Shown here piece after piece: positions 1-49,013 of a stretch of DNA of 49,013 nucleotides. The notes beneath the pieces were generated by a model. It ran no database searches. It had not been told where the DNA came from and saw only the letters and a list, made by a program, of their open reading frames with translations. Source of the DNA: a virus. Every line of letters starts with the position of its first letter. Positions within the stretch are counted from its first letter, which is position 1. Made by a program: the position numbers and the translations under genes. The stretch lies in UHGV virus genome UHGV-0069399. One strand, 5' to 3'.

Positions 1-49
1 TTTTAGTTACCACCTATACTTTCAGTCTGACATATGGCTGGAGGTTTTT

Positions 50-721
50 ATGTGTGGACGTTTTTCACAGTCAATGACGCGTGAAGACTATCTAGCCCTT
101 CTCGCTGAAGAAGTCGAACGAGACATTCCATATGGCCCTGAACCGATCGGACGTTTCAACGTTGCGCCCGGAACCAAAGTTCTGCTACTGAGCGAACGTG
201 ATGAGAAACTCCATCTTGATCCAGTTATCTGGGGATACGCCCCCGGGTGGTGGGATAAACCACCACTAATTAATGCACGCTCTGAAACTGCGGCCACCAG
301 CAGAATGTTTAAACCACTCTGGCAGTATGGTCGTGCAATTTGCTTTGCTGATGGATGGTATGAATGGAAAAAGGAAGGTGACAAAAAGCAGCCCTACTTC
401 ATTCATCGAGCCGATGGCCAGCCGATATTCATGGCGGCGATCGGCAGAACACCATTCGAACGTGGAGATGAAGCAGAAGGATTCCTGATAGTGACGGCTG
501 CTGCAGACAAAGGGCTGGTAGATATTCACGACAGGCGGCCGCTGGTTCTGTCACCAGAAGCCGCTCGCGAATGGATGAGGCAGGACATTGGAGGGAAAGA
601 AGCTACGGTAATTGCGGCTGACGGTTCCGTGCCGGCTGATAAATTTTCATGGCATGCTGTAATGCGTGCCGTCGGGAATGTTAAGAATCAAGGACCAGAG
701 TTAATAGAAACTATGCGTTGA
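50..721 (+). CDS. yedK: SOS-response-associated peptidase (SRAP, YedK-like abasic-site processing protein)
   Basis: 223-aa ORF starting MCGRF, with Cys2 directly after the initiator Met (the SRAP nucleophile position); size and WGYAPGWW / PLINARSE motifs fit the family; GC typical of the host. Confidence 0.8.
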   Translation: MCGRFSQSMTREDYLALLAEEVERDIPYGPEPIGRFNVAPGTKVLLLSERDEKLHLDPVIWGYAPGWWDKPPLINARSETAATSRMFKPLWQYGRAICFADGWYEWKKEGDKKQPYFIHRADGQPIFMAAIGRTPFERGDEAEGFLIVTAAADKGLVDIHDRRPLVLSPEAAREWMRQDIGGKEATVIAADGSVPADKFSWHAVMRAVGNVKNQGPELIETMR

Positions 722-999
722 CGTACGAAGCGACAGAGAAAAACATCTGCTTTGAGCGAAAAGTGGCAGTTGAAGACAATCATGAACGATCTATGACTCG
801 ATATTTACTTAATTCACTGTTATTCAAAGGGTTAAGTAAAAAAATATTATCTGTCACCTCAGTGCAATGCAATCTAAGGTTTCAAAGAACCCCCCTTTGA
901 GTACACCGTAAGTTTTAAAATGTGAGGTAAGTTGATTTTACATATTTTCTAATGCATTATCATACGTCCCTTAAAATAAATCATATTACTGAGAAAAAA

Positions 1000-2022
1000 A
1001 TGTCCAACATTAATTTATTCGATGATGTAGTGCCTTTAGAAAAACAACATCCAATATATACAATGATGAAAGAAGAACGCTACAAACCGGAGAGAGATGT
1101 AATTAATCAATGGGCAAAAGGATTTCAAGACCGAGACAATAAATTTGCTAAAGAATTTCAAACAAGTTTTGAACCTTGCCTATGGGAATTATATCTTTTT
1201 GCCTATCTGAAAGAATTAGGCTTAAGGAGCGACTTTTCATACGACGCTCCTGACTTCGTCGTCAATGATCCAGATTTTTGCATTGAGGCAACTATTGCAC
1301 TTCCAGCACAAGGAGACCTTGGGGCGCATGGTTTCAGTAAGGAAGATATGCCGAGAGATTTTAATAAATTTAATTCTGAAGCATCTATTCGACTTAGTAA
1401 TAGCTTTATATCAAAGGTTAAAAAATTAAGATCGAGATATTCTCTACTTCCTCAATGTAAAGAAAAACCTTTTGTAATCGCCATAGCTTCATTCGACAGA
1501 CCTTTTGCACACTTTGCAGCAGCTAGGCCCATACTTGCAACATTATATGGCCTATACCATGATGAAGAAGCAACCATTGAATCAGGGTCAAAGAGTATAA
1601 TTTCTTATAACGTCGATGCTGCAGTAAAAAAAGAAAATGTTAATATAGACATGGGGTTATTCTGCACACCTGAATATTCGGATGTAAGTGCTGTGATTTA
1701 TAGTAGTTTAGCTACTTGGGGAAAAGTAAGAGCCCTTGCGGACAACCCTTCTGCTCTAACGATTTATACATCATTTACTCCAAAGGAAAACTCATTATTT
1801 CCTGAAGTTCATCAAGCCTTAAAAAGTGATTATGTAGAACATCTAGCGGATGGGTTATATATTTTACACAACCCATTTGCCAAGCATCCATTGCCTAAAG
1901 AGACACTAAGTCATCCAAGAATAGCGCAAGGTTATATTGAGCCAGATGGATACGTTAATTTTATAGCGCCAGATGATTTTCTTTTATTGCGTTTTTTACA
2001 ATCGTTAAATTTGAAAGAGTAG
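1000..2022 (+). CDS. hypothetical protein, AT-rich islet gene A (~340 aa)
   Basis: Long ORF in markedly AT-rich DNA. ATG at 1000 (MSNINLFDD) preferred over the ORF-track start at 952, which has no RBS. No family recognised by eye. Confidence 0.6.
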   Translation: MSNINLFDDVVPLEKQHPIYTMMKEERYKPERDVINQWAKGFQDRDNKFAKEFQTSFEPCLWELYLFAYLKELGLRSDFSYDAPDFVVNDPDFCIEATIALPAQGDLGAHGFSKEDMPRDFNKFNSEASIRLSNSFISKVKKLRSRYSLLPQCKEKPFVIAIASFDRPFAHFAAARPILATLYGLYHDEEATIESGSKSIISYNVDAAVKKENVNIDMGLFCTPEYSDVSAVIYSSLATWGKVRALADNPSALTIYTSFTPKENSLFPEVHQALKSDYVEHLADGLYILHNPFAKHPLPKETLSHPRIAQGYIEPDGYVNFIAPDDFLLLRFLQSLNLKE

Positions 2023-2256
2023 TAATTATGGTCACATCTAATTACTTTACATAGATACCCACTAGAAAGGGGACTTTTCTTAAAACTCAGCCGTCAAAGA
2101 TTTAGAGTGGTTATCTACTGGTATGCTTCCGAATCTGCCAGTGCGGCTGAGTGGATTTCTAGTACCCTCTAGAAGATTTAGTTGATTAAAACAGGTCATG
2201 TATCATCTTCAGAGTCAACATATCGCCAACTGTCTATCATTCCATTGAGGAAAAGT

Positions 2257-3030
2257 ATGTCATCAGAAAATTTTGTCACCTTCTGGCTCGCTAGAGCCGA
2301 TCTTCCATACTTTCTTGAACCTCATGAATTTTACGTTTCGGAGGCCAAGCGTAGACTTCTATCGCAGTTTGGCGATTTAGAACAAGAAGCAGAAAGGAGG
2401 GAACAACAGTATTTGGAAGCTACCTCAAAATATTTCGATCCTGATAACGATGATCCAATGGCTGCCTACGAGCAAGCCTACCACGTGGGAATTAATTATG
2501 TATGGTCGCTTCTGGAGATGCAAAATACCGTGTTGTTGGCATTAACGGCAGGAATGTACCACCAGTTTGATAAAAAACTAAGAGAACACACCATCAAAGA
2601 ACTAAGTAACTGGTGCAAAAGAGAATTAATTACTCCCATGATCTGGAATATAACTTTCCATCAGCTTATTGATTTACTCGAATGGATTGGCCTCAAAATC
2701 AATGGAACCGGATACGGAGAGAGGATCAAAGCCTGTAACTTGGTAGTAAACGTATACAAGCATGGGGACGGGCCTGCGCATCAAACACTATCATTCAATC
2801 ATCCTGAGTACTATCAACACCCTACCGATGTTCGAGGTACGCAGAACATACATGACCATGATGATTTACATGTATCAGAAGAGCAATTTGTAGAGTTTGC
2901 TGACGCAATAACTGAATTCTGGAAAGCAGTTCCAGAGAATTGCTATTACTCAGATCTCAAAGAAGAACCCAAATGGTTGAGTAAAGTCGTAACAAAATTC
3001 GATAAAAAACAGAAGGGAAATAGGGACTAA
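2257..3030 (+). CDS. hypothetical protein, AT-rich islet gene B (~257 aa)
   Basis: ORF in AT-rich DNA; ATG at 2257 (MSSENFVTF) is preceded by GAGGAAAA at RBS spacing. No family recognised. Confidence 0.6.
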   Translation: MSSENFVTFWLARADLPYFLEPHEFYVSEAKRRLLSQFGDLEQEAERREQQYLEATSKYFDPDNDDPMAAYEQAYHVGINYVWSLLEMQNTVLLALTAGMYHQFDKKLREHTIKELSNWCKRELITPMIWNITFHQLIDLLEWIGLKINGTGYGERIKACNLVVNVYKHGDGPAHQTLSFNHPEYYQHPTDVRGTQNIHDHDDLHVSEEQFVEFADAITEFWKAVPENCYYSDLKEEPKWLSKVVTKFDKKQKGNRD

Positions 3031-3138
3031 TTACCCATCTCAAAACATCAAGTTTGCAGTGCCCTGCTCCCCGTTTATTAGTATGGAAGTTAACAATGTC
3101 TGCTTCTGACACATAACAGCCCTTAAGATGGTAACTCG

Positions 3139-3188
3139 CCGTCATGGGGTGTCGGGGGTCGGAGGTTCAAATCCTCTCGTGCCGACCA
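3139..3188 (+). other. 3' ~50 nt of a tRNA-Pro-like gene (anticodon arm through T-arm, acceptor 3' strand and ACCA); 5' half absent - integration-junction (att core) remnant
   Basis: GGTCGGAGGTTCAAATCCTCTCGTGCCGACCA is a canonical tRNA T-arm plus acceptor 3' strand plus discriminator A plus CCA, resembling enterobacterial tRNA-Pro. The complementary 5' acceptor strand (CGGCACG) is not present upstream, so this is not an intact gene. Confidence 0.6.
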
Positions 3189-3201
3189 AAAATCCTCGAA
3201 G

Positions 3202-3229
3202 AACCAGCCTGTTACGGCTGGTTTTTTTA
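3202..3229 (+). terminator. rho-independent terminator directly after the tRNA fragment
   Basis: AACCAGCC-tgttac-GGCTGGTT hairpin followed by a run of 7 T. Confidence 0.6.
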
Positions 3230-3318
3230 TGCCTGTTTTCTGAACGGGGAAGCAACGGGGAATAATTGGGGAAAAACCCCGACACAAAACATCGACTTTA
3301 CCGTAAAGTTTCAGCTAT

Positions 3319-3708
3319 TCACATCACTGGGCAGTCATCAAACTCCGCGTTCCTGGCATCATTAATGATGTACGTGATAACACCAAATATTGCGTGTGAA
3401 GAATTATAGCCATCACCGTCTTCTGGCAGCACTTCTCTTCTCCCGTTCTCCAGATTTATCAGGTGGGGCTGAGGGTGAGTTCGGTATCGCTTGATCCTGA
3501 ATTCCCCATCTATCGCGCATATCAGCAGCGAGCCATCACAGGCTGAAAGCGACGCGTCCACAACAAGTAGTGCCCCCTGGATTATCCCTTCCCTGAAATG
3601 TGAACACGATGCCCGCATGAAATAAGTCGCTGCGGGCTGGCTGATTAGCTGTTGATCGAGGGAAATCCTTGTTTCAACGTAATCACTGGCAGGTGAAGGG
3701 AAGCCCAT
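3319..3708 (-). CDS. UmuD'-like protein (LexA/S24-fold, begins at the cleavage-site Gly; catalytic Ser apparently replaced)
   Basis: Translation from ATG 3708 (MGFPSPASDYVE...ATYF...LLVVD...IDGEFRIKR) aligns along its length with E. coli UmuD from Gly25 (GFPSPAADYVEQ...), as recalled from memory. GGAGG RBS 8 nt upstream of this ATG; ATG lies 2 nt after the stop of the upstream small ORF. The ORF-track start at 3807 would overlap that ORF by ~97 nt. Confidence 0.7.
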   Translation of the reverse strand: MGFPSPASDYVETRISLDQQLISQPAATYFMRASCSHFREGIIQGALLVVDASLSACDGSLLICAIDGEFRIKRYRTHPQPHLINLENGRREVLPEDGDGYNSSHAIFGVITYIINDARNAEFDDCPVM

Positions 3709-3710
3709 GG

Positions 3711-3953
3711 CTATAGTCCTCCGTTTGGATTGAAAAGCTGAAAGGTACGGTTCTCCCCTTCCTGCGTTGATACATCGCGGAATGATGTCACATACCACTC
3801 GATCCATTCGTTAGCCTGCTTCATCGTCCAGTTCCAGTTAACCTTGCTCAGTTCCTGGACAAACCGCTGTGTGGTGACGGTCTTCCGGCCATTAGGTTCT
3901 TGCTGTATCGAAGCATGCCAGGCCATTTCAATATCGCTGCGTCGTGGCATCAA
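3711..3953 (-). CDS. hypothetical small protein (80 aa), first gene of the LexA-boxed operon; candidate SOS-induced regulator/antirepressor
   Basis: GAGGGG RBS ~7 nt upstream of ATG 3953; LexA box 40 nt upstream; tightly coupled to the downstream UmuD'-like gene. No family recognised. Confidence 0.5.
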   Translation of the reverse strand: MMPRRSDIEMAWHASIQQEPNGRKTVTTQRFVQELSKVNWNWTMKQANEWIEWYVTSFRDVSTQEGENRTFQLFNPNGGL

Positions 3954-3992
3954 TTAACCCCTCTTGAATACCGGATAAAAACACAGTATAAA

Positions 3993-4012
3993 TACTGTAT
4001 ATCCATCCAGTA
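3993..4012. promoter_or_regulatory. LexA box (SOS operator) in the divergent promoter region
   Basis: TACTGTATATCCATCCAGTA matches the enterobacterial consensus TACTG-N10-CAGTA. It lies between the DinI-like gene (+) and the small-ORF/UmuD'-like operon (-). A second, imperfect box (CGG instead of CAG half-site) lies at 3973-3992. Confidence 0.7.
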
Positions 4013-4028
4013 AAGATGACTACAAGAA

Positions 4029-4271
4029 ATGTTCGTGGAACTCGTTTATGACAAAAGGAATTTTGATGGGCTGCCTGGTGCAAAAGATATCATTCTGGGC
4101 GAATTGACCAAGAGGGTTCACCGGATCTTCCCCGATGCTGATGTTCGGGTTAAACCGATGATGACACTGCCGGCGATCAACACTGACGCCAGCAAGCATG
4201 AGAAGGAACAGATAAGCCGTACTGTTCAGGAAATGTTTGAAGAAGCTGATATGTGGCTGGTTTCAGATTAA
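4029..4271 (+). CDS. dinI: DinI-like DNA-damage-inducible protein
   Basis: 80 aa; aligns with E. coli DinI, including the acidic C-terminal EEADMWLVSD motif; consensus LexA box 16 bp upstream. Confidence 0.8.
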   Translation: MFVELVYDKRNFDGLPGAKDIILGELTKRVHRIFPDADVRVKPMMTLPAINTDASKHEKEQISRTVQEMFEEADMWLVSD

Positions 4272-4399
4272 ACACCTTGAACCGTCATATTGCTTAAGTA
4301 CAATCCGCCGTGACTGGCAATCATTCAATACTCGCACTATCGAACGTTCGCCAGTCGGCCGCAATCATGCTCTTGCATACGGCGTGGTTGCGGCAACCG

Positions 4400-5956
4400 T
4401 CAATTTTGCTGGCTACCTTTCAGCGTCTCAATCACATTCTTCAGGGAATTGAGTTCAGACATCTGTTCCTTCATCGCTCTGCCCATATAAACCATAGCGC
4501 ATGCCATATCGGCCATAATGACATTATTATCAAGGGCAAGGGTATCGTCTTTGAGACCAACCTCAATCTGATGGTCAACATATTCGTTACCGGACTCATC
4601 CACACCAACAACGTCCTCAAAAACAGGTCCACCAGGCACTATCTTTACGTACTGCGGATCAACTTTAGTCAGATCCTGGGCAATAAGGCCAAAACGCTGT
4701 GTATCCGACCCCTTATACTTAAACATGGTCGGTAACCACTGCATGACACGGTCGAAACTGTCTTTCCCGTCCCGATATTGGATATCTTCTTTTAGATCGC
4801 GGTCTGATGTCGCATTCTTGGCGAACACGTACGATCCCTGCCAGTTTGACCCGGATTCGTTCCATACGTCAGTAGTGATATCACCAGACTGAGGATTGAA
4901 TCTGAACATCCTGTGATATCTGGCATCGCCCATAAAATGTAAGACGCCATGTGGCCAGCCATTGGCACCATTAGAAATGAGTCCCAGTGACAGACGAGTA
5001 CTCCACCCACCCGATGCAGAAGAACCACCAGAAACGATTGGAGCCCAGCCACCATCATTTCCACCAACAATGGCGGACCAGTAAGGGGTGGTCCATGGAC
5101 CATCAACATCCCCCCAGCCACCCGATCCGCACTGTCCCCAGAAACCACGTGGTGATTGTATAACCCCACCATAACCAGAAAGAAAGTTGAAACGGTATGT
5201 GTTCGCTCCTGCTCCAAAACTATTCGCGATTAGAGCAATGGCATCCAGATAATTACCCGCACCTCGTATCCCGCCAAACTGATAGAACGAATTCCCCATC
5301 CACCCCTGCAGCTGGTTCATCATCCAGCCCAGTTCACCATCAACGTTATTCGACGTCAGTAAAATATCCTTCTTGACGCCAGCAGTGCTTTTGACGCCTG
5401 TACCCGACCCACCCGCCACCGAATTGACGCCACGGGTGCCAAGAACACTACCGAACGTAACATCCTGAGAGTTTCCCAAAGTGAGATTATCGCGGGCCGC
5501 ATTTTTATCAGGCAGATCGGCCAGGGCCTGGCTTTTCAACAAAGCATTATTGATCTGATCAATAATGCTTTTCCATGATGGTCCTGTAAACTCCGTATTG
5601 TCAGGAAGCCTGACAGTAATATTGCCGTTCGCAGAGAATAAAAGTTGCCAGTTCTGTTTGTCGTAATTCAGCCCCCGCAGCGCCTCCGTGTTCTGCACCA
5701 CCATTGCGGCAGTAACCATATTCAGCGCCACACGAGGAACAGCTGACCAGGCCGCGCCAGATTGGGTTGGCCCGGTGTAATTGCTGACCAGCGTCAACGC
5801 TGTACCACTTTCCACGGACTTAACCGGAAGCGTATAGGGAACACCACCGACCGTAACAACAATAAAATCTCCGGCCGCCACCTCAGTGGTAAACGCGGTC
5901 CCGCTGCCAGCGACCGCAGCCGAGTTATTCATCAGGGTTAATGTTCCTGCTGACAT
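4400..5956 (-). CDS. side tail fibre protein with C-terminal intramolecular-chaperone (peptidase S74-like) domain
   Basis: 518 aa; Gly/Ser-rich fibre-like central region; C-terminal SDRDLKEDI...FGLIAQDL...DPQYV block typical of autocleaving tail-fibre chaperone domains; position at the distal end of the tail module. Confidence 0.75.
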   Translation of the reverse strand: MSAGTLTLMNNSAAVAGSGTAFTTEVAAGDFIVVTVGGVPYTLPVKSVESGTALTLVSNYTGPTQSGAAWSAVPRVALNMVTAAMVVQNTEALRGLNYDKQNWQLLFSANGNITVRLPDNTEFTGPSWKSIIDQINNALLKSQALADLPDKNAARDNLTLGNSQDVTFGSVLGTRGVNSVAGGSGTGVKSTAGVKKDILLTSNNVDGELGWMMNQLQGWMGNSFYQFGGIRGAGNYLDAIALIANSFGAGANTYRFNFLSGYGGVIQSPRGFWGQCGSGGWGDVDGPWTTPYWSAIVGGNDGGWAPIVSGGSSASGGWSTRLSLGLISNGANGWPHGVLHFMGDARYHRMFRFNPQSGDITTDVWNESGSNWQGSYVFAKNATSDRDLKEDIQYRDGKDSFDRVMQWLPTMFKYKGSDTQRFGLIAQDLTKVDPQYVKIVPGGPVFEDVVGVDESGNEYVDHQIEVGLKDDTLALDNNVIMADMACAMVYMGRAMKEQMSELNSLKNVIETLKGSQQN

Positions 5957-5980
5957 GGATATCTCCTGAATTAAGATAAT

Positions 5981-6008
5981 AAAAAACCCGCCGGAGCGGG
6001 TTATTTTT
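5981..6008 (-). terminator. rho-independent terminator (bidirectional hairpin) downstream of the Cor-like gene
   Basis: ACCCGC-cgga-GCGGGT hairpin flanked by an A-run on one side and a T-run on the other. Confidence 0.5.
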
Positions 6009-6014
6009 GGTATT

Positions 6015-6254
6015 TCATTGAGGGCAATTCGAACTGGTGAAATTATTTTTATTCACCCATCGCCAGTTAAAGGGATAACCGGCCCTGTACTCAGTCTGAT
6101 TAACAACTTTTTGCACACCGTAAATTTGCACTGACTGGGGCTGTCCACCAAGCACTAACTCAGCCTGACAAACCGGTTTCTGTTTCTCCAGAACAGGTCC
6201 TGAACAGGCTGAAAGCACCAGGCAGACAATAACTGGAATAATTATATTTTTCAT
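6015..6254 (-). CDS. small lipoprotein, Cor-like (putative superinfection-exclusion protein)
   Basis: 79 aa; signal peptide with lipobox LSAC; AT-rich gene between J-associated genes and the side tail fibre, the position of cor in phi80/N15/HK022-type phages. Family call is by size and position, not alignment. Confidence 0.55.
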   Translation of the reverse strand: MKNIIIPVIVCLVLSACSGPVLEKQKPVCQAELVLGGQPQSVQIYGVQKVVNQTEYRAGYPFNWRWVNKNNFTSSNCPQ

Positions 6255-6362
6255 TTCGATACCAGAGTTAATTATTTAAACAAAAAATAACCAATGGCAT
6301 TGAATAATAAAAATAGTTTTAATAGATCAATATTCTAAAATTGATCGTTTAAATCGATCAGT

Positions 6363-7037
6363 TTAATCATATGCAGCTGTGTTTATCGCCGTTATCACAA
6401 TTCCACTATTTGTCGTACCGATTGAAGAGCCGCTTGCTGTTGTTGATGTAAGTCCTTTTATTCTCGTTCCCGCACCTTCATTGAAGCAACCTGTACCCAC
6501 ATCCACAGACTGAATGATTGGCTGTCCACCAGGTGCCGAACCAGCATGAAGGAGAACAGATCCCAGCCCCATCGGATTTATGGCCCATTTGCCTGCCATG
6601 TATGTATCAATGTTAAGCCCACCACTTACAGCACCTGGTGAACCAATAGTTGTAAGGTCGCTTAATACCCGGGACTCATTCGTAAGTACCAGTGTCCCTT
6701 CGGCATCCCATATAGCCACCCCCCAGGCAGGAAGCGTAAGCGGATATATGGCAAAAAAATAGGCCTCAAGGACAAAAGCCGATCCCCTGTAATTAGACGC
6801 ATTAACACTGAACGTATTGCCACTTTTTGAAGCTGATATCTTCGCCGGGGCGCTGGTTCGTGCAAATGCAATCCCTCCCTTCTGACCGTCGATAGTAACA
6901 GACGCCGAAACACTGTTAAAATTCCCCCCAAAAGTTGAGTTTACAGTGACTTTCCGGTAAAGCGTCATTGGTGTGGAATCAGGCGTGATAAAAGGGTTCC
7001 CGTTAGGTAATGAAATCAATGCGCCATATTTAGCCAT
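6363..7037 (-). CDS. hypothetical tail-associated protein (224 aa) downstream of J
   Basis: Tightly packed after the 104-aa ORF and J; Gly/Ser/Thr-rich, fibre-like composition. Confidence 0.6.
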   Translation of the reverse strand: MAKYGALISLPNGNPFITPDSTPMTLYRKVTVNSTFGGNFNSVSASVTIDGQKGGIAFARTSAPAKISASKSGNTFSVNASNYRGSAFVLEAYFFAIYPLTLPAWGVAIWDAEGTLVLTNESRVLSDLTTIGSPGAVSGGLNIDTYMAGKWAINPMGLGSVLLHAGSAPGGQPIIQSVDVGTGCFNEGAGTRIKGLTSTTASGSSIGTTNSGIVITAINTAAYD

Positions 7038-7352
7038 CTACGCAGTCTCCGCAAAAACGATTAACTGCACTTTGACTGCCGGGTAATCATTAATCCCATC
7101 ACTACCTGAAGGCTGTATTGTTATGGTGTTTCCAGATGCAATAATATTTCTTTTATCTGTGTAACTTATTGTCCCTTTATCCTCCAGAGTACCAACCGCA
7201 AAACCGACCTTTAAACCGGGCTCGAGGTTGAACTGGTAGCTTCCCGTTTTCTGACCTAAAGCAAGATCGATGATTCCCACCACGGTTACAGGTTTAATGC
7301 CATAGTTATTCGGGACACCGTTAGCGTCCCATGTCTGAATTCCCCATGTCAT
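7038..7352 (-). CDS. hypothetical tail-associated protein (104 aa) downstream of J
   Basis: Start abuts the J stop; same strand and operon. Confidence 0.6.
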   Translation of the reverse strand: MTWGIQTWDANGVPNNYGIKPVTVVGIIDLALGQKTGSYQFNLEPGLKVGFAVGTLEDKGTISYTDKRNIIASGNTITIQPSGSDGINDYPAVKVQLIVFAETA

Positions 7353-10300
7353 CAGAATACCCCTGTTAATTTGCCAATCTGCACGCGGAGAACGCCATTG
7401 CCATCTTTAACGCTGTAATTCAGATTGGTCATTTTCGTTGCCCCCTCCCCGGCAACAGCCCCATTCATTTCAAACGTTCCGTCTGATTTCATAATGGTGC
7501 CTGTTTGTCCCTGAACATAATTAGCGGAGCGCAGTTCGCCAATTTTTGCCAGAGTGATTTGACTATACTGAATAAAAGCATCGCTGATAAACACCTGACC
7601 ATTAATAGAAGCAAACGGAGAATATTGTGTATCACCGCTGCCACTCATCAGGACGAACTGATTGGCGTTAAAGCCGACACGGGTGACTACCGGCTTACCC
7701 GCTTCGGCCAGCACGGCAATCGACATCCCGGCGTTATACATCACACCGTTTATTCGAACTCCGGTTTTAAGAGTGTAAATTGCAGATGCCCCGGTCGCAT
7801 CAACCACGGCGGTGAGCTTATCTTCCAGCGCGGCAGTCACATCATTGAACTGCGCCTGCACCTGCGTCGACATTTCAGCCATGGCTTTATCGACCTGCGC
7901 AATGGTCGTTTTAACCACCAGAATATCCGCGCGTACCTCGCCGTACTGCGCCCACTGGTGTTCCACGGTTGCATGGTTGGCCAGCGCGTTCTGCAATGCG
8001 GCTTCGAGATTGGTATCAATGTCGCCAGTCAGGCGGTCACCGTCGGCAGATGTCAGGAAGTCATCAGCAATATCGCCCAGGTAGTCGTCAGCATTCGCAT
8101 TAGATTCACCACGAACCCAGTCGGTCCAGTCACTCTGATTACCAATGCGATCAACCAGACGAGCCCGGTACCAGAACTCCTGACCTGCCTTCAAACCCAG
8201 TTGGGTATATGTGTGTTGAGGATACGGAACTCCTGCAAGCAGCAGAGGATTATCCCCATTTCCGTTTGCTGAATACTGCAGTTCGGTCTGGAGAGTATCA
8301 CCTGTATCCGCCGGAAAGGACCAGTCAGCCTGTATGCCCCAGTTGATTGCTGTGGTGCGCAGACCAACCGGCTTGGGAACATCCCCAGTACGTCCAGTGA
8401 GATGAGTCAGCACAGAAGAGGTCCACAAACTGGACGCTCCACCAGAGTTAATGGCGCGGACTCTCACGAGGTAATCGCCTGAGAAAATCCCGGCGATCTC
8501 TATATTGCGCAAGCCTGTTTCGGGAATGTTGATCCACTCATTATCACCACGTTTCCACTGTGCCTGATACGCGACAATATCCGCCTGAGGTTTCCCGTTT
8601 TTATCTACTGGCGCATCCCAACTCGCAACCATGGTTGCAATACGCTGCCCCTGCCGGACCGAGTCGTAACTGCTAATCGCGATATTCGTGGGCTGGCTAA
8701 CCAGGCCTATCGGTAACAGACTAATCGGCGGCGTATCCAGCCGGGCGTTGTTATCAACGGCATCGTACTTAGCCCCGTTGTACTCTGCACCGGTGATACT
8801 GTAGGTGTTCTCTTCATCGTTAAATGTCAGATTGGTTACACGGAAATACTGGAGGCGCAACTGGCCTGCATCGATAACAAAAATGGCATTAGGTTGTGGC
8901 TCAGCGGTAAAGGCAGTAGCCAGTATCAGTTGCTGGCCGTTAACCGCCTGAATGGTTCTGCTCTCAACGGTACCGCCCAGGGTACGAATCATCAGCGTAT
9001 CACCCGCCACCGCACTCGTGCCGCGATCGGTAGTTACTGACTTCAACCCTGCATCGTAATCAGTAATACGTCCACCATAGACACGCCCAGACAGCCGCTC
9101 ATCTGCAAACGCAAATACGGTCCCCGGCACATAAGCGAAGCCATCGAGTCCCGTCTGGACAGTGATAATACGGTCCAGAGAATTGGAGTACACTGCCCAA
9201 CCACCCCGGCGCTGAGCTTCGCTTTCACGTGTGCAGCCAATCGCGGTTAGCTGAGTCTGCTTAAACTTGAACTGCTTAACCAGATCGGGAAACATCACTG
9301 CAGTAGTGCGATCCTGATAGTGGTTATCCGGGTCACTAAAGTTAATCAGCGCTGAGCTATAGCGATTCTTTTCACTGCCGCTGGAATAGGTTGGTTTCCC
9401 GACCACAGAGGCACGGGTGAGGATCTGAAGTTTTGACGTATCCGCAGGCATATCAGAGACAACATTGAACATGTTGTTGCCCCAGAAAGTCATTCCGTTG
9501 AAGCCCGCGGCAATATCTTTAATCACCTGCCAGGCATCAGCCTGGGACTGGATGTAAACGTCAAACATGAAGCGTGGCTCGGTAACGCTTCCGCCTTTCC
9601 CGTCGGGTACCTTCTGGTCGCAGCGCTGGGCGATGCGATAGAGCTCCCACTTATCGAGCATTTCTGGCGTCACGCGGCGCCCAAGACCGAAGCGCGGCTC
9701 AGTCACAACATCGAACCAAATCCACGCCGGGTTATTCGTCCAGCCCCATTTAAACGTCCCGTCCCATGTTCCGCTATAAGTCCGCGCTATTGGATCATAG
9801 TTCGAAGGGATTCGGATGATGCGCCCCTTCGGCATGCAGGAAATCTTAGGGATGTTGTTGAATGACTTTGCGTTAAAGGACACGTACAGCAGCGCTGTGT
9901 GTGGATATCGTAGGCGAGCATCGATCACCTCAGTAATCGCTTGCACCTGCGTTTTGTTCTGCAGCATCTGGCTGGTGCTGTCATCGGTGTCACGCACCAC
10001 TCGAATTTGCCAGCCAGTGCTGGCTTTGGGAAGATTAATACGGTGGGTTAGTTCATAGAGCGAACTGAGCTTCTCTGTGACGGTTTTAGTCATGACTGTC
10101 GAGTAAGCGCCACCGTCCACCGCAAGGTCAATATGGTACTGAACCGTGGTGCCGACAATATCCCCATCGTTTTCCTGCTGCTGTAACCCAGGGATGCCAA
10201 TACGAACCAGCACCGCGTCAATCTGGGTGTTACTCAGTGCGCGGGTCCATGGTGTGGCCTTTGTCAGCGATACGCCAACCGTAGTTTCATTCTCGACTGC

Positions 10301-10561
10301 AGGGAATCCCGGTATTGGTGTCTGTGTCTGTGTGCCAGGCCGGAATTCCCATGACACATTTTCAAAATTCATCGTTCCGTCGGGGTTTCCCAACGGCGTA
10401 CCGTCCAGGAATATCCGGGTCGCATCCAGGCCACCAGCAAACTCACCCTCCCCGAGCGCCAGCAGCATGCGGCAGCGCGCCATTGACTGAGCCGAATCGG
10501 GCTGTTCTACAGGTGTATGCTGCTTCTGGCTGCCACCCTTTGCACCAGTGATCACTTCCAT
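7352..10561 (-). CDS. host-specificity / central tail fibre protein J
   Basis: ~1070 aa; start chosen at ATG 10561 (MEVITGAKGGSQKQHTP...), which aligns with the lambda J N-terminus (MGKGSSKGHTPREAK...); internal FKWGWTNNPAWIWFDVVTEPRFGLG block matches lambda J. ORF-track start at 10708 is probably too long. Confidence 0.9.
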   Translation of the reverse strand: MEVITGAKGGSQKQHTPVEQPDSAQSMARCRMLLALGEGEFAGGLDATRIFLDGTPLGNPDGTMNFENVSWEFRPGTQTQTPIPGFPAVENETTVGVSLTKATPWTRALSNTQIDAVLVRIGIPGLQQQENDGDIVGTTVQYHIDLAVDGGAYSTVMTKTVTEKLSSLYELTHRINLPKASTGWQIRVVRDTDDSTSQMLQNKTQVQAITEVIDARLRYPHTALLYVSFNAKSFNNIPKISCMPKGRIIRIPSNYDPIARTYSGTWDGTFKWGWTNNPAWIWFDVVTEPRFGLGRRVTPEMLDKWELYRIAQRCDQKVPDGKGGSVTEPRFMFDVYIQSQADAWQVIKDIAAGFNGMTFWGNNMFNVVSDMPADTSKLQILTRASVVGKPTYSSGSEKNRYSSALINFSDPDNHYQDRTTAVMFPDLVKQFKFKQTQLTAIGCTRESEAQRRGGWAVYSNSLDRIITVQTGLDGFAYVPGTVFAFADERLSGRVYGGRITDYDAGLKSVTTDRGTSAVAGDTLMIRTLGGTVESRTIQAVNGQQLILATAFTAEPQPNAIFVIDAGQLRLQYFRVTNLTFNDEENTYSITGAEYNGAKYDAVDNNARLDTPPISLLPIGLVSQPTNIAISSYDSVRQGQRIATMVASWDAPVDKNGKPQADIVAYQAQWKRGDNEWINIPETGLRNIEIAGIFSGDYLVRVRAINSGGASSLWTSSVLTHLTGRTGDVPKPVGLRTTAINWGIQADWSFPADTGDTLQTELQYSANGNGDNPLLLAGVPYPQHTYTQLGLKAGQEFWYRARLVDRIGNQSDWTDWVRGESNANADDYLGDIADDFLTSADGDRLTGDIDTNLEAALQNALANHATVEHQWAQYGEVRADILVVKTTIAQVDKAMAEMSTQVQAQFNDVTAALEDKLTAVVDATGASAIYTLKTGVRINGVMYNAGMSIAVLAEAGKPVVTRVGFNANQFVLMSGSGDTQYSPFASINGQVFISDAFIQYSQITLAKIGELRSANYVQGQTGTIMKSDGTFEMNGAVAGEGATKMTNLNYSVKDGNGVLRVQIGKLTGVF

Positions 10562-10616
10562 ATTACATCCATAAAAAAAGCACCCAATTGGGTGCTTGAT
10601 ATTCAGAAAGGAGTTT

Positions 10617-11210
10617 TCAGATGTCTTCTGCGACGATGCCAGCACTGATGATGGCGCCGCCAATCTCGCGCTCACCATAAAGAAGCGCGACCGGGTTACC
10701 CATCGCAAGGGTGTTCACCGAGCCACCGAAGGCATATGAGGGTCTATTGTCAGGATCGTCTCGCCCCTGTAGTCCTTTGGGCTGGGGCGAAAGCATCTGG
10801 TAAATCCCACCAGCCATCATTCCGATACCAGCGGAGACCATACCCGCGCCAATGATACCTGCTGAACCGAACGTCATGCCCGTGACGACGATGCCCGCCA
10901 CAACCATGACAGCACCCAATATTGTCTGGAACAAACCCGCTTTTTTTGCCCCTTCCATCACGGGTGCTATGCGAATATCGGTGCTTCCGGCTAGGTTCTT
11001 AAAATCATCCGCGCCAATGTTGCGCCTGCCGCGAAACACCGCGAACGTCATACCATTCTTTTTGGCGTTCAAAAGATAGCTTTCCAGCCCGTCCAGGTTG
11101 ATACATAACGCCTTCACGGCTTCCGCTGACGTCTGCACCGCCAGTTTATGCACGCGCCCAAATCGCGCACCCAGCGCACCGTACAATCGAATCGTGGTTA
11201 AGCGCGCCAT
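10617..11210 (-). CDS. tail assembly protein I
   Basis: 197 aa; glycine-rich hydrophobic C-terminus typical of lambda gpI; position between K and J. Confidence 0.85.
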   Translation of the reverse strand: MARLTTIRLYGALGARFGRVHKLAVQTSAEAVKALCINLDGLESYLLNAKKNGMTFAVFRGRRNIGADDFKNLAGSTDIRIAPVMEGAKKAGLFQTILGAVMVVAGIVVTGMTFGSAGIIGAGMVSAGIGMMAGGIYQMLSPQPKGLQGRDDPDNRPSYAFGGSVNTLAMGNPVALLYGEREIGGAIISAGIVAEDI

Positions 11211-11929
11211 GGCTGAATCTCCTGCGGCAAATATTTATGACGAACGCAGATCATCATCCTGTCTTTGAAATAACCTCGCGCATACGGCGTGATGCAGGAT
11301 GGTTGCCCGTACAGATGGTGAAGCAGCTCGCCTTCCTCGGTAATGATCCCCGCGTGGTTCCACTTACTGGATTCAACCTGCATGATGACCATACAGCCTG
11401 GCGACGGGTCGCATTCGACAAACCCCTCCCGTTCCCAGTTATCGAAATAGAGGTTGTCAGGGTACTGGCTTTCCCACCACGGGTATTCAACGCGAAAATC
11501 AGTCAGCATTACACCCTGGGTGGCATGCCAGTCCATGATCAGCCCCCAGCAGTCGTGAGAGCCAAGGATGAACGGGCGTCCTATCAGCGGGATAGCGTCC
11601 GGCGTTAACTCAGCATATTCATCGCAGTCCGGCGCGTAGATGCCCCAGACCACACTGGAGTTATTGCACTGCTGGCGGTCCAAATCGGACGGAATAGGCC
11701 GGGCACCGTCGCCTGGGTGGGAGTGTATGACTCTAATAATGGTTCCTGCGTCCTCGGCATTTGCCCAGTGCTCACCATCAATACGGAAATGCTCAGATGG
11801 GTTTTCATGACTGTTCGGTACCGGAATATATCGCTGACGCCTTCCTGACTGGATGACAAAGCCGCAGCACTCGCGTGGCGATTCCTCCATAGCATGCGCC
11901 CGGATAGCGTTCATTATCGTTTTGTTCAT
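11198..11929 (-). CDS. tail assembly protein K (JAB/MPN plus NlpC/P60-like)
   Basis: N-terminus AIRAHAMEESPRECCGFV and HSHP motif align with lambda gpK. Confidence 0.85.
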   Translation of the reverse strand: MNKTIMNAIRAHAMEESPRECCGFVIQSGRRQRYIPVPNSHENPSEHFRIDGEHWANAEDAGTIIRVIHSHPGDGARPIPSDLDRQQCNNSSVVWGIYAPDCDEYAELTPDAIPLIGRPFILGSHDCWGLIMDWHATQGVMLTDFRVEYPWWESQYPDNLYFDNWEREGFVECDPSPGCMVIMQVESSKWNHAGIITEEGELLHHLYGQPSCITPYARGYFKDRMMICVRHKYLPQEIQPWRA

Positions 11930-11941
11930 ATTGAAGTCCGG

Positions 11942-12715
11942 TTATCGGGAGAAGAGAACAGTTGCCGGGAATCCCCCAAAATCGAGGGTGGCAGTATTGG
12001 GTTCAGCCAGGCCCGCACCAAATCGCTTGCGGCAATCGCTCAGGCAACCACCGCACACGTCCAGCGCAGGGTCAGCGACCACATTCCCCCTCGCATCAAA
12101 ATATGCTGTTCCATTGTAGGTGCAGCCGTCACCGCCGCGGTACTGGCCGCGCAGCGCCCACTCGCACAGCGATGTAATTTGACGGGTGGGAATAACCAGG
12201 TTCTGCAGGTCTGCAGGACTACTCAACGCCCACGTCACCTCTTCATCATCTTCAGAGGTTTTAGTGTCCAGCCAGAAGGTCTGCAGGGAGAACATCGTCG
12301 GGTCTGCTGTCGGATTCACCCCGCCCGGGAAGTTCACCGCATCGAGGTAAACAGCGTAGGTGTCGATAATACTCACCTTTGCATTCACCATATCCTTGAA
12401 CTGGAGGCACAACGCAGTGATATGCCCGTCAAGGTTCGATACGCTCAGCTTCGGTTCTGCGGCCTGGTCGGTTGAAAGTGCGAGGTCAGAAATCTGGAAG
12501 GGCCAGAAGTCGAAGGTTTTGCCATCCCAGATGATGGGCTTTGGTCCAAGCTTAGCTTCATCTCCGTTCGCCGCTTCAATCTCGGCGGGCGTATGGGGAA
12601 ACGGACTGTAGTGAAAGCGGTGAATACCGCCGCTGAACTCTGAAGCATCTACTTCAACCAGCCGGACTCTACCGCCCGGCGCCAGCATTGCAGCTGTATC
12701 AATCAGTGCTGTCAT
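11942..12715 (-). CDS. minor tail protein L
   Basis: 257 aa, between M and K; Cys cluster near the C-terminus as in lambda gpL. Confidence 0.85.
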   Translation of the reverse strand: MTALIDTAAMLAPGGRVRLVEVDASEFSGGIHRFHYSPFPHTPAEIEAANGDEAKLGPKPIIWDGKTFDFWPFQISDLALSTDQAAEPKLSVSNLDGHITALCLQFKDMVNAKVSIIDTYAVYLDAVNFPGGVNPTADPTMFSLQTFWLDTKTSEDDEEVTWALSSPADLQNLVIPTRQITSLCEWALRGQYRGGDGCTYNGTAYFDARGNVVADPALDVCGGCLSDCRKRFGAGLAEPNTATLDFGGFPATVLFSR

Positions 12716-12723
12716 GCTCCACC

Positions 12724-13074
12724 TCAGGCATAGACGCCATAGGCGCGCTTAATCGTGAATGTCAGCTCAGCGAATTTGCTGCTGAGTTGGTTTTTACGCA
12801 CCGAATCGGTCACGACGCGATACAGACCCATCTCCTCGCCCGGCGGCGTGATGACGAATGCTTTAACGGTATGTGCCAGAAGGAAGTCACGAACAGTATT
12901 CACTTCTGAGTCAGCGCCCACATGCTTCATCGGTATCTGAATCGCCGTGGAATTAATGCCGTTCTCAGCCACCTGCTCGTAGCCATCACCAAACTGCGCC
13001 GAGCGCACCGTTTGACTGTATTCGACAGCACCCGCGCCGAGTTGCGAGTGCCAGTTGTAGGTATCAACTGCCAT
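12724..13074 (-). CDS. minor tail protein M
   Basis: 116 aa, immediately upstream of L; lambda gpM size and position. Confidence 0.8.
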   Translation of the reverse strand: MAVDTYNWHSQLGAGAVEYSQTVRSAQFGDGYEQVAENGINSTAIQIPMKHVGADSEVNTVRDFLLAHTVKAFVITPPGEEMGLYRVVTDSVRKNQLSSKFAELTFTIKRAYGVYA

Positions 13075-13267
13075 ATATACTCCATAAAAAAAACCCAGCC
13101 TGAGCTGGGTTAAACATTAGGTTATTGATTAAGCTGATGAAAAATTAACCTGAAATAACATCCTTGAAAAAAGAATTAGTTACTTCACACATATAAAATG
13201 ATGAAATATGCGACACTCCGTCAATATTTTTATCCATCATAGCTAACCAATTCACAGGGATAGTTTA

Positions 13268-14881
13268 ATGAATATTGTGCATTATGCAGCCATTGGAGCT
13301 GTAGCTTTCGTAGTTGTTCTAACAATTTTGGTGATAAACATCATTAAATTAAAGTCAGCCAAGGCTGATGCAGCAGAAAAGGCGGCAAAACTTGAGCGTT
13401 ACGCGTCAATCACCAATGCTGAAACAGAAGCTGAACGAATCGTGAATGCAGCTAAGCAAACCGCAGAAGAGTTAATTATTGATTCGCAGAATAACCTTGA
13501 CGAGGCAAAAGCTGAAGCAGCCAACACTATTGCAGCCAGTGAAAAAGATGCAAGATCTATAACACAGCGTGCGGAGGATATTCTATCAGATGCGCGTTTA
13601 GCAGCTAAGCGAATGAACGCAGAGGCGCTGACCGCTGTAGAAACACAAAGAGTCAAGCGTGCAGAAATTGAAAAACAGATTGATGAATTGCGTAAATCCT
13701 ATCGTGAGAAAAAAATCACTTACGATGAGCTGACGGAAGCCCTGTCAATTTATAAAGATGATATGGAATTTGCTGACATGGGGTTCTATGCACCACACTT
13801 CGATTTTGATACCTCGGCTAGTTTTCAGGATGCGATCAAGGCATGTCGCGAACGGCAAAAAAATCTGCTACGTGACAAAACTGAATTTGGCGCAATACAT
13901 TGCCCTACTGAATGGACGGTTGGCGGCTCTAAAAGTGAAGGTCGGAAAATGACCACTCGCGGCATTCAGATGACAGCACGTGCATTCAATGGTGAGTGTG
14001 ATGCAGCTATTGCAAACTGCACATTTAAAAACGTTTATCAAATGGAGCAAAGAATTTATAAAGCCTTTGATGCCTTGAATAAGATGAATGAGGTTAACCA
14101 GATTTACATCAATCGTGCTTTTTTAGATTTGAAGCTGGATGAACTTCGACTTACACATGAATATCGTTTGAAAAAACAAGAAGAACGAGAAGAACAACGT
14201 GAAATCCGCGCTCAGATGGCTGAGGAGAAGCGAGCTCAAGCCGAAATTGATCGTGCACTTCGAGAGGCTGAAGATGAAGAACGCCGCGCCCAAAAAGCGT
14301 TGGATAAAGCCCGAAAAGAAATGGAATCGAAGCTAGCCCAAATGACAGCTGAGCAAGTTGAGAAACACCAAGCGAAGGTATCCGAATTAGAACATGCCTT
14401 AGAAGAGGCATTGTTGAAAGGCCAAAAAGCTCTTTCTATGGCTCAACAAACTAAACGCGGCCACGTGTACGTTATCTCTAATATTGGTTCGTTTGGTGAT
14501 GATGTTTTTAAAATAGGAATGACACGTCGACTTGACCCTCAAGATCGAGTGGATGAACTGGGTAGTGCATCAGTCCCATTCCTGTTCGATGTTCATGCAA
14601 TGATTTTCAGTGAAGATGCACCAACAATGGAAAACATGCTCCACCAGCGTTTCAATGAGCAACGCACTAACCTAGTTAATAAGCGTAAAGAGTTTTTCAA
14701 TGTAAAATTAAGCGATATCAAAGATGCTGTGTTTGAGATCGCAGGTAAAGATGTAGATTTTATCGAAACAGCAACTGCTCAGCATTATTATGAAACAAAG
14801 GCAATTCGTAAGCAGAAAGCGGATATCATTTCAGTTGTTCCTCAAGAGGAAAAACTACCTAAATTTGCGGACGCAATATAA
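13268..14881 (+). CDS. membrane-anchored coiled-coil protein with DUF4041-like core and C-terminal T5orf172 (MUG113, GIY-YIG-like) domain; inserted accessory gene
   Basis: 537 aa on the opposite strand to the flanking tail genes. N-terminal hydrophobic helix (AAIGAVAFVVVLTILVINII), long charged coiled-coil stretches, C-terminal GHVYVISNIGSFGDDVFKIGMTRRLDPQDRVDELG...FNVKLSDIKDAV matching the T5orf172 signature. Own AT-rich promoter region and terminator. Confidence 0.85.
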   Translation: MNIVHYAAIGAVAFVVVLTILVINIIKLKSAKADAAEKAAKLERYASITNAETEAERIVNAAKQTAEELIIDSQNNLDEAKAEAANTIAASEKDARSITQRAEDILSDARLAAKRMNAEALTAVETQRVKRAEIEKQIDELRKSYREKKITYDELTEALSIYKDDMEFADMGFYAPHFDFDTSASFQDAIKACRERQKNLLRDKTEFGAIHCPTEWTVGGSKSEGRKMTTRGIQMTARAFNGECDAAIANCTFKNVYQMEQRIYKAFDALNKMNEVNQIYINRAFLDLKLDELRLTHEYRLKKQEEREEQREIRAQMAEEKRAQAEIDRALREAEDEERRAQKALDKARKEMESKLAQMTAEQVEKHQAKVSELEHALEEALLKGQKALSMAQQTKRGHVYVISNIGSFGDDVFKIGMTRRLDPQDRVDELGSASVPFLFDVHAMIFSEDAPTMENMLHQRFNEQRTNLVNKRKEFFNVKLSDIKDAVFEIAGKDVDFIETATAQHYYETKAIRKQKADIISVVPQEEKLPKFADAI

Positions 14882-14899
14882 CATTTCAATGACAAATTT

Positions 14900-14926
14900 A
14901 AGGGCGGTTTTTAATCGCCCTTTTAT
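14900..14926. terminator. bidirectional rho-independent terminator between the convergent inserted genes
   Basis: AAGGGCG-gtttttaat-CGCCCTT hairpin with T-rich flank. Confidence 0.6.
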
Positions 14927-14941
14927 GTTAAAAGTCATTAG

Positions 14942-15424
14942 TTACATGTTTTTGTAATAGCCGACTTTAGAATCAAAGTCCTGTTTTGCGAGTGGCGTTT
15001 GGCTTGTCACATAAGTCTCCCAGGAGCTGTACGCCTCTACGAGCGCGCGCTTTTCTTCTGCATCCTTAGTACTCGATTTCATTATTTCAAACACTCCAGA
15101 AGCATTCTCTTTGCGTTTGTTTTTTCTGTTAGCGCCGCAAGTCGCTATTGCATCGGCTACAGAATTATTCCACCCAACCAACTGCAGGATCTCCATTCTC
15201 TTTTGAATCACGAACTGATCCGCAGACGCATTCCGTGCCTGAGTCGACAGGTATTCAGCAAACTCCATTTTGTTCATTGGCACTTTGGAGACTGACTCAA
15301 TATTTACGTCACACTTCGAAAGCTCATCATACTTGGCTTGTTTTTGCGCGTTGTTGACTGGACCATTGCCCGCGCACGCAGAAAGAGCCATTGCTAACAC
15401 CACTGTCGTGAAGACCTTTTTCAT
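14942..15424 (-). CDS. lipoprotein (~160 aa), inserted accessory gene between tape measure and gpM
   Basis: Signal peptide plus lipobox LSAC; start chosen at ATG 15424 (MKKVF...) with GGGGA RBS; AT-rich. Confidence 0.75.
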   Translation of the reverse strand: MKKVFTTVVLAMALSACAGNGPVNNAQKQAKYDELSKCDVNIESVSKVPMNKMEFAEYLSTQARNASADQFVIQKRMEILQLVGWNNSVADAIATCGANRKNKRKENASGVFEIMKSSTKDAEEKRALVEAYSSWETYVTSQTPLAKQDFDSKVGYYKNM

Positions 15425-15524
15425 TATCATCCCCTGATTAGTATGGTTTTGACATAATAACCATGGGAGGCATCGGTGTAACCAGGTACGGGTTATATTG
15501 CCATATCAGAATTTACGACGATGC

Positions 15525-18500
15525 CTATTTTGGCTGGAACTGCCTACCAAGGAGGCCATCACTTCGAGTTGCCCTCATAAGGATCTCCGTCACCTTAGTT
15601 TCTATTTCCTTCCCTAACGCCCGCGCTGCTGCGCCTCCGTCTCCAGATGTGTTAGATGTTGCATTGCCCTTATTATCGACATAAATATCAATGTTGACCT
15701 GCGGCTGGGCTCCACCTCCACCCTGCGCCCTTACACCAAGTCTTCCAGCAGAATCCCGTGTCAGCGGCATGATGGCCTCTTCACCTGCCTCAGCAAAAAC
15801 TCCACCTTTGGCGAATTTAGATGCCCCTTGGAAGGTGAAATACTGAGGAGAGTCGTAGACGCCATTCACGTACTTACTGAGGCCCGGAGACTCATAGACT
15901 CCGCCTTTTGCGTTCGGGGTGAATGATGGAACAGCGAATGATTGCCCGCCCCCAGCCGAAGCAACAGAGCCACCACTGATCCACCCCATTGCGGCCTGCA
16001 CTGCATAGGCAACCATGAGGCGGTTCGTCACATCAAGGATCATCTTGAGCATGGATTTGCCGAATTCTTTAACTGATGCTTTGCCAGTGGTCATCAGCTC
16101 AGTCAGCATGTCGCCCAAGCCAGTCAGCGTGGAGCTGGCGACGTTTTTCACAGCATCGTATGTGTTAGTGGCAGCGTCCAGATACTCATTCCATCCGCTT
16201 AAAGCACCAGCCTTCCAATCACCGCGAAGCTTATCCTCTTCGGCGTAGTAGTTACGAAGGGCTGCCAGCTCTTTCTCATAGCCAGCATCTTCTAGCTTTC
16301 CGCCACCATTCAGCCATCCCTGACGAAGCTGCGCTTCTTCGGTCATTCGCTGAGCCATACGACTGCTTAAACCTGACCCGCTACGTAACGCCTCAGACTT
16401 TTCAGCCATCTGCGTTACATACTTATTAGCCTGCTGTGCCAGGCCGTTAATCTTCTGCTGGGCCTCTACTTCTTTGTTCTTCTGATCCACAACCTTCGCG
16501 GCATTCAGAATGGCTTCTCGGCTAGACAGGAGTGACTTCTCCTGCGCGGTCAGTGCGCGGGTTTTGGCAGCCTCGTCCAGTTCCACAAAGCGTGACTGTT
16601 GTTTGCTGAATTCGGTATTTTTGGCGTGAATATCGCCGGTCTGACGCAGGGTTTCGAGGGTTTCCGTTAAGGTCCTTGCCTGCGCCCGGTAGTTCTCCAG
16701 GGTGCGATCGCCAGCATCGAGTGTTGCTTTCGCTTCTTTTGTCTTTTTGGCTGAGTCTTCTGCAAGCTTCGAGACTGCGTTTCTCGACTCGCGGCTCGAG
16801 CCCCCTTCCCCTTTAACGCTGGCACCTCGCGCTTCGGCTTCATAGCTTGCCTGTGCATTAGGCGCAGTGACCCGCTTCCAGAGTTCATCGTAGCGTTTTT
16901 TGTTCGCTGCGATCTCTTTGTCAGCTTCCGCCCCGGCCTTTTTCATAGCCTCAACATCCATGCCGAGGAAGTCGGTTATTGCTCCGCCGCCCGGGATTTT
17001 CTCAGCCCATCCTGCAATGGTCCCAGTAAACTTGGAATCCAGAGAGGTAATGTTGAGGAACAGGTCCTTTATCGAAGCTTCAACCAGGTTGAAAATATCG
17101 ATCACCTGATTTCCCCAGGCGCGGACAGTAATCCCGATATCATCAAAGGAGTCAGATGCTGTTTTCTTCAACCACTGCCAGGACTGCCCAATATTGTCGG
17201 TGGCCCTGTTGGTCTCTTCTGCGCGCTTTGCCATAACGCCAGCAAACAGGTTGATGGCTTCGTTTACCGCCGCCTGCTCCCCCTTCTGCTTACGCAACTG
17301 GATGATGTGCTTCATCATGGCTTCATCAACAAAGCCATACTGCTCATTCAGGCTGGCCAGCCCTTTCACCGGGTCGCTGACAATCTTGCCGAAGTCGGAC
17401 ATCGCCGTTTTGGTGTCACTGCCAGCCTTGCCCATCAGAGTGATGGACGTGGCGATCTGCTTCATCTGGCTGGCGGTATATTTACCAGTGTCATTCAGCG
17501 TAACCAGCGTATCTACGGTGGAACTGATGGATGTATTCGTCTTGCCGGCCACCTCTTCAGCAGCCTCATTGAGCTTCTGCATTGAGGAAAAACCAGCGCC
17601 ACCCATCATGATGACCGATCGCGCCACTTGGTCGAATTGCTCGGATGAACTATATGCCGCAGTAGCCAGCAGACCAACCGTACCGACCAGACCTGCCAGC
17701 GCAATAGTGGTTGGGTTAATCATCCCAGCCATGCTGCGGATGTATTCGCCGACGCCAGTGAGCGCCCCCTGAACCCCGCCAAACTGGTCTTTAATCTGCC
17801 CGCCCTGTTGCAGCAGGATCAGGAAAGGAGACTGCCCACCAGCCAGCTGCGTGGCGATATCGGTGAACTGTGCTGGTAGTGTGCGCATTGCTGCGCTGTA
17901 CTGGCCGACAGATATACCGGCACGACGCGCCGCAGCCTCCTGGCGAGATAGTGCCTCTGGCAGCACGTCAGCCACGCCAGACAGGCGCTCACGCGTCTGG
18001 TTCAGGATTGTATTGAAGTGCTCGAACTGCGCGCCGTTAATACGCCCCGCTTCGAAGTGTGCCACCAACTGCGCATGCTGCTCATCCAGCGAGTTAAACG
18101 CGCGGATAGTCGGGTCGATAGAGCCCAGCAGGTTTTTCAGTGCTGCTGATTGTTTCTCGGCAGCCTGGGTCGCGGCCAGTTCTGCCTGGGCGCGCGCCGC
18201 TGCTTCTCCGGTATCCGTCAGTTTTAACCGGGTCTCGTCCAGGATTTTGTTGTAGTGCTGAAAATCATCAGTATCCAGGAAACCTTTGGTCTGGAAGTTG
18301 CGCAGTGCGGCCTGTTGTTCATCCAGCCGGTTCAGCGCCTTGTTAACTGGATCGATATTCTCCAGCAGCCCCTTCAGCGCGATCTGCTGTTCCTTGATAC
18401 CTTCAGTGCCCTGTTTCGCAGACTCAGCACCAGCACGGAATACGCTATTAAGGTCATCAGCTTTGCCTACGGCACCCGCCGCGGCTTCACCGAGTTTATC

Positions 18501-18572
18501 CAGCTCGTTGCTGGCTGTTTTCAGGTCAGAAACATCGGCCCGTAAAGTAATCGAGGCGATCTGGTCAGTCAT
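15525..18572 (-). CDS. tail tape measure protein
   Basis: 1015 aa, Ala/Gln-rich coiled-coil composition, position between G/T and M. Confidence 0.9.
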   Translation of the reverse strand: MTDQIASITLRADVSDLKTASNELDKLGEAAAGAVGKADDLNSVFRAGAESAKQGTEGIKEQQIALKGLLENIDPVNKALNRLDEQQAALRNFQTKGFLDTDDFQHYNKILDETRLKLTDTGEAAARAQAELAATQAAEKQSAALKNLLGSIDPTIRAFNSLDEQHAQLVAHFEAGRINGAQFEHFNTILNQTRERLSGVADVLPEALSRQEAAARRAGISVGQYSAAMRTLPAQFTDIATQLAGGQSPFLILLQQGGQIKDQFGGVQGALTGVGEYIRSMAGMINPTTIALAGLVGTVGLLATAAYSSSEQFDQVARSVIMMGGAGFSSMQKLNEAAEEVAGKTNTSISSTVDTLVTLNDTGKYTASQMKQIATSITLMGKAGSDTKTAMSDFGKIVSDPVKGLASLNEQYGFVDEAMMKHIIQLRKQKGEQAAVNEAINLFAGVMAKRAEETNRATDNIGQSWQWLKKTASDSFDDIGITVRAWGNQVIDIFNLVEASIKDLFLNITSLDSKFTGTIAGWAEKIPGGGAITDFLGMDVEAMKKAGAEADKEIAANKKRYDELWKRVTAPNAQASYEAEARGASVKGEGGSSRESRNAVSKLAEDSAKKTKEAKATLDAGDRTLENYRAQARTLTETLETLRQTGDIHAKNTEFSKQQSRFVELDEAAKTRALTAQEKSLLSSREAILNAAKVVDQKNKEVEAQQKINGLAQQANKYVTQMAEKSEALRSGSGLSSRMAQRMTEEAQLRQGWLNGGGKLEDAGYEKELAALRNYYAEEDKLRGDWKAGALSGWNEYLDAATNTYDAVKNVASSTLTGLGDMLTELMTTGKASVKEFGKSMLKMILDVTNRLMVAYAVQAAMGWISGGSVASAGGGQSFAVPSFTPNAKGGVYESPGLSKYVNGVYDSPQYFTFQGASKFAKGGVFAEAGEEAIMPLTRDSAGRLGVRAQGGGGAQPQVNIDIYVDNKGNATSNTSGDGGAAARALGKEIETKVTEILMRATRSDGLLGRQFQPK

Positions 18573-18887
18573 TATTTCGTCTCCTTATGCATTACCTTGA
18601 GAGCCTCGCTTTCCATAATCTGAAGGTCAGCCATGCAGGCCGCCGCATCCTCAACCCCGTGTAACTTAAACATCCAGGGGAGAACATTGTAATCAAGGCC
18701 GGTCGCCCCGCTCGCACCAACGCGCCATTGAGTCGCCAGTACAGAGAAGATGGTGAAGGCTTTCCATACCGACGGCAGGATCCCCACCTCTTCCTCCACG
18801 TCCTCAGGCATCAAACCAAAAGCGCTCAACTCCGCGAGAGTCGGTCCCGGCGTGTACAACGCTGCGGCGACCTGCCTCAGTTTTTTT
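18572..18887 (-). CDS. tail assembly chaperone T-frame extension (G-T fusion by -1 programmed frameshift)
   Basis: G-frame reads CGC GAA AAA AAC TGA; slipping -1 on the A-run (18881-18887) continues as KKLRQVAAALYTPGPTLAEL into this ORF; arrangement is identical in logic to lambda G/G-T. Confidence 0.7.
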
Positions 18888-19215
18888 CGCGGATACCCAT
18901 CAGTTCTTTGGTGTAGGCCAGACCGATGCTGTCGAAAGCGCGAGGATAGTTCTTCAGGAGGACAATTACGTTATCGCGAGTGAACTCGTCAGGCAGGGCC
19001 CAGCCTTCGACGATTTCCATCAAGTAATCGGCCTGCGGTTCGACGGGGGCTTTTTTACCTTCAGCTGATTTCTGCAACTTCTCATCCATTACGCGCAGCT
19101 CTTCGAGCGTCTTATGGCGGGAAGTGAAGGTCAGTTTGCCGTCTTCAGCGCCGGCGCGCGGGATGCTGGCGGTTACGGAAAAGGTAGGATTCGGGATCAG
19201 AGAGAATTTGGTCAT
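18877..19215 (-). CDS. tail assembly chaperone G
   Basis: 112 aa directly upstream of the tape measure gene; ends at the slippery site. Confidence 0.8.
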   Translation of the reverse strand: MTKFSLIPNPTFSVTASIPRAGAEDGKLTFTSRHKTLEELRVMDEKLQKSAEGKKAPVEPQADYLMEIVEGWALPDEFTRDNVIVLLKNYPRAFDSIGLAYTKELMGIREKN

Positions 19216-19256
19216 GAAGTTATCTCAGAATGGCCCGGCGAACCGGGCATAATTGG

Positions 19257-20189
19257 TTAGCTGATAGTGACAACGCACGCAGCCGATGTGATGGTTTTGC
19301 CTGCGGCGTCGGTGACTTCGCAGGTGTAAGAGCCAGCATCACCGGATGCCACAGACGGGATGTTGAACGTCGAGGCCGTTTTGCCCGGAATGGCTGTGCC
19401 ACCCTTCTTCCACACGTAGGTGTAAGGTGCTGAACCGCCCTGCATGACCACAGCCAGGTCCAGAGCTGAGCCAGTAGCAACAGATTTTGTTGGGGACAGG
19501 TCAGTCAGGAATGCCAGCGGCACAGCGGAGGAATCAGCGATCGGGTAAATCTGCATATCCGATTCGAAGTTCATGCGCGCTTCGTTACTTTCCACGGCAT
19601 TGATTTCGGTACGTGGTACCTTCTGGAAGGACACTTTGGCAGAGTAGTAGCGATCAGCTTTACCGCGTGGGTTATGGAACCATACCGCCGTAGTATCGCT
19701 CGACTCGTCGAGTTCAATCAGGCGTTTGTAGATAGCCAACTGCGGGTCATGAGCGAAAGTGTAGACCTGCACCACAGCGTTTTTAAACGTCGGGATAGTA
19801 CGGGCCTTATCATCCTCCAGGAACTGGATGCTGATAGTCTGCTGGTCACCACCTTCGGTAGATAAGGTCATGACCTGAGGCATGGTGATCCACGAATCGA
19901 TTTTACGAAGCGTACCCGCACCGGTACCTGCCGGAAATTTCGTGGTATCGGTGGTATCGAACGCTTCCAGCACGATTTTAGTACCGGTGACTGATTTGAC
20001 GCGCACCACCATGTTGTCGAGCTTCAGCCAGCCAGAGCTGACCTGGACGACATCACCCGCGAGGATGCCAGCCGCAGAGGCAACGGTCAGTTCGCATTCC
20101 GTTGCATTGGATGCCGCAGTGAAGACAATCGGCGCAAGATAGGCCTTGGCCACGTTTACACGCGACCCGTTAGGGATTGCGAATGCCAT
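19257..20189 (-). CDS. major tail tube protein with C-terminal Ig-like (Big_2-type) domain
   Basis: 310 aa; C-terminal KSVATGSALDLAVVMQGGSAPYTYVWKKGGTAIPGKTASTFNIPSVASGDAGSYTCEVTDAAG is an Ig-like decoration domain as on lambda gpV. Confidence 0.85.
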   Translation of the reverse strand: MAFAIPNGSRVNVAKAYLAPIVFTAASNATECELTVASAAGILAGDVVQVSSGWLKLDNMVVRVKSVTGTKIVLEAFDTTDTTKFPAGTGAGTLRKIDSWITMPQVMTLSTEGGDQQTISIQFLEDDKARTIPTFKNAVVQVYTFAHDPQLAIYKRLIELDESSDTTAVWFHNPRGKADRYYSAKVSFQKVPRTEINAVESNEARMNFESDMQIYPIADSSAVPLAFLTDLSPTKSVATGSALDLAVVMQGGSAPYTYVWKKGGTAIPGKTASTFNIPSVASGDAGSYTCEVTDAAGKTITSAACVVTIS

Positions 20190-20204
20190 AGCATTCTCCT
20201 GAAT

Positions 20205-20666
20205 TTAAGTAATAAAAAACCCACCAGATAGTGGGCAGTAATCAGCGCGGTACTGCATGCTGACGGGGATGGAGTAGGTGATGGAGCCGCTGCTGCCGTT
20301 TGGTGCAGAGGTCGGACGGTCCTGTATTGGTGAACGAATCTGTGGCGGTCCGTTGATGTAAGTCGTGAGGTCACCATCCACCAGCGGTAGCCCTTCGGGG
20401 AAAGCGTCAGCGATGGACTGAGCCAGTCCTCTGGCCTGAGTCACGCCGCTACCCGCCGGAGCGATAATGTTGAGCTGGAGAATGCCCTGATAGGTTCGCA
20501 GTTGGCCTTCCATATCTTGCCCAACTGTTTGAGCCGGCAAGATGTAAACGCGCCCGTACGGCGCATTATTCGGAGGGGTGAACGCGATATTAGGCCAGGC
20601 GACAGGCAGACCGAGCGATGAGCAGATAACCGCGACACGGCTTTCCAGCAGGTCAGCGATCCGCAT
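20205..20666 (-). CDS. tail terminator-like protein (gpU-position)
   Basis: Position immediately upstream of the major tail gene; start chosen at the internal ATG to avoid overlap with the preceding gene. Confidence 0.6.
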   Translation of the reverse strand: MRIADLLESRVAVICSSLGLPVAWPNIAFTPPNNAPYGRVYILPAQTVGQDMEGQLRTYQGILQLNIIAPAGSGVTQARGLAQSIADAFPEGLPLVDGDLTTYINGPPQIRSPIQDRPTSAPNGSSGSITYSIPVSMQYRADYCPLSGGFFIT

Positions 20667-20673
20667 TGACTGT

Positions 20674-21273
20674 TCACCGACCATTGCGCACCTCGCTCAT
20701 AGCCTCACGGAACAGCTGCGCGGCATCCAGCGCAGTTATGCCAACCATGCCGCCAGGCGCCTGTCCAGAATGCCCATTCTCCAGGGCTATGGCATAAGGC
20801 AGGTTATTGGTGAAGTAAATCGAATTAACCTGCCCTACTCTGAACACCTCCAGGACCTCCATTCCACGTGAGTTAGAACCCTGCCCGGACGCATCTGGCG
20901 TCTCGTTCGATTCGGTTGGCTGACTATCAAATCCCACGTACCAGTTATTTTTGAAACGGCCTCCAACATACCCATCAGGCTTTTTGATATCCATCGAGTC
21001 ATTAACACGCAGCCCGCGCTTAAGTCGCCCTGACTTTGTGAGGTTGTCCGGGTCATCACGCAAAGCCGCGTTATGTTCCCGAACCGCAGTGTTGTAAGAG
21101 GTTGCCGTCTGGTTCACCTGCCAGATATCCGGCTGCCCGACGGGCGACATATCCACCAGCCGTCCGAGTATTTTGATACCTGTCCGGCGCACCACCTGGT
21201 CTATGTCCTCCTTTGAGCCATCGACGAACAGCTGAATAGCAGCCAGGAACGGCTGATTAGCAGTGTCAGCCAT
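20674..21273 (-). CDS. HK97 gp10-family tail-completion/head-tail joining protein
   Basis: 199 aa; C-terminal YAIALENGHS block typical of the HK97 gp10 family; position. Confidence 0.65.
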   Translation of the reverse strand: MADTANQPFLAAIQLFVDGSKEDIDQVVRRTGIKILGRLVDMSPVGQPDIWQVNQTATSYNTAVREHNAALRDDPDNLTKSGRLKRGLRVNDSMDIKKPDGYVGGRFKNNWYVGFDSQPTESNETPDASGQGSNSRGMEVLEVFRVGQVNSIYFTNNLPYAIALENGHSGQAPGGMVGITALDAAQLFREAMSEVRNGR

Positions 21274-21275
21274 AG

Positions 21276-21629
21276 TTACGCCCTCAGTTGGATGTTGTAG
21301 GAGATCAGTACATCAGCAGGCTTGACCGCATTCGGCTGCACCACGCGCCATTTCTTGCCGTCGATTTCGATGCGGTCATCGATACGCACTTCCGTTTCGA
21401 ACGTGGCTGCCAGTTTTTTATCGCCCGTGGCGATCAGGGAACCGTCGATTTCTCGGGATGAGTATTCGGTGATAACGCCGGTGACGGTTGCTGTTACTGC
21501 AGGTGTTGTGACTTCCTTGCCGAACTGATCTCGAATGGCGCTTCCGCCGCGGGTTAGTTGGTATGCCTTCCCGTTCTCGGTCAGCAGCCGGGTTGCGGTC
21601 GCGCGCATGCGCAGATAGCTAATTGCCAT
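21276..21629 (-). CDS. head-tail adaptor / head closure protein
   Basis: 117 aa from the internal ATG (MAISYLRMRATA...), which abuts the stop of the upstream connector gene; position. Confidence 0.6.
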   Translation of the reverse strand: MAISYLRMRATATRLLTENGKAYQLTRGGSAIRDQFGKEVTTPAVTATVTGVITEYSSREIDGSLIATGDKKLAATFETEVRIDDRIEIDGKKWRVVQPNAVKPADVLISYNIQLRA

Positions 21630-21630
21630 A

Positions 21631-22113
21631 TCAGCCCCTTTCGATACGGATCTGATTGCCGCCGACCACCAGCCCGCGCAGCGAGGAATAGAACCAAGGG
21701 AATGACGGCGCCGCCTTGTTGGTGCCCACTTCATACTGAACAGTCACAGCACCCTCGACACGTTCCATCGTCACCGCACCACCACCGGCAACCGAAGGCA
21801 TTAAGTCAATCTCCTGCGACTCGATAGCCATGCGGCACTGCGCGTCAACCAACCGCTGTGGGATAGCATCATCCGGCAGGTCAACACCATCGAAGCGAAC
21901 GCCAGAGCGAGGCCAAGATAGCGGCTGTGAAGCAACGCTGCGCTGCCCGCGCCATGACTTACCTTCCAGATAATCCATCGCCTGCATCAGCATCTGGTCG
22001 CACTCAGCATCATCGGTAGGTACGGTATATCCGCGCCCCGCTGCGAACGCACGCAGGTCAATAACGCCAGCGTAGGTGTTAAAGTCTGGCGAATGAGGAT
22101 CGGCCACCAGCAT
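21631..22113 (-). CDS. head-tail connector protein (gp6-like)
   Basis: 160 aa between capsid and adaptor genes; position-based. Confidence 0.6.
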   Translation of the reverse strand: MLVADPHSPDFNTYAGVIDLRAFAAGRGYTVPTDDAECDQMLMQAMDYLEGKSWRGQRSVASQPLSWPRSGVRFDGVDLPDDAIPQRLVDAQCRMAIESQEIDLMPSVAGGGAVTMERVEGAVTVQYEVGTNKAAPSFPWFYSSLRGLVVGGNQIRIERG

Positions 22114-22115
22114 GG

Positions 22116-22337
22116 TTATTCCTCCAGACGCCAGTCCAGCGCCAACCAGTTATCCACTTCGGCAGGGTGAACCTCAGCACTCAGCGGACCGTTGGGAAAC
22201 TCTGGAATATCACGCACCATGACAACCAACTCAATACCAGGCTGTTCCTGCTGGGCAGGCGCATGTTCAGCGCCGTTCTGCGCAGCAAGCTTTTCAGCCT
22301 CACGCAGCGCGCGCTGCTCTTTGGTCAATCCGGCCAT
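22116..22337 (-). CDS. hypothetical head-module protein (73 aa)
   Basis: Small ORF tightly packed between the capsid and connector genes. Confidence 0.5.
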   Translation of the reverse strand: MAGLTKEQRALREAEKLAAQNGAEHAPAQQEQPGIELVVMVRDIPEFPNGPLSAEVHPAEVDNWLALDWRLEE

Positions 22338-22376
22338 TGGGCCTCCTGAATAACAAAGGGGCCAAAGCCCCTGCGG

Positions 22377-23513
22377 TTAGCCCATGATGATGGCGGAATG
22401 CTCTTCCTGAACAGATGCAACGCCCCACGCCACACCGACTTCGTAACGCACCTGACGGTACTGACGGTACAGAGCGATCTGGAAGGTGATGCCAGAGACA
22501 GGATCGGTTACGTTCATCACATCGTCAGCGGTATCACCGCCTTTTGGCATGGCAGGAGTACGGCAAGCCAGCAAAAATGCGTTACGGTCAAAGGCAACGT
22601 TTGGCGCGAACTCGCTCAGCACAGTGACAGTTGCCTGGTCCGCCAGATCCTGACGCAGGCCCGGTGCGCCAATGGTGATGCTCGATGAGGTTGCAGCAAC
22701 GACCATGTACTGGTTGTCATCACCGTCGAACTTCACCGCTGTGCCTACAGCGATCCCACCAGTACCAGCAGAGATAGCAACAATGATGTCTCCCTCTTTC
22801 TTCGCGCCGTTGACCTTGTAGCCAGCCGCAGTGCTTTTCGCGGTACGCTTGATGTTGGCGGATTCATGCAGGTTAAAGCCCATCACTCGACCGATGATGC
22901 CTTCGCGCAGCAACTGATCGGTACCGGCTTCGTTTGCTTTGAACAGTACGGACTGCTTACCACGAATGGATGCCATCGCTTCGCCACCCAGTACCATGCG
23001 CAGGTCAGTAGTTGGTGCGCCGTTATCCACCAAAATCTGGCGGGCCAGCGCAGCATCGGATAGATCGTCTTTTACGCTGAACGGGGTATTTTTCGGCGTT
23101 CCGACGGCGCGGGAAGATTTGTAGGCCAGCGCCGCCAGGTCAGCATCCATTTCGTTGCTCAGTGCGCGGAAGGCCTGAGAGAACTGGTCAGCCAGGACAA
23201 TGTCATAGGTACCTGATGGCCCGATAGCAAGCTGTTCTTCACCATTCCATTTGACTGGGGCCATTTTAGATTTGGTGATTTTGACGTCCACGGTACCGAT
23301 GTTCTGATCGCCGTCGTTTGGCGCGGTTGCCGCCGGGGTGATATCAACGGTGGAGGTTTTCGGTGCAACGGGCGCGGTCACGGTCTGGTCTTTAGCTGCG
23401 GCATCGGCCTTAGCGTTACGGGCAACCGCCGGGATAAAGCCCACCTGCTCGCGGGATACGCGATTAAGCGCGGTGAAGATGGTTGGGATGAGGCCAGTAA
23501 GAGTATTGGACAT
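22377..23513 (-). CDS. major capsid protein
   Basis: 378 aa downstream of the scaffold gene and upstream of the connector genes; composition typical of coat proteins. Confidence 0.8.
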   Translation of the reverse strand: MSNTLTGLIPTIFTALNRVSREQVGFIPAVARNAKADAAAKDQTVTAPVAPKTSTVDITPAATAPNDGDQNIGTVDVKITKSKMAPVKWNGEEQLAIGPSGTYDIVLADQFSQAFRALSNEMDADLAALAYKSSRAVGTPKNTPFSVKDDLSDAALARQILVDNGAPTTDLRMVLGGEAMASIRGKQSVLFKANEAGTDQLLREGIIGRVMGFNLHESANIKRTAKSTAAGYKVNGAKKEGDIIVAISAGTGGIAVGTAVKFDGDDNQYMVVAATSSSITIGAPGLRQDLADQATVTVLSEFAPNVAFDRNAFLLACRTPAMPKGGDTADDVMNVTDPVSGITFQIALYRQYRQVRYEVGVAWGVASVQEEHSAIIMG

Positions 23514-23529
23514 TCAAGTTTCCTTTCGA

Positions 23530-24282
23530 TTAATCAACGATGCTCGTGCCACCGCCAATGACCGTTTGTTGTTCAACTGGCGGTAAGGCGTCGAAAGCAG
23601 CGCGTTTCATGGTTTTCTGCCCGGCCTGATGCTGCGACTGGTGAGAGCCACCGCCGCTGTTGCCGGACGATTTGAGGATGTAGTCTTTCTGCGGATGCAA
23701 CTCGACCAGCGATTCCAGCGCTTCATCGAAGCTGGCCAGTTCGCCAGGCTTGGTGCGGGAGAACACCTTGTTGCCCTGCCCGTCGTAGGCCACGACCTTG
23801 CCGTCTTCGATTTTGAAGTTCTGCCCGAAGTGAGAACGCACGAACTCAGCCGGGATCGCCATCTTCTCGGAGATGAACTTCGAACCGCCGAAGCGGCTGC
23901 AGATCATCTCGTTGTAGAGTTGGGTTTCCAGTTTCTGGTTCTTGCCGTTCGCTTCGTCCAGTTGCTGCTGGAAGACCTTGGTGATCTCAGCCTTCACCTG
24001 GTCAACGGCGCCAGCATCGATCAGTTTCTTCTGGTCGATTTTGGTCACCATCTCCAGGGCTTCGAGCGCCTTGGTCGGGTCGGTGATGCCAGCGAATTTC
24101 GCGAGACCGGCTTCCGCTGTTTCCTTCGCCTCACGGTGAGTTTTGGCTTCACTATTCAGGGAGGTAATTTTGGTCATCGCTGCGACCGCGTCGAACGGAA
24201 TCTCTTTGCCGTCGTCATGGACGTACACAGGCATACCGTTTTCAACGACCACATTTCCGTTAACATCGAGTTTGAGTTTCAT
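23530..24282 (-). CDS. scaffolding protein
   Basis: Highly charged, helical (KE-rich) protein between the head-morphogenesis and capsid genes; start chosen at MKLKLDVNG with GGAG RBS. Confidence 0.65.
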   Translation of the reverse strand: MKLKLDVNGNVVVENGMPVYVHDDGKEIPFDAVAAMTKITSLNSEAKTHREAKETAEAGLAKFAGITDPTKALEALEMVTKIDQKKLIDAGAVDQVKAEITKVFQQQLDEANGKNQKLETQLYNEMICSRFGGSKFISEKMAIPAEFVRSHFGQNFKIEDGKVVAYDGQGNKVFSRTKPGELASFDEALESLVELHPQKDYILKSSGNSGGGSHQSQHQAGQKTMKRAAFDALPPVEQQTVIGGGTSIVD

Positions 24283-24406
24283 TGTTTTGCTCCAGCCTTC
24301 CGGCCATTGGTAGTGGGTCATCCGACCCGGTCACCGCGTCGCATCCGCTCAGCGGCAGGCATAAAAAAGGCCACCCGAAGGCAGCCTGATGTTGATTAGG
24401 TTTACG

Positions 24407-25510
24407 TTACTCGAATGCCGACGCATCCACACGGCGCAGTTCCTCCAGGGTCATGAACTCCCCTGCATCGTTGAACAATTCCGGCACAGTGATTTTACCG
24501 TCACGCAGCATCTGCGCACGGGTGACGCCCAGCACCTGCTCCTGTCGCGCGTACGGCTGCCGGGTAAGCCAGTCGGCATAGCTGGTATGCGCTGGTACCT
24601 GCCCGTCCATTGACGCGCGAGTGGCGTTGCTCAGCTCGCCAGAGGGTATCTGCAATTCCTCCCACGATTTGGTGATCAGGATTTCGCCGGAGCGGCAGCA
24701 GAAGTGGATTTTGCCGGGGCCGCGCAGATACGGGATTGCATGGCCCAGCGGCCTGCCGTCAAGAGTGTAGAGCTTGCGGTCTCGAATGATGCACCACTGA
24801 CTGGTATGCGTATCCAGCGTGGATGACCATTGCTTAGCCTTGACGATATCGCTGTTGGCCTGGGCGAACTCCTGGCGCGCCGTTGCGGCCATATGATTCA
24901 CCGCGGTGCGGGTCACCACTGCCAGGTCACGGCGAGAAGTGTTAATAATTCCGTTCTGGCGGTTAAGTTGCGGCGTGCCGGCGACGCGCTTCACGATCTG
25001 CTCGACGGTTTCACCCTGAAGAAATCCGGAACGCACGGCATTGGTGATTTTATCCAGCCGGTCGGCTTCAAGCTTCTGTCCCCACTCTTTTAGCAATCGC
25101 CCCTGAAACGGCTGCGCTGCTGCAGCGGCGTAGACCTGCTCTGATGCGATGCTCTGCAGCGGAACGTGCTTCAGGATCTGCTTAGGAATGATGCTGCTGA
25201 ACAGGTCAATCTGATACCCGGTCTCATACTCAACGTAGCGCGTCAGCTCGCGAGCCAGCGCCTCGTTAACTGGCCCATAGGCCTGCTGGTTCAGGTCACG
25301 CACACCAGTCAGCAGAGAAGCCAGGCGGCGGGCGCTGTAGGTATCCGCCCGCTTGCCGTCCAGCAGCACTAACAGTTTCGCGGCTAGTTCTGCATCCAGT
25401 TTGTTCAGCAGCGCCACCATGCGTCGGGCGACGCTTGTGCCGTAGCGCGTCACATACAGGCCGTGAGCAATGGTCTCGTCCTGCAGGCGGTCATTGACGG
25501 AGCGCACCAT
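24407..25510 (-). CDS. head morphogenesis protein (SPP1 gp7 / Mu F-like minor capsid protein)
   Basis: 367 aa immediately downstream of the portal gene; size and position fit the family. Confidence 0.75.
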   Translation of the reverse strand: MVRSVNDRLQDETIAHGLYVTRYGTSVARRMVALLNKLDAELAAKLLVLLDGKRADTYSARRLASLLTGVRDLNQQAYGPVNEALARELTRYVEYETGYQIDLFSSIIPKQILKHVPLQSIASEQVYAAAAAQPFQGRLLKEWGQKLEADRLDKITNAVRSGFLQGETVEQIVKRVAGTPQLNRQNGIINTSRRDLAVVTRTAVNHMAATARQEFAQANSDIVKAKQWSSTLDTHTSQWCIIRDRKLYTLDGRPLGHAIPYLRGPGKIHFCCRSGEILITKSWEELQIPSGELSNATRASMDGQVPAHTSYADWLTRQPYARQEQVLGVTRAQMLRDGKITVPELFNDAGEFMTLEELRRVDASAFE

Positions 25511-25511
25511 G

Positions 25512-26915
25512 TCACACCTCGTCCGGTGGTGGTTCGGTCAGCGAAGATGACTCTGTCAATAGCTCGCTCAGCACCAAATCGGGATCCGCATCAGCATCAA
25601 TAAGGTTGAGCTTCTGCAGGGCTTTAATCGCATCGATACGGCGGAGGTCACCACCCTGACGCAGTGACTGAATAGCCAGCGCAGCAGGCGGGTTGAACTC
25701 TTTCGACTCTACATCCAGTTCAGTGCGGACATCGACGTTGCCACCCTCCTTCTCGCCGATGTACTCAGCCATGATTTGCAGGATGTTGTCGATCGCATCT
25801 TCCAGGCTGGTTGCCATGGTGTAGAGCGGCGACTGTTCCTGCATTTTCTCTTCCGAGGTCTGGTCTACGGACTTGGTTGAAGTGTTGTCGGTGCGCAGCA
25901 GCTTTGCGCCCGCCTGGCGCATCTGCTCTACCAGGTCGGTTAGGGACTCTTTACCAGCACTGATCGAAGTACCTGTGTGTTCGACGTATTCAAGCCCCTG
26001 TTTCTGTCGATCGGAGAATTGAGTTGCAGACGAAGAACCGATAACCAACTCTTGCCCCTCCTCCAGTCCGAATACTGTTAGTAGCGGCACCCGCGCGACG
26101 TGCAGGATGTTGTCCTGCTCACTCTGGCTCTGCCAATGCTTGATGTTCAGCAGCGCCATGTTCAGCAGCGGCGGAGAAGCGCACATAAACCCGGTGCGCT
26201 TGGTGTAGAGCGTTACCAAGGTGATATCCCTGCGAGAGGTTTGCCATTCGTCGTGTAACGCCCAGGTGGCCTGCCCTTCTGCACCGGTAGACTTCCGGTA
26301 AATCTGCACCATGCCCGGCGTCAGGAGGCGGATCTGTTCGACTTTCGTCTGCCCGAAGTCATCGCCATCCTCGACAATCACCTCTTTGATGCGCAGCTCG
26401 GTCAATACGACCTTGCCGCCGGTCATCTTAGATTTCCAGCCGATCAGCTGTCGGGGATTCAGCATCGTTACGTACGGTCGTGCGCCAGTGGCTTTCTCAT
26501 CCGCCTTGGTCTTCACTTGCTCGGCGTCCACCCGGGGGTAGTCCACCAGCGCATGGGAAAGCCCATACTGCATCGCCAGGCTGAAGAACGACTGCGCCCA
26601 TACATCCAGGCGGGTGCCTTCAAGGTCCACGTCTTTTGCGAACTCGCGCAGCTGATCTGGGACGTTCTCGCCCAATTGGATGGGTTCAGCAAATACGCGC
26701 CCAACATTCTGGTTGATCGTCTCTTCGTAGGCAGGGAGAAGCGTGGCCACTGCCAGGCGCTTTTTGTAATCCTCTTTATCTTCCTTCGGCCAGCGCGGCA
26801 GATAGGCCTCACCCAGCTGACGCATGTACAGCGTGCCGCCCATCAGGGCGTCGTTAATGTCCCACGCCTGCACCATGTTCCCATAGTCCAGATTGGGTGT
26901 TGAAATATCAGGCAT
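25512..26915 (-). CDS. portal protein
   Basis: ~470 aa directly downstream of the large terminase gene; acidic C-terminal tail. Start is uncertain (ORF-track start 27062 overlaps terL; ATG 26915 chosen). Confidence 0.8.
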   Translation of the reverse strand: MPDISTPNLDYGNMVQAWDINDALMGGTLYMRQLGEAYLPRWPKEDKEDYKKRLAVATLLPAYEETINQNVGRVFAEPIQLGENVPDQLREFAKDVDLEGTRLDVWAQSFFSLAMQYGLSHALVDYPRVDAEQVKTKADEKATGARPYVTMLNPRQLIGWKSKMTGGKVVLTELRIKEVIVEDGDDFGQTKVEQIRLLTPGMVQIYRKSTGAEGQATWALHDEWQTSRRDITLVTLYTKRTGFMCASPPLLNMALLNIKHWQSQSEQDNILHVARVPLLTVFGLEEGQELVIGSSSATQFSDRQKQGLEYVEHTGTSISAGKESLTDLVEQMRQAGAKLLRTDNTSTKSVDQTSEEKMQEQSPLYTMATSLEDAIDNILQIMAEYIGEKEGGNVDVRTELDVESKEFNPPAALAIQSLRQGGDLRRIDAIKALQKLNLIDADADPDLVLSELLTESSSLTEPPPDEV

Positions 26916-26919
26916 GGAG

Positions 26920-28491
26920 TTAAATCCGTAGGTTAGTGACTTTGCCGACTTTCTTCGGCGGTGAATGTAATACGGCGTAGCGCGTACCATCCCAGTCGTG
27001 GTCTTCTTGCTGGGTGTCAACGTCATCAGGGTTCTTGCTGTCGCGAACGAGTACCGGCACACGGCTTATCCAGCCCCGGCAGTAATCAAACACGTAAAAT
27101 GCTGGCTTCTCAGGCATGCCTGACTCCAGCTTCTTGCCCTCAATGACGGCCTCGAGCATGTCAGCAAATAATGCTGCGCCGTTCACGCGCGATCCGGGTT
27201 TCTTATTGGATGGCACCCATTTAACGCCCTGCGATTCCATCTTCTGGGCAATGGATAGCTCATCATCGCCGGTGTTGTATATAGCCCCATCAGCCGGGCC
27301 GGAACTAACCTGCTTGCAGATGCCCGGCATTATGTTCAGTTGTCCCTGCGTCACGCCGTTGAGCTTTATCTCATCCGGCTCAGCAAGTTCTATTCCCTTA
27401 AGACGTTTATCAACCCATGCCACGCCTTTTGCGACGTTCGTCGAGGACATATTCAGACCTTTGTTCAGCTCATCAGGCGGGCAGCCGTACCACTCACCTA
27501 TCAGAATCAGCGACCCGGCAGGTGGGCAGAACTGGCGACCGTCCGACAGCTCTGCGGCGGTGCCGTCAGTACGCGCCCACCATAGATTAGAGAAGGGTTT
27601 CGATTCGCCCCAGTCATGGGAGCGGTCGACGGTCCAGCTATCCGGTATCCGGAACGGTTTGATAACGTGTAGTGACGCATTCCACAGGTGGTCAAAGCGT
27701 CCGCCGCTGGTGACGTCCCAAGAGCCCTCTACCCACGCTTTACGCCGGTTAGGGTCTTTGATAGCCATCAACGTCGCTATGTATTGCGGATCGAGATACG
27801 GGTTCTCTTTAAATGAGCCGTGAATCGCAACGCGGGTAAGCGTTACATCCTCTTCCCGCTCCGTCTGCGGGTTAAACACCTTCTGCGTTTCGCGAATGAT
27901 GGTGCCGCGCGGTGCTGGCTCAATGAAGCGCTTCTTCACCCAGGTATGGCCGATGCCAAACGGGTTCGTCGTGCTGAACGTTTCCAGGGGAATAGGCTTC
28001 AGCATGCTACCGTCAGGCAGCGGATAGTTTTCTGGCCGGAACGACGAGCGACGGCATGAGAACATCATTTCGTAGAACTCGGCAGACTGCTGTTTTGTAA
28101 GTTCGTTAAAGCCGATAAACGGGAACTCCTGTCCGTGATAGTCCCAGTAGTCGCTCTCTTCTTTCCCGAAGCGGAAAAGCAGCTCCTCTCCGGTCGGCCA
28201 AACCCATCGCAATTCACTGGCGGATGCAAGATATCGAGCCCCGTCGTTAAACAGGCGATACATACGTTTTGACTGGGTAATGATGTCGGTGAGGTTTTTA
28301 TACTCGGTATCGAAAATGACACCTCGCCAGAACGAGCCATAGCCCAGGCCAACCAGTCGACGAAAGCGCGCCAACTGCGCAGCAGTCTTACCAGGTCCGC
28401 GCGTCCCCTCGTAGAGGATTTCGTTACATGGGCAACTCAGGGAGAGCGATTGCGACCCCGGCAAAGGTTTCCAGACGGCTTTATAATTCAT
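26920..28491 (-). CDS. terminase large subunit
   Basis: 523 aa; N-terminal Walker A motif GTRGPGKT; C-terminal nuclease-like region; position. Confidence 0.9.
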   Translation of the reverse strand: MNYKAVWKPLPGSQSLSLSCPCNEILYEGTRGPGKTAAQLARFRRLVGLGYGSFWRGVIFDTEYKNLTDIITQSKRMYRLFNDGARYLASASELRWVWPTGEELLFRFGKEESDYWDYHGQEFPFIGFNELTKQQSAEFYEMMFSCRRSSFRPENYPLPDGSMLKPIPLETFSTTNPFGIGHTWVKKRFIEPAPRGTIIRETQKVFNPQTEREEDVTLTRVAIHGSFKENPYLDPQYIATLMAIKDPNRRKAWVEGSWDVTSGGRFDHLWNASLHVIKPFRIPDSWTVDRSHDWGESKPFSNLWWARTDGTAAELSDGRQFCPPAGSLILIGEWYGCPPDELNKGLNMSSTNVAKGVAWVDKRLKGIELAEPDEIKLNGVTQGQLNIMPGICKQVSSGPADGAIYNTGDDELSIAQKMESQGVKWVPSNKKPGSRVNGAALFADMLEAVIEGKKLESGMPEKPAFYVFDYCRGWISRVPVLVRDSKNPDDVDTQQEDHDWDGTRYAVLHSPPKKVGKVTNLRI

Positions 28492-29063
28492 CCACCAAGA
28501 ACCTCGCTCTGCTGTTTCTGTGCTGCTGCTTCCCAGCTATCCACATTGTCGCTGGTCGGTACCAGAATAACGTTGTGGGTCGCCACGACTTTCTGTTCGA
28601 CCTGCTCTTTGAAGGCCTGCACCTTGATGTGCTTGCCGAGCAGTTCAAGGTTCTTGACCTTATCCGGCCACTTAATCTTCTTGAGCAGTGCGGCGGTGTT
28701 TCCCTCGGCGGACATCTCGACGACATCCAGCCCGGATAATGTCGTCCTCCAGACCTTCGGCCACTGTGACACTGGCCTGAGTTCACCGGTCGAGGTCAGG
28801 ATGTCCAGCACGTCCATCTGGTCTATCTCAACGAGACGATTCAGGACGTATGTCGCATTTATGCCAACCAGATCATTGCGTTGCGCTTTAAGTTCGGCAA
28901 TTCTGGCCTGGATGTCAGGTTTTGACAGGTTTTCGGACGCAGTGCGGTTAGCTGTCTTTGCGCTGTACCCCGCCCGAATAGCCGCTTGCGTGGCGTTTAA
29001 ATCGATGAGGTACTCGCGACAGAACATCTCTTGTTTGTCGGTAAGTGCCATGTTTACCTTCAA
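28488..29063 (-). CDS. terminase small subunit (Terminase_2-type)
   Basis: N-terminus LTDKQEMFCREYLIDLNATQAAIRAGYS is the characteristic small-terminase DNA-binding motif; overlaps the terL start. Confidence 0.85.
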   Translation of the reverse strand: MKVNMALTDKQEMFCREYLIDLNATQAAIRAGYSAKTANRTASENLSKPDIQARIAELKAQRNDLVGINATYVLNRLVEIDQMDVLDILTSTGELRPVSQWPKVWRTTLSGLDVVEMSAEGNTAALLKKIKWPDKVKNLELLGKHIKVQAFKEQVEQKVVATHNVILVPTSDNVDSWEAAAQKQQSEVLGG

Positions 29064-29073
29064 GGAGCAGGAT

Positions 29074-29265
29074 ATGAGTAATTATAAAATTGGTGACAAA
29101 GTGAAACTTAAATCCGGCGGACCGGTTATGACTGTTCATGACACCAATGTGCAAGTCCCAAAATATCGGGGAAACTTACGGTGCCAATGGTTTGCAGGAA
29201 AGAAACTTGAAGAAGGTTATTTCCCGGATGACTCACTTGAGGAAGTCGGGGATGACGAACAATAA
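29074..29265 (+). CDS. DUF2158/YodC-like small protein (63 aa)
   Basis: AGGAGCAGG RBS then ATG at 29074; MSNYKIGDKVKLKSGGPVMTV motif typical of the YodC-like small-protein family; opposite strand to the structural operon. Confidence 0.65.
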   Translation: MSNYKIGDKVKLKSGGPVMTVHDTNVQVPKYRGNLRCQWFAGKKLEEGYFPDDSLEEVGDDEQ

Positions 29266-29524
29266 GGATCAAACCATCCTCTGGATGCTTGAACATCTCA
29301 AAAAAGACGGATGTCTATATCAAGATGATGTAGTCGATCATTTGGTTAAAACTAAAAATGAAGACCTTTTAGTTGAGAATGCCGACGGAAATTTAGCTTT
29401 GAGTCGTCAGATTCTTACTTTGTTTATGAAACATACAGCAGACGATGTTGTTTGGGTTAAGCCGCAGCGTTATTGGCGCTATCGTGTCGCTGAGGATGAA
29501 CCTGGTCGTGAGGCCCGTGGGTAA
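29252..29524 (+). CDS. hypothetical protein (90 aa), coupled to the YodC-like gene
   Basis: ATG overlaps the stop of the upstream gene; followed by a terminator. Confidence 0.55.
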   Translation: MTNNKDQTILWMLEHLKKDGCLYQDDVVDHLVKTKNEDLLVENADGNLALSRQILTLFMKHTADDVVWVKPQRYWRYRVAEDEPGREARG

Positions 29525-29528
29525 ATTA

Positions 29529-29553
29529 AAGGGCGATCATTCGCCCTTTTCTT
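29529..29553 (+). terminator. rho-independent terminator of the plus-strand two-gene unit
   Basis: AAGGGCGA-tcat-TCGCCCTT hairpin followed by TTCTT. Confidence 0.6.
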
Positions 29554-29749
29554 CGACACTCTCTTCCAATGGCGTGAACTGCACGCGCTTTACATCGGCC
29601 GGAGCAAAATACAGCCACTGGCCCGTTTCCGTCGCCAGCGGCACAAAACCGTTAACCAACTCAGGCTGACGTCTCGACATCTTACCAGTGAAGGTTTCGC
29701 CTGTTTAGGTAGTGAAGAGATGTGGTAGATGTAGGACATTGAGCGCCTC

Positions 29750-29797
29750 TTTATCCGCTGGTAGGGATATCTAGTTTATTATCCGCTGTAGGGGATA
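29750..29797. repeat. direct repeat pair TTATCCGCTG(G)TAGGG(G)ATA, ~28 bp apart
   Basis: Two near-identical ~19-bp copies (29750-29769 and 29778-29797) in a non-coding stretch between the bidirectional terminator and the packaging-gene side. Confidence 0.6.
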
Positions 29798-29827
29798 ATG
29801 AAAAACTCACGTTCAATCATGCAATGT

Positions 29828-29852
29828 AAAAAACCCCGGCAGAGCGGGGTTT
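29828..29852 (-). terminator. rho-independent terminator downstream of the 164-aa accessory gene
   Basis: CCCCG-gcagag-CGGGG hairpin flanked by an A-run and a T-run. Confidence 0.6.
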
Positions 29853-29869
29853 GAAAGTGCCATTAAGAA

Positions 29870-30364
29870 TTAGAGTTCTCTTTTGAAAATACGCGCAGAG
29901 GCTACTTTATCTGTGCCGTTCATTCCATACGGATGTTGCGTATGGTACTTACGAAGCAGTAAATCGCATACCTCTTGATGTCTTGAGAGAAGAATTTTGT
30001 CAACATCACCCTGGTTTTTTGCATCAGGGAATACGTCTAGGTTGACCAAAAACAAAAAGTCATCTTCACCATGCGGGGTGTGAGCCACATACAGATATCC
30101 TTCATCTGCGATTTTAATTGCTGTAAAGCCTGTAACCGATGAAGGCTCAATATATTTATCAATTTCGCCTGGAGGAAGTAAACCTAGAGCATCACGAACC
30201 AATGTGGTGCAGAAAGCCACATCATTAGGATCGTCAAAGTTAACAGCTCGCGTCGCTTGGTTTTTACCAAATGTCTGAAGAATCTTTTCTTCACTATAAC
30301 CTTCTTGGTCCAAATATCTAATCCACTGATATAGGTGCGCCCAAGGATTTCTTTTCCAGCCCAT
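29870..30364 (-). CDS. hypothetical protein (164 aa), accessory gene between lysis and packaging modules
   Basis: ORF with an AT-rich upstream region and its own terminator; no family recognised. Confidence 0.65.
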   Translation of the reverse strand: MGWKRNPWAHLYQWIRYLDQEGYSEEKILQTFGKNQATRAVNFDDPNDVAFCTTLVRDALGLLPPGEIDKYIEPSSVTGFTAIKIADEGYLYVAHTPHGEDDFLFLVNLDVFPDAKNQGDVDKILLSRHQEVCDLLLRKYHTQHPYGMNGTDKVASARIFKREL

Positions 30365-30801
30365 TTCACTCTCCTTTTACCAAAGAAATCCAATAGTACC
30401 GTATATATGTTAGTTCTGTGAAATCTGTAAAATTTAATTAAGACACTGTTCTTTGACGTAGTCCTGCAGATACCCAACCTGCTTCGTCACTGTGACGATT
30501 TGCCCTCTGAGGGTGAAATAATCCTGTTCGACGGCTCAATAAGTTGGGTCGTTACCATCATCCTTACCGATGATGTTGTCTGTTTCACTCACTCAGTAGT
30601 TAGTATGGTTCTGCATTGTCCCTTCACTAATGTCGTGCTGCGATATAATTTCACGGAGGGACATCACTCCGGCACAGCACGCCGTCCCGATGGCCTCCCA
30701 GTCCGGCTTGCTCATGCTTCTTTCCTATTAAAGTAATCCCATTGATGACCTATGGTAAGACGGAAGTAAACCTGTCATCTATGCTACCGAGGAAATTCTC
30801 G

Positions 30802-30990
30802 ATGGACGAAACAATTACTGAAAATGCTATTAAGCAAGCATATAGCGTTACCATCATGCAGCTTTTTAATGTCTATCTAAATTCAGCAAACGATCCCAAC
30901 GCATCAGCAAGATTTCAGGAAGGGCTTCGTCTTGCGATACAAGTCCGAGATGCCTGTATGCAAATCGCCTCCCAAAACCATGCGCCATGA
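30802..30990 (+). CDS. hypothetical small protein (62 aa)
   Basis: GAGGA RBS 8 nt upstream of ATG 30802 (MDETITEN...); convergent with the minus-strand small genes. Weak call. Confidence 0.3.
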   Translation: MDETITENAIKQAYSVTIMQLFNVYLNSANDPNASARFQEGLRLAIQVRDACMQIASQNHAP

Positions 30991-31077
30991 ATTTATTAGC
31001 GGCTATTCACAAACTGCCATTACGATGGGGCTACCCATGGTGATGGCAATAAAAAACCGCCCGAAGGCGGCTTGTTA

Positions 31078-31407
31078 TCAATTACTTAATAACTTTTCGA
31101 TATTGGATGGGATCGGAGCTCCAGGCTCTGCTTTCAGCTTGCTTAGTCTTATGATAATAGCCTGCTTCTCCGCCTCACTCGCTGCTTGGTAATAGGGTTT
31201 TATCCCTTTAATGATATCGTCAACTGTAGCAGTAGAACCAACGCCAGCGCCTGGCTCGTTTTTATTCAAAGCGCTGTAAATAATTTCCTCAATAGCCTGA
31301 TTCATAGTTATTACCCAAAATGAGTGGCGACATACCACAACCTGTATATCGATGTAATACTCGTTGCCCTGTTCAAACTGCTCATGCTGGGGTTTAAGGA
31401 TGCCCAC
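31078..31407 (-). CDS. hypothetical protein (75-109 aa depending on start)
   Basis: ORF immediately downstream of the 72-aa gene (GTG start directly after its stop, or ATG at 31305). Confidence 0.45.
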   Translation of the reverse strand: MGILKPQHEQFEQGNEYYIDIQVVVCRHSFWVITMNQAIEEIIYSALNKNEPGAGVGSTATVDDIIKGIKPYYQAASEAEKQAIIIRLSKLKAEPGAPIPSNIEKLLSN

Positions 31408-31413
31408 GCTTTC

Positions 31414-31632
31414 CTACGCAGTATCGCCGTCAGCCGGTGAGGCAGCTTCAACCACAACCACGTGTGACATCTGGCTTTGCGCAGTTTTTTGCGCAGCTGG
31501 CTTTTTGATATAGCGCCGCGCAGATGTGTAATTCAGTCCCTGCTCTTCGCACCAATCTTTCGGGGAAATACCTGATTTGGCATGGTCGGACAGGAACCGT
31601 TGCTGAAGCTCGCCCCAGTCCGGTTTTGCCAT
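31414..31632 (-). CDS. small DNA-binding-type protein (72 aa) resembling a small-terminase N-terminal HTH domain
   Basis: MAKPDWGELQQRFLSDHAKSGISPKDWCEEQGLNYTSARRY resembles the N-terminal DNA-binding domain of P22/Sf6-type small terminases; too short to be a complete terminase subunit. Confidence 0.5.
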   Translation of the reverse strand: MAKPDWGELQQRFLSDHAKSGISPKDWCEEQGLNYTSARRYIKKPAAQKTAQSQMSHVVVVEAASPADGDTA

Positions 31633-31988
31633 GATTATTCACCAAGTGATCAATATCTATTATCGTAAGGAGGAATAACGTGTATTTTACAAAGTTTGTA
31701 TTTTTATGCTCAGAGCGTAACCATGATCATCGAAGAAGCTAGAGGCTTTTTATTTCAACAAGGTATGCTGGAAGAATGTGTTAAACATCCTATTTATATA
31801 ATTAACGGAAGTACGGATAAGCAGGATGACCCAGTGGTTTTATCTGAATATCTAATCATGATAAATAGCAACGGGGACACCATTGCTGGGCGTTCACCAA
31901 ATAGTCAATGGAGCATGTACCCCATCGCTATTAAAGACACGCACCCTAATATAACAAGTCATCTGCACGCTATAACTATCCCATAATT

Positions 31989-32549
31989 TTATTGGGCGGC
32001 ATTCGCGTTGACTTGTCTCAGCATTTCAATTTCCCGGATGCCCGCTAGCTGGTTATTCGCCTTCTCAATGGTAGCCAGCAGCGGATTAATCCATAGAACA
32101 GCCTGACAGTACGTTATTGAGCTGGCGGCAGCGGTGCTATCACCGGCTGCGTCAGCGTTCCCGGTATCGGGTTGCATTGCGCTGGCACGTAAACGGTACG
32201 CGTATTTGAGCAGCCCACCAGCAACATCAGCAGGCACAGGCAGATCACAGTTTTTTTCACGTCGTAGAATCTCCCGGTATTTGATGACTGTTCTCTCTGT
32301 GCCGGCATCTATCAGCGAATTCATGCGGCTGGCGTTCTCTGCTACTTGGTTAAACCGGTTGAAGTTGAAAGCCTGTGTAGTTATTACCGTCGCCTGTAAT
32401 GCGTTATCGCTGCGCAGTACCCGGTTGTCATTCTCGAACGCGGTCAGCGCCGCATTGCTGCGTACCAGCAGAACACAGAGCACCGCAATGATGGTTACGA
32501 CGACCACCAGCAGAATCGCGACAATCGTAATTTTGCTGGTTTTCATCAA
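31989..32549 (-). CDS. i-spanin (Rz-like)
   Basis: 186 aa; N-terminal transmembrane segment then coiled-coil periplasmic domain; directly downstream of the endolysin gene; contains the embedded Rz1 frame. Confidence 0.8.
32114..32260 (-). CDS. o-spanin (Rz1-like lipoprotein) embedded in the +1 frame of Rz
   Basis: GTG start at 32260 with GGGAGA RBS; lipobox LVGC; proline-rich mature region ([23 protein letters not shown]); wholly inside the Rz gene. Confidence 0.65.
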   Translation of the reverse strand: MKKTVICLCLLMLLVGCSNTRTVYVPAQCNPIPGTLTQPVIAPLPPAQ

Positions 32550-33118
32550 AATACCCCCGGAACTGATACCGGAATGCCTGGGTTAAGCGGCCCGAGCCCA
32601 TCACCAAGAACCTGCGGTTTTTCTGCCCACAGGCAAACTTCACGCTCAATCTCACGCCGGGTGATTAAACCCTTCCACTGTTTGCCACCGGCATATGTCC
32701 AGCGCCGTAATTGTTCGCAAGCCCCTTTTGTGTCGCCCAGGTTGATTTTGCGTAGCAGCGTGGAGGTTTTGAAGTTGCCAGCACCGACGTTGTACGCGAA
32801 TGAGTAAAGTGCACCCCGCATTGTTGCCGGGATCGGAACCTTGATGTAGGGGTCAATCTGACGTGCGATGGTATTCAGATCTTTTGTGAGCAGAATGGCA
32901 CACTCTGTCTCGGTGTACGTCTTCCCGATTTTGACGTCGCTGCCAGTGTGCCCGTAGCATACCGTCCAAACCCCAACTACATCCCGATAAGGCTGATAGC
33001 GCACACCTTCAAGGCCATCATTACCCGTTGGACCAATAATCAACGCCGCTGCGATAGCAATAGCGCCAGCGGGTATAGCTGCAATAACGCTATTCTTCAG
33101 CTTTGGTGGCATAGCCAT
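32546..33118 (-). CDS. SAR endolysin (T4-type lysozyme, GH24) with N-terminal signal-anchor-release domain
   Basis: Hydrophobic Gly/Ala-rich N-terminus ([22 protein letters not shown]) followed by a lysozyme catalytic region ([23 protein letters not shown]); overlaps the holin stop. Confidence 0.85.
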
Positions 33119-33368
33119 TGCGCCGATCCTCCCGTTCTTTCCAGCGGAAATACCAGTTCACTGCACAGGTAATAACTGTGCATGCGATACCGACAATAAT
33201 TGCCCAGTCGCTCAGGCTTAACCCTGCAATTCTGTCGGCCAACATCCAGGACACCTCTTTTGCTGTTTTAGCTGTTTCGGCATATGCCTTCGCTGATACA
33301 CCGCAGCCGGTCAGCGTGGTTCCTGTTCCATATGAAAGTCTGCTGTAAATGGTGCTCATTCTGGTCAT
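33090..33368 (-). CDS. holin (pinholin-like, phage 21 S-type, dual-start MTRM)
   Basis: GGAGGTGAGG RBS upstream of ATG 33368; two transmembrane segments; C-terminal [13 protein letters not shown] resembles the S21 pinholin tail; pairs with the SAR endolysin. Confidence 0.75.
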
Positions 33369-33479
33369 AGCCTCACCTCCGATTTTTCGGATGGCGCTGT
33401 GTGTGATGAAAGGGTCAGGCTTCACGGGCTGGATTTATCAACAAAGCACGTAGTAATTGATTCCCGTGAGCCTGAAATG

Positions 33480-33503
33480 AAAAAGGCCGCCATTTGGCAG
33501 CCT
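33480..33503 (-). terminator. possible terminator (tR'-like) between the lipoprotein gene and the lysis cassette
   Basis: 8-bp stem with one mismatch (AGGCTGCC / GGCGGCCT) and a short T-run on the minus strand. Confidence 0.35.
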
Positions 33504-33748
33504 CGAAAAAAAATAAGATTGTTTAAATCGACATATTAAGTGGATTACCAAAAACCTCTGACATAGCGATAAGACAAATGATGTCGCTATAAGTAACATG
33601 TCATATACCAACGACTGATTTTCCTTTCAGCCTCCTAACAGAGGTATCCGTGCAATGCGCTATCTGAATAGCTCATCACGTACGATACAGCAACATTCTT
33701 CTGTATTAAAATCTATGAAATGAGCAACTGATAATAGTGGTTCAAATA

Positions 33749-33994
33749 CTATCGGCATGAAGCGCTGGTACTGCATTGTAGTGTATCAGTAGGCACCCAT
33801 TTACCATTGCTACATACGAATTTCTTCACTCCAGGAAAACCACCTGAAGTTGCACACGTATAGCATTTCTCTTGCCCATTTACACATGCAGATTGTATTT
33901 GGTTGGGTGATTTATCAATTGTGGAAGAGTTTGTGCTGCATGCTGATAGAAAAAACGCTGATAAAACAGTGGAGTAAAAAATTATCTTATGCAT
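33749..33994 (-). CDS. Cys-rich small lipoprotein (81 aa), gene between Q and the lysis cassette
   Basis: Signal peptide with lipobox LSAC; six further Cys in the mature part; embedded in ~700 bp of AT-rich DNA. Confidence 0.7.
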   Translation of the reverse strand: MHKIIFYSTVLSAFFLSACSTNSSTIDKSPNQIQSACVNGQEKCYTCATSGGFPGVKKFVCSNGKWVPTDTLQCSTSASCR

Positions 33995-34199
33995 TTTTTA
34001 TACCTTCATAAGATTATTAATATTATATATTTATCATTATAGGCGCCTTTAAAAATCCTTCCAACCGACATTCAGAATGCTTTTTCTTACTCTCCAGAAA
34101 CGCAAAAACCCAAGGCGTCAACCTCAGGCTTGAAAACTCATTTACTGCCAGTGCATACAACAATGGCACAATATCAGATTTACACGAAATATATCCATT

Positions 34200-34889
34200 T
34201 CAGTTCGGTTTTGCAAGACTTACATCCAAATTTGTCGCCTTTTGTTGTGAACGTGATCGCGAAACAGAAAGGAGCGCCTGATTATCAAGGTGCACGAATT
34301 CTTGTTTCATCGCCAGCCAGTGCGGGAGGTAGGTTTCAGTCCAAGTTGGCTTTGATACCCCTACCAGTTGCGCCAGCTGCTGGTACTCGTATGTGCTGCG
34401 CCCTGCTAGTTCTGCTTTCACATCCTGAGCAGCAAGCCAAATTAACGCCTTCAACCGTTCGATGGTTTTACCAGCTATCTTTCGAGACCCCATCTGCGAC
34501 TTGAATTCAGCCCACGCCCACTGAGTAATCAACACCTGACTCTCCCAGCTTACGTTCTCGCTGTAGTTCCACAGTAGCCAGGCCTTCTGGGGTTCTTCAA
34601 GTGACATCAGCGCCCGGCGCCACGATGCGGTGTAGAATTCTACCGGCTGCACCAGGGGAATATGTGAACCCTTGGCATGCGACTGTTTGCCCGGTATTGG
34701 TGGGTTATCCAGCGTAATCATTTTCCCGGTCACTTCATCATACACACGGAGCTTCTTACGTTTAAACGTTCCCGTATCAAACTGGGCGTTCTCAAGCCAC
34801 GCCATCAACTGCCCTTTCGTCGCACCACTTAAATCGGCGGTGGCCACCATCAGCTGCTGGCGCACGTATTCGAGAAATTGAGTGTTCAT
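34200..34889 (-). CDS. putative late-gene antiterminator (Q-like)
   Basis: 229 aa at the Q position (after the nin-like region, before the late promoter and lysis genes). Call is positional; the sequence is not lambda Q-like. Confidence 0.5.
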   Translation of the reverse strand: MNTQFLEYVRQQLMVATADLSGATKGQLMAWLENAQFDTGTFKRKKLRVYDEVTGKMITLDNPPIPGKQSHAKGSHIPLVQPVEFYTASWRRALMSLEEPQKAWLLWNYSENVSWESQVLITQWAWAEFKSQMGSRKIAGKTIERLKALIWLAAQDVKAELAGRSTYEYQQLAQLVGVSKPTWTETYLPHWLAMKQEFVHLDNQALLSVSRSRSQQKATNLDVSLAKPN

Positions 34890-35019
34890 ACAGTACCGCC
34901 TATGGTTTTAATGTAGTTCTTCAGTATTCGGTAGTCCGTCAGCACAGAGCCGGGGAAATGGTATAAGCGCAATCGCTGCCAGCGAACGCGGAGGTGATCG
35001 GCAAGGTAGGTTTCGAATG

Positions 35020-35661
35020 TCACACTGCCTCCTGTTTTCTTGGGCCGACATACTCGCCATATAAAGGCGCTCTACCTCGTGCCTTCGTGTGCCGATGAGT
35101 TACCTTTGGTGAAAACAATGCATCTTCCACACTCATTCCTTGCTTCAGGCGTAGCTTGATTGTGTTACCAGCTACAGAAACCCTAGGGTCCCTTGACCAT
35201 TCGGTAGCTGTTTTTGTTTCTCCAGAGAACGTAATTCCGGTTCGCCCTTTTTTGGTATGTTCTGGAATGTGAACCCGAGATCGCATGACATTGCATGCAC
35301 GACAAAGAACCCTCAGATTTGACTCGTCATTGTTGTCCACAACCTCATCAATGTGATCGATATGCACCGTCTTCCATGTGACAGTCTTTCCGCATTTCTC
35401 ACACGGAGGTAGCGCCTCGCCATGTCGGTCATAGATAACCTTCCGATGCTCATAAACGAACCCATTCGCCATTACCAACGGATGATCTGGCATCTTGAGC
35501 ATCTGGTAACCCTTACCATTCCTCTGTCTGGTCTTTCCCTTTCCAACTTTTGTAAGTTCGTAGGTTCCGTAGCGCATCATCCTGAAGTAATGCATTTGAC
35601 AGATGCCCTTTCCCGGGTAGTGCTTGCATTCACGATCACAACCTTCAACTTTGCATTTCAT
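35020..35661 (-). CDS. HNH endonuclease
   Basis: N-terminal Cys cluster (CDRECKHYPGKGICQMH) and HNH core HIDHIDEVVDNNDESNLRVLCRACN. Confidence 0.8.
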   Translation of the reverse strand: MKCKVEGCDRECKHYPGKGICQMHYFRMMRYGTYELTKVGKGKTRQRNGKGYQMLKMPDHPLVMANGFVYEHRKVIYDRHGEALPPCEKCGKTVTWKTVHIDHIDEVVDNNDESNLRVLCRACNVMRSRVHIPEHTKKGRTGITFSGETKTATEWSRDPRVSVAGNTIKLRLKQGMSVEDALFSPKVTHRHTKARGRAPLYGEYVGPRKQEAV

Positions 35662-35672
35662 GCAGCACTCTC

Positions 35673-36305
35673 CTAGGCTTTTTGACGACGCTTACTCAGC
35701 GCATTCGCTCTGCGGGAAAAAATTGACTTCATTCTCTTCAGGTAGTGGATGTCGAACCGGCGCGGCTCGTTGTCGGATTCAAGGCGCTCGACACGTTCCA
35801 GGCCAATGCGTTCAATCAGGCGAATGCGATACTCAACGGTATTTCCGCTTAATTGGCGGTTGCACCGTGTACAGGCTGAATGAACGTTAAAGACGTTGAA
35901 TTTGAGATGTGACGCAGCACCGCGCGAACGGTAATGACTGGCATCGATGGCACTACCAGTCAGATAGTTGCTTTTGCCAATGAGCGGATTGCCGCAACTG
36001 ACACGGTCTTTCCCCTCATCACGAATCCTGATGTACCGATTGAAAGCGGACTGAGCCTCTTTATCCCACTGGGATTTAGTCTTCAATGACTCGCGCACCC
36101 TCTGGCGACGTTGGCGTTCTTTTTTCTCGGCTGCGCGCTTTTTGGCAGACTCCTTGCGTTGTGCCGCCTCCCTGACCTTTCTGGTCTGCTCTTTTCCAAC
36201 CGCGCTAGCGCACTCATAACCGCAGACAGTCTGCGTATCGCGAACAGGATGGAACCACTGGCGGCATTCTTTGTTGGCGCACTTCCGGCGCGGTAACTTA
36301 GCCAT
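35673..36305 (-). CDS. ninG: NinG/Rap-family recombination endonuclease
   Basis: From ATG 36305, MAKLPRRKCANKECRQWFHP... aligns with lambda NinG ([20 protein letters not shown]...). Confidence 0.8.
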   Translation of the reverse strand: MAKLPRRKCANKECRQWFHPVRDTQTVCGYECASAVGKEQTRKVREAAQRKESAKKRAAEKKERQRRQRVRESLKTKSQWDKEAQSAFNRYIRIRDEGKDRVSCGNPLIGKSNYLTGSAIDASHYRSRGAASHLKFNVFNVHSACTRCNRQLSGNTVEYRIRLIERIGLERVERLESDNEPRRFDIHYLKRMKSIFSRRANALSKRRQKA

Positions 36306-36307
36306 AA

Positions 36308-36514
36308 TCACCCCCAGACCTTTTGCCGAAAGGTTCTTGGTGTACGCGCCGGATGCTCGCATTCAGGTAATTTTGCGCTAACAGTCCAGGTGATATTGTC
36401 GCGATTCAGGCTGCGTTCTACCGTGGCGCCGCGGCGTCGGTAACAGGCAATAAGTTCGTCGGCCTGCTCGGTTGTGCATTCGTGATGGTGGAACCAGGAA
36501 AATTTCATCGCCAT
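36308..36514 (-). CDS. hypothetical nin-region protein (68 aa)
   Basis: ATG overlaps the upstream stop (TGATG coupling); His/Cys-containing small protein. Confidence 0.5.
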   Translation of the reverse strand: MAMKFSWFHHHECTTEQADELIACYRRRGATVERSLNRDNITWTVSAKLPECEHPARTPRTFRQKVWG

Positions 36515-37116
36515 CACCCCGCAAAACTCATAAGCTGCGCAGCGGCGTTTTCCGCTTCTCGCTGAGTCTTGAATGCCCGGGACAATACCCAGCGCCACAG
36601 AACATCGAGCGCGGCTTTGTAAAGTTGCTGGAACTCGGTTTCGTCCATGTTGGCGAAAGCTATGCTGCGGGGGTGTTTACGAAGAGTTCCGTCAGGTAGT
36701 TGAATTGCGTCGTAGTGGCCGGCCTCGACAATTACCCAGGCACGGTACGCGTCAAAGGATTTACACAGGCTGATCCCATTGGTAACTCGGCGACTGGCTA
36801 CCTGCTCCAGATACTGCTCGGCAGCATCCAGCAGTGCGCCTTCGTTTCCACCAAATGCCGCGAGGAATTTAGCATAACCATTTACGAGCTTACGCTCATT
36901 GCTGGATATCGCCCCTCCAGTAGGTTCCCAGTATTCAAACCCGAGATTCAGGAGCGCAAAAAAACGGCGATGGAATGCGGGATTCCTCACCTGGCGAAAT
37001 TCGGCTACCAGCACGGCACCGAGTTTGATTTTTGATTGCAGAATATCGCTGGTCTCCGGCGTCGCGGGGATCAGGATTCCTGATGACTGCTTGATGAGTT
37101 GTAGTTCGTGCGCCAT
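36514..37116 (-). CDS. nin-region protein (possibly DUF1367-like)
   Basis: 200 aa, coupled into the nin-like operon; family assignment uncertain. Confidence 0.55.
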   Translation of the reverse strand: MAHELQLIKQSSGILIPATPETSDILQSKIKLGAVLVAEFRQVRNPAFHRRFFALLNLGFEYWEPTGGAISSNERKLVNGYAKFLAAFGGNEGALLDAAEQYLEQVASRRVTNGISLCKSFDAYRAWVIVEAGHYDAIQLPDGTLRKHPRSIAFANMDETEFQQLYKAALDVLWRWVLSRAFKTQREAENAAAQLMSFAG

Positions 37117-37198
37117 GGTATTCCCCGTGGCGCATAATTGTCAGGTTACTGGTTGTTCAGGCCAGTGACAGAATTATGATTGGGTACGTAGCATTAAG

Positions 37199-37420
37199 TC
37201 AATTTTTAGAAGTCATCTCCCTTACAACTTCCATGATGGTTTCTTTGGACCAGTACAATTCATCTCTGGATAATTTTCTGTTAGTTACAGAACCGGCCTT
37301 GGCTGAAAGGATGTAGCGTTCATCCGCTGCAAGTCCGAAAGACAAAAGCTCCCGACCTTTCCCATCGGTTATGATCACCCGTAAATTATCAGCAAGATCT
37401 GATTGGGCTATATCTGCCAC
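37199..37420 (-). CDS. hypothetical protein (73 aa)
   Basis: Small ORF downstream of the DinI-like gene, same strand. Confidence 0.45.
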   Translation of the reverse strand: MADIAQSDLADNLRVIITDGKGRELLSFGLAADERYILSAKAGSVTNRKLSRDELYWSKETIMEVVREMTSKN

Positions 37421-37529
37421 TTAATCCCCCTGAGCGACATACAGACGCGATTAAAGAATGTCGGCAGCAGCATCAAAGGGATACACATTTTGGTATTCTG
37501 ATAAATGCGCGCCAGCCTTAAGCGCAATT

Positions 37530-37763
37530 CTAATAAAACCAGTCGTCAGCGCTTTCCCAGGTATCCTGGAGGATTGATTCAATTTTCTTTTTATCGTCCT
37601 TGTCACCGCCAAAAACACTTAACCCATCCGACCCGGCACGGCGGATTGTGAGCCTGCAATTGTCATAGTGATCATTCAGGCGCTTAAGCAATTCTTTCTC
37701 CAGTGCAGGAACCGCGCCTTTAGGAAGTTCTTTCATACGATCAATGGTTAATTCAACTTTCAT
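37530..37763 (-). CDS. dinI: DinI-like protein (second copy)
   Basis: From ATG 37763, MKVELTIDRMKELPKGAVPALEKELLKRL...SDGLSVFGGDKDDKKKIESILQDTWESADDWFY aligns with E. coli DinI; GGAGG RBS; LexA box just upstream. Confidence 0.8.
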   Translation of the reverse strand: MKVELTIDRMKELPKGAVPALEKELLKRLNDHYDNCRLTIRRAGSDGLSVFGGDKDDKKKIESILQDTWESADDWFY

Positions 37764-37781
37764 AATGGCCTCCAATGCATA

Positions 37782-37801
37782 TACTGTGTTTTTATACAGT
37801 A
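37782..37801. promoter_or_regulatory. LexA box upstream of the second DinI-like gene
   Basis: TACTGTGTTTTTATACAGTA is a perfect CTGT-N8-ACAG palindrome matching the SOS-box consensus. Confidence 0.75.
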
Positions 37802-37861
37802 TACCTATGAGAGGAAATGATCAACGTTTTAAGAGCACAAATTGTTAATTTCCTGTCAGGA

Positions 37862-37891
37862 ATAAAAAAAGAAAACCCGCCGTAGCGGGTT
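37862..37891 (-). terminator. rho-independent terminator downstream of the 86-aa gene
   Basis: AACCCGC-cgta-GCGGGTT hairpin with a long T-run on the minus strand. Confidence 0.6.
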
Positions 37892-38070
37892 GAATTCGTG
37901 ATGGTTTATAAAGATGTAATTTCTTTCTACTGACAAATCTATGGCTACCCATTTACCCTCAAACGTGAATACAGCATACGCGCCGACATACTGATTATCT
38001 CTTTGTGGATCGGGATATGATCAACCTTCTGCCAGAACGTAAAACTTGATGCCGCTGACAAATAAACAGC

Positions 38071-38331
38071 TCATTGTTTCTTCTCGTTCTGGGCTGCCAT
38101 ATCCAGATAGCGCGGGTCGGATGCTCTCGGTAATGTCAGACTTTGCTCGCGATAGTAGCGCACACGCTCCATGAAGTATTCGCGGAGATGCTCTGGCTGA
38201 TCACGGGCTTCCTGTTCAGCGATAACCGGCATGTTCAGGCGCTCTTTGTCCGCTACTCCGGATGCTGCAAAGTCAACGTTAACCTTGTCCTGCTCTTCTT
38301 TCGGCTTGGCTGCAATGTTATGGTTGGACAT
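38071..38331 (-). CDS. hypothetical protein (86 aa)
   Basis: ORF with terminator downstream; acidic; no family recognised. Confidence 0.5.
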   Translation of the reverse strand: MSNHNIAAKPKEEQDKVNVDFAASGVADKERLNMPVIAEQEARDQPEHLREYFMERVRYYREQSLTLPRASDPRYLDMAAQNEKKQ

Positions 38332-38421
38332 GGTAATCTCACCGGTTAGCTGAGGGAACGATTCTCCTCAACTTGATCATTCAATCTGATTTGTAATCTT
38401 CCGAAATTTGAAATAACATCT

Positions 38422-38826
38422 TTACTTTAATTTATATATTAAACAATCCACAATATCCAAACCATTAACCATACTATTTGAAAGTCGAACTTTGCTATTT
38501 TCAATAGAGAATGCTCCTTTCATCATTTTATAAATAAAAGCAGACTCTCCTTTAGCTTCGATTGCTTCAAGTGGTATGGAATGGTATTTATTTGATCTAT
38601 TATCTCTATTGATTTGACTTATAAGGCTATAAACGAATGTAGGCCCTTTCTCCTCAAGATCACTTATTACCAAAATATATTTCCAAGAAAACATTTCCCC
38701 ATAAAAAAACCACATGGCAGCGGATAAAGCTACTCCTTTCTTCTCTAACTCTTTCATTAGAAATTGGCCAGAATTTTCCATAGAGGTCGTCATTGAGTGA
38801 CCTATTACCAGTGACTTCTTACCCAT
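38422..38826 (-). CDS. hypothetical protein (134 aa), downstream partner of the HEPN-like gene; possible degenerate minimal nucleotidyltransferase
   Basis: Very AT-rich; start overlaps the HEPN-like gene's 3' end by ~22 nt; contains a G-E-x11-S-D-L-E stretch loosely resembling the MNT G[SG]-x9-13-DxD motif. Confidence 0.6.
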   Translation of the reverse strand: MGKKSLVIGHSMTTSMENSGQFLMKELEKKGVALSAAMWFFYGEMFSWKYILVISDLEEKGPTFVYSLISQINRDNRSNKYHSIPLEAIEAKGESAFIYKMMKGAFSIENSKVRLSNSMVNGLDIVDCLIYKLK

Positions 38827-39227
38827 TGCAAAACTCCAGATTGATTATTCTCAGCTGCTTCGATGAGCTGCTCCGCCATAGCCCGACTGATAGTAGTTTC
38901 GTAGCGGAGTTGTTCACTCCAATCCTTCATAACAGTCCAAAATATTTCAAACTGCCCATCCTGGGCAGCTAATTGTCTATGTGATAGTTGTAGGCTCGCC
39001 ACCTGCATGAGCTTTGTTAGATCATGAACATGTGAGTCCATGGCTAACTTCTTGTCAGGAAATTGAAATGCCGTCACATTTTTTGCTATACATGCTTTAA
39101 GAGCGCACTCAACTGCGTATCCGCAGAGGTAGTATGCACCATGATATAATCCATTCTGTAACAGACATTTTGCTTCCGTTAACCTTATACCAGTTAAAAC
39201 TTCTAGGTCAGATTTATTCATTTGCAA
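38805..39227 (-). CDS. HEPN-like domain protein (140 aa)
   Basis: GAYYLCGYAVECALKACIAK ... HDLTKL ... RYETT pattern resembles HEPN-superfamily helices; AT-rich; first gene of an overlapping pair. Confidence 0.6.
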   Translation of the reverse strand: MQMNKSDLEVLTGIRLTEAKCLLQNGLYHGAYYLCGYAVECALKACIAKNVTAFQFPDKKLAMDSHVHDLTKLMQVASLQLSHRQLAAQDGQFEIFWTVMKDWSEQLRYETTISRAMAEQLIEAAENNQSGVLQWVRSHW

Positions 39228-39339
39228 ATATTCTAATTTTCTTTCATAGGCACATGGTACTCATTGAGTGTAATTCTTTCCAACAAATTATCAGATATAT
39301 ACGATAAAAGGTCGCTTGATCAATTTTCGGAGCTAGGAG

Positions 39340-39792
39340 CTAAATGATGTGAAGGCGCGGCTCCCCGTTTTTCGGCTCAGGCCACTGACGCTGCTTATTC
39401 ACCGCCAACTTTTCTACCATCGCCTGGTTAATCTGCTCGTCACTGATACCGGCACGACGTTGCGCATCCCATAACAGGAATTGCATGTCAGCCCATTCGC
39501 TAAGGTCGCCTGGTTCAGCAGCAGCCTCGAGTGCTTCTTTGGAAAGGTGCTTCAGCGGACCAACTGGACCGACATCGCCGAAAGTAGCCAGTGACCACGC
39601 TGCATGTTCACGGCGTACTTGTTCGCGGGCCATCGACTCCAGAACCCCATTAAACACCTTCACAGCATCAGCCATTGCGTAGCCGAGATTGCCGCCGTCG
39701 CTTTGTGCTGCTGCTTTGCTGAGTATTTCTCTTATCTGGTGCAGGCGATTGAGTGATACAGGACCGTTCGCCGGGTGGTTGTTAGTGGTCAT
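39340..39792 (-). CDS. MazG-like/DUF550-type nucleotide pyrophosphohydrolase (putative)
   Basis: Start chosen at MTTNNHP; HLSKEALEAAAEPGDLSEWADMQFLLWDAQRRAGIS resembles prophage dATP/dGTP pyrophosphohydrolase-like proteins. Moderate confidence. Confidence 0.5.
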   Translation of the reverse strand: MTTNNHPANGPVSLNRLHQIREILSKAAAQSDGGNLGYAMADAVKVFNGVLESMAREQVRREHAAWSLATFGDVGPVGPLKHLSKEALEAAAEPGDLSEWADMQFLLWDAQRRAGISDEQINQAMVEKLAVNKQRQWPEPKNGEPRLHII

Positions 39793-40100
39793 ACTGATGC
39801 TCTCCCGTAAAATGCCAGAACCCGCTTCATCGCCGGACTTGTACGGCATACTGAAGTAACCATGTTTTTTCTCATGTTCGATTTGATCTGCTTGATATTC
39901 AGTTCCCCGCCTAGTTGCAGCGAATAGACCGGGTGATGTGGCTCCCCAGCGCGAATAACTACTGCCCTACGTACCAGGTGAAGCAGCAGGTTGTGTGCTT
40001 TCTTGCAGTCGCATCCCAGCAGGTTCTGAACCTGACGCGGGGTTATGGTCTGGTTAACCCGAAGGAAATCGACAATTGCCCACAGTGATTTGCTTGCCAT
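39789..40100 (-). CDS. hypothetical small protein (103 aa), probably DNA-binding
   Basis: Basic small ORF between the DnaC-like and MazG-like genes, same operon. Confidence 0.45.
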   Translation of the reverse strand: MASKSLWAIVDFLRVNQTITPRQVQNLLGCDCKKAHNLLLHLVRRAVVIRAGEPHHPVYSLQLGGELNIKQIKSNMRKNMVTSVCRTSPAMKRVLAFYGRASV

Positions 40101-40118
40101 AGTGATTTTCCCTCGCGG

Positions 40119-40868
40119 TTATTTAACGATCCGGAGATGGCTAACGTTCTTGCGATAGCTGCCCCAGTCAAAGTTCACCCACATCCCGCCATCCATCTGG
40201 AGGCGATCGATAACCCGCGCACCCAACGCGCCGAGAAGTTCGTCGTGGTTCAGATTCGTCAGAACGCCAACCGGGCGCATTGATGACAGCCGACGGTCAA
40301 TAACCTGATTCAGAATGACTTTCTCCCCGTTGCTACCGCGCTGAATACCGACTTCATCCAGCACCAGCAGATCGACTTTGCAGAGGTCATCCAAAAGTGA
40401 AGCCTCGGATTGACCACCGTCGTAGCACTCGCGAACGCGCAGCATCAGATCAGGGATTGTCACCACCAACACAGATTGCCCACCGGACAGGAGATGATTC
40501 CCGATTGCCGCTGCCAGATGGTTTTTCCCGGTACCAGGACCGCCACTGAATACAAAACTCGCAAAGCCGGCTCCAAAGTTCTGCGCGTAGCTCTTTGCCA
40601 TGGTATAGGCCTTGCGCTGTTGCTCCCCGGACACTTCGTAGTTGGCGAACGTGCAGCTGCGGTGCAGGCTTTGAATTCCTGAGCGGCCGAAGATTTTCTC
40701 TGTGCGCGCTTTCTGATTCAGCTTGTCCAACTCTTCGCAATGTTTCAGGCCTTCTTCCCGCTGCCACGCCAGCAGCTCTGCTGCGCTGGTGAACTTCGGC
40801 TGAACGCCTGGCGGAATGAGTTTTTTCAGGCGCTCAAGAGCGCTGCCGGAATTAACAATGTTTTTCAC
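40119..40868 (-). CDS. DnaC-like replicative helicase loader (AAA+ ATPase)
   Basis: Near-collinear with E. coli DnaC: LLAWQREEG, Walker A FSGGPGTGKNHLAAAIGN, Walker B DLLVLDEVG, NQVIDRR. Confidence 0.9.
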   Translation of the reverse strand: MKNIVNSGSALERLKKLIPPGVQPKFTSAAELLAWQREEGLKHCEELDKLNQKARTEKIFGRSGIQSLHRSCTFANYEVSGEQQRKAYTMAKSYAQNFGAGFASFVFSGGPGTGKNHLAAAIGNHLLSGGQSVLVVTIPDLMLRVRECYDGGQSEASLLDDLCKVDLLVLDEVGIQRGSNGEKVILNQVIDRRLSSMRPVGVLTNLNHDELLGALGARVIDRLQMDGGMWVNFDWGSYRKNVSHLRIVK

Positions 40869-40870
40869 CG

Positions 40871-41782
40871 TTACCCCCTGAATCCGGTTGGGATGGTTTT
40901 ATCTGGCTCGGAAATGCGGTTCACATCCCTCCCCGTTTTGCGGTCGTTGAGAGCGAACTTCGGTTTGAACAGTCCCTGGTATCCGTTGGCGATACTGGTG
41001 TTGATCACATCAACCGGGTCATGCCCTTCGTCCAGGCAAGCCTTGAGCAACTTGAAAGCTTTGGTGACCGTCATTTCGGTCTTGATGGCTTTGCCAGACT
41101 GTTGGCGGTAGGCAACCCACTCATTCCAGGACACAGAATCAAGCCACTCAGGAACGGGAATCGTCAACGGGTCAAACTTACCCCTCCCCTTTGGGGGATT
41201 AGAGGGGGTTAGATCTGTATTTATATTTGTATTTGGAAGAATGTCTTTGGTGTTCCCTGTTTTCAGGGATACCTCTCCCTGTTTTTGGGGATGGTTATCC
41301 CCGTTTTCAGGGATGGTTGAATGGGTAAAATTGCTATCCCTGAATTCGGGGATGGTAATTACCCATGTAACAACTTCAGCAGCAGGAAACACCGCTGGAC
41401 ACTTCATGCAATTTGGCTTGGTATACGCCCATTTATCCAGGCTGGTATTAATCCCTATGTATCTGGTTTGCCCAATGCGGCGCAGGATGATGATGTTCCG
41501 ATAGGCAAGGCTCAACACGGCCTCAGAGACGTGCTTCACCTTCAGCGTCGTTTTATCTGCAATGAGGCTATTGGCGATGCGGTCAGAACTCTTAGACCAG
41601 CCATAGGTCAGACGAACGATAGCATTCAGCACCCGAAACTCACGCCCGGATAGTTCGACGATACACAGGGCATCCTGAATCTGGTTGGCCAGGCGCAAAT
41701 AGCCTTTCTCCAGATCAGCCATGCTGCTCTCCTGTTTCCCCTGCTGTGTGGGGAATTTGAATATTTCAGCGGTATTTGACAT
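40871..41782 (-). CDS. replication initiator, lambda O-like N-terminal domain
   Basis: From MSNTAEIFKFPTQQ: ADLEKGYLRLANQ...ELSGREFRVLNAIVRLTYGWSKSSDRIANSLIADKT matches the lambda O N-terminal domain; iteron array lies inside the gene. Confidence 0.85.
   Translation of the reverse strand: MSNTAEIFKFPTQQGKQESSMADLEKGYLRLANQIQDALCIVELSGREFRVLNAIVRLTYGWSKSSDRIANSLIADKTTLKVKHVSEAVLSLAYRNIIILRRIGQTRYIGINTSLDKWAYTKPNCMKCPAVFPAAEVVTWVITIPEFRDSNFTHSTIPENGDNHPQKQGEVSLKTGNTKDILPNTNINTDLTPSNPPKGRGKFDPLTIPVPEWLDSVSWNEWVAYRQQSGKAIKTEMTVTKAFKLLKACLDEGHDPVDVINTSIANGYQGLFKPKFALNDRKTGRDVNRISEPDKTIPTGFRG
41254..41355. repeat. iteron array (putative replication origin) inside the O-like gene
   Basis: Four ~18-bp repeats each with an internal palindrome (TCCCTGTTTTCAGGGATA, TCCCTGTTTTTGGGGATGG, TCCCCGTTTTCAGGGATGG, TCCCTGAATTCGGGGATGG) followed by an AT-rich stretch at 41214-41245. 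Confidence 0.75.
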
Positions 41783-41866
41783 ACTGTTCCCCGCAATCAC
41801 TTTCCGTTTTTGCACCTGAAGGCCGTTGGTGTTCGAGCACCGCGGCTTTCGCCATTTTTAAACCCG

Positions 41867-42406
41867 TCATACAACCCCCAGCATCAACTGCACCATCTCC
41901 ATCAGCGGACCGGTTAAGCCAGGGTCAACGCGGTACATCTCCACGATCCCCTCGCTCAGCTCTTTCAGCTTCTGATGACGCGGCGCATCCATTGCGACAG
42001 CTATCTTCGCTTCGCTGGTTTCCTTCTCCATACGTGCCAGGCGAGCCATGATGTTGTCTTCTGGCAGCAGGCGGTTGCGGTATTCAATCGGCAGAACTGC
42101 GAGGATTGCGGGAGTCAGCTGGCGAACGTTCTCGCGGTACCGCTCGCTGTTGAAATGGTTATCGAGGAAGCGGAAAAGCTTCTGGCGCTTTCGGCAGAGA
42201 TCATCAGGGAAAGTGATGTCGTCACCACCCTGCGCCTGGTACTCTTCGATGATCAGAGCAGTAACTACGTCCTGACCATCAGCACCAGCCCAGGAGCGAA
42301 CCGCATCACGAATATCTTCGTGGCTCGGCCCCCTGCGTGCTTGAGCGCGATTTATCATTACCCCTTGAGTAATATCGCTATCATTCTGATAAGTAAGTGT
42401 CTGCAT
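41867..42406 (-). CDS. YdaT-like protein (cII-position regulator)
   Basis: 179 aa between the cro-like and O-like genes; LIIEEYQAQGG and LTPAILAVLPIEYRNRLL resemble Rac YdaT as recalled. Confidence 0.55.
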   Translation of the reverse strand: MQTLTYQNDSDITQGVMINRAQARRGPSHEDIRDAVRSWAGADGQDVVTALIIEEYQAQGGDDITFPDDLCRKRQKLFRFLDNHFNSERYRENVRQLTPAILAVLPIEYRNRLLPEDNIMARLARMEKETSEAKIAVAMDAPRHQKLKELSEGIVEMYRVDPGLTGPLMEMVQLMLGVV

Positions 42407-42417
42407 GATTAAGCCTC

Positions 42418-42636
42418 CTAACGTGGCAAACCATCTGTTGGGTTTGGGTAAATATCACTACGGACCTCATGCGGAGTGATTTTCCAATCGAGTAAACGGC
42501 AAATTGGAAGCACGCGGTGCGCAGGAACCTCGTGGTTTAACCAAAGGCTGACCGCTTGAGACGTAGTGCCAAGATTTTTCGCTATTTCTGTTTGCGTCAT
42601 AACCGCACAAACACGTTGTTTAATGGAATTTGTCAT
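42418..42636 (-). CDS. Cro/YdaS-like HTH regulator
   Basis: 72 aa from ATG 42636 with GAGGG RBS; HTH QTEIAKNLGTTSQAVSLWL; divergent from the repressor gene. Confidence 0.75.
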   Translation of the reverse strand: MTNSIKQRVCAVMTQTEIAKNLGTTSQAVSLWLNHEVPAHRVLPICRLLDWKITPHEVRSDIYPNPTDGLPR

Positions 42637-42663
42637 ATGCAACCCTCGGATATTGAAATTCAA

Positions 42664-42742
42664 GATTACAACATGAAAAAAATATTTTCAATCCTGAATG
42701 AAAATAATCTTTGCAATGCGGAATGAAAGGCTACCTTGTAGA
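42664..42742. promoter_or_regulatory. divergent promoter/operator region of the immunity switch
   Basis: AT-rich intergenic region with palindromic elements (TTGAAATTCAA; TATTTTCA-N8-TGAAAATA) between the cro-like and repressor genes. Confidence 0.55.
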
Positions 42743-43162
42743 ATGGAAGACATGAAAAAAGCACCCAACGAAGCGTTTGCCTACCGACTTCAGCTCGTCA
42801 GAGATGAGTTCGGTTGGAACATGTCAGATATAGCCCGGAGAGCGATGGTTACTCCCCAGGCAGTGCAGCAATGGGCCAAAGGAGAGTCAGCTCCAAGAGG
42901 TGAGCGCTTAAAGCGTCTCGCTGCAGCTGCTGGAAAGCCCGAACATTGGTTTTTCATGCCACCAAATACCGAAGGTGAAGATGCTGGGGTGCATGAGCCA
43001 CCGCGGCAACTGGATGAAAAAGAAATCGCACTGCTTACGTTGTTCAATCAAATGCCAGAAGCTGAAAAGCTACGTTTGATAGTGCATGCCAAGGCTACCT
43101 TGAGAGAGCTTGATCTCCTCAAAGATGATGTGTCTAGCATCATTCAAAGTATTCAGAAGTAA
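42743..43162 (+). CDS. prophage repressor, HTH (XRE/RacR-like), without a LexA-type S24 autocleavage domain
   Basis: HTH (WNMSDIARRAMVTPQAVQQWAKGES) in a ~140-aa protein; no peptidase domain; divergent from the cro-like gene. Start uncertain (ORF-track 42698). Confidence 0.75.
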   Translation: MEDMKKAPNEAFAYRLQLVRDEFGWNMSDIARRAMVTPQAVQQWAKGESAPRGERLKRLAAAAGKPEHWFFMPPNTEGEDAGVHEPPRQLDEKEIALLTLFNQMPEAEKLRLIVHAKATLRELDLLKDDVSSIIQSIQK

Positions 43163-43180
43163 AATCCCCCCTTCTTTTTA

Positions 43181-43208
43181 ATGCAATCAGTCAGTTGATT
43201 GCATTTTC
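43181..43208 (+). terminator. perfect palindrome ATGCAATCA-gtcagt-TGATTGCAT + TTTT (terminator of the repressor gene or an operator)
   Basis: 9-bp perfect inverted repeat just after the repressor stop, followed by a short T-run. Confidence 0.4.
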
Positions 43209-43355
43209 ACGCCATCAATTGAAATTATTATTTTCATTTCGCTTGCATATTGCAATTTTCATTTGTATTGTTACTGACATCGACAACAAGCGCATCGTTG
43301 TCAGGTTCAAGAAACGTTCCGCCAGCCTGGCGACAAGGGCAAAGAGGGGATTGAG

Positions 43356-43556
43356 ATGCAAAACAACCACACAATACCAAACAGCGGCCGCGCAGTTGCA
43401 ATGCGTAACCAGCGCACCGGCGCAGCATGGCTGGTCTCTTTTGATTACCGCGAAAGCATGTACTGGCACGAACCGCAGGGCAACCTGCGCCACATCCGCC
43501 GCCCGTATGCTTCCCGCACCATTGAACCGAATCTGGTTCTGGCTGGTACGCACTGA
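43356..43556 (+). CDS. hypothetical early protein (66 aa)
   Basis: GAGGGGA RBS then ATG; first gene of the rightward early operon. Confidence 0.5.
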   Translation: MQNNHTIPNSGRAVAMRNQRTGAAWLVSFDYRESMYWHEPQGNLRHIRRPYASRTIEPNLVLAGTH

Positions 43557-43753
43557 TGAACACTCTTTTCGCGTTAGTGCTGACCATTGGCATGACCAAC
43601 GGTGATTATCAGGATGTTGTACTGGGTGTTTATGGCGACCAGCAGCAATGTGAGCAGGCAGCTGTTGAGCAGCAGGTTTCAGGTAGCTGCTACCCAGTTG
43701 AAAGGATCATCAGTAGTGAAGAATTACCTGCTCAGGCAGACGTTAAGTTCTGA
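43556..43753 (+). CDS. hypothetical early protein (65 aa) with hydrophobic N-terminus
   Basis: ATG overlaps the upstream stop; N-terminal hydrophobic segment. Confidence 0.4.
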   Translation: MNTLFALVLTIGMTNGDYQDVVLGVYGDQQQCEQAAVEQQVSGSCYPVERIISSEELPAQADVKF

Positions 43754-43757
43754 GGAA

Positions 43758-43922
43758 ATGATGATGCAGACCAAATGCGGTTATTGCAACAAGCCGGTTA
43801 AACCGGAAGAAGTAATCAAAAGCACCCTTCTCTATCGCAACGGCTCACAGCTGGCACGCAAAGAGAAAGAGTATTGTTCCAAACGTTGCGCTTCGCACGA
43901 CCAGATGGCTCACGAAGGCTAA
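43758..43922 (+). CDS. small zinc-ribbon protein (54 aa; possibly YdaE-like)
   Basis: GAGGA RBS then a triple ATG; CGYCNK...CSKRC four-Cys motif. Confidence 0.5.
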   Translation: MMMQTKCGYCNKPVKPEEVIKSTLLYRNGSQLARKEKEYCSKRCASHDQMAHEG

Positions 43923-44061
43923 CGTAAAACCCGCGCAAGGCGGGATCTACGTCCGGTGCCACCGACCAAAGTTACACCGGAAACAACATCAAAACCAAAG
44001 TTAACCCAATGGGCGCTATCAATGGTCCGGGGATTCTAACACCCAAAAATGAGGATCTCAC

Positions 44062-46992
44062 ATGGAATTTCCATATGTAGTTAAAGCCACACAAAAGTCG
44101 GGAAAGCCTGATGCTTTTGTCTGGTTCACTGCAAAAACTGAGGCTCGCGCCAACCTGATGCTGGACGTTGCTCTGGAAGACGCTGGCATCGAAACCGGCC
44201 GTGGTAAGGACTACGCCAAGCCTATCCGCACTGACTTCCCAGTTGTTGATGACCTTCCGGAAGAAGGTGAAGTTGATTTCACCTGGTGTGATCGTTACGA
44301 ACTGCAGGACGACGGGCGCATCTGGCTGCCAAAGGCCGCTGGCGACGTTGTCACCACTATCCCTGCCGATGTAAAAAATACCGATGAAGTAGCGACATCT
44401 GACGAGAATGTATCGTTAGAAAACCGCACTCCAGCAGTCCGTTTTGCCTTCCATCTGATGAGCGATAAATACCAGACTCACGTCACTAAAGAGCAGCAGC
44501 TGGCTGCCAGCGAAATGTCACTGGACGAAAGCAATACCTATCTCCAGAACTTGCTGCAGGTTAAAAATGATGTTCCTGAAATTGGCGAACTCAGTCTGAA
44601 TGCTGAGTGGAAAATGATTCAGGCGATTAAAGACATCTTCGAACAGGGTGAAGAGCATGAACCTGAAGTGATCGCTGCTTTCATGTCTGACTGGGTGAAC
44701 GCAGAAGCAGGTGATCGCAATCAACTGGTTGAAGACTGGCGCAGTGGAAAGTTTCCTCTGCTCAAAACTGAAACCACCAGCGTTGGTGATGAAGTCGGTC
44801 CCGAAGAACAATCTCAGCAGCCAGAGCAGCCGAACCTGATCGTCGTAGCCACCCTGCCATTCCGTCAGCGCGTACTGGCTCAGTTCATCGGTAATGGTGA
44901 ATATCTCTATCACGTCGATGCCGCGCAGAAAAAAGAGATTGTCCGCCTTGAGATGGACACTGATGACACGTACATCCAGAACCTGCTGCTGGCTGCTGAG
45001 AATGTGGAGGCATTCAAAAAAGCCATTGAGCACGATATTCATAAAGTCGTGAATGCCGTTAAGAAAGTCTTCCCTGTCGACGGTAAGAAACCGGAGCTGG
45101 CAACAGTTATCCAGTTCCTGACGGTGTGGTTCAAAACTGAATACATCGATCGCGGCCTGCTGGTCAAGGAATGGCAGAAAGGCAATCGTGTAACAACCAT
45201 TAATCGCACACCTTCAGGTGCGAACGCCGGCGGCGGCATTGTCTCTGACCGAAAATTCCCGCAAACCATTCTCGGTCTGGAGCATGAGATTGCTCTGGCG
45301 TTACGTGCCCGTGACCGCGAATTTGATATTTACAACGTCCCTCTGGATATAGAACTACAGGCAAACTCCATCATGAATAAGATGGACGATCCCGAATGGC
45401 TGGCGACTCGAGAGAGATTCGTTTCAATTCCTGGTGGCCTGGACTACTCACGTGCCTGCATCATCGCAACAGTAAAAACCACACCAGAGGGGCTTTATGC
45501 TGATCCTGTAAAACACCAAGAATATTTGAATAGAGTACTTACGGAAACCGACCACGCCAACCCAGATCCATTGCTCGTTGATATAGCCTGCGGTCGTTCG
45601 TCTATGCCTGTACCTATGAAACAGGAAAAAGTAACGGCCGAAGAGGTAAACAAAATTCTTGCAGCTTCCCGCGGAGAATATGTCGAGGGGATTAGTGACC
45701 CTACAGACCCGAAATGGATCACAGAAGACCTCGCATTAACCGCCCAACAAATAGATGACCGTTCACCACTTAATAAGGAAACCACCAGCAATGTGCAGAT
45801 GGAAGAAACTGTCAGTGATGAAGAGCAGTCAGGCGAAAGCAGTCTGGAAACTGGTGAAGAGTCACATACCGGCCAGCAAGCCGATGTAAACCAGAATGCG
45901 GATTCTGTCGCCCAAAATAGCGATTTTGTAAACCAAACCGAACCGGTTGCGGCACAAATCAAGCCAGAATCTCATTCTGACGAACCGGCTGTTGTGTACC
46001 CTGCTTACTTTGAGCCAGGCCGCTATGAAGGATTGTCGAACGAGGTTTATCACGCAGCGAACGGTATCAGCTCAACCCAGGTGAAAGACGCACGTGTCAG
46101 CCTGATGTTCTATCACGGCCGTCACGTGACCAAGACTATCCGTCGCGAAAGCAGCGAGGCGCTGACGTTAGGTAGCCTGGCGCACACCCTGGCCCTGGAG
46201 CCCGAAAAGCTCCACGAAGAGTTTGCGGTATTCCCAGGTATTCCGGCTGAGGCGTTTACCACCACCGACTCCATGAAGGCGTTCATTCGAGAATTTAACG
46301 CGGATAAGCCAAAGGCCGAGCAACTGAAGCTCACCGGTAAGAAAGAAGAACTTCAGGCGGCGATACGCGCGGTCAGCCCGGAGGCCATTTTCGCTGATGA
46401 ATTTGAGCAGCAATGGCGTGATAGCGTTGATGGGAAAACCATCCTGTCCAGAGAACAACTGACGCTGGCCACGGCAATTCAGCAAGCCCTACTGAATCAT
46501 GAATCAGCCGGGAAACTGCTGCGCCATCCTTCCCGTTCAGTGGAAACCAGTTATTTCGGGATGGACGACGAAACCGGTCTGGAAGTCCGTGTGCGCCCTG
46601 ACCTTGAGGTTGAAATCAACGGCGTTCGTATCGGTGTTGACCTGAAGACGATCAGCATGGGACGCGTTAAGCAAGACGGTTTGCGCGCCAAACTGCACCG
46701 GGAAATCATCGACCGCGACTACCACCTCAGCGCTGGCATGTATTGCTCCGTTGCCGACTTTGATCAGTTCTTCTGGATCTTCGTCAACAAAGACGAGGGC
46801 TACCACTGGGTGGCGGTAATTGAGGCATCGGAAGATTTGCTCGACCTCGGGCTGCTGGAGTATCAGCGCACCATGCGTGCACTCGCAAATGCGTATGACA
46901 CCGATTGCTGGTCTGCACCGATAACCGAAGACTACACCGACGAACTGAACGACTTCGACCTGCGCTGCCTTGAAGCGCTGCGTCTGGCTTAA
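44062..46992 (+). CDS. recE: RecE-like exonuclease VIII (C-terminal PD-(D/E)xK exonuclease) with long acidic N-terminal region
   Basis: 976 aa; acidic low-complexity middle; C-terminal ~300 aa are nuclease-like; position directly upstream of the RecT-like gene as in Rac. Confidence 0.7.
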   Translation: MEFPYVVKATQKSGKPDAFVWFTAKTEARANLMLDVALEDAGIETGRGKDYAKPIRTDFPVVDDLPEEGEVDFTWCDRYELQDDGRIWLPKAAGDVVTTIPADVKNTDEVATSDENVSLENRTPAVRFAFHLMSDKYQTHVTKEQQLAASEMSLDESNTYLQNLLQVKNDVPEIGELSLNAEWKMIQAIKDIFEQGEEHEPEVIAAFMSDWVNAEAGDRNQLVEDWRSGKFPLLKTETTSVGDEVGPEEQSQQPEQPNLIVVATLPFRQRVLAQFIGNGEYLYHVDAAQKKEIVRLEMDTDDTYIQNLLLAAENVEAFKKAIEHDIHKVVNAVKKVFPVDGKKPELATVIQFLTVWFKTEYIDRGLLVKEWQKGNRVTTINRTPSGANAGGGIVSDRKFPQTILGLEHEIALALRARDREFDIYNVPLDIELQANSIMNKMDDPEWLATRERFVSIPGGLDYSRACIIATVKTTPEGLYADPVKHQEYLNRVLTETDHANPDPLLVDIACGRSSMPVPMKQEKVTAEEVNKILAASRGEYVEGISDPTDPKWITEDLALTAQQIDDRSPLNKETTSNVQMEETVSDEEQSGESSLETGEESHTGQQADVNQNADSVAQNSDFVNQTEPVAAQIKPESHSDEPAVVYPAYFEPGRYEGLSNEVYHAANGISSTQVKDARVSLMFYHGRHVTKTIRRESSEALTLGSLAHTLALEPEKLHEEFAVFPGIPAEAFTTTDSMKAFIREFNADKPKAEQLKLTGKKEELQAAIRAVSPEAIFADEFEQQWRDSVDGKTILSREQLTLATAIQQALLNHESAGKLLRHPSRSVETSYFGMDDETGLEVRVRPDLEVEINGVRIGVDLKTISMGRVKQDGLRAKLHREIIDRDYHLSAGMYCSVADFDQFFWIFVNKDEGYHWVAVIEASEDLLDLGLLEYQRTMRALANAYDTDCWSAPITEDYTDELNDFDLRCLEALRLA

Positions 46993-47006
46993 TGGAGGAT
47001 TTGACC

Positions 47007-48047
47007 ATGCAAAATACCAACATCATTACGACCGAGCAGGCACCAAACACCATTTCCGCCAGCAACGCTGTGTTCAACGTGCAGGCACTCGGCCAGCTTA
47101 CCTCTTTTGCTGAATTGATGGCGCAGTCTGTCGTCACCGTCCCCAAACACCTTGCGGGGAAACCCGCCGACTGTATGGCTATCGTCATGCAGGCTATGCA
47201 GTGGGGAATGAACCCATATGCAGTTGCCCAGAAAACACACCTGGTCAACGGTGTGCTGGGTTACGAAGCGCAGCTGGTTAACGCAGTGATCTCCAGTTCC
47301 AGCGCCATTATTGGCCGCTTCCATTACGAGTACGGCGGTGACTGGGAGAAGATCGCCGGGAAAAAAGACGGTCGTGATGAATTAGGTCTGTTTATCCGGG
47401 TTGGCGCCGTACTGCGCGGAGAAGAAGAAATTACCTGGGGCGAGCCAATCTACCTGGCAGATATCACCATACGTAACTCGCCACTGTGGAAAACAGCGCC
47501 GAAGCAGCAGATCGCTTATCTGGCAGTGAAGTACTGGGCTCGCCTGTACTGCCCAGAAGTCATCCTCGGCGTCTACAGTCCAGATGAAGTTGAGCCACGC
47601 ACTGAGAAAGAGATTAACCCGGCGCCGCAACGCGTTAGCCTGGCCGATATTTCAGGTGACACCGTCACAACCACGCAAAGCGCACAGGAATCGTCGGTAA
47701 ATATCGACTCTCTTGCCGATGATTTCCGCGAACGAATCGATGCCGCTCAGGATGTTGATAGTGCAAAAGCACTGCGCGCTGATATCGAAAGCGCGAAGGC
47801 CACACTCGGATCAGCCCTGTTCACCGAGCTGAAGAATAAGGCAGTGAAACGCTATTACCTGGTTGATTCACGTAACAAGGTTGAGGCCGCGATCAACTCC
47901 CTGCCGTCTCCGGACGAACCGGATGCAGCTGAACGGTTTGGGGAAGTTGAGCGAGTTCTTGCAACTGCGAAACGTCATCTGGGCGACGAGCTGCACGATC
48001 AGTTCAGCATCACCCTGGCGGATATGAAACCGGAATACGTTGGCTAA
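47007..48047 (+). CDS. recT: RecT-like single-strand annealing recombinase
   Basis: GGAGGA RBS before ATG 47007; coupled to recE (TAATG overlap at the ORF-track start 46992); C-terminal coiled-coil extension. Family call is positional plus general resemblance. Confidence 0.65.
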   Translation: MQNTNIITTEQAPNTISASNAVFNVQALGQLTSFAELMAQSVVTVPKHLAGKPADCMAIVMQAMQWGMNPYAVAQKTHLVNGVLGYEAQLVNAVISSSSAIIGRFHYEYGGDWEKIAGKKDGRDELGLFIRVGAVLRGEEEITWGEPIYLADITIRNSPLWKTAPKQQIAYLAVKYWARLYCPEVILGVYSPDEVEPRTEKEINPAPQRVSLADISGDTVTTTQSAQESSVNIDSLADDFRERIDAAQDVDSAKALRADIESAKATLGSALFTELKNKAVKRYYLVDSRNKVEAAINSLPSPDEPDAAERFGEVERVLATAKRHLGDELHDQFSITLADMKPEYVG

Positions 48048-48086
48048 CTGGGTTGGGAGGGTTCGCCCTCCCACTGAGGAGATGTA

Positions 48087-48329
48087 ATGCGACTAATTAA
48101 CCGTGCAAATCAGCAATCCCCGTTAGCGCGTCAGGCATGCGACATAGCACTGGCCACTCATGCAGAACGTTACGGCGACTATGGCCGCAGCAAGATGAAG
48201 GAAACGTACACGGTGAGAGTTGAAGGTGTGAAGGTCTGGGTGGAAGTGGTGAACCGTAAGGCTAGCTACGTGGCCACAGCAATGACAGGTATGCGTCGTT
48301 TGCGCGCGCTGCCGGGTCAGGTTTCTTGA
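48087..48329 (+). CDS. hypothetical protein (80 aa)
   Basis: ORF with GGAG RBS between recT and xis. Confidence 0.5.
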   Translation: MRLINRANQQSPLARQACDIALATHAERYGDYGRSKMKETYTVRVEGVKVWVEVVNRKASYVATAMTGMRRLRALPGQVS

Positions 48330-48374
48330 TATTACTTTTGGAAATGGCCCAGTTCGGGCCATTGGAGAAAAACG

Positions 48375-48575
48375 ATGGATGATATTTTGCTGACGTCAGA
48401 CCTGACCAGTCGATACAAAATCTCACGTAAAACCCTTTGGTCATGGCAAAGCACAGACACGATGCCGCGGGGTTTTGCGAAGCCGTTCCCCGCCCCGGAC
48501 TTCCCCGGTAACCCTAACCGCTGGAAGTCGGAGTCAGTCAAAGAGTGGGAAGGTGTGAAACAGCCAATTAACTGA
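48375..48575 (+). CDS. xis: excisionase / AlpA-family small DNA-binding protein
   Basis: 66 aa; ISRKTLWSW...MPRGFAKP resembles AlpA/Xis-type winged-helix proteins; adjacent to the integrase. Confidence 0.7.
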
Positions 48576-49013
48576 ACGGCTCACCGATGATGTTTTCAAG
48601 ATGGCTCTGCCAAACGTGGAGCCAGTGTTTTTGATCATCGATGTAGTCATGCAGGTTATAGTGCGCCATCACGCCAACCATTTGGTGACCAAGTAACTTT
48701 TCAATCACATGCGGCGGACAGCCAAGTTCTGAAAGATTTGTTGCGATTGTTCTTCTCATATCATGGAGAGACCAGGGCTCCATGCCGGATTCTGACCAAA
48801 TATACCTGGCGTAGTTCGAAGCAACTGGCGGATGAACCGGGACGTCTTTAATTTCCCCATCCAATAAGCGCTGTGAAGTGACTAAATGCTTTGTGTTGAT
48901 CTTCTCAAGATGATTTTTTACCAGTCCCACCGCAGCATCAGAAAGAGCCCTTCTCATGTGCACTCGCGTTTTGTAACTTCCAGCAGGAACTATCCATTCA
49001 TTTTCATCCAGCT
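48568..49013 (-). CDS. int: tyrosine integrase, P4-type (C-terminal catalytic part; gene continues beyond the window edge)
   Basis: HDMRRTIAT ... LLGH ... AHYNLHDY box II and catalytic Tyr region; the reading frame stays open to position 49013, where upstream residues read ...[13 protein letters not shown] like the P4-family VPL region. Confidence 0.85.

Follow-up and report, generated by a model that had tools for sequence, protein, structure and literature searches.

A probable cargo slot of single-gene cassettes, with a PD-T7-5 homologue and a HEPN-like gene, beside a relic tRNA-Pro attachment core in a prophage

The AT-rich islet at 760-3060 of virus genome UHGV-0069399 (the window, 49,013 nt, is the whole stretch of DNA that was analysed) is probably a cargo slot occupied by independent cassettes, one with a PD-T7-5-type gene (gene A) and the other with a separate HEPN-like effector gene (gene B). 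An earlier note, made from the sequence alone, had taken the pair for an orphan two-gene operon and an undescribed defence system. Judged by its profile match, gene A is a member of the PD-T7-5 family and is thus already known. The DNA comparisons indicate that A and B are two unrelated single-gene cassettes, and a two-gene system is not supported. Since gene B is uncharacterised, the idea of a new defence function is left for gene B alone, which we regard as a reasonable candidate defence gene on its own.

Results

The islet carries two ORFs on the + strand, as had been claimed: gene A at 1000-2022 (340 aa, with an alternative longer reading at 952-2022) and gene B at 2257-3030 (257 aa), the latter with the good ribosome-binding site noticed earlier (GAGGAA, 5 nt ahead of the ATG). 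A windowed GC run bore out the AT-rich composition, the islet having a GC of 0.375 (0.363 in gene A and 0.408 in gene B), which is the minimum among all 2.3-kb windows (mean 0.504, sd 0.046); the remainder of the window is at 0.509. The inverted repeats reported between the genes are likewise present, nested (2052-2068/2101-2117 and 2085-2093/2144-2152) in a spacer of 234 nt (2023-2256, + strand) whose minimum free energy of -44.3 kcal/mol (z -1.83) means that it folds modestly better than shuffled sequences. No intrinsic terminator or consensus promoter scored in this gap, and when the surroundings of A and B were scanned for promoters and terminators, the counts did not improve on those of shuffled sequences. 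A single strong intrinsic terminator follows gene B, a hairpin with a T-run at about 3202-3229 (+ strand), which was recognised from its sequence and from the 12-bp stem that it forms when 3031-3240 is folded. It lies 3' of a 50-nt tRNA-Pro 3' fragment from which the islet is 108 nt away.

DNA homology divides the islet into two modules that abut at 2189-2198, within the spacer, and that are each found separately elsewhere. Cassette A (746-2198, + strand), which holds gene A, is 92.5% identical over 746-2198 to a viral contig (L136) and 86.5% identical over 908-2198 to an E. coli locus (L001), and the homology stops at 2198 in both. The spacer repeats are common to L001 and L136 and are therefore part of cassette A. 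The gene A homologues in E. coli and in L136 are solitary and on the strand opposite that of their neighbours. Cassette B (2189-3059, + strand) holds gene B only and consists of the ORF plus 20-70 nt on each side; it has 84-87% DNA identity to seven other loci, located in viral or metagenomic contigs and in one contig that has P7-type C1 repressor and ParM-like genes. The homology begins at 2189-2238 and extends as far as 3002-3059. Gene A was within 8 kb of gene B at 0 of 109 gene B loci, and gene B was within 6 kb of gene A at 0 of 54 gene A loci (viral loci). With the two genes failing to co-occur, with separate cassette boundaries and with PD-T7-5 having been cloned as a single CDS, the operon described in the earlier note falls apart. 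An exact look-up of the SRAP protein encoded next to cassette A recovered the arrangement of B, A and SRAP in five contigs, all with an identical SRAP protein, a sign of a single lineage. The uniform arrangement of these contigs carries no information on variation, and a look-up of the UmuD-like protein described below was used instead.

The SRAP (YedK-like) gene at 50-721 (+ strand; Pfam SRAP, E 2e-50; GC 0.506) had been left as a possible part of the system. It is an independent module that was absent from all of the A and B loci examined. Its DNA homology spans 14-706, with 88-90% identity to E. coli SRAP genes adjoining prophage tail or SOS-type genes; one such copy is beside tRNA-Pro and another beside yecD, and the SRAP gene occurs in only 57 of 5426 E. 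coli genomes.

In the defence-profile scan, gene A matched the PADLOC model of PD-T7-5 (PDLC04110) end to end with an E-value of 3.9e-102, residues 20-351 of the 356-aa reading aligning with model positions 1-340 of 346, and this full-length match removes gene A from the undescribed systems. PD-T7-5, a single CDS of E. coli UMB0934, has been validated as an anti-phage system (Vassallo et al. 2022, PMC9519451) and is annotated as a nuclease (PMC10952713); we found no published mechanism for it in the literature. Both PD-T7-5 and gene A are single autonomous genes in mobile DNA, and gene A may have the PD-(D/E)xK-type fold that is listed for PD-T7-5 in PMC10952713, but the cloned PD-T7-5 ORF is 1,174 nt (Vassallo et al. 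2022, PMC9519451) and gene A is 1,023 nt, and the host here is not E. coli, as the core flank had no megablast match. The predicted fold of gene A has an N-terminal half that looks like a PD-(D/E)xK-fold nuclease, with structural neighbours of PD-(D/E)xK type, and a C-terminal half that is beta-rich. The lysine of its D...ExK motif is replaced by threonine (E96-A-T98), which counts against a nuclease. The second-best PADLOC match of gene A was PD-T7-1 (Vassallo et al. 2022), to positions 99-436 of 452 with an E-value of 1.9e-51. This match is much weaker than that of PD-T7-5, and the PD-T7-1 model has about 100 additional N-terminal positions; by this match, the two systems have the core domain in common.

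Gene B (2257-3030, + strand) belongs to an unannotated family of at least 1,360 clusters at 50% identity that is nameless in every library searched. Its structure model is confident and predicts a four-helix up-down bundle of the HEPN type. The family has an invariant motif, NxxKHGxG (N165, K168, H169, G170 and G172), of which N165, K168 and H169 are kept in 189-190 of 190 diverse representatives (Asn in 189 and His in 190), and conserved R, K and H residues lie on the helices adjoining this N/K/H/G cluster in the same representatives. Together with R109, K106 and H102, the N-x-x-K-H-G-x-G motif most likely forms a putative catalytic or phosphate-binding site. The spacing from N to H is the same as in the HEPN RNxxxH motif of the Abi_2 neighbours of the family. 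An arginine 4-6 residues before the histidine, as in the HEPN Rx4-6H motif, was absent from the 190 representatives; in the motif stretch, V/T164-N165-V-Y-K168-H169, the position of this defining arginine is a valine or threonine, and R161, which is 8 residues ahead of the histidine, occurs in only 124 of 190.

Searches for relatives of gene B in known families gave no match with Pfam for any of 65 family members, no match in PDB sequence and profile searches, and no significant match with Foldseek against the PDB. Probabilities from hhalign were 0.2% with Abi_2 and 0.75% with a PF05168 family that was derived from a separate HEPN gene of the window. A region like gene B was not found in the N-terminal part of the T5orf172 neighbours of the family. 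A 262-aa hypothetical gene in the cargo region of E. coli ATCC 11775 was tested as a gene B homologue and proved not to be homologous. Gene B thus differs in several respects from the HEPN toxins and abortive-infection RNases (HepT/DUF86 such as SO_3166, Abi_2/AbiD, PrrC, RnlA and Csm6): it has V/T164 where these have the motif arginine, together with an invariant K168; it resembled none of the HEPN families in sequence or profile searches; and minimal HEPN toxins are about half its size. No MNT-type antitoxin or other partner accompanies gene B, and a toxin-antitoxin test found no conserved neighbour common to the 62 loci outside MmeI-type operons.

The close relatives of gene B are solitary genes in prophages and plasmids, and solitary copies are mostly on the strand opposite the flanking genes, whether in prophages, in plasmids or on the contig with the P7-type C1 repressor and ParM-like genes. 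Neighbours of some of them include Gabija GajA, methyl-directed restriction enzymes and AbiEii. Three solitary relatives adjoin a Tad2-like anti-defence gene, an observation that counts against gene B as an effector. Other relatives are in operons: at 47 of 109 loci they are preceded on the same strand by an MmeI-family gene (median gap 45 nt), and at 43 of 109 they are followed by an SF2 helicase gene and a T5orf172 gene. These operon-type relatives are 34-42% identical to gene B. The MmeI, helicase and T5orf172 neighbours were absent from all 28 loci with at least 44% identity, and none of the three genes occurs anywhere in the window. An Abi_2/PD-T4-5-like gene is found at 10 gene B loci, in 9 of them directly after gene B.

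The genes around the gene B-like gene at 47 of 109 loci are the same trio, in order and strand, as YeeA(DnmA)-YeeB-YeeC, of which YeeA is an MmeI-like methyltransferase without a nuclease motif, YeeB a DEAD helicase and YeeC a GIY-YIG/T5orf172 protein (Morgan et al. 2009, PMC2731913; PMC9973331). This cluster has been put forward as a restriction-like system (PMC2731913; PMC9973331), and in some bacteria an uncharacterised family may belong to the locus as well (PMC9973331). The B. subtilis cluster differs in having no gene B-like gene between dnmA and yeeB. YeeABC gave no phage protection in B. subtilis (PMC9973331), which again counts against gene B as an effector.

The 50 nt at 3139-3188 (+ strand) are identical to positions 28-77 of tRNA-Pro(GGG) and include the CCA; the window has one copy of the last 25 nt, where 0 would be expected. 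Since ARAGORN and Rfam found no complete tRNA or Rfam family in the window and contig flanks, the sequence is a fragment, as the earlier note had recognised. A check for a tRNA island (an intact tRNA, a 3' direct repeat and an integrase) found this single fragment only. The note had also placed the islet at an integration junction. The islet does abut a site-specific recombination junction, but the site is not a tRNA gene locus, since the contig flanks hold yciI on one side and, past the integrase, the start of a ClsA-like ORF on the other; at the latter position, relatives that share the integrase have gene calls for yciY and clsA.

The fragment lies in a region (3085-3280, + strand) that DNA identity suggests is a relic attachment region common to related prophages. 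This region is 86% identical to an internal site of the ssrA-linked prophage of E. coli ATCC 11775 that is flanked by a GIY-YIG cargo gene and dinI, and 3129-3277 is 92% identical to the tRNA-Pro/prophage junction of E. coli 100181. The conserved prophage backbone has as its first gene a UmuD-like S24 peptidase (3319-3708, - strand; Pfam Peptidase_S24 and gene calls in locus L008), followed by a 79-aa ORF and DinI at 4029-4271. An identical copy of the UmuD-like protein was found in ten further loci, and these prophages share 98.4% identity between 4300 and 3138 or 3144, where it breaks off exactly at the 5' edge of the tRNA fragment, the breakpoint between backbone and variable cargo. The cargo past the breakpoint is AbiTii at 5 loci and a DUF4236 gene at 3 loci, the alternative being B, A and SRAP. 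In relatives only one cargo gene stands between the core and the chromosomal genes, and to judge from them SRAP, A and B would be inside the prophage. As far as sequence can tell, the fragment is a relic attachment core within the prophage, apparently out of use by the present integrase. The pattern taken for the relic core was ATGGGGTGTCGGGGGTCGGAGGTTCAAATCC followed by the umuD-like gene. The view of the islet as foreign, defence-type prophage cargo has held up, because gene A is a PD-T7-5 homologue and the GC is the lowest of the window.

A 12-nt direct repeat, TAGGTACACATT, has one copy 28 nt to the left of the start of the window, inside a hairpin, and the other 5 nt outside the integrase ATG; about 0.3 such matches are expected by chance, and the repeat was not taken as the att site. 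Relaxed searches for att repeats returned A/T-rich matches only, and the predicted empty site was not found in a scan of metagenome contigs.

Discussion

The reading we favour places the islet at the tail-fibre end of a Rac-like lambdoid prophage as its variable cargo region, a mosaic of single-gene cassettes between the relic tRNA-Pro attachment core and the chromosome. The arrangement resembles the defence hotspots of temperate phages and satellites such as P2/P4-like elements, which reportedly carry variable cargo next to the attachment site (Rousset et al. 2022), in having one fixed position with alternative cargo, here including AbiTii and PD-T7-5. It differs in that the prophage here is lambdoid and Rac-like and the border is a relic tRNA-Pro att core.

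Could the islet instead be what is left of a small genomic island that had integrated at a tRNA-Pro gene, as an element distinct from the neighbouring prophage? We consider this very unlikely, even though the fragment is shaped like an att core, from anticodon stem to CCA, differing cargo is joined at the anticodon-stem/loop position in different genomes, and the related prophage of E. coli 100181 ends at an intact tRNA-Pro. Neither a tRNA gene nor a second copy of the core is present in the window or contig flanks, and the single-gene cargo of relatives, with chromosomal genes next to it, the islet side without an integrase and the yciI and ClsA-like flanks of the chromosome fit prophage cargo better than a separate island. 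Hardly any weight can be given to a single two-gene defence system in which A would be a nuclease effector and B its sensor or regulator. The five contigs in which the arrangement recurs look like one lineage, and set against the adjacency, common strand and AT-richness of the genes are their separate occurrence at the 109 gene B loci and 54 gene A loci, the sufficiency of one cloned PD-T7-5 gene, and cassette boundaries that meet inside a spacer as long as 234 nt.

If the islet is such a mosaic, cassette A would provide a gene that acts on its own against phages, is expressed from the lysogen and probably works as a nuclease, and the fold of gene A together with the PD-T7-5 phenotype suggests that the nuclease would act on incoming phage DNA. 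Gene B may be a second, separate defence effector that is latent in the lysogen, and we infer that on sensing infection it would cleave RNA and so abort the infection, with an anti-phage effect. Because no antitoxin or partner accompanies gene B, a constitutively toxic RNase is unlikely and self-restraint is assumed. No consensus promoter scored upstream of gene B, which counts against it as an effector. At the loci with MmeI, helicase and T5orf172 genes, the gene B-like protein may be a restriction-linked back-up, as PrrC is in type I loci. More tentatively, and with doubt outweighing confidence, the family as a whole may be an immune module, so far unrecognised, whose active site is a derivative of the HEPN type in which NxxKHGxG replaces Rx4-6H. 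Members on their own would be prophage- or plasmid-borne abortive-infection genes. In Proteobacteria, restriction-like MmeI-type methyltransferase-helicase-T5orf172 systems would have the family built in as a fourth component, serving as a suicide back-up once restriction is blocked or else as a sensor licensing the nuclease.

Two other roles for gene B were weighed. Some HEPN-fold proteins are non-catalytic adaptors or regulators, and gene B could be a helical protein of this sort, a nucleotide or ligand sensor or a scaffold, with a role in lysogenic conversion or regulation that is not necessarily defence. This is unlikely, as the invariant N/K/H/G cluster and the conserved R, K and H across 190 representatives would better suit an enzyme or a tight ligand site, and many unrelated elements have kept the family as a single mobile gene. 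We find it somewhat harder still to see gene B as a phage counter-defence protein, a captured or mimicking accessory subunit of MmeI-type systems with which temperate phages and plasmids would poison or blind such systems in their hosts. Such a role would account for solitary copies in phages, prophages and plasmids, for the three directly beside the Tad2-like anti-Thoeris gene and, as expected for a subunit mimic, for homologues integral to host restriction-like operons. The putative active-site residues, however, are equally conserved in solitary and operon copies, which is unusual for a decoy, and the solitary copies, in being mostly opposite in strand to phage genes, are like lysogen-expressed morons rather than early lytic genes. 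Moreover, the equivalent slot in related prophages holds AbiTii.

Under the favoured reading of the islet as prophage cargo, gene A is a further prophage-borne copy of a catalogued defence gene, and resolving the apparent operon into two cassettes guards against a false report of a two-gene system. Gene B becomes a concrete single-gene candidate of 257 aa with defined residues to mutate, from a large family missed by current defence catalogues, and its gene order ties the family to the poorly understood YeeABC-type systems of disputed function. The relic tRNA-Pro core is the exact point at which cargo (AbiTii, DUF4236, or PD-T7-5 with B) is swapped in near-identical prophages, and it offers a simple anchor for mining more cargo genes. 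The same prophage also has a PD-Lambda-1 homologue.

Genes A and B are independent cassettes

The AT-rich islet at 760-3060 holds gene A (1000-2022, 340 aa; an alternative open reading from 952 gives 356 aa) and gene B (2257-3030, 257 aa, with GAGGAA 5 nt ahead of the ATG). The earlier note had described two ORFs at these positions that are more AT-rich than their flanks, and this description was borne out. GC content in the islet is 0.375, the minimum of all 2.3-kb stretches in the window (mean 0.504, sd 0.046), compared with 0.506 in the yedK-like SRAP gene to its left (50-721, plus strand) and 0.509 in the remaining window. The spacer between the two genes contains nested inverted repeats that fold modestly better than shuffled sequences (z -1.8), and no consensus promoter or terminator was scored within it.

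The same note had proposed that the two genes form an undescribed two-gene system. That proposal is not supported. Gene A is already known, and the two genes did not co-occur in the loci searched: with tblastn, gene A was found within 8 kb of gene B in 0 of 109 loci and gene B within 6 kb of gene A in 0 of 54, and the SRAP gene was absent from both sets. The islet is instead a mosaic of independent cassettes. DNA homology to other elements delimits cassette A at 746/908-2198 and cassette B at 2189/2238-3002/3059, and the two meet within 10 nt. The full arrangement is repeated in five contigs; these agree in gene order and encode an identical SRAP protein, which points to one lineage.

Gene A is a PD-T7-5 homologue

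Gene A belongs to PD-T7-5, matching the PADLOC model over its full length (E 3.9e-102), with a weaker match to PD-T7-1. It has no match in Pfam or NCBIfam, and public records call it 'hypothetical protein' or, uninformatively, 'glycosaminoglycan attachment site'. PD-T7-5 is a single CDS that emerged from a functional selection, has been validated and carries a nuclease annotation (PMC9519451), and a review places it among PD-(D/E)xK proteins (PMC10952713). In the confident AF2 model of gene A (pLDDT 90.9), the N-terminal half can be superposed on toxins and restriction enzymes of the PD-(D/E)xK type; D85 and E96 do not vary, and a threonine is found where lysine is usual. Gene A may encode a nuclease that acts on incoming phage. 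A 90%-identical homologue stands alone in an E. coli island, and in a viral contig (L136) cassette A (746-2198, 92.5% identity) lies on the strand opposite to the flanking ORFs.

The islet site behaves as a cargo slot

The source contig (L008) is metagenomic, and contigs of like arrangement come from human gut metagenomes. A chromosomal run (trpA ... ompW-yciC-yciB-yciA-tonB-yciI) is followed by the SRAP gene, genes A and B and a tRNA fragment, and then by a UmuD-like gene, DinI and the tail genes of a lambdoid prophage. The prophage is Rac-like, with RecE/RecT, YdaS/YdaT and O/DnaC-type replication genes, and ends at its integrase, beyond which the contig stops within an ORF that has a ClsA-like N-terminus; in relatives that share this integrase, yciY and clsA occupy the corresponding position. 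With yciI on one side and the ClsA-like ORF beyond the integrase on the other, the locus is not that of a tRNA gene. The SRAP gene behaves as phage cargo and not as core yedK. It was matched in only 57 of 5426 E. coli genomes, and in both of those examined its neighbors include prophage tail or SOS-type genes, together with an intact tRNA-Pro in one and yecD in the other.

The tRNA fragment (3139-3188) is identical to positions 28-77 of a tRNA-Pro(GGG) gene, CCA included, and is followed by a strong terminator hairpin; no whole tRNA was found in the window or the contig flanks. An identical UmuD-like protein is encoded in 10 more loci. Their DNA shares 98.4% identity with the window between 4300 and 3138 or 3144, and the match ends there, at the anticodon-stem/loop edge of the fragment. 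Past this breakpoint the site behaves as a cargo slot, with AbiTii in five of these loci, a DUF4236 gene in three, and B, A and SRAP in two, which are copies of the present lineage and the only UmuD-like loci with that content. In several, chromosomal genes come straight after. The 196-nt region at 3085-3280 recurs within an E. coli prophage linked to ssrA, where a GIY-YIG cargo gene and dinI lie on either side of it, and the 3' part of this region matches the tRNA-Pro/prophage junction in E. coli 100181. We infer that tRNA-Pro was the attachment site of an ancestral phage, the core of which persists beside umuD/dinI, and that whatever lies between this relic and the present end of the phage is cargo that can be exchanged. 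Near-identical backbones diverge at the relic (L126-L135, around 8391-8570), and searches for cargo genes could be anchored on it.

The 12-nt direct repeat TAGGTACACATT is a weak candidate for the att core now in use. One copy lies between yciI and SRAP (L008 9021-9032), within a hairpin, 28 nt before the window begins, and the other 5 nt outside the integrase start codon (L122 12775-12786). An empty-site scan of metagenome contigs found nothing.

Elsewhere in the prophage, a low-GC ORF of 537 aa (13268-14881, plus strand), on the strand opposite to the surrounding tail genes, encodes a PD-Lambda-1 homologue (PADLOC E 5e-201), so the prophage has at least two catalogued single-gene defences. 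A 139-aa HEPN-domain protein (38805-39227, minus strand; PADLOC PDC-M28A, E 3e-09; relatives in PF05168) is encoded in a low-GC patch, flanked by dATP/dGTP pyrophosphohydrolase-like (39340-39849) and DNA pol III theta-like (38071-38331) genes. A second DinI-like gene lies at 37530-37763, and a YdaS/YdaT-type gene pair at 41867-42636 (minus strand) belongs to the Rac-like immunity region.

Gene B is an uncatalogued candidate

Gene B can be characterized by its conservation, fold, mobility and neighborhoods. Neither it nor 65 relatives matched Pfam, NCBIfam or PADLOC, it had no sequence match in the PDB, and its sole match is PHROG 19541, of unknown function. A word-indexed search gave a family of 73 clusters, and a full profile search 1,360 clusters (50% identity), of which 213 have E <1e-30. 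Among 190 representatives, N165 (189), K168 (189), H169 (190), G170 (187) and G172 (188) are near-invariant, and R109, K106, H102 and R33 are each kept in 87-93%. The AF2 model is confident (pLDDT 90.7, pTM 0.86) and nearly all-helical; Foldseek returned no significant match, and neither of two HEPN families matched in profile-profile comparison. The V-N-V-Y-K-H motif keeps the Asn-x3-His spacing of the RNxxxH in neighboring Abi_2 genes and lacks the arginine. Gene B is thus HEPN-like in its predicted fold, without the defining HEPN motif.

Relatives with at least 44% identity are solitary in 28 of 28 loci, usually on the strand opposite to their neighbors. They occur in lambdoid prophages, either close to the Q/nin region or next to tail genes, as well as on 124 plasmids, in small islets and in a contig that also encodes a P7-type C1 repressor and a ParM-like protein. 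Immediate neighbors of solitary copies include GajA (2), methyl-directed restriction enzymes (2), AbiEii, Tad2-like genes (3) and integrases (3). The other 81 loci are more distant. In 47 of them the B-like gene is preceded on its own strand by an MmeI-family restriction/methyltransferase gene (median gap 45 nt), in 43 an SF2 helicase (median 687 aa) and a T5orf172 protein (median 409 aa) are encoded downstream, and 10 also have an Abi_2/PD-T4-5-like gene, directly after B in nine. The methyltransferase, helicase and T5orf172 trio corresponds to the YeeA(DnmA)/YeeB/YeeC cluster, which was proposed as a restriction-like system (PMC2731913). The B. subtilis cluster was inactive against phage (PMC9973331), and the same paper cites a V. 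crassostreae study that reported an effect on phage sensitivity.

Gene B may encode a latent RNase-type abortive-infection effector, alone here and restriction-linked elsewhere; the analogy is to PrrC and other HEPN proteins that are embedded in restriction systems. An alternative is that B is an anti-defence mimic of the operon subunit, on which the Tad2-like gene beside close relatives (L002, L098, L099) bears; B might also be a non-catalytic adaptor. As an uncatalogued candidate, gene B merits a direct test.

The four-gene order (MmeI-family, B-like, SF2 helicase, T5orf172) recurs in 43-47 loci (L028-L096) of various Proteobacteria and a small number of other MAGs, for example L042 3345-4037 and L090 8001-8699, and its B-like and T5orf172 genes have no PADLOC model match. 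In L002 (8936-9520), L098 and L099, the Tad2-like (anti-Thoeris) gene is directly downstream of the close B relative on the opposite strand. Two proteins are apparent fusions: P0248 (340 aa) joins B residues 1-185 to T5orf172/MUG113, and P0307 (323 aa) joins B residues 1-143, without the NVYKHG motif, to DUF2971. Finally, the viral contig L120 has a full-length B-family gene at 9024-9782 and a second, apparently split copy (6957-7232 and 7388-7714) about 1.3 kb upstream.

Follow-up and report, generated by a model that had tools for sequence, protein, structure and literature searches.

Fragments from the 3' end of tRNA genes are typical scars at the ends of integrated elements, and Williams reportedly classified, in 2002, the attP sites of those temperate phages whose integration target is the 3' part of a tRNA gene. 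Among described systems, the coliphages Eeyore and Flotzy integrate into proL, the gene of tRNA-Pro(GGG). In these two free phages, a conserved module lies directly after the integrase gene and before the UmuD-like, DinI and tail-fibre genes, which is the position of attP. The same tRNA gene is listed as a prophage site of STEC O121 (PMC8767318). A second system is that of phi80 and its relatives HK225 and mEp237; the records of the latter two annotate a 17-bp attP core of the phi80 type. For the proL system, we compared the complete Eeyore-type set of junctions base by base, and it is organized as follows:

attB, in E. coli K-12: lapC - proL - native terminator - yejO
attP, in Eeyore: int - P side - core - phage arm
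attL, in contigs L057, L042 and L067: lapC - intact proL - phage arm
attR, in E. coli CX21: Eeyore-type int - P side - core - native terminator - yejO - narP

The core is the identity block common to attB, attP, attL and attR of the proL-integrating phages, and the Eeyore attP shares 46 nt with proL. Here, we describe a relative of this module found in a stretch of 49,013 nt from the virus genome UHGV-0069399, referred to below as the window. In our opinion, with a probability of roughly 80%, the module of the window is a proL-type attP half-site that was fossilised when the integration module was swapped for one of the att80 type; its present function would not go beyond terminating transcription and delimiting a cargo slot on the inner side. 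It is composed of four elements:

3083 to 3138, plus strand: conserved left border of the module, common to UTI89 and many viral contigs with different upstream genes
3139 to 3188, plus strand: core, an exact copy of nt 28-77 of proL (tRNA-Pro GGG), 50/50 identity
3198 to 3228, plus strand: intrinsic terminator, with the stem at 3198-3209/3216-3227 and a T-run (7 T) at 3222-3228
3246 to 3284, plus strand: phage-side (P') arm, with three GGGGAA repeats, after which the conserved module ends

Alignment of the core, CCGTCATGGGGTGTCGGGGGTCGGAGGTTCAAATCCTCTCGTGCCGACCA, with nt 28-77 of proL from E. coli K-12 revealed no difference over the 50 positions. The identical block starts at base 1 of the anticodon stem and ends with the CCA at 3186-3188. 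Alignment of the anticodon region also specifies the isoacceptor as GGG (proL); the alternative identity, UGG (proM), was rejected, as its anticodon region is mismatched. No functional tRNA is encoded here according to ARAGORN, which reported 0 genes in the window, and an Rfam scan gave nothing at gathering thresholds, while the relaxed scan scored tRNA at 15 bits against the 29-bit threshold. Indeed, the minimum free energy fold of the fragment contains no cloverleaf. A match of the minus strand to the Rfam family STnc50 was dismissed, being driven by the hairpin and scoring 22.5 bits vs 55 (E 0.26).

The hairpin that follows the core has a stem with the GC-rich part CCAGCC/GGCTGG and folds with -17.5 kcal/mol (z = -5.07), a stability reached by 0 of 200 shuffled sequences. 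A simple terminator scanner did not flag the hairpin at 3198-3228, but folding did detect it. It is homologous to the native terminator of proL, with one compensatory change (CCAACC/GGTTGG in K-12). This is also the sole compensatory difference that a search for covariation brought up, the phage copies being almost invariant among themselves. Thus, the initial annotation, which reported the 3' ~50 nt of a tRNA-Pro gene and a terminator at this place, was accurate, coordinates included.

The same annotation had stated that the 5' half of the tRNA gene is missing. This stands for a working 5' half, but a decayed trace is present at 3105-3138. An ungapped local test for the 5' half upstream of the core gave nothing, whereas a gapped test revealed the remnant. 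In the relatives L031, L045 and L087, the corresponding stretch can be aligned with proL nt 1-27 if a 7-nt insertion in the D-loop is allowed (shuffle p 0.001-0.007), and the 34 nt at 3105-3138 have the same layout, with p 0.17 for the window copy alone. As read from the gapped alignments of these relatives, the stretch is apparently a decayed remnant of the proL 5' half. The 5'-half test was not significant for the working attP of Eeyore (p 0.19). On the other side of the module, the GGGGAA repeats start at 3246, 3257 and 3268, with an 11-bp phasing. They are kept in the phage copies and are missing from the DNA downstream of native proL, and they could be putative protein-binding sites.

Comparison with the junction set indicates which side of an integration event the fragment represents. 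The 100 nt past the core are identical to the arm of the L042 attL at 98 of 100 positions, vs only 55 of 100 for the native DNA downstream of proL. Furthermore, L042, which carries lapC, a full proL and the arm, is 96.9% identical to window 3129-3934. Judged by these junctions, the fragment is a core plus P' arm, that is, a half-site of the attL/attP type and not an attR-type scar. For its direct ancestor, the L042 attL is the one available guide. The suggestion, made when the fragment was first noticed, that it derives from site-specific integration into a tRNA gene is borne out by the att set of the proL phages. Beside the core, neither a cognate integrase nor a P arm was detected: the 50-kb element contains no Eeyore- or lambda-type int, and the left flank is cargo. 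Since no cognate integrase or P arm is found nearby, we class the half-site as a relic and not as a working attP. A left border of the window type adjoining an integrase, as in a working attP, was not found, and the contexts detected for this border were all of the relic type.

The prophage that harbours this half-site is integrated elsewhere. Contigs with identical proteins extend the window on both sides and identify the host as a Citrobacter. On the left, the order is trpA ... ompW, yciC, yciB, yciA, tonB, yciI, and on the right, past the integrase gene cut by the window end, a small ORF is followed by cls. The insertion amounts to 50,084 bp, constitutes one prophage and comprises the whole window. 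Its integrase is located at the right extremity:

48568 to 49013, minus strand: phi80/HK225-type integrase, 3' part, cut by the window end (full gene in L006, 11577-12770)

The full gene in L006 encodes the domains Arm-DNA-bind_3 and Phage_integrase. The protein is 84% identical in amino acids to the HK225 Int and has no significant similarity to the Int of Eeyore, and the block recE-recT-DUF4060-xis-int(-) displays 78% DNA identity to HK225 and mEp237. The observation that the fragment does not fit the resident integrase was therefore correct, as this enzyme is of the phi80/HK225 type with an att at a non-tRNA site.

The true att repeats of the prophage, for which a search had been proposed, are situated just outside the window. 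attL (ccGTACAAAAAGGTTTTTTgaattt) is at the yciI 3' end, 105-121 nt to the left of window position 1, and attR (gacaATACAAAAAAGTATTTTaaaaac) lies at the window-equivalent positions 49947-49963, on the cls side and upstream of cls. The empty site carries attB as ccGTACAAAAAAGTATTTTaaaaac, and comparison of attB, attL and attR places the crossover within TACAAAAA. The predicted empty site is present in six metagenome contigs. A same-species empty site is L097, with flanks 99% identical, in which yciI is joined directly to the cls side and SRAP, the islet, the phage, int and any tRNA are all lacking; the proposed comparison with relatives devoid of the element is thereby provided. Because the empty site joins yciI to the cls side, SRAP, the AT-rich islet, the fragment and the phage constitute one insertion bounded by phi80-type att repeats. 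The attL bases supplied by the phage retain the YciI C-terminus, PYKKVF and stop, through synonymous changes. The junction of the excised circle would be expected to read int - ...gacaATACAAAAAGGTTTTTTgaattt... - SRAP. The position of att80 at the yciI 3' end agrees with a published description (PMC11148124). The orientation is that of E. coli lysogens, in which yciI is linked to the P' arm and the opposite flank to the int side.

Searches for other recombination functions in the same region were negative. A tblastn search of the 50-kb element with four integrases and an invertase detected only the resident int, and no second recombinase. No tRNA gene is present in the window, in the 10 kb leftward or in the flank beyond the integrase, and no second copy of the core occurs in the element at up to 5 mismatches per 25-mer. 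Two other placements of the att site were considered and rejected. The 12-mer TAGGTACACATT, present in the yciI-SRAP spacer and at the int start, does not qualify as an att core, as three further Citrobacter species retain this spacer; the attP predicted from it had no match in viral contigs, and the chance expectation of the 12-mer was ~0.2. Integration at the SRAP 3' end, where the species diverge, was discarded as well: no repeat was found there, and the divergence corresponds to the left edge of the cargo slot.

The genes on both sides of the module show a clear division between cargo and conserved arm:

50 to 721, plus strand: SRAP (YedK-like) peptidase gene (Pfam SRAP E 2e-50; NCBIfam PRK09951)
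772 to 3082, plus strand: variable AT-rich cargo slot, GC 37.6%, with the PD-T7-5 gene (952-2022) and orf282 (2182-3030)
3319 to 3807, minus strand: HumD (UmuD-like S24 peptidase) gene, the first of the arm travelling with the module (NCBIfam HumD E 1.5e-66)
4029 to 4271, plus strand: DinI-family gene of the conserved arm (Pfam DinI; weak NCBIfam match)
4400 to 5956, minus strand: tail fibre gene at the start of the structural arm (Peptidase_S74 chaperone domain), adjoined by GpJ-like tail genes

SRAP is the first gene inside the left end of the prophage, and in viral contigs it is among the phage cargo found to the left or to the right of the module. Only the last ~37 nt upstream of SRAP are common with other phages, and the 115 nt between the att80 core and this shared stretch are specific to the att80 type. 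In relatives resembling the window, homology is lost at ~759-771 and regained at ~3083-3107, the interval being filled by 0.6-3 kb of other cargo. Since homology breaks off in relatives that carry differing genes here, the AT-rich islet is the content of a variable, replaceable slot, i.e. cargo inside the prophage and no separate integrated element. Within this slot, 952-2022 is a predicted PD-T7-5 anti-phage defence gene, with a PADLOC match at E 3.9e-102 covering profile positions 1-340 of 346, and the product of orf282 (282 aa) was assigned to no family by Pfam, PADLOC and NCBIfam profile searches. Both genes are transcribed toward the pseudo-tRNA terminator. As the cargo genes point to this terminator and converge on humD, it probably ends the cargo transcripts, and termination of the rightward cargo genes (SRAP, PD-T7-5 and orf282) is likely the remaining role of the module. 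Beyond it, humD occupies this position in Eeyore and Flotzy too, as well as in most viral contigs, and DinI is conserved at 94-100% amino acid identity in many module-bearing contigs.

To place this locus in a wider frame, viral contigs were scanned with a pattern in which 25 bases were fixed. The ~200-bp module was found in at least 80 enterobacterial prophage or viral contigs. The matches listed (80 loci) include 5 complete tRNA-Pro(GGG) genes with the arm, which are true attL sites, and 75 fragments, most of which have cargo genes against their 5' edge. Counted from the 3' end, proL identity in the listed copies mostly breaks off after 45-55 nt, with a further group in which it extends over 29-35 nt. 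The left flanks of the module consist of many unrelated sequences. In 55 of 69 loci among the matches listed, the first ORF upstream reads in the same direction as the module, and the upstream cargo ORFs often stop 46-57 nt before the CCA. ORFs abutting the 5' edge encode GtgE (Gifsy-2 type), AbiTii, a DUF4236 protein, PDC-S39, HEC-08 and an HNH/PtuB-like protein. In E. coli, the module is carried by an e14-like prophage at icd, a P2-like prophage adjoining yodB and an ssrA-linked remnant in UTI89, and in Gifsy-2 it is located between gtgE and sseI.

Comparison of 67 distinct copies revealed that the T-arm, the terminator stem and the phased repeats are conserved and the spacers vary, in a set selected by a pattern that itself fixed 25 bases; the terminator stem is nearly invariant. 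In L023, L068 and L093, two direct copies of the module flank a cargo gene of 1.2 kb. Other copies are decaying: the Gifsy-2 copy retains 37/50 and the one in L106 has two 1-nt deletions. Literature searches returned no specific description of a pseudo-tRNA-Pro in Gifsy-2 or other prophages, nor of such an element as the border of a cargo slot.

Several other explanations of the module have to be weighed against these data. In the initial annotation, the fragment was an attR-type scar closing a separate element on its left, namely the AT-rich islet, and the prophage had entered right behind it, which would bring two mobile elements side by side at one tRNA-Pro hotspot. The fragment indeed reads toward the prophage, and the left islet is foreign in composition (GC 37.6% vs ~51-56%). 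However, a genuine attR, such as that of CX21, is followed by native flank, and here the core is followed by the P' arm, the native flank matching at just 55 of 100 positions, which contradicts a closure of an element on the left. There is also no tRNA gene within 10 kb to the left, where the neighbours are yciI and tonB. Of two features proposed for verification, an intact tRNA-Pro gene was not detected in the window, in the 10 kb to the left or past the integrase, and a second core was not detected at up to 5 mismatches per 25-mer. The islet is devoid of an integrase, and SRAP, PD-T7-5 and orf282 are without recombinase domains. A repeat of the core beside the resident integrase was likewise not found; this enzyme uses a different, non-tRNA site, and abutting elements are not the cause. 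The same-species empty site is simply yciI-cls, without tRNA and without SRAP, and points to one insertion, not to two neighbouring elements. A native flank, a far intact tRNA-Pro, an own integrase and a tRNA hotspot, the four things that the abutment of two elements calls for, were all tested and none was observed; this explanation is largely refuted and we give it almost no credence. The mismatch between tRNA fragment and integrase is nonetheless real, because the prophage is a mosaic, in which an att80-type integration module is joined to an arm that keeps the att of a proL-type ancestor. A half-site of this type could also stem from a captured attL. Imprecise excision is the classical route by which genes adjacent to att are captured, as in the lambda gal/bio transducing phages; here it would have taken the whole proL gene and upstream host DNA, the 5' half would then have decayed, and the cargo and the att80-type module would have come later. 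The decayed 5' half with its 7-nt insertion in the window lineage (p 0.001-0.007, against p 0.19 for the Eeyore attP) is in line with such a capture. On the other hand, no lapC or other host DNA from upstream of proL is found left of the module, lapC being present only in true attL contigs. Moreover, a longer degenerate tRNA-like stretch may be a feature of a working attP in this lineage, and a perfect 3' part next to a rotted 5' part is also what long-term evolution of a working attP predicts. We consider a captured attL to be a minor possibility.

The remaining explanations attribute a present function to the module. It might be an RNA element at the end of cargo ('moron') transcripts, supplying their 3' UTR and terminator, and its T-arm/acceptor hairpin would take part in 3'-end processing or mRNA stabilisation. 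Such a role fits the co-orientation of the upstream ORF (55/69 loci among the matches listed) and the strength of the terminator, as well as the situation in Gifsy-2, where the gene immediately preceding the module copy is gtgE, whose expression in lysogens is high (PMC7067206). However, no RNA family is matched in Rfam, covariation within the phage copies is almost nil, and the GGGGAA repeats are located downstream of the terminator, so an RNA role leaves them unexplained; it seems unlikely to us. Another option is that the module is a conserved working docking or exchange site across enterobacterial prophage types, employed in trans by proL-type integrases of co-resident phages or serving as an anchor for homologous recombination. 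This we find quite unlikely, and equally so its extension, according to which defence and virulence cassettes (PD-T7-5, AbiTii, PDC-S39, GtgE and others) are inserted or swapped there as on a somewhat integron-like platform. Several features are suggestive of exchange: unrelated left flanks abut the core in a narrow range (45-55 or 29-35 nt from the 3' end), cargo ORFs often end 46-57 nt before the CCA, the tandem copies around a 1.2-kb cargo gene in three contigs are what cassette insertion would give, and the T-arm, terminator stem and 11-bp-phased repeats are kept while spacers vary. Yet most copies have no P arm or cognate integrase nearby, and canonical Int-dependent recombination is not expected from them. 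The conservation may instead reflect frequent re-derivation from working attP sites together with ascertainment, as 25 bases were fixed by the pattern, and the tandem copies can arise through unequal homologous recombination between phages.

We thus return to the fossilised proL-type half-site as the preferred explanation. Its source would be a lineage of temperate phages integrating into the proL tRNA-Pro(GGG) gene, with a crossover presumably occurring in the 46-nt block common to attB and attP, which corresponds to proL nt 32-77 and starts at the anticodon stem-loop. Together with the HumD-DinI-tail-fibre arm, the half-site would have reached a mosaic Citrobacter prophage. This prophage, equipped with a module of the phi80/HK225 type, is integrated at the yciI 3' end, where its own sequence rebuilds the YciI C-terminus, and its integrase makes no use of the tRNA-like site. 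The SRAP/PD-T7-5/orf282 segment, located between the active att and the fossil one, takes the position held by the proL-type integrase in phages such as Eeyore. As to the order of events, the swap of modules could have resulted from recombination between a proL-type and an att80-type phage. Some observations speak against a pure fossil. The tRNA part is perfect, and the terminator and the repeats are well kept even in copies that are remote from proL-type integrases; decay of the kind seen in Gifsy-2 and L106 would be expected of a pure fossil. A recent acquisition may explain the intactness of the window copy, and a continuing function may remain.

These results correct the map of the region: in place of two abutting elements, there is one 50-kb prophage of the att80 type, whose ends are located just outside the window. 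An annotation pipeline taking tRNA fragments for island boundaries would set the edge of this prophage wrongly by ~3.3 kb and split off the defence cargo. The components are all known, namely tRNA-derived attP sites, phi80-type integration, mosaic prophages and hotspots of cargo and defence genes. In itself, the feature of the window is an ordinary mosaic scar, and the wider pattern is mildly interesting. Indeed, many prophages of Salmonella, E. coli and Citrobacter have the module at the inner end of a cargo slot, the gtgE locus of Gifsy-2 being one example. Since the module borders cargo slots, it is a practical landmark for defence and virulence genes borne by phages. It would also be a visible footprint of the swapping of integration modules, and if it were a true active exchange site, it would provide a mechanism for cargo turnover in lambdoid prophages. 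As the recurrent module was not found described as a cargo-slot border in the literature searches, the wider pattern may merit a census.

Compared with known systems, the locus combines traits of several. The attR-type scars at the ends of genomic islands, and of tandem islands at tRNA hotspots, likewise contain a 3' tRNA fragment without a working 5' half, but such scars are followed by native downstream DNA and have an intact tRNA at the far end of the island, and neither is present here. With phi80, HK225 and mEp237, the resident prophage shares the integrase (84% aa identity to the HK225 Int), the order recE-recT-DUF4060-xis-int(-)-att and the insertion at the yciI 3' end in the same orientation. 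It differs from them in the attB core, which is GTACAAAAAAGTATTTT in Citrobacter vs ATTTAAGAAAGTGTTCT in E. coli, and in the partner flank, which is cls, Citrobacter being without kch at this place; in addition, its P' side leads to SRAP and the defence slot and not to an invertase. As in the proL-integrating coliphages Eeyore and Flotzy, the tRNA identity block extends from the anticodon stem to the CCA, an arrangement by which the gene is rebuilt on integration, and it is followed by a phage-supplied terminator and arm and then by the UmuD-like/HumD, DinI and tail fibre genes. Unlike in these phages, the site of the window has no cognate integrase or P arm, lies 3.26 kb inside a prophage integrated elsewhere and has cargo on its left. 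Finally, the locus resembles the P2/P4 hotspots (PMC9122126), the lambda b region and the right end of Gifsy-2 (gtgE/sseI), where variable defence or virulence genes are situated between conserved phage sequences near an att end. What sets it apart from the descriptions of those hotspots is that a pseudo-tRNA att relic, common to siphovirus-like and myovirus-like prophages with different integration sites, forms the inner border of the slot.

Copies of the pseudo-tRNA module, a probable relic of a proL half-site, occur elsewhere, in pairs or next to other genes. The contig L023 carries it twice, as direct copies about 1.2 kb apart (7451-7620 and 8675-8813), and L068 and L093 hold similar direct pairs; in all three, the copies bracket a 261-aa ORF with no assigned function. 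Such pairing is the pattern expected if a cassette had inserted at the module or if exchange there had been unequal. A partly decayed copy, with 37/50 matches in the tRNA part, is located in Gifsy-2 (NC_010393 44207-44334), whose phage record does not annotate it. There and in Gifsy-2-like contigs (L021, L043, L049, L064, L066, L069 and L073), the end of gtgE, a Salmonella effector gene, lies 80-87 nt upstream of the CCA end of the decayed module, which is followed by a truncated SRAP gene. In the window itself, positions 3190-3284 (minus strand) gave a weak Rfam match to the Salmonella sRNA family STnc50 (22.5 bits vs the 55-bit threshold, E 0.26), which arises from the terminator hairpin and is probably due to chance.

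Cargo and accessory genes are found in several zones of the window. The ORF downstream of PD-T7-5 had no match in Pfam, PADLOC or NCBIfam and could be either a partner of PD-T7-5 or independent cargo. A second AT-rich insert (13075-15524, GC 41.6%) interrupts the tail gene block, and small accessory genes, all on the minus strand and assigned from a precomputed Pfam table, are clustered in the early region (37530-39849).

Cargo and accessory genes of the window
2182-3030, 282-aa ORF downstream of PD-T7-5 (257 aa as called in public contigs)
13268-14881, plus strand, PD-Lambda-1 defence gene in the second insert (PADLOC E 5e-201; DUF4041 and T5orf172 domains)
14942-15430, minus strand, 162-aa ORF beside PD-Lambda-1 in the same insert, no assigned function
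37530-37775, minus strand, second DinI gene
38071-38331, minus strand, DNA polymerase III theta-like gene
38805-39227, minus strand, HEPN-domain gene (weak match)
39340-39849, minus strand, dATP/dGTP pyrophosphohydrolase-like gene

Among relatives, L056, L084 and L086 encode an integrase 99% identical to that of the proL phage Eeyore and carry an extra segment of ~1.4 kb with three small ORFs between this gene and the att core, indicating that the int-att spacer also takes cargo. In some window-like relatives (L087, L074 and L106, ~1186-1273), a 28-aa DinI fragment lies directly upstream of SRAP, a possible sign that the segment with SRAP and the cargo was in turn joined to an older DinI-bearing arm.

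The att80-type sites lie in the loci that extend the window on either side.

Attachment sites of the resident prophage
L005 8929-8945 (window-equivalent -121..-105), att80-type attL
L006 12956-12972 (window-equivalent 49947-49963), att80-type attR

The attL restores the YciI C-terminus (PYKKVF*) via synonymous changes. In Citrobacter amalonaticus (L014 1942-4636), a 2.7-kb prophage remnant without integrase lies between two att80-like cores; it retains SRAP in truncated form, together with a DinI gene and three small ORFs. At the same site, C. youngae (L013) carries SRAP followed by an uncharacterised ORF, umuC, umuD, dinI and a tail fibre gene; thus, the yciI site is commonly occupied in the genus. 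Despite 84% identical integrases, the Citrobacter att core (TACAAAAA...) is different from that of E. coli phi80/HK225.

Follow-up and report, generated by a model that had tools for sequence, protein, structure and literature searches.

Within the window, a 49,013-nucleotide stretch of the virus genome UHGV-0069399, we found a divergent module in which a DinI-family gene (4029-4271, plus strand, 80 aa) faces a two-gene operon on the minus strand, with one LexA box between them. The operon consists of orf79 (3711-3950, 79 aa from its ATG) and a gene for a UmuD'-like protein of 129 aa, humD (3319-3708), which starts 2 nt past the orf79 stop codon. The DinI-family gene was identified by Pfam DinI (4.1e-21, 75.5 bits) and by phrog_189 ('RecA filament binding protein DinI'), and both this assignment and the divergent arrangement around a LexA operator, as proposed in an earlier sequence-only reading of this DNA, proved correct. 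On the side away from orf79, the neighbour of humD is an att junction. Positions 3138-3196 of the plus strand hold the 3' part of a tRNA-Pro(GGG) gene, proL, from the anticodon arm to the CCA plus 7 nt, matching E. coli K-12 proL exactly over these columns; a hairpin and a run of T come next, at about 3202-3230. The 5' half upstream of this fragment is unrelated to K-12 proL, and ARAGORN returned no complete tRNA for the window. The fragment is the duplicated att core, marking the prophage end beside humD. A direct-repeat search of the window found no second att copy; because the window ends inside the integrase gene, the other att junction would lie outside it. The sole Rfam match in 2900-4500, STnc50, was rejected at 22.5 bits against a threshold of 55.

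The predicted LexA operator, TACTGTATATCCATCCAGTA at 3993-4012, would be common to both promoters. When we searched with the 20-mer LexA consensus, allowing up to three mismatches, the window yielded two sites against 0 expected from shuffled sequences; among its 27 CTG-N10-CAG sites, TA flanks together with an A+T-rich centre occur only at 3993-4012 and 37782-37801. The consensus box that had been placed between the DinI-like gene and the operon is therefore present far above chance. Of 80 related viral contigs, 76 have a CTG-N10-CAG box in the corresponding position, its arms conserved and its centre variable. For orf79-humD, a consensus scan gave a putative promoter (TTTACT, 18 nt spacer, TATACT; 3985-4014, minus strand) whose -35 hexamer and spacer are occupied by the LexA box. 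For dinI, reading of the sequence gave a second putative promoter (TTGAAT, 17 nt spacer, TATAAA; 3964-3992, plus strand), and the box begins one base past it; this site is missing from the scan output because the scan rule demands that the -10 hexamer end in T. Reading of the sequence and comparison with relatives also pointed to a degenerate second box, CTGTGTTTTTATCCGG (3971-3986, minus strand), and some relatives (e.g. L056-L065) carry an intact CTG-N10-CAG at that position, CTGTGTTTTTATCCAG or CTGTTTTTTTATCCAG. In the Klebsiella-type orf79 operons the box is identical to the umuDC operator, TACTGTATATAAAAACAGTA. With a predicted operator that is present, conserved and overlapping both promoter-like sites, we infer that LexA binds here.

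By sequence comparison, the UmuD'-like gene belongs to the HumD family known from phage P1 and encodes no new kind of protein. Its product matches the NCBIfam HumD equivalog model NF051876 at 223.3 bits (cutoff 120) over positions 1-129 of 129, and its full-length identity to P1 HumD is 69.8%. It is also recognised by Pfam Peptidase_S24 (PF00717; 35 bits, cutoff 23.3) and scores 91 against the NCBIfam UmuD model, below the cutoff of 110. P1 HumD, described in 1999, is reportedly a LexA-regulated, umuC-less and 'born processed' homologue of UmuD', and is said to complement well only from a high-copy plasmid. In the alignment of the window's HumD with E. coli UmuD, residue 2 of its N-terminus (MGFPSP) falls on Gly25, just past Cys24, so the suggestion that the protein begins at the cleavage-site Gly was borne out, as was that of a strong ribosome-binding site, a GGAGG at 3718-3722 (minus strand) inside the last orf79 codons and 9 nt 5' of the humD ATG. 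A start at 3708 rather than at 3807 is favoured by the 102 of 120 HumD homologues that begin with MGFPSP and by the codon-position pattern in the overlap region, where 69 unique orf79 genes have 11, 9 and 31 variable sites at codon positions 1, 2 and 3 of the orf79 frame. When codons differ between these genes, the change is synonymous 75% of the time if read in the orf79 frame, compared to 8% in the extension frame from the 3807 start; the extension frame is not under selection. A pseudogene reading based on PGAP 'frameshifted' labels was rejected in view of the same codon-position pattern. Among existing annotations we came across HumD mislabelled as 'LexA family transcriptional regulator' or as 'frameshifted S24 peptidase', an error that stems from a start called too far upstream.

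HumD lacks both the cleavage site and the N-terminal arm preceding it, beginning with Met-Gly right after the position of the site. Self-processing is therefore moot. The further claim, that the catalytic Ser of UmuD is replaced by His, fared less evenly. The G-x-S-M motif of UmuD is indeed degenerate, corresponding to S-C-S-H-F in HumD, but the His substitution itself depends on the alignment: the counterpart of UmuD Ser60 is His by phmmer and the neighbouring Ser of CSH by MAFFT, a placement that hinges on the position of one single-residue gap. Across 119 homologues, the position of this Ser is occupied by Ser in 88, Thr in 29 and another residue in 2, and the catalytic Lys (Lys97 equivalent) is kept in 112 of 114. 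Such a variable catalytic Ser position, together with the conserved Gly start, fits a protein that would never have needed self-cleavage. An AlphaFold2 model of HumD built on a 26-sequence alignment (pLDDT 52) did not have the quality needed to locate the Ser and Lys. As had also been noted, umuC is absent, with no match below E = 1.9 in a tblastn search of the window with phage UmuC.

The only uncharacterised part of the cassette is orf79. Its ATG is preceded by GAGGGG at a distance of 7 nt, and at its junction with humD the two genes are translationally coupled. Related loci retain both this junction and the NPNGG(L) terminus of orf79. The gene belongs to a narrow protein family of Enterobacterales prophages: an exhaustive profile search returned only 154 small proteins, and among them no fused or annotated relatives hinting at function. 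Its fold is predicted to have a winged-helix topology, and a Foldseek comparison of the model with viral structures matched only its own family (K7P7N3, E = 5e-9). At pI 6.56 the protein is close to neutral (net charge about 0; median pI of 6.2 across the family), and conservation peaks in an acidic hairpin, DVSTQEGE. A pI of about 6.6 would be atypical for a DNA-binding winged helix, and the sequence suggests no basic DNA-contact surface. Comparison by hhalign with the LexA N-terminal domain and with P1 Lxr gave no signal, and Pfam matches to 'WVELL' and SAM_PNT were discarded as far below threshold. Homologues of orf79 are mislabelled 'DNA polymerase V' in annotations. Our literature search found no study of a gene pair composed of orf79 and a UmuD'-like gene.

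Preceded by a LexA box, the pair recurs in some 100 related prophage loci. Among the 69 viral loci with enough downstream sequence, 65 have orf79 coupled, 1-2 nt apart, to a partner with the GFPSP start, and humD was detected by tblastn in the other four; the pairing holds for about 24 of 33 species-level loci. A short form of the partner, about 105 aa, makes up 17 of the 65 partners in the viral contigs and most of those in the species set. These short proteins keep the N-terminal GFPSPAxDYxE arm but have lost some of the core and the segment with the Ser motif, and for that reason they are hard to see as full UmuD' surrogates; their sequences hint that the important element may be the arm and not translesion synthesis. 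Almost the same orf79 sequence occurs with long partners as with short ones (L011, L032 and L050). Each gene is also found without the other: humD without orf79 in P1 and N15, where no annotated gene lies between the upstream gene and humD, and in E. coli L002, where only 78 nt separate humD from dinI; orf79 without humD in phage HK225. DinI-family genes are repeatedly linked to humD.

How the cassette should be read is decided by a LexA box outside it. This second predicted operator, TACTGTGTTTTTATACAGTA at 37782-37801, stands in front of the apparent induction operon of the prophage, whose genes all lie on the minus strand. A second DinI-family gene (37530-37763; Pfam DinI 8.3e-26) comes first, as in the Gifsy-2 layout of a Gifsy-type SOS operon, followed by a 73-aa GTG-start ORF (37199-37420) with 79.1% identity to Gifsy-2 STM1020.1n and the Gifsy-1 copy, a homologue of the GftA-type antirepressor. 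The third gene, irsA-like by position, encodes a DUF1367 protein (36514-37116; Pfam DUF1367 1.5e-96), and Gifsy-2 has a 603-nt gene at the matching place. The Gifsy-2 counterpart of the 73-aa ORF is encoded between dinI and the next gene. Both the position and the GUG start agree with the description by Lemire et al. 2011, according to which the layout of LexA box, dinI, antirepressor gene and next gene encodes an antirepressor in Gifsy. The repressor of the prophage (42743-43162, plus strand) is HTH_3/DicA-like, GtgR-like and 52.6% identical to the Gifsy-1/Gifsy-2 repressor over 99% of its length. As the sequence-only reading had recognised, it has no S24 domain; it is non-cleavable. Judged by these similarities, induction of the prophage appears to run through a standard Gifsy-type LexA-controlled antirepressor at 36.5-37.8 kb. 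The same reading had put forward the orf79-humD operon for this task, with orf79 and/or HumD as an SOS-induced antirepressor inactivating the non-cleavable repressor. While the lack of an S24 domain, the predicted LexA control of the operon and the small size of orf79, as in Gifsy antirepressors, would suit such a function, we now regard it as quite improbable given the 79%-identical GftA homologue in its own LexA-box/dinI/antirepressor/DUF1367 operon. Moreover, orf79 shows no similarity to that homologue (no BLASTP alignment), it lies on the strand opposite dinI with no DUF1367 gene nearby, and the separate occurrences of humD (P1, N15, E. coli L002) and orf79 (HK225) also speak against it. 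In N15, the LexA-controlled antirepressor AntC is another gene. AntC is mentioned by Lemire et al. 2011.

Other readings give HumD and orf79 an activity of a different kind. HumD, in concert with DinI, could modulate the host SOS machinery instead of assisting it, with orf79 as its cofactor, through a HumD heterodimer with host UmuD/UmuD' or through a GFPSPAxDYxE arm that occupies RecA* filaments or S24 active-site clefts, altering the timing of Pol V activity, of LexA or UmuD cleavage, or of a checkpoint. The arm is the most conserved feature in long and short partners alike whereas the catalytic-core segment is dispensable, DinI-family proteins as RecA-filament binders are a recurrent neighbour, and nearly identical orf79 genes occur with either partner form; however, P1 HumD, 70% identical, positively complements UmuD' according to its record note and the title of McLenigan et al. 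1999, and we consider modulation possible but doubtful. The UmuD'-like protein might also titrate UmuD, UmuC or RecA, an alternative that had been offered earlier. Because the partners of about 105 aa keep the arm and have lost the catalytic-core segment, and nearly identical orf79 genes accompany either form, one could also argue, though we think it rather unlikely, that orf79 is obligatorily partnered with UmuD'-like proteins of phages, the two making up a hitherto undescribed SOS effector whose active element is the arm, possibly with the DDCPV tail, and not a protease or Pol V activity. Such a pair might be a decoy plugging RecA* or the S24 active-site clefts of LexA, UmuD and CI-type repressors, of the host or of a rival phage, or it might be a two-piece LexA-like factor. 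In the specific form of this last idea, orf79 and HumD would be the winged-helix and S24-type dimerisation chains of a LexA/CI-like regulator, split exactly at the cleavage-site Gly, associating non-covalently and binding DNA. The predicted topology of orf79, a partner that begins exactly at the Gly of a Cys/Ala-Gly site, and the strict gene order and coupling are consistent with it, but the non-basic orf79 (pI 6.6, family median 6.2) with an acidic hairpin as its most conserved segment, the lack of sequence signal between orf79 and the LexA N-terminal domain, and the frequent occurrence of humD alone make it improbable. Finally, the region could be the decaying, functionless remnant of a frameshifted S24 or LexA-like gene, a view prompted by the PGAP label 'S24 family peptidase, frameshifted' on a homologous E. 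coli stretch and by longer database calls of 148-223 aa. With both frames intact here and in nearly all relatives, a synonymous fraction of 0.75 when read as orf79 against 0.08 when read as the upstream extension, the MGFPSP start in most homologues and the end-to-end match of HumD to a curated equivalog model, we give this very little credence.

We therefore favour the view that the cassette is probably an ordinary accessory unit, inducible by DNA damage, of a Gifsy-like lambdoid prophage, where it occupies the att-proximal 'b region' and is not the induction switch. As an accessory unit, it would have one LexA dimer at 3993-4012 blocking two back-to-back promoters until DNA damage leads RecA* to trigger LexA self-cleavage, upon which both promoters would fire. 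The rightward transcript would supply a DinI-family modulator of RecA filaments, and a single leftward mRNA would give orf79 and then, through translational coupling, HumD, presumably a UmuD' orthologue independent of RecA-mediated processing. On the model of P1 HumD, a HumD dimer together with host UmuC and RecA could carry out Pol V-like translesion synthesis in this host once LexA repression is lifted, which would aid the replication of damaged host and phage DNA. The small, winged-helix-like and non-basic orf79 protein may act with or on HumD.

Compared to known systems, the closest counterpart for humD is that of phage P1, and what looked like a UmuD' born processed and without umuC represents the established HumD family. 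This correction, along with the assignment of prophage induction to a standard Gifsy-type antirepressor located elsewhere, makes up much of the mainly corrective value of the analysis, which also exposes two recurring annotation errors, one in orf79 homologues and one in HumD labels. The two HumD proteins share their length (129-130 aa), the MGFPSP start, 69.8% identity and an EFDDCPV tail, and in both elements umuC is absent and the LexA operator lies in a divergent intergenic region; in the P1 record (AF234172) a LexA site is marked between lxr and humD, and HumD is noted as complementing UmuD'. The divergent neighbour in P1 is lxr (190 aa) rather than dinI, and humD follows the operator directly, without orf79, which has no similarity to Lxr; P1 is a plasmid prophage, whereas the lambdoid prophage here is integrated and has the cassette right beside its att site. 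Coliphage HK140 has the same three genes (026-028: dinI, hypothetical, UmuD-like) in the same orientation, with an overlap-coupled orf-humD junction and the same location between the tail fibre genes and attP/int, but its orf79 homologue is only about 39% identical. Genes 026-028 are annotated as hypothetical and we found no publication on their function. The coupled pair of orf79 and a UmuD'-like gene, with its predicted LexA control, is conserved across Enterobacterales prophages. In the phiKO2 record, Gp22 is DinI-like and Gp23 HumD-like, their adjacency being inferred from gene numbering only. The E. coli umuDC operon (Pol V) shares LexA control, which is predicted here, and HumD aligns with UmuD from Gly25 through the C-terminus at about 43% identity; unlike UmuD, it is without the N-terminal 24 residues and the Cys-Gly site, has an extra C-terminal tail and is not accompanied by umuC. 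With the dinI-antirepressor-irsA operon of Gifsy-1/2/3 the window has in common a prophage dinI under a LexA box, the prophage type and the repressor family, but the cassette dinI is alone on its strand and nothing in the cassette resembles GfoA or GftA. The plasmid operon impCAB encodes the DinI-like ImpC, the UmuD-like ImpA and the UmuC-like ImpB, and thus also links DinI-family and UmuD-family genes under SOS control on a mobile element. There, however, impB encodes a polymerase and impA a UmuD homologue that is full-length and can be cleaved, while the cassette has no polymerase gene, a divergent dinI and the extra orf79. Should orf79 and HumD work as a pair, a further factor would enter the long-standing question of why phages carry UmuD' without a polymerase.

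Three genes are arranged around one intergenic region within 3319-4271. Rightward lies dinI (4029-4271, + strand), whose 80-aa DinI-family product matches Pfam DinI at 4e-21, and leftward lie orf79 (3711-3950, - strand), encoding 79 aa with GAGGGG 7 nt 5' of its ATG, and humD (3319-3708, - strand), encoding the 129-aa UmuD'-like protein HumD. The gap between the orf79 TAG stop and the humD ATG is 2 nt, and the GGAGG of humD (3718-3722, - strand) falls within the final orf79 codons. Between the divergent genes, at 3993-4012, is a match to the LexA 20-mer consensus, TACTGTATATCCATCCAGTA. Scanning the window with this consensus (up to three mismatches) gave two sites, 3993-4012 and 37782-37801, with none expected by chance; CTG-N10-CAG occurs 27 times, and only these two occurrences have TA flanks and an A+T-rich centre. 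The sequence-only reading, which had placed a LexA box between a DinI-like gene and a two-gene operon, is thus borne out for both the operator and the gene opposite the pair. A leftward promoter-like site picked out by a consensus scan (TTTACT-18-TATACT) has its -35 hexamer and spacer taken up by the box, which, as read from the sequence, starts one base past the -10 of a rightward one (TTGAAT-17-TATAAA), so that one LexA dimer could shut both promoters. Beside it, CTGTGTTTTTATCCGG at 3971-3986 (- strand) is one base short of a second LexA box; in some related prophages the equivalent position holds an intact CTG-N10-CAG, giving two tandem operators.

HumD matches the NCBIfam model NF051876, 'HumD family translesion DNA polymerase', over positions 1-129 of 129 with 223 bits (cutoff 120), and scores 91 with the UmuD subfamily model, under its cutoff of 110. 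End-to-end identity is 69.8% to the HumD proteins of phages P1 and P7; homologues including N15 gp26, phiKO2 Gp23 and those of HK639 and HK140 are 62-70% identical. The 1999 source paper by McLenigan et al. reportedly described HumD as sized like processed UmuD' and without a umuC partner. In the P1 GenBank record, a LexA site is annotated 'in the regulatory region of lxr and humD', and HumD is noted to 'functionally complement[s] E. coli UmuD''. Given the family match and the likeness to P1 HumD, the traits that had at first seemed striking are the defining traits of the HumD family, described 25 years ago.

HumD residue 2 (Gly) falls opposite UmuD Gly25, directly past Cys24, both in phmmer alignments to PDB chains and in a MAFFT alignment with E. 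coli UmuD, in agreement with the earlier claim that the gene starts at the cleavage-site Gly. A longer ORF from 3807 was rejected as not real, being an out-of-frame overlap with orf79 in which variation follows the orf79 frame. Across 69 unique orf79 genes, this overlap has 11, 9 and 31 variable sites at orf79-frame codon positions 1, 2 and 3, and 75% of differing codons are synonymous in the orf79 frame versus 8% in the extension frame. With MGFPSP at the start of 102 of 120 database homologues, a start at 3708 and not 3807 is upheld. The false upstream extension accounts for database entries of 148-223 aa named, for example, 'LexA family transcriptional regulator', and is probably also behind the label 'S24 family peptidase, frameshifted' that PGAP uses in E. 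coli. Annotation problems recur across the related loci L001 and L003 (E. coli) and database proteins P0002, P0008, P0010, P0011 and P0041: HumD is given a false start or marked as frameshifted, and orf79 homologues are called 'DNA polymerase V'.

The proposed replacement of the catalytic Ser by His did not prove robust. HumD is one residue shorter than UmuD in the TYF-GI stretch, so the counterpart of Ser60 depends on gap placement: phmmer sets His opposite Ser60, whereas MAFFT with ten sequences places the gap after AS and C-S-H-F on D-S-M-I, with Ser opposite Ser60 and the D-S of P1 HumD on D-S. Among 119 homologues, 88 have S at this Ser position, 29 have T and two another residue, and the residue that follows is H in 110 and Y in eight; Lys is kept at the Lys97 equivalent in 112 of 114. 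Neither Ser nor Thr occupies the Ser position in more distant stand-alone homologues, which come from phages of Hafnia and Aeromonas. The canonical G-x-S-M is degenerate and the nucleophile not strictly constrained, as expected if HumD has nothing to cleave, but a Ser-to-His substitution is not safe to state. The AlphaFold2 model of HumD (pLDDT 52) was too poor to settle active-site geometry.

The first gene of the pair, orf79, belongs to phrog_3893 (labelled unknown function), and searches of Pfam and NCBIfam assigned it no family. Its homologues are often named 'DNA polymerase V' by NCBI and JGI, a name presumably taken from the adjoining gene. An exhaustive profile search, run on 1.84 billion representative proteins, yielded no more than 154 relatives. 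Almost all are small stand-alone proteins of at most about 190 aa; the sole exception is a weak partial match to a 1339-aa protein (E = 3.5e-5). With one genome per species, orf79 is present in 34 loci, all but one from Enterobacteriaceae or Erwiniaceae, and the exceptional 1.6-kb 'Arthrobacter' scaffold looks like contamination. Its AlphaFold2 model is confident (pLDDT 84) and has the topology helix-strand-helix-helix-strand-strand, and Foldseek against viral models returned its own family only. With a pI of 6.6 (family median 6.2) orf79 is not a basic protein, and its invariant stretch F.DVSTQEGE.RTF is acidic; DNA binding is thus not assured, and a protein-binding role is at least as likely.

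In 76 of 80 IMG/VR contigs carrying orf79, a CTG-N10-CAG box with conserved arms and a variable centre lies 35-37 or 59-63 nt upstream. Where downstream sequence sufficed, 65 of 69 contigs have a partner (the gene right after orf79) that begins (M/V)GFPSPA.DY.E and whose start falls in the range from 1 nt ahead of to 2 nt beyond the first base past the orf79 stop, and in the remaining four humD was found by tblastn. Most Citrobacter/Salmonella/Escherichia-type loci among the contigs also have the divergent dinI. In the species set, the box is found in 30 of 33 loci and the partner in about 24 of 33. In Klebsiella-type operons the box has exactly the sequence of the E. coli umuDC operator. Unexpected was the abundance of a short partner of about 105 aa (104-108), which accounts for 17 of 65 in the viral contigs and for most of those in the species set. 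It keeps the N-terminal arm (GFPSPAxDYxE), often with a DDCPV-like tail, lacks the Ser-motif segment and another core stretch, and falls under every family threshold (Pfam, NCBIfam). Near-identical orf79 genes are paired with the long or the short form (locus L011 versus L032 and L050). The short class, found in L032, L050, L071-L090, L091-L093 and many of L098-L129, is annotated 'repressor protein CI', 'repressor protein' or hypothetical.

Directly left of humD lies the 3' part of proL (tRNA-Pro GGG; 3138-3196), identical to E. coli K-12, with a terminator-like hairpin at about 3202-3230 that is a diverged copy of the proL terminator; the tRNA 5' half is absent. The fragment is a duplicated att core and marks where the prophage ends. 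Together with the integrase gene, which overruns the right end of the window, this puts the cassette in the att-proximal accessory region, a position resembling that of morons in other lambdoid phages. The stretch left of the fragment (1-3127) may be a second element at the same tRNA. It carries, just outside the fragment, an SRAP gene (50-721; YedK-like 'SOS response-associated peptidase'), followed by ORFs of 356 and 282 aa (952-2022 and 2182-3030) without a Pfam family. An SRAP gene adjoins humD in the E. coli locus L003 too, and the linkage may not be accidental. Close by on the upstream side of the second LexA box is a DNA polymerase III theta subunit homologue (38071-38331, - strand; Pfam 4e-31); in P1 the theta homologue hot likewise adjoins lxr and humD. 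In the early region, a HEPN-domain gene (38805-39227, - strand) and a 134-aa ORF of no family (38422-38826, - strand), overlapping by 22 nt, may form a toxin-antitoxin or defence pair, and a dATP/dGTP pyrophosphohydrolase-family gene occupies 39340-39849 (- strand; Pfam 5.6e-40).

The sequence-only reading had correctly described the prophage repressor (42743-43162) as lacking an S24 domain, and had proposed orf79-humD as a candidate for an SOS-induced antirepressor. The repressor is HTH_3/DicA-like and, aligned along its full length, shares 52.6% identity with that of Gifsy-1/Gifsy-2. The second LexA box, TACTGTGTTTTTATACAGTA at 37782-37801, stands ahead of three - strand genes. A further DinI gene (37530-37763) comes first; next, at 37199-37420, is a GftA homologue of 73 aa with a GTG start, sharing 79% identity with the Gifsy-2 (STM1020.1n) and Gifsy-1 protein; a DUF1367 gene (36514-37116) is third. 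In Gifsy-2 and Gifsy-1 the counterpart of the 73-aa ORF also sits between dinI and the gene that follows, and 36514-37801 makes up a complete Gifsy-type SOS induction operon. Lemire et al. (2011) showed this operon to be LexA-controlled; the small antirepressor that it encodes from a GUG start, GftA or GfoA, is both required for Gifsy induction and enough to cause it. The two DinI-family genes (4029-4271 and 37530-37763) have no mutual BLASTP similarity, yet both are strong Pfam DinI matches; orf79 has no similarity to the window's own GftA homologue. Since the operon at 36514-37801 already covers the need for an SOS-induced antirepressor, the 3.3-4.3 kb cassette is superfluous for explaining induction, and we now regard an antirepressor role for orf79-humD as improbable.

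Rather, it seems fairly probable that LexA cleavage would derepress DinI in one direction and orf79-HumD in the other. By homology to P1 HumD, HumD would serve as a UmuD' that does not have to be processed through RecA and could work with host UmuC and RecA in translesion synthesis. DinI would tune RecA filaments, and orf79 would act with or on HumD. The main rival, to which we give a minor but real chance, is that HumD uses its conserved arm to modulate or titrate SOS proteins of the host instead of aiding them, and the short partner form lends this weight. A two-piece LexA-like regulator is unlikely, to much the same degree as the antirepressor, and a decaying remnant is the least credible of all.

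HumD itself, LexA-controlled prophage dinI genes and Gifsy-type antirepression are already established; we found no prior study of the conserved link between orf79 and UmuD'-like proteins. The same cassette is already present in sequenced phages, phage HK140 having an identical layout (tail fibre, dinI, orf, humD, attP, int). Its parts are separable: Erwinia, Pantoea and Cronobacter phages have the orf79-partner pair without dinI, always between tail genes and integrase; the E. coli locus L002 has dinI divergent from humD, with orf79 absent; HK225 has an orf79-like gene divergent from dinI, with humD absent; and P1 and N15 carry humD alone.

Follow-up and report, generated by a model that had tools for sequence, protein, structure and literature searches.

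The window analyzed here, a 49,013-nucleotide stretch comprising virus genome UHGV-0069399, carries a lambda-like tail operon into which an open reading frame of 537 codons (13268..14881, + strand, ATG start) has been inserted in antisense orientation. This gene, a member of the SNIPE/PD-Lambda-1 family, sits between a lambda H-like tape measure gene at the upstream edge of the insertion (15525..18572, − strand; 1,015 aa; Pfam TMP_2, 3.7e-54, and Tape_meas_lam_C, 3.3e-20; phrog_24) and a lambda M-like minor tail protein gene at its downstream edge (12724..13074, − strand; 116 aa; Pfam Phage_min_tail, 4.6e-19; phrog_14). The open reading frame and these neighbor calls bear out an earlier note on this DNA, which had placed the gene antisense within a lambda-like tail order; the span it gave, 13075-14935, comprises the open reading frame, a 193-bp upstream spacer, and a terminator. 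A second gene, on the tail-gene strand (14942..15430, − strand; 162 aa; phrog_8179, 1.1e-47), is convergent with the first and encodes a predicted lipoprotein with a signal peptide and the lipobox LSAC (Cys19). Its product shares 61% amino acid identity with phi80 MorF, an annotated lipoprotein for which a literature search returned no usable report of function. Both genes lie in an island (13075-15524) with a GC content of 0.416, compared to 0.55 in the flanking tail genes.

An intrinsic-terminator-like stem-loop of 10 pairs with a T tract (14900..14922, + strand; terminator scan) starts 19 nt past the stop codon of the SNIPE-family gene and lies between the two convergent genes. The same type of scan located a stem-loop with a T run at 13092..13111 (− strand, that of the tail genes), immediately ahead of the start of M. 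Its stem is conserved in four related loci (L008, L012, L013, and L014), HK639 has a terminator annotated at the same place, and a 41-nt match to 13072-13112 is found in phi80 just downstream of morF. This second stem-loop is likely the terminator at the end of the moron, and if so, late transcription, modified by Q, would need to continue past it. The upstream spacer of the SNIPE-family gene is 31% GC and contains a candidate promoter at 13179..13207 (+ strand), composed of GTTACT, a 17-nt spacer, and TGAAAT preceded by TG, as in promoters of the extended −10 type. This block was kept in L012 and L013 although the remaining spacer diverged, and it could plausibly be the promoter of the gene. 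A consensus promoter scan did not pick out the block; it returned 6 sites versus 5.3 in shuffled sequence, which is not above chance, and its sole match near the gene overlaps the start codon, so we claim a conserved upstream block here and no promoter. The AT-rich promoter and terminator that the earlier note had assigned to the gene thus fared differently: the terminator stands as the stem-loop at 14900-14922, while the promoter stays at the level of plausibility.

In the Juhala/Hendrix sense, a moron is additional DNA that separates genes lying next to each other in relatives, has deviant GC content, and carries its own promoter and terminator. Here, the insertion separates genes whose phi80 counterparts, H and M, overlap with no intervening DNA; its GC content is deviant; terminators are present; and for the promoter there is the conserved upstream block, alongside a consensus scan at the level of shuffled sequence. 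A position within the tail operon adjoining the tape measure gene might suggest that the phage itself requires the product, as a virion component or in assembling the tail. However, the gene runs against the tail genes, ends at a terminator of its own, and deviates in GC content, it is absent from the tape-measure/M position in phi80, HK639 has unrelated cargo in that gap, and Pfam and phrog searches returned no match to a virion-protein family, so that we assign a virion role a practically negligible probability. That the gene is accessory cargo agrees with the earlier note, and the architecture does now have an assigned role, in defense, dating from 2022.

The PADLOC model for PD-Lambda-1 (PDLC03977) matched residues 1-536 of the protein to profile positions 1-495 of 496 (E = 5e-201), and a BLASTp comparison with the PD-lambda-1 protein of phage PhiR26_1 gave 49% identity over the full length (E = 3e-171). 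In that protein, E223, W257, and E414 occupy the positions that the SNIPE paper gives for them. The profile search for DUF4041 and T5orf172 that had been proposed as a check recovered both, and matches to DUF4041, MUG113, and T5orf172 each exceeded the Pfam curated cutoff: PF13250 DUF4041, now named "SNIPE," at residues 238-289 (1.2e-18; 67.2 bits versus a cutoff of 27), MUG113 (6e-18; 65.6 bits), and T5orf172 at residues 398-490 (1.9e-15; 57.7 bits). The motif quoted in support of the last domain, GHVYVISN...KIGMTRRLDPQDR, is located at residues 398-427. The identical protein is named "helicase" in one public record and "DUF4041 domain-containing protein" in others.

An N-terminal transmembrane helix, also noted earlier, is upheld as a prediction. 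The anchor, codons 7-26 (AAIGAVAFVVVLTILVINII; 13286..13345, + strand), is called from hydropathy and is a helix in the AlphaFold2 model; with a Kyte-Doolittle 19-residue mean of 2.9, the segment at about residues 7-26 is the sole hydrophobic one, and the scan of the 537-aa protein found no second. Lysines K27, K29, and K32 follow the anchor and suggest an N-out, C-in orientation. The Pfam core of DUF4041 (codons 238-289; 13979..14134, + strand) lies within a globular domain that spans about residues 184-283 in which the basic residues K227, R231, and R238 are invariant among homologues. The T5orf172/MUG113 nuclease domain (codons 398-490; 14459..14737, + strand) has the features of the GIY-YIG superfamily, namely, the GIY and YIG strands, the Arg, Glu, and Asn residues, and a beta-beta-alpha-beta-alpha core. 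E455, which aligns with the catalytic SNIPE residue E414, is present in 28 of 28 sequences, and the GIY, YIG, Arg, and Asn positions are likewise invariant. In the AlphaFold2 model, long helices occupy residues 2-171 and 283-396, and the order of transmembrane segment, long helix, globular domain, long helix, and beta-beta-alpha-beta-alpha domain is the published SNIPE layout; the nuclease-domain fold matches SLX1. A PDB sequence-profile search found no solved structure of any family member. Across copies 76 to 92% identical, dN/dS was 0.03 to 0.09 with no indels, and the gene is therefore under purifying selection.

A nuclease domain of this type might also belong to a selfish, free-standing GIY-YIG homing endonuclease inserted between tail genes without benefit to the host. 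Such enzymes combine a nuclease with a sequence-specific DNA-binding module and are soluble, without a membrane anchor. In this protein, the nuclease follows a transmembrane anchor plus 390 residues made up of helix and DUF4041, and a Pfam search found no homing-endonuclease DNA-binding modules. Furthermore, close copies occupy nonhomologous sites, such as tra operons and chromosomal housekeeping regions, and the tested E. coli homologue is a defense protein. We regard a homing endonuclease as highly improbable.

PD-lambda-1 was discovered as a defense gene that protects as a single gene (Vassallo et al. 2022), and the account of its mechanism that appeared in 2025-26 renamed it SNIPE (Saxton et al., Nature 2026). 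The E. coli protein, a GIY-YIG nuclease anchored in the membrane, cleaves the DNA of siphoviruses while it is being injected; it associates with ManYZ and the tape measure protein, which guide it. Its topology was established with PhoA/LacZ fusions, and its DUF4041 domain, which binds DNA, also makes contact with the tape measure protein (Saxton et al., Nature 2026). One transmembrane segment is present in 59% of SNIPE homologues. The E. coli ECOR26/PhiR26_1 SNIPE (RCP76574.1, XSB42081.1, WP_000195116.1; 500 aa) and the 537-aa protein share the transmembrane anchor, a long helix, DUF4041, a second long helix, and GIY-YIG/T5orf172, together with the conserved C-terminal ...FADAI and the catalytic Glu. 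Each is encoded by a single gene in a lambdoid prophage, on the strand opposite to the neighboring prophage operon. Sequence, domain order, catalytic residues, fold, and purifying selection place the protein in this family, and its context is of the moron type. The gene is, very probably, a SNIPE-family (PD-lambda-1) defense moron of a lambdoid prophage from a Citrobacter-type member of the Enterobacteriaceae. The full-length match at 49% identity likewise supports the earlier suggestion of a membrane-associated, nuclease-type exclusion effector carried as cargo rather than as part of the virion.

By analogy with the E. coli protein, from which topology, nuclease activity, injection-stage cleavage, and the link to ManYZ and tape measure proteins would all be carried over, we infer the functional steps, lysogen expression, and target range as follows. 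The lysogen would express the gene from its own transcription unit, and the single N-terminal helix would hold the protein in the inner membrane with DUF4041 and GIY-YIG domains in the cytoplasm, an anchoring expected to keep the nuclease off the chromosome. During injection by another siphovirus, the protein would be positioned at the site of genome entry, where DUF4041 would contact the incoming tape measure protein and DNA, possibly aided by an inner-membrane factor such as ManYZ. The nuclease, with catalytic Glu455, would then cut the entering DNA, and the infected lysogen would survive. Since the protein would act solely on DNA under injection, induction of its own prophage should be unaffected.

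An abortive-infection nuclease, released or activated on infection to destroy host and phage DNA and kill the cell, had been offered as an alternative. The E. coli enzyme is able to attack host DNA, since SNIPE without its transmembrane segment is toxic and cuts the chromosome (Saxton et al., Nature 2026). However, in the same study cells carrying intact SNIPE survived infection and grew at high MOI, indicating direct defense and contrasting with the abortive-infection control PD-lambda-3, and host DNA forced to the membrane was not cleaved. Nothing in the architecture of the 537-aa protein differs from that of the E. coli homologue in a way that would hint at release. Abortive infection is thus unsupported for the family, and we consider it quite improbable here.

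The probable SNIPE-family defense moron described here differs from its E. coli relative in several ways. Identity to E. coli SNIPE falls from 69% in the nuclease and 60% in DUF4041 to only 27 to 34% in the transmembrane and N-terminal region, a gradient that agrees with the published conservation pattern of the family. The protein is longer by 37 residues, its N-terminal helix being extended by about 40 (residues 90-129). It has R294 for W257, L301 for E264, and Q342 for K305, all of which fall in the proposed tape-measure-binding face of DUF4041; in published work, W257R in E. coli SNIPE raised defense against Bas14-18. The SNIPE gene lies between ren and the Rha/nin region in a prophage of E. 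coli, whereas the 537-aa gene occupies the tape-measure/M gap in a Citrobacter-type host, its function being read from sequence. Since the N-terminal region, which is proposed to select the membrane partner, has diverged, ManYZ association and target range may differ from those of E. coli SNIPE.

We asked how constant the lipoprotein gene is as a neighbor. The two genes co-occur in L004-L009 at 83 to 100% identity, whereas in L012 and L062 an FtsK_gamma protein and a 136- to 140-aa secreted protein replace the lipoprotein gene, L014 has a different lipoprotein and a 90-aa open reading frame in the partner slot, and homologues of 84%, 73%, 67%, and 58% identity have no lipoprotein neighbor. In phi80, morF is alone between I and J. 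The lipoprotein gene is therefore an inconstant partner, and the small accessory island that the earlier note had suggested is borne out. These patterns also bear on a two-gene system, in which the lipoprotein would sense or block at the outer membrane while the nuclease acts at the inner membrane. Co-occurrence within one low-GC island, together with the precedent of phage lipoproteins such as Cor as exclusion factors, would be consistent with such a system, but the variable partner slot, the homologues without a lipoprotein neighbor, the solitary phi80 homologue, and the single-gene protection by PD-lambda-1 argue against it. We rejected it on the grounds that partner genes vary between loci, and we judge it improbable.

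The tape-measure/M placement recurs, with various partner genes, in related Citrobacter-, Kluyvera-, and Raoultella-type prophages, as found in the survey of this tail-operon position that had been proposed as a check. Other close homologues are in nin regions, in a conjugative element (tra operons), and in chromosomal housekeeping regions. An exact-peptide-pattern scan of genome contigs said little about position, with a single close locus, from Kluyvera, against 27 distant ones; homologues looked up individually were more informative. Because partners vary and homologues stand alone in unrelated contexts, the SNIPE-family gene fits an autonomous single-gene moron. In lambdoid prophages of these three types, the tape-measure/M gap is a cargo hotspot at which partner genes are exchanged around a stable SNIPE gene.

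Related arrangements are known from other phages. Salmonella phage ES18 gp19, a DUF4041 protein annotated as a "possible moron," is a family member at 41% identity; like the 537-aa gene, its gene adjoins the tape measure gene of a siphovirus tail operon and has its own terminator, but it lies on the upstream side of that gene, shares the strand of the tail genes, and encodes 509 aa. The tape-measure/M gap of ES18 also contains a moron, on the reverse strand. The HK97 gp15 moron likewise adjoins the tape measure gene in the tail operon and encodes a prophage-expressed inner-membrane protein for superinfection exclusion, which keeps the genomes of other siphoviruses from entering, an effect that depends on the incoming tail or tape measure protein. 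Unlike the 537-aa protein, gp15 is small, YebO-like, and without a nuclease, and it blocks injection without cutting DNA; the two have no sequence relationship. Zorya and Kiwa resemble SNIPE in being membrane-localized defenses acting at the inner membrane and the injection step, but they are multigene systems of unrelated proteins that sense envelope perturbation.

It could be speculated that placement of SNIPE beside siphovirus tape measure genes reflects functional linkage rather than chance moron traffic, and that the 537-aa subtype has a different target range or membrane partner. Because SNIPE reads tape measure proteins, an allele might be kept linked to the resident tape measure allele, and such linkage would set which kin the phage excludes or spares. 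The placements concerned are downstream and antisense in the Citrobacter/Kluyvera/Raoultella group and upstream on the same strand in ES18; the features of note in the subtype are its longer stalk and an Arg occurring naturally where E. coli SNIPE has W257. Between loci, identity is 57 to 94% for the mosaic tape measure protein and 84 to 98% for the SNIPE protein. Strict coupling with the adjacent tape measure gene is unsupported, since the tape measure varies much more and other close homologues are near none, and we find the broader proposal unlikely.

As a further member of a family with an already published mechanism, this gene is an ordinary finding that opens no fresh question alone. For annotation, the protein deserves the SNIPE/PD-lambda-1 label. 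At 49% identity, with a longer N-terminal helix and an Arg at the position of W257R, it is a natural variant for studies of SNIPE specificity.

The 537-amino-acid (aa) open reading frame (ORF) at 13268..14881 (+) encodes a member of the SNIPE (PD-λ-1) family of membrane-anchored anti-phage nucleases and runs antisense to the surrounding tail genes. The sequence is a nearly complete genome of a lambdoid phage or prophage, in which minus-strand genes predominate. In the direction of increasing coordinate, the map runs from tail fiber through J, I, K, L, M, and tape measure to the other tail genes, the head genes, and terminase; beyond them lie the lysis, nin, replication, immunity, and recombination genes. 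The ORF falls between a λ M-like gene (12724..13074, −; Phage_min_tail) and the tape measure gene (15525..18572, −; TMP_2 and Tape_meas_lam_C) and is convergent with a 162-aa ORF (14942..15430, −) carrying a signal peptide and lipobox. GC content is 0.416 over the 2.45-kb M-to-tape measure stretch, compared with 0.55 in flanking tail genes. A stem-loop of 10 pairs with a T tract (14900-14922, +) lies 3′ of the ORF, and a terminator-like hairpin (13111-13092, −) lies directly upstream of M. The ORF map, GC content, and hairpin scan thus bear out the earlier note, which had described an antisense gene with a terminator in an island shared with a lipoprotein gene. Its proposal of an AT-rich promoter held only in part: the 193-bp spacer 5′ of the ORF is AT rich (31% GC), but sites found there in a consensus promoter scan were no more common than in shuffled sequence. 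One block is nonetheless kept in loci whose remaining spacer has diverged, and we read it as a candidate promoter (GTTACT-17-TGAAAT with an extended −10 TG, 13179-13207).

Pfam searches recovered DUF4041 (residues 238 to 289), MUG113, and T5orf172 (residues 398 to 490), all well above cutoffs, confirming the two domains, DUF4041 and T5orf172, named in the earlier note. The PADLOC PD-Lambda-1 profile matched end to end (E = 5e−201; residues 1 to 536 against profile positions 1 to 495 of 496), the PHROGs match was phrog_1847, and newer Pfam and RefSeq annotation already names the domain "SNIPE." The only hydrophobic segment spans residues 7 to 26 and is followed by lysines. An AlphaFold2 model (mean pLDDT of 77) consists of helices (2 to 171), a globular region (184 to 283), a helix (283 to 396), and a β-β-α-β-α domain (398 to 500). 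Invariant in an alignment of 28 homologues are the GIY strand (G398..Y401), the YIG-like strand (K415-I-G417), R420/R421/R427, E455, and N468/N471.

PD-λ-1 was found by functional selection of E. coli fosmids against λ and was renamed SNIPE by Saxton et al. (bioRxiv 2025; Nature 2026;653:861). E. coli SNIPE sits in the inner membrane N-out, C-in; E414A abolishes defense, and the protein without its transmembrane (TM) segment is a toxic nuclease that cuts the chromosome (Saxton et al., Nature 2026;653:861). DUF4041 promotes DNA binding, and the DUF4041 mutations E223K, L253H, and W257R, among others, strengthen defense against Bas14-18 (Saxton et al., Nature 2026;653:861). The 500-aa protein of PhiR26_1, annotated PD-λ-1, is identical to WP_000195116.1, and its E223, W257, and E414 fall where the SNIPE paper places them. 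Along their full length, our protein and this one share 49% identity (E = 3e−171), with values of 27% in the TM segment, 34% in the N-terminal helix, 60% in DUF4041, 55% in the second helix, 69% in the nuclease, and 41% in the C-terminal tail, the same gradient that the SNIPE paper reports for the family. The N-terminal helix of our protein is longer by about 40 residues (90 to 129). E414 aligns with invariant E455. W257 aligns with R294; our protein thus naturally carries the arginine that W257R introduced under laboratory selection. Of the 28 aligned sequences, 5 have Arg in this column and just 1 has Trp.

The arrangement of tape measure gene, cargo, antisense SNIPE gene, and M, in this order and these orientations, is found again in viral contigs L006 to L009 (SNIPE proteins 97 to 98% identical to ours), in L014 and the Kluyvera locus L032 (92%), and in L012, L013, and L062 to L064 (84%). 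DNA similarity is continuous across M, the spacer, and the SNIPE gene and is lost past the stop codon of the latter, and the slot adjoining the tape measure gene differs in content: a MorF-like lipoprotein in our genome, a different lipoprotein and a 90-aa ORF in L014, and a secreted 136- to 140-aa protein with an FtsK_gamma protein in L012 and L062. This variation in partners contradicts an obligate pairing of SNIPE and lipoprotein genes. In phage HK639, with M, L, and K proteins 87 to 89% identical to ours, this gap is filled by genes for a lipoprotein, a hypothetical protein, and a YafO toxin. ES18 has a reverse-strand moron there, and its SNIPE family member (gp19, 41% identity) lies upstream of the tape measure gene. 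In ϕ80 the gap is empty, and the MorF homologue is placed between I and J. Such varied cargo makes the gap a hotspot for morons, as that term is used in the review PMC3594210. A role in the virion is contradicted by its opposite strand, its deviant GC content, and its absence from this position in related phages. A 41-nucleotide element (13072..13112) spans the hairpin terminator together with the ribosome-binding site and start of M. It shares 88% identity with ϕ80 positions 5940..5979, just downstream of morF between I and J, which suggests that this terminator once closed the lipoprotein moron and that the two are now separated by the SNIPE gene.

Other relatives, as close or closer, occur outside this gap. 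An 84% identical copy (L010) lies beside an antirepressor-like gene and lysis genes, E. coli SNIPE lies between ren and Rha/nin, and copies with 67% and 58% identity lie between chromosomal housekeeping genes. A 73% identical Yersinia copy (L065 to L067, 5001-6614) is antisense within the tra region (TraU/TraC/TraG_N) of a conjugative element, adjoining a TIR_2 protein beyond which the next gene varies (YobI-ATPase or helicase-like protein); this looks like a defense hotspot inside a transfer operon. Klebsiella phage-plasmids carry 67% identical copies: the 519-aa homologue occurs in E. coli plasmid pKP389-3 (L003, 7659-9218) and in Klebsiella phages ST13-OXA48phi12.3, vB_Kpn_1825-KPC53, and vB_KpnS_p4727, large phage or phage-plasmid genomes (84 to 120 kb) in which it lies near RepB and nrdA. 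From these varied contexts, the SNIPE gene appears to behave as an autonomous single-gene cassette with neither an obligatory partner nor an obligatory link to the tape measure gene. Functional linkage of SNIPE alleles with neighboring tape measure genes is improbable, since across these loci the SNIPE gene stays stable but its tape measure neighbor is mosaic, and many close homologues lie far from tail genes. Nor does a homing endonuclease fit a protein with a TM anchor, no homing-type DNA-binding module in Pfam searches, and copies at nonhomologous insertion sites.

DNA copies with 76 to 92% identity retain all 537 codons without indels (dN/dS of 0.03 to 0.09). The exact protein occurs on several public contigs, one of which, 71 kb long and from a metagenome, has a matching neighborhood. 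Its 90% cluster is mainly Citrobacter freundii, plus Kluyvera. Labels on an identical virome protein (DAZ53609.1, "MAG TPA: helicase [Caudoviricetes sp.]") and a JGI relative ("DNA repair exonuclease SbcCD ATPase subunit") are misannotations owing to the coiled-coil regions.

At the tail fiber end of the genome, a 356-aa protein (952..2022, +) encoded in a low-GC region (0.36 to 0.41) matches PADLOC PD-T7-5 (E = 3.9e−102, profile 1 to 340 of 346) and, more weakly, PD-T7-1, with no match in a Pfam search. This second defense gene adjoins a 282-aa ORF without assigned function (2182..3030, +; phrog_19541), and the region is flanked by SRAP (SOS-response-associated peptidase; 50..721, +) and UmuD-like (3319..3807, −) genes. 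Downstream of J is a 224-aa membrane-associated moron protein (6363..7037, −; phrog_425), where ϕ80 has N15 gp23-like genes next to cor. The J-like tail tip ORF (7352..10708, −), called mechanically from TTG, is too long by about 49 codons; profiles align from residue 50 onward (MEVITGAKGG...), and a separate annotation gives 1,069 aa. A 128-aa DUF6953 gene (29138..29524, +) occupies another low-GC patch by the terminase small-subunit region, and a 140-aa protein (38805..39227, −) weakly matches the candidate PDC-M28A (2.9e−09). PADLOC RmrA models match a 154-aa protein near the immunity region (42698..43162, +; 3.5e−08) over roughly their N-terminal 60 to 80 residues, probably reflecting a shared helix-turn-helix rather than a defense system.

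Family, architecture, and mechanism are already published, and standard defense-finder models pick this protein out immediately. What our genome adds is an apparent subtype, judged by sequence, at 49% identity, together with a recurring site in the tail operon on which the SNIPE paper is silent (Saxton et al. never use the phrase "tail operon"). With SNIPE, adsorption and DNA uptake are unchanged and injected 32P-labeled λ DNA is fragmented; protection is limited to siphoviruses, escape mutations lie in the tape measure gene, and prophage induction is not affected (Saxton et al., Nature 2026;653:861). Abortive infection by a nuclease, which the earlier note had entertained, is contradicted for the family. 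The published SNIPE model is, in our judgment, likely the best explanation for this gene: when a siphovirus injects, DUF4041 would engage the incoming tape measure protein and DNA, the GIY-YIG domain would cut the entering DNA, and the cell would survive. Since the tape measure protein of this genome is λ H-like, kin phages are plausible targets, and the gain for the prophage would be superinfection exclusion that leaves its own induction undisturbed.

Follow-up and report, generated by a model that had tools for sequence, protein, structure and literature searches.

A probable −1 ribosomal frameshift at A AAA AAC joins tail assembly chaperone G to a DUF1799 T segment in virus genome UHGV-0069399

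A −1 slip of the ribosome on the heptamer A AAA AAC very probably joins gene G of virus genome UHGV-0069399 to an overlapping DUF1799 frame, T, giving a programmed frameshift of the G/G-T type; we read this from the letters of the 49,013-nucleotide stretch that we analyzed (the window) and from those of its relatives. All features of the window described here lie on the minus strand. Gene G (18877..19215) is found in the list of open reading frames and codes in the 0 frame for a 112-aa tail assembly chaperone that matches Pfam PF08748 and phrog_569. Its 3′ end reads ...ATC CGC GAA AAA AAC TGA and its protein ends in ...ELMGIREKN; the codons given in the preliminary description are therefore right, and the minus strand, absent from it, can be added. 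The slippery heptamer, of the form X XXY YYZ in the frame of G, lies at the last two sense codons (18880..18886) and overlaps a run of seven A (18887..18881); a scan of the G/T overlap finds it to be the sole canonical X XXY YYZ there. Directly 3′ of it is the G stop TGA (18877..18879), a candidate "shifty stop" pause element.

The −1 frame is already open inside G, where it overlaps the gene for 30 codons (18881..18970), and across the heptamer it reads ...KKLRQVAAALYTPGP.... Beyond the slip site it continues as the T segment (18572..18880), which comprises 102 codons (LRQVAAALYTPGP...KETK) followed by TAA and matches Pfam PF08809. The predicted G-T fusion is thus 112 + 102 = 214 aa long. It had been proposed that a −1 slip on the A-run leads into a 95-aa ORF in the T frame, and this agrees with the sequence: ORF finders and PGAP begin that ORF at a TTG (18857..18859), T-frame codon 8, and it makes up the 3′ portion of the 102-codon frame. 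The T stop TAA (18574..18572) has one base in common with the ATG of the tape measure gene (TAATG).

From this anatomy and its conservation, both of which are seen directly, we infer the slip, its efficiency and the roles of the proteins as follows. Most ribosomes on G would end at TGA and release the 112-aa G protein. A few would shift backward by one nucleotide at A AAA AAC, with tRNA-Lys moving from AAA to AAA and tRNA-Asn from AAC to AAA, and would go on with CTG AGG CAG..., adding the 102-residue DUF1799 "T" to give the 214-aa G-T. By analogy with lambda, G and G-T would coat the tape measure protein through their G part and the rare T domain would recruit the major tail protein, with neither chaperone present in the virion. 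The junction is expected to read ...REKN-LRQV... if both tRNAs slip simultaneously and ...REKK-LRQV... if only the P-site tRNA slips or if the transcript itself is altered by slippage. The "KKL" junction put forward earlier is therefore sound as a conceptual −1 translation, whereas standard simultaneous slippage would keep the Asn.

The protein families and the gene order both place G and T in a tail assembly chaperone locus. G matches PF08748 (Phage_TAC_4) over its full length (E=4e-25; 88.8 bits, where the gathering cut-off is 21.1) and phrog_569 with E=1e-36, while the T segment matches PF08809 (DUF1799; E=1.5e-16; 60.8 bits against a gathering cut-off of 26), from T residue 21 onward, and phrog_680. 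In addition, the single profile phrog_17368, of 213 positions, is matched by G at positions 13-107 and by T at positions 115-213, in that order, so fused products are represented in this family. Directly 5′ of G lies the gene for the major tail tube protein (19257..20189; 310 aa; phrog_584), which contains a Phage_tail_3 domain (E=3.6e-45) and a C-terminal Ig-like domain (Ig_3/Ig_2/I-set). On the other side, the gene for the 1015-aa tape measure protein (15525..18572; Pfam TMP_2 and Tape_meas_lam_C; phrog_24) starts at the ATG that overlaps the T stop, behind a strong SD, AAGGAG (duplex -9.3 kcal/mol). The order major tail - G - T - tape measure thus has two small ORFs between the outer genes, as the G/G-T class requires. 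The wider module reads, on the same strand, terS, terL, portal, head morphogenesis protein, scaffold, major capsid, Ad1, Hc1, Neck1, tail terminator, major tail, G/T, tape measure, M-, L-, K-, I- and J-like proteins and tail fibre. The structural genes are complete and collinear, and together with the G/T junction they support the earlier view that the prophage tail module is intact, at the level of its ORFs. No relative of G was found by sequence in the PDB, and an AlphaFold2 model of G, made from an alignment of 11 sequences, reached a mean pLDDT of 54.9, too poor for a fold search that would set it beside known tail assembly chaperone structures such as the spiral ones of Pell et al. 2013.

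G-T frameshifting is widely conserved in long-tailed phages (PMC5009743), and lambda G/G-T is one of the closest systems described (Levin, Hendrix & Casjens 1993; Xu, Hendrix & Duda 2004, 2013, 2014; summarised in PMC5009743). The window resembles lambda in four respects: a pair of ORFs separates the major tail gene (V in lambda) from the tape measure gene (H), the second of the pair is read in the −1 frame and lacks its own start, G has a slippery heptamer close to its end, and a fusion is expected at a low level. However, lambda G and T belong to PF06894 (Phage_TAC_2) and PF06223 (Phage_tail_T) rather than to PF08748 and PF08809, and BLASTP of window G and T against lambda G and T gives no significant match (E=0.59 and 0.20). 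The lambda heptamer, G GGA AAG, is also placed differently, five codons before the G stop, whereas A AAA AAC abuts the stop here. Judged by these comparisons, window G and T are analogues of lambda G and T, not sequence relatives, and by profile their true family is the Phage_TAC_4/DUF1799 pair common to HK639, Dhillonvirus and the T1-like phages; homologues of PF08748 occur in roughly 1000 phage records. The conserved G/G-T mechanism claimed for this locus is supported by the gene order, the families, the −1 frame relation, the heptamer and the conservation, with the caveat that the proteins are not homologous in sequence to those of lambda.

Within that family, the nearest phage is Escherichia phage HK639, whose region of genes 14/15 is 86.5% identical in nucleotides and 91% in G protein. 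Its junction, CGC GAA AAA AAC TGA GGC AGG, is identical to that of the window, and its T frame likewise has 102 codons. In HK639 and in E. coli prophage relatives, a further gene, absent from the window, separates G from the major tail gene. Further away stands Escherichia phage vB_ecoS_OzMSK (OzMSK), a T1-like phage (Drexlerviridae) whose CDS 030/031 are homologues of T1 gp40/gp39. Its G is also a PF08748 protein (E=3e-33), its A AAA AAC is followed directly by the stop, and its −1 T ORF of 107 codons has the conserved ATQWRVG...GLDYNVL core. The T1-like phages differ in that they are lytic, in a G only ~31% identical to that of the window, and in a GTA instead of a GAA codon before the OzMSK heptamer; in sister genera the motif is A AAG or A AAA and sits one codon ahead of the stop.

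Existing annotation of these relatives is uneven. In OzMSK, a curated joined CDS at A AAA AAC is labeled "frameshifted product of tail assembly chaperone". PGAP lists "phage tail assembly chaperone" and "DUF1799 domain-containing protein" as separate genes in the E. coli prophage relatives, neither the PGAP nor the HK639 annotations show a frameshift, and the HK639 T frame is unannotated in RefSeq. A literature search on DUF1799 and PF08748 did not find an experimental demonstration of the frameshift in this family. The finding is chiefly of use for annotation: the correct model for the window would be G plus a joined G-T CDS with its junction at 18886..18880. This recoding type is already known, in a family where it is already annotated, and is in that sense textbook biology.

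To follow the slip site among close relatives, we used 93 loci from genomes and viral contigs whose G is 86-96% identical; an alignment-based scan of viral sequences gave 80 close loci, and the distant lineages were reached with distant G proteins as queries. Across the 93 loci GAAAAAAAC is invariant in all but four. Of these four, one carries a still slippery AAT, another has A8, a third (L074) has A6 together with an extra G in a later G-run and resembles a homopolymer error, and in the last (L023) the DNA beyond G is replaced. The flanking codons GGN, ATH and CGN vary among close relatives; the slip heptamer does not. The G stop keeps its position, and its codon varies between TGA, TAA and TAG. 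Among 58 distinct G sequences, the minor-synonymous-codon fractions of the three slip-site codons sum to 0.017, whereas 33 other conserved two-fold codons average 0.161 each; the permutation p of ~0.004 is indicative only, because the sequences are related.

The arrangement is kept well beyond this clade, in at least ten distant lineages with 25-60% identity in G. In three distant groups, namely Serratia prophages (G 52-60% identical), a metagenomic contig (L098; 46%) and Dhillonvirus phages (44%), CGN GAA AAA AAC and a stop are followed by a −1 ORF of 100-107 codons that runs to the tape measure start. In T1-like phages such as OzMSK and tunzivis (~31%) the sequence is GTA/GCA AAA AAC TAA. 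In Dhillonvirus the −1 frame opens just two codons before the G stop, and the overlap therefore confines the shift to the A-run. Other lineages lack the heptamer and have a slip motif no more than one codon from the G stop: A AAG in Pectobacterium phage Ymer, Rogunavirus C119, loci L127-131 and Klebsiella phage KPJD2, A AAA in Webervirus PWKp17, and G GGA AAC + TGA in a Ralstonia phage. Since alternative motifs occupy the same place, it is slipperiness at the end of G that is conserved, not a particular sequence. Some relatives with the same architecture have short A-runs (GCA AAG GTC, CAA AAG and CGG GGA AAC).

T might instead be made as an independent 95-aa DUF1799 protein, initiated with no frameshift at the TTG at 18859 or at the ATG found there in some relatives. 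PGAP starts its separate DUF1799 protein at this codon 8, which could serve as a start in 72 of the 73 close relatives compared (TTG in 50, ATG in 22, TTA in 1). An SD-like sequence, GAGGCAGGT (18870..18878), lies 10-15 nt 5′ of the TTG with an anti-SD duplex of -8.9 kcal/mol, and the OzMSK annotators remark that T "also has independent RBS". However, in the close clade the first seven T-frame codons, which precede any possible start, vary at third positions only (0/0/19 by codon position, at four variable sites), and the exchange of TTG for ATG at codon 8 is a conservative one of Leu for Met. In distant lineages codon 8 is no possible start, and across lineages the first ATG, GTG or TTG of the T frame falls anywhere from codon 5 to codon 55, whereas the N-terminal T peptide is conserved as L-x-x-A-x-x-x-[LFY]-[YF]...P...E[LF]-x-x-[FI]-G, also where that first codon is number 20, 30, 39 or 55. 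Starts so late would cut the DUF1799 domain, which argues against independent initiation as the general route. The SD-like GAGGCAGGT is missing in Serratia and in several T1-like lineages and is not conserved beyond the close clade, and initiation of T on its own would leave the conserved slip motif at the end of G unexplained. We consider this origin of T quite unlikely, and the TTG at codon 8 is probably just an internal Leu codon. It is possible that the HK639-like clade makes some free T from codon 8 besides the fusion, because a TTG or ATG with the SD-like sequence upstream is present there.

The −1 ribosomal slip was also weighed against slippage of the RNA polymerase. The site is a run of seven A (T7 in the template), and one added A in some of the mRNAs would put T in frame with G and yield G-T with the junction ...REKK-LRQ. 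Transcriptional slippage in bacteria is not known to be efficient on homopolymer runs shorter than about 9 nt. The A7 falls below that length, and relatives with the same architecture have just three or four A; moreover, every lineage keeps the run in exact X XXY YYZ register. Slippage on homopolymers is documented as a route of bacterial recoding (review PMC5009743), but as the A-runs of the relatives are too short for polymerase slippage, the mechanism shared by the family is most likely ribosomal, and we regard a transcriptional origin of G-T in the window as very unlikely.

It is extremely unlikely that T is an unexpressed or decaying ORF beside an incidental A-run: AAAAAAC is frequent in the window (22 copies observed against 10.3 +/- 3.4 expected) and single relatives have damaged copies (an in-frame TAG in T of L058; T replaced in L023), but T is a recognised Pfam domain that varies 346/105/996 by codon position over its whole length in the close clade and by this pattern is under purifying selection, it is kept in the −1 frame over the at least ten lineages, and its stop is coupled to the tape measure start. 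AAAAAAC by itself is not rare in the window, while the frame and position of the copy at the end of G exceed chance.

We also searched for natural G-T fusions among relatives. With the fusion protein as query, a word-indexed database gave 15 matches, none of them across both halves, and an exhaustive search with the 214-aa fusion gave 1161 relatives (E <= 0.001), of which the best 150 are nearly all G-only or T-only. The sole clean in-frame fusion among these best 150 of 1161 is P0033, with 206 aa; as a "Rosetta stone" for G-T it gives weak support, because it comes from a small contig (811 bp) of low coverage (2.6x) and has no slip site. Two further sequences that span the junction, P0028 and P0023, were set aside: the length of their A-run differs and they go out of frame again, probably through homopolymer errors. 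The rarity of natural fusions is consistent with a need for both G and G-T.

We then considered what might promote the predicted slip at the end of G. For the 100 nt past the heptamer, the minimum free energy does not improve on that of shuffled sequence (z=+0.87), and 22 diverse junctions folded to a consensus give -3.6 kcal/mol with 4 pairs and nothing stable or covarying. A hairpin or pseudoknot 5-9 nt after the heptamer, of the dnaX, IS3 or IS911 type, was not found, and an Rfam scan of the whole window gave no matches. Upstream, an SD-like element 6-17 nt 5′ of the heptamer pairs with -3.8 kcal/mol, which ranks it among the strongest 5% of the 12-mers of G. Four of nine lineages lack it, some have a stronger version, and its GGN codon varies at the third base; being weak and inconsistent between lineages, it is a doubtful candidate for a stimulator.

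Slow decoding of the stop directly 3′ of the heptamer would then be the most likely enhancer. We favor the stop codon because no RNA stimulator was found and because the heptamer is intrinsically weak in E. coli. The "shifty stop" idea reportedly goes back to Weiss et al. in 1987, and a boost of this kind from the adjacent stop is plausible for G-T. In E. coli, AAAAAAC gives 0.163% frameshifting without a stimulator (Sharma et al. 2014 supplement, PMC4066793), and 0.189% with the IS911 stimulators or 0.739% with the IS3 pseudoknot (Sharma et al. 2014, PMC4066793). In lambda, the G:GT ratio is ~30:1 (PMC5009743). The measured rates for A AAA AAC are well below the ~3% that the lambda ratio implies. 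Either the PF08748/PF08809 family needs much less G-T than lambda, or the adjacent stop raises the rate. We tentatively suggest, with more doubt than conviction, that the signal in the Phage_TAC_4/DUF1799 family is a "weak heptamer plus adjacent stop", at which the tRNAs would slip while awaiting the release factor. If this is true, the G:G-T ratio would be set by release-factor activity and by the identity of the stop, which differs between relatives (TGA, TAA or TAG). The family is also a convenient natural system in which to test stop-codon-assisted −1 frameshifting, because its heptamer is weak, always lies within a codon of the stop and has no detectable RNA stimulator.

The same heptamer is used in other systems. 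In IS1 insA-insB′ it produces a transposase fusion, not a phage chaperone, and we know of no stop codon adjacent to the IS1 A AAA AAC. That site is a proven −1 site of low efficiency with no established stimulator (PMC4066793); AAAAAAC is classed as low-efficiency, yet IS1 uses it (Sharma et al. 2014, PMC4066793). We count the working of A_AAA_AAC in IS1 in the absence of an established stimulator in favor of a frameshift at the end of G. A_AAA_AAC is also the g-t site of the archaeal virus HCTV-2 (PMC5009743), and in the gp12/gp13 chaperone of Acinetobacter phage vB_AbaS_Loki an AAAAAAC beside the stop is a predicted frameshift site (PMC5313236).

The choice of protease matters for detecting the G-T fusion by mass spectrometry, which had been suggested as a check. 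Trypsin would cut the junction R-E-K-N/K-L-R into peptides of only 2-3 residues, and tryptic mass spectrometry would therefore miss it. Glu-C would give a junction peptide of usable size, K[N/K]LRQVAAALYTPGPTLAE. Its form would also distinguish the type of slip: KNLRQVAAALYTPGPTLAE corresponds to simultaneous ribosomal slippage, and KKLRQVAAALYTPGPTLAE to P-site-only slippage or transcriptional slippage.

Finally, we scanned the putative genes of the whole window for in-frame X XXY YYZ heptamers that open into a −1 ORF 100 or more codons long and extending past the 0-frame stop, and found two such cases among 50 in-frame heptamers. The second, an in-frame A AAA AAC at ~39870, was rejected as a frameshift site. 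The gene downstream of it encodes a dATP/dGTP pyrophosphohydrolase, whose ATG follows the SD sequence GGGAGAG and overlaps the upstream TGA as ATGA, an ordinary start/stop coupling.

Copies of the junction between G, the tail assembly chaperone gene, and T, the segment in the -1 frame, differ in the database in the length of the A-run that carries the slip site. Specifically, the related locus L074 has an A6 run (about 1830) that fuses G and T in frame, the junction of the related protein P0028 reads REK-LIAV, and a second protein, P0023, is read into the +1 frame. Because additional frame breaks are present in all three, these variants look like homopolymer sequencing errors. A further locus, L058, has a TAG in frame within T. 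Given the A-run variants and this locus, tallies of natural fusions, in which G and T share one frame in the DNA, need caution.

One related locus, L145 (ENA ERZ27336856 NODE_101157, 173-793), encodes a 206-aa protein in which the Phage_TAC_4 and DUF1799 domains share one frame; the protein lacks both the slip site and the last ~10 residues of G (...VDVYL|LRAAVRAIY...). We consider it a candidate fused variant, carried on an 811-bp contig at only 2.6x coverage. In the metagenomic relative L023 (IMGVR_UViG_3300010279_000018, altered region about 1836-3336), homology ends exactly past the A-run, the junction reads GAA AAA AAT TAG, and the place of T is taken by a P4-type integrase truncated to its Arm-DNA-bind_3 and SAM-like domains. 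Further replacement DNA matches E. coli regions annotated as Icd-like and Ash-family. Either a P4-like satellite remnant has inserted at the G/T junction of this relative, or the contig is chimeric.

We also found another in-frame A AAA AAC in the window, at 39864-39870 on the minus strand, after which the -1 frame is open for 174 codons. It lies at a pair of minus-strand ORFs, 40100..39789 and 39849..39340, the downstream one encoding a dATP/dGTP pyrophosphohydrolase (PF04447). The ATG of the pyrophosphohydrolase (39792-39790) is preceded by a Shine-Dalgarno (SD) sequence and overlaps the TGA of the preceding ORF as ATGA, an arrangement indicating plain translational coupling, and we therefore rejected a frameshift at this site. 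Across the whole window AAAAAAC occurs 22 times, against 10.3 +/- 3.4 expected from dinucleotide-preserving shuffles, an approximately two-fold excess that involves both strands and was matched in 0 of 100 shuffles. Neither tRNA genes nor Rfam matches were found in the window.

Upstream of G, the major tail tube protein ends in an in-frame C-terminal Ig-like domain (19257-19560, minus strand; residues about 232-303; Ig_3/Ig_2/I-set), a domain found at the C-terminus of many siphophage tube proteins. The 41-nt gap from the major tail gene to the start of G contains a perfect GC hairpin, GCCCGG-TTCG-CCGGGC (19233-19248, minus strand), with no T-run after it; the equivalent position in Escherichia phage HK639 carries an annotated terminator. 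The SD of G is weak (-2.7 kcal/mol). Together, the hairpin and the weak SD may lower expression of G, T and the tape measure gene relative to the tube protein. In HK639 and in E. coli prophage relatives, one further gene follows the major tail gene and precedes G (HK639_13, L001 2255-2935; E. coli EC09, L095 645-1436); it is annotated as hypothetical or as 'phage tail tip fiber protein', and the window lacks it.

A 537-aa gene (13268-14881, plus strand) is located between the tape measure and M-like minor tail genes, on the strand opposite to the tail operon that encloses it; on the tape measure side, a 162-aa ORF of unknown function adjoins the tape measure gene. The 537-aa protein is a full-length match to the anti-phage defence protein PD-Lambda-1 (PADLOC, E=5e-201) and contains the Pfam domains DUF4041 and T5orf172/MUG113. 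This makes the gene a defence moron carried within the tail module. The moron at window 6363-7037 (minus strand; phrog_425, 'membrane associated protein') sits between the J-like and tail fibre genes, and a UmuD-like gene (window 3319-3807, minus strand) lies past the tail fibre gene.

Follow-up and report, generated by a model that had tools for sequence, protein, structure and literature searches.

The virus genome UHGV-0069399, analysed here as a stretch of 49,013 nucleotides that we call the window, carries a moron in the junction between its lysis and packaging genes. It is a single gene of 164 codons, inserted between conserved modules with presence/absence variation, followed by its own terminator and deviating in base composition; from its upstream sequence it may also have promoter activity of its own. 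The encoded protein belongs to a family that is uncharacterised, extremely rare and structurally almost unmatched. Its product is probably a non-enzymatic binding or sensor protein, and a candidate role in defence or exclusion is plausible.

Genomic setting of the gene

According to the original prediction, a single 164-aa accessory gene occupies positions 29870–30364, between the lysis cassette and the packaging genes. Exactly this ORF is present, with the spanin gene Rz on one side and terS on the other; to this we add the strand, previously unstated, which is minus, the strand of the late operon. The region contains the following features:

33090–33425, minus strand: holin gene of the lysis cassette
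32546–33118, minus strand: lysozyme gene of the lysis cassette
31989–32549, minus strand: spanin gene Rz of the lysis cassette, complete copy
30440–30640, minus strand: Rz pseudogene stub, the C-terminal ~70 codons of a foreign Rz of the L001/L011 type, directly 5′ of the cassette
29870–30364, minus strand: target ORF, 164 aa, ATG start (coordinates include the stop codon)
29628–30548, minus strand: block common with a Pantoea prophage (blastn, 86% DNA identity to L001 7816–8711)
28488–29063, minus strand: terS (Terminase_2, E 1.4e-40), adjoined by terL and the portal gene

The target ORF thus sits in a 2.9-kb stretch between Rz and terS that has 44% GC, and the packaging module that follows represents a P22/HK639-like set. 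The Rz stub is distinct from the complete Rz of the window, which is 1.4 kb upstream of it. By tblastn, the stub shares 44% aa identity (E 3e-13) with residues 87–156 of the L001 Rz, whose length is 157 aa as called here versus 153 aa in the L001 gene table. The 86%-identity block comprises the Rz tail, the predicted promoter, the ORF, the terminator and ~240 bp downstream, and DNA identity between the window and L001 is confined to it. Upstream of the target, DNA homology extends to 30548 in the case of L001 and to 30569 in the case of L010. Because the shared block starts inside the 3′ end of Rz and an Rz stub precedes the gene, the cassette entered by recombination through the Rz tail. Entry would have occurred by homologous recombination, with the 3′ end of Rz as one arm and the stub left in front of the gene.

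The gap between Rz and terS holds further small ORFs. A 72-aa ORF at 31414–31632 (minus) corresponds to the N-terminal 58 residues of the L001/L012-type Terminase_2 TerS (72% aa identity, E 2e-24) and, judging by this similarity, is a terS remnant. It is followed on its 3′ side by a 109-aa ORF without an assigned function (31078–31407, minus), which has its own terminator at 31073–31054. Viewed as scars, the Rz stub, the terS remnant and the 109-aa ORF suggest that several cassettes in this gap have been stacked by recombination. Between the target and terS, 29074–29524 holds two small genes on the plus strand, which converge with the late operon. The product of one is a DUF2158 protein (63 aa, E 5e-16), that of the other belongs to DUF6953 (90 aa, E 4e-23), and both genes are kept in sibling contigs L036–L040. 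Just 3′ of the target terminator there is also a partly palindromic direct repeat, TTATCCGCTGGTAGGGATA / TTATCCGCTGTAGGGGATA, at 29751–29797, with the copies 28 bp apart. Its core GTAGGGGATAA recurs close to the homologue in L008, L011 and, on the upstream side, L007. A search of the window with the 13-nt core CTGTAGGGGATAA, allowing up to two mismatches, gave one match versus 0.58 expected, which is not significant. The repeat might serve as an operator or in packaging, or mark a module boundary.

Outside this gap, the early region of the window contains, at 38422–39227 (minus), a HEPN-domain gene (140 aa, E 3e-6) overlapping a gene for a 134-aa partner without a Pfam match; the two may constitute a toxin–antitoxin or defence pair. 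The tail gene block contains a further accessory insertion on the opposite strand, a 537-aa gene with DUF4041 and T5orf172/MUG113 domains (13268–14881, plus). The window opens with two plus-strand genes, at 50–721 and 952–2022: one for an SRAP (YedK-like) protein and an ORF of 356 aa without a Pfam match. The best genome match of the 356-aa ORF (62%) is to an Aquimonas MAG.

Predicted expression signals

The ORF is framed by the following elements:

30393–30422, minus strand: predicted sigma-70-like promoter match TTCACA-18-TACTAT, with the −10 element ending 28 nt before the ATG
30371–30376, minus strand: strong Shine-Dalgarno sequence AAGGAG, 6 nt 5′ of the ATG, read from the sequence
29825–29852, minus strand: intrinsic terminator with an 8-bp G+C-rich stem, a 6-nt loop and a T-run

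The start codon is fixed by the N-terminus MGWKRNPW, which is invariant across homologues, and the AAGGAG sequence in front of it is unchanged in all five aligned loci. In the same five-locus alignment, the 70-bp intergenic region is variable apart from the −35 and −10 hexamers and the Shine-Dalgarno sequence. The two hexamers stand at the same distance from each other in L008, L001, L010 and L011, some of which are only ~73–75% identical at the DNA level. In L010 and L011, the −10 element reads TAATAT, a change that even improves the promoter-like element. The original prediction had given the gene its own promoter. Conservation of hexamers and spacing in diverged loci speaks for this part of the claim; however, the match scores only 9/12, and sites this close to the consensus are not above chance (3 found versus 6.6 expected from shuffles). 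We infer promoter function from the hexamer match together with its positional conservation. The AT-rich upstream region, also part of that prediction, is borne out by base composition, and the ORF itself is equally AT-rich.

The terminator of the original prediction is confirmed. The hairpin AAACCCCGCTCTGCCGGGGTTT at 29852–29831 (minus), followed by TTTT, begins 18 nt past the stop codon; its folding energy of −11.7 kcal/mol corresponds to z = −2.4, and two of 200 shuffles fold equally well. In L010 and L011, the stem displays a compensatory change from A-U to G-C in the five-locus alignment. Moreover, every prophage copy of the gene has a terminator 3′ of it, in the form of five different, unrelated hairpin sequences at the same position. 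Terminator-like sites are enriched in the region as a whole (11 found within 28900–32100 versus 3.2 expected).

A perfect 10-bp inverted repeat (30345–30354 / 30382–30391) would pair the 5′ UTR with codons 4–7 and hold the Shine-Dalgarno sequence and the ATG in its loop. Since shuffled sequence folds just as well (z −0.39), we dropped it as a candidate regulatory hairpin. Neither Rfam nor a tRNA scan gave a match in the interval.

Selection, base composition and rarity

Substitution patterns indicate that the gene is under purifying selection, with dN/dS of 0.08–0.18. By the Nei–Gojobori method, the unsaturated pairs gave 0.087 for the window and L001, 0.136 for the window and L008, and 0.176 for L010 and L011; in more distant pairs, dS was saturated and dN was about 0.09–0.26. 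The length of 164 aa is unchanged in six cassette copies, even though their DNA has diverged down to ~70% identity. These observations bear on the explanation that the ORF is non-functional, either open by chance or the decaying remains of a gene in a zone scarred by recombination. The surrounding 3 kb indeed contain remnants, such as the Rz stub and the N-terminal terS fragment. Yet the low dN/dS values, the conserved length, start and Shine-Dalgarno sequence, and two confident AlphaFold2 folds (see below) all contradict this explanation; it is excluded by the selection analysis, and we give it virtually no credence.

With 41.6% GC overall and 34.5% at third codon positions, the target ORF differs markedly from its neighbors, which average 56% in the packaging and head genes (22000–29063) and 52% in the lysis genes. 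Close homologues have ~41–43% GC irrespective of the phage in which they reside. The low GC relative to flanking genes and its recurrence in close homologues point to a foreign origin of the gene.

Homologues turned out to be very scarce. Only six were found among 5.8 billion clustered proteins, and a profile search of 1.84 billion representatives gave 21 matches, ~17 of them genuine clusters. From the representative search we excluded P0020, P0023 and P0025, which are Ig/fn3/FG-GAP repeat proteins; P0027 (548 aa, five stretches, E 9.7e-4) was dropped as a multi-stretch match that looked similar. The family was not found in 50,697 phage records (megablast of the locus and tblastn) or in 72,556 plasmid records (tblastn). 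Megablast of the locus against E. coli genomes gave no match, nor was the family found in a scan of species-representative genomes. In public data, the exact target protein appears only as a "hypothetical protein" of a Caudoviricetes MAG, and its 90% cluster has members from Klebsiella aerogenes, Citrobacter sp. and, as an unverified assignment, Pantoea agglomerans.

Homologues occupy the same slot in diverse prophages

In at least six prophage backbones, homologues are located directly 3′ of the spanin gene, on the late strand and before terS or an HNH gene. This post-spanin position holds down to 47% aa identity, in combination with lysis cassettes of two unrelated types and terminases of three types or more. 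The lysis cassette is of the holin_2_1/lysozyme/Rz type in L001, L009, L012 and L014, and of the holin_8/holin_3_7/GH19 type in L006, L015 and L007. On the packaging side, Terminase_2 and Terminase_6 are present in L001 and L012, HNH, Terminase_4 and TerL_ATPase in L006, HNH and TerL in L007, and TerL in L011. The intergenic gap between Rz and the gene is ~70–100 bp in L001, L011 and L012.

A presence/absence comparison among related phages, which had been proposed as a check, found the gene present, absent or truncated. It is present in the sibling L008 and missing from phages of the database with related flanking modules, such as HK639, HK225 and mEp237. In three viral contigs, L016 (5600–5779), L017 (1755–1934) and L018 (8001–8180), tblastn matches cover residues 1–61 only and are located right after Rz. 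The rest of the slot is filled by opposite-strand ORFs of 127 and 273 aa in L016 and L017, respectively, and L018 ends 33 bp past the match. The 61-aa fragments in L016 and L017 show that cargo has been replaced within the gene. Since no phage record has the gene despite the presence of flanking-module relatives, and since it is cut to 61 codons in L016–L018, the gene is dispensable for the lytic cycle.

The constancy of the position could also mean that the gene encodes a late accessory factor of the phage's own lytic cycle, expressed mainly by Q-antiterminated read-through. From the cytoplasm, such a factor would adjust the timing of lysis through holin or spanin, or it would assist when DNA packaging begins. 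Every lambdoid copy is on the late strand, right after the spanin gene and before terS or HNH, whatever the lysis and terminase types, and the gaps to Rz noted above are short enough to fit. However, such a factor would hardly be missing from all 50,697 phages, including close relatives of the lysis and terminase modules, or be truncated as in L016–L018. The terminator behind every copy, the conserved promoter-like site and the foreign GC content count against it as well, as do distant members whose surroundings (ICE-like, filamentous-phage or genomic-island) contain neither lysis nor packaging genes. Finally, the protein has neither a membrane segment nor a match to a lysis or packaging family. 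We regard this explanation as improbable.

Some of the neighboring genes resemble candidate defence cargo. The Pantoea prophage L001 has a 96% identical copy of the target protein, and its next gene (L001 9105–10151) encodes a 348-aa RelA_SpoT protein that matches the PADLOC defence candidate PDC-S33 with an E-value of 1.6e-117; a corresponding gene is present in L002–L005 and L009. This neighbor lends indirect support to the earlier suggestion that the slot is used for defence cargo, but the gap in the window has no RelA_SpoT gene. A weaker RelA_SpoT/PDC-S33 match was observed in the Atlantibacter prophage L006 (3898–4890), beside an NA37 gene and between Q and holin. We considered the RelA_SpoT neighbor as a functional partner or antitoxin of the target and rejected this, given that a terminator and ~600 bp separate the two genes in L001. 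The absence of a RelA_SpoT gene from the window gap also argues against coupling, and so does the arrangement in L006, where the two genes are 3 kb apart and on different strands. No partner gene is conserved across contexts, and therefore we treat the gene as a single-gene unit.

Predicted structure and sequence features of the protein

Two independent AlphaFold2 runs, based on 7 and 22 aligned sequences, produced the same architecture with mean pLDDT values of 87 and 83. In these models the protein is composed of two domains. The N-terminal helical domain (~1–72) contains helices at residues 9–20, 25–31 and 46–59. The C-terminal alpha+beta domain (~75–164) has strands at 79–86, 89–95 and 103–108, helices at 118–127 and 129–142, and a final strand at 157–159. 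The holin and Rz encoded in the window reach maximum KD19 values of 1.99 and 3.58, respectively, the target protein one of 0.84. Hydropathy thus revealed no transmembrane segment, and we read the product as soluble and cytoplasmic. The protein is acidic (pI 5.45), as are most family members (pI 4.6–6.5). Conservation across the family falls almost entirely on hydrophobic residues, Gly and Pro; polar residues are conserved only at E67, E88, E100/D101, H141 and D/E163. Among these, H141, E88 and E67 could represent an unrecognised active or metal site.

The original prediction had recognised no motif in the sequence, and profile searches agree. Pfam, PHROGs and NCBIfam returned no significant match (we took PHROG E-values of 0.14 and 0.24, the best obtained, for noise), and no PADLOC-DB v2 family matched at E ≤ 1. 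For the original suggestion of a lysogenic-conversion or defence gene, the searches yielded no direct evidence, with neither an effector nor an enzyme motif in the protein. Neither a lysis nor a structural role, with which the original prediction had contrasted its proposal, was found when we looked for it: the protein matches no lysis family in Pfam or PHROG and no virion family, and of the marks of lysis proteins (a transmembrane segment, signal or lipobox, or a muralytic domain) it shows none. No HTH was detected by Pfam either. In a profile search of PDB sequences, the sole match was Peroxin-14 (E 1.1), which we rejected. Foldseek searches, with the first model against BFVD and with the second against PDB, gave nothing at E ≤ 0.001.

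The C-terminal domain brings to mind DUF1488 (PF07369), a family which we take to include Shewanella Shew_3726 (PDB 2gpi) and E. coli YrdB. DUF1488 proteins are uncharacterised single-domain proteins of ~85 aa (YrdB: PMC4006907), and the 2gpi structure has a left-handed crossover between its last two parallel strands (PMC2954204). The 2gpi fold is of the alpha+beta type, with a four-stranded mixed sheet and a conserved C-terminal strand; we call the modeled C-terminal domain at most DUF1488-like in topology and do not count it as a member of the family. Membership was rejected by both Pfam and hhalign. PF07369 did not match the target protein at E ≤ 1 or any of 22 family members at E ≤ 10, and hhalign of the family against a YrdB alignment gave a probability of 0.2% and an E-value of 0.28, this alignment being narrow (members ≥67% identical). 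The Foldseek search of PDB with the second model did not recover 2gpi. The literature on DUF1488/YrdB function, or on defence genes in this slot, offered no functional information applicable here.

A small, acidic, soluble protein of this kind might serve in counter-defence, neutralising a host immune protein or sequestering a signal molecule during infection or induction. It has no enzyme motif, is encoded by a single-gene unit with a patchy distribution in mobile elements, and, as far as its sequence tells, probably acts by binding. Known anti-defence genes are usually early, whereas the target lies at the end of the lysis cassette with a terminator and a housekeeping-type predicted promoter. 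Similarity to viral predicted structures in BFVD or to solved inhibitor structures is lacking, and the fusions to XRE domains described below would be unexpected for inhibitors. In our view, a counter-defence role is quite unlikely.

Distant relatives and the link to XRE regulators

Two distant family members, P0010 and P0011, have an XRE HTH_3 domain N-terminal to the complete module; they are only 27–35% identical to the window protein. P0011 adjoins an integrase, a TrwB-type coupling protein and an MmeI-type restriction-modification enzyme, which amounts to an ICE-like setting. Another member, P0019, is free-standing; its gene lies between two filamentous prophages and has an XRE HTH gene 280 bp upstream. 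Hairpins separate the two genes (L030), which therefore need not form an operon. P0017 stands alone in an island that also encodes an Abi_C protein, and N-terminal extensions of other, unrecognised kinds are present in P0014, P0016 and P0018. Only 3 of ~17 clusters show a link to XRE HTH domains. Because no partner gene is conserved, the family is best viewed as cargo of several kinds of mobile elements. In the XRE-fused proteins, the module occupies the place that, in the usual arrangement, suggests a signal- or partner-binding domain.

From these relatives one might propose that the target is a partner of an XRE repressor, an anti-repressor or co-repressor in the manner of SinI/SinR, which tunes lysogeny or induction of its own prophage or of a co-resident element. 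The proposal draws on the full module being the C-terminal domain of P0010 and P0011, and on the free-standing P0019 following an XRE HTH gene in a filamentous-prophage immunity region. On the other hand, BLAST labelling of the window ORFs finds the module in the target alone, the immunity region (~42–43 kb in the window) is far from it, and the fusions are few and distant in sequence. We attach a low probability to this proposal.

Proposed function

The explanation that we favor, although we hold it with somewhat less than even confidence, combines a moron with its own weak promoter and late read-through, a binding protein as the product, and a benefit in phage–phage conflict. A lambdoid or P22-like prophage would have acquired a cassette of promoter, ribosome-binding site, ORF and terminator where its spanin gene adjoins terS, a junction prone to recombination. 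Its predicted weak sigma-70 promoter probably drives the gene in the lysogen, and, given the late-strand position, Q-antiterminated late transcripts probably read through it as well. Instead of catalysing a reaction, the product would bind or sense a protein or small ligand; this is proposed because the module occurs fused to XRE HTH domains and because the conserved positions are almost all in the hydrophobic core. The most likely benefit would be in phage–phage conflict, with the protein protecting the lysogen from other phages, or excluding them, by binding one of their components. We arrive at this benefit because the slot carries defence-type cargo, the gene has moron features and it is dispensable for the lytic cycle.

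Several observations weigh against the favored explanation. The protein has no toxic or effector domain of the sort usual in single-gene abortive-infection systems, and no similarity to a PADLOC model. The promoter match is weak and no better than in shuffled sequence, and the strict post-spanin position on the late strand fits a late-expressed function equally well. Furthermore, the XRE link rests on few clusters, and in L030 the adjacency is broken by hairpins.

A more far-reaching proposal, which we consider rather doubtful, is that the family represents new sensor or binding modules of mobile elements with an essentially new two-domain fold. In lambdoid prophages, its members would be single-gene, non-enzymatic anti-phage exclusion factors or modulators of XRE repressors, and where fused to XRE HTH domains, in ICEs and filamentous-phage regions, they would be the signal-receiving domain of immunity regulators.

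If the gene has a phenotype, a very small and very rare new family would be added to the temperate-phage cargo found at the lysis–packaging junction. It would also be the first functional lead for a fold whose only echo so far is DUF1488, itself uncharacterised. As it stands, the gene is one more hypothetical protein in a well-known genomic slot. The locus nevertheless illustrates how cargo builds up, with cassettes bounded by the 3′ end of Rz and the 5′ end of terS, stacked by recombination and leaving stubs as scars.

Comparison with known systems

Relative to DUF1488, the target protein has an extra helical domain of 72 aa, and the two show no sequence relation. The comparison with PDC-S33 concerns location: in the Pantoea prophage, this defence candidate shares the Rz–terS gap with the 96% identical homologue of the target, but the two proteins have no sequence or domain similarity, their genes are set apart by the terminator and spacer mentioned above, and the gap of the window has no RelA_SpoT gene.

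In the logic of the SinR/SinI type, an XRE regulator with a C-terminal accessory domain is accompanied by a free-standing homologue of such a domain. The family resembles this type in that the module occurs both fused to XRE HTH_3 and on its own. Unlike XRE regulators, the window protein has no HTH, and no cognate HTH-fused paralogue is known in the prophage.

A close parallel is provided by the morons of lambdoid phages, which are promoter–gene–terminator units between conserved modules, such as lambda bor and lom and the morons of HK97 and HK022. A moron at the lysis–packaging junction is a well-known kind of element, and an ORF like the target is unsurprising there. Like these morons, the target is a single extra ORF between modules, with its own terminator, a sigma-70-like match, deviating GC and presence/absence variation. 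The products of most characterised morons at the lysis end, for example bor, are envelope proteins, and the genes frequently run on the other strand. In contrast to the bor type, the target protein is predicted to be cytoplasmic and its gene is on the late strand, so that it would also be read through late.
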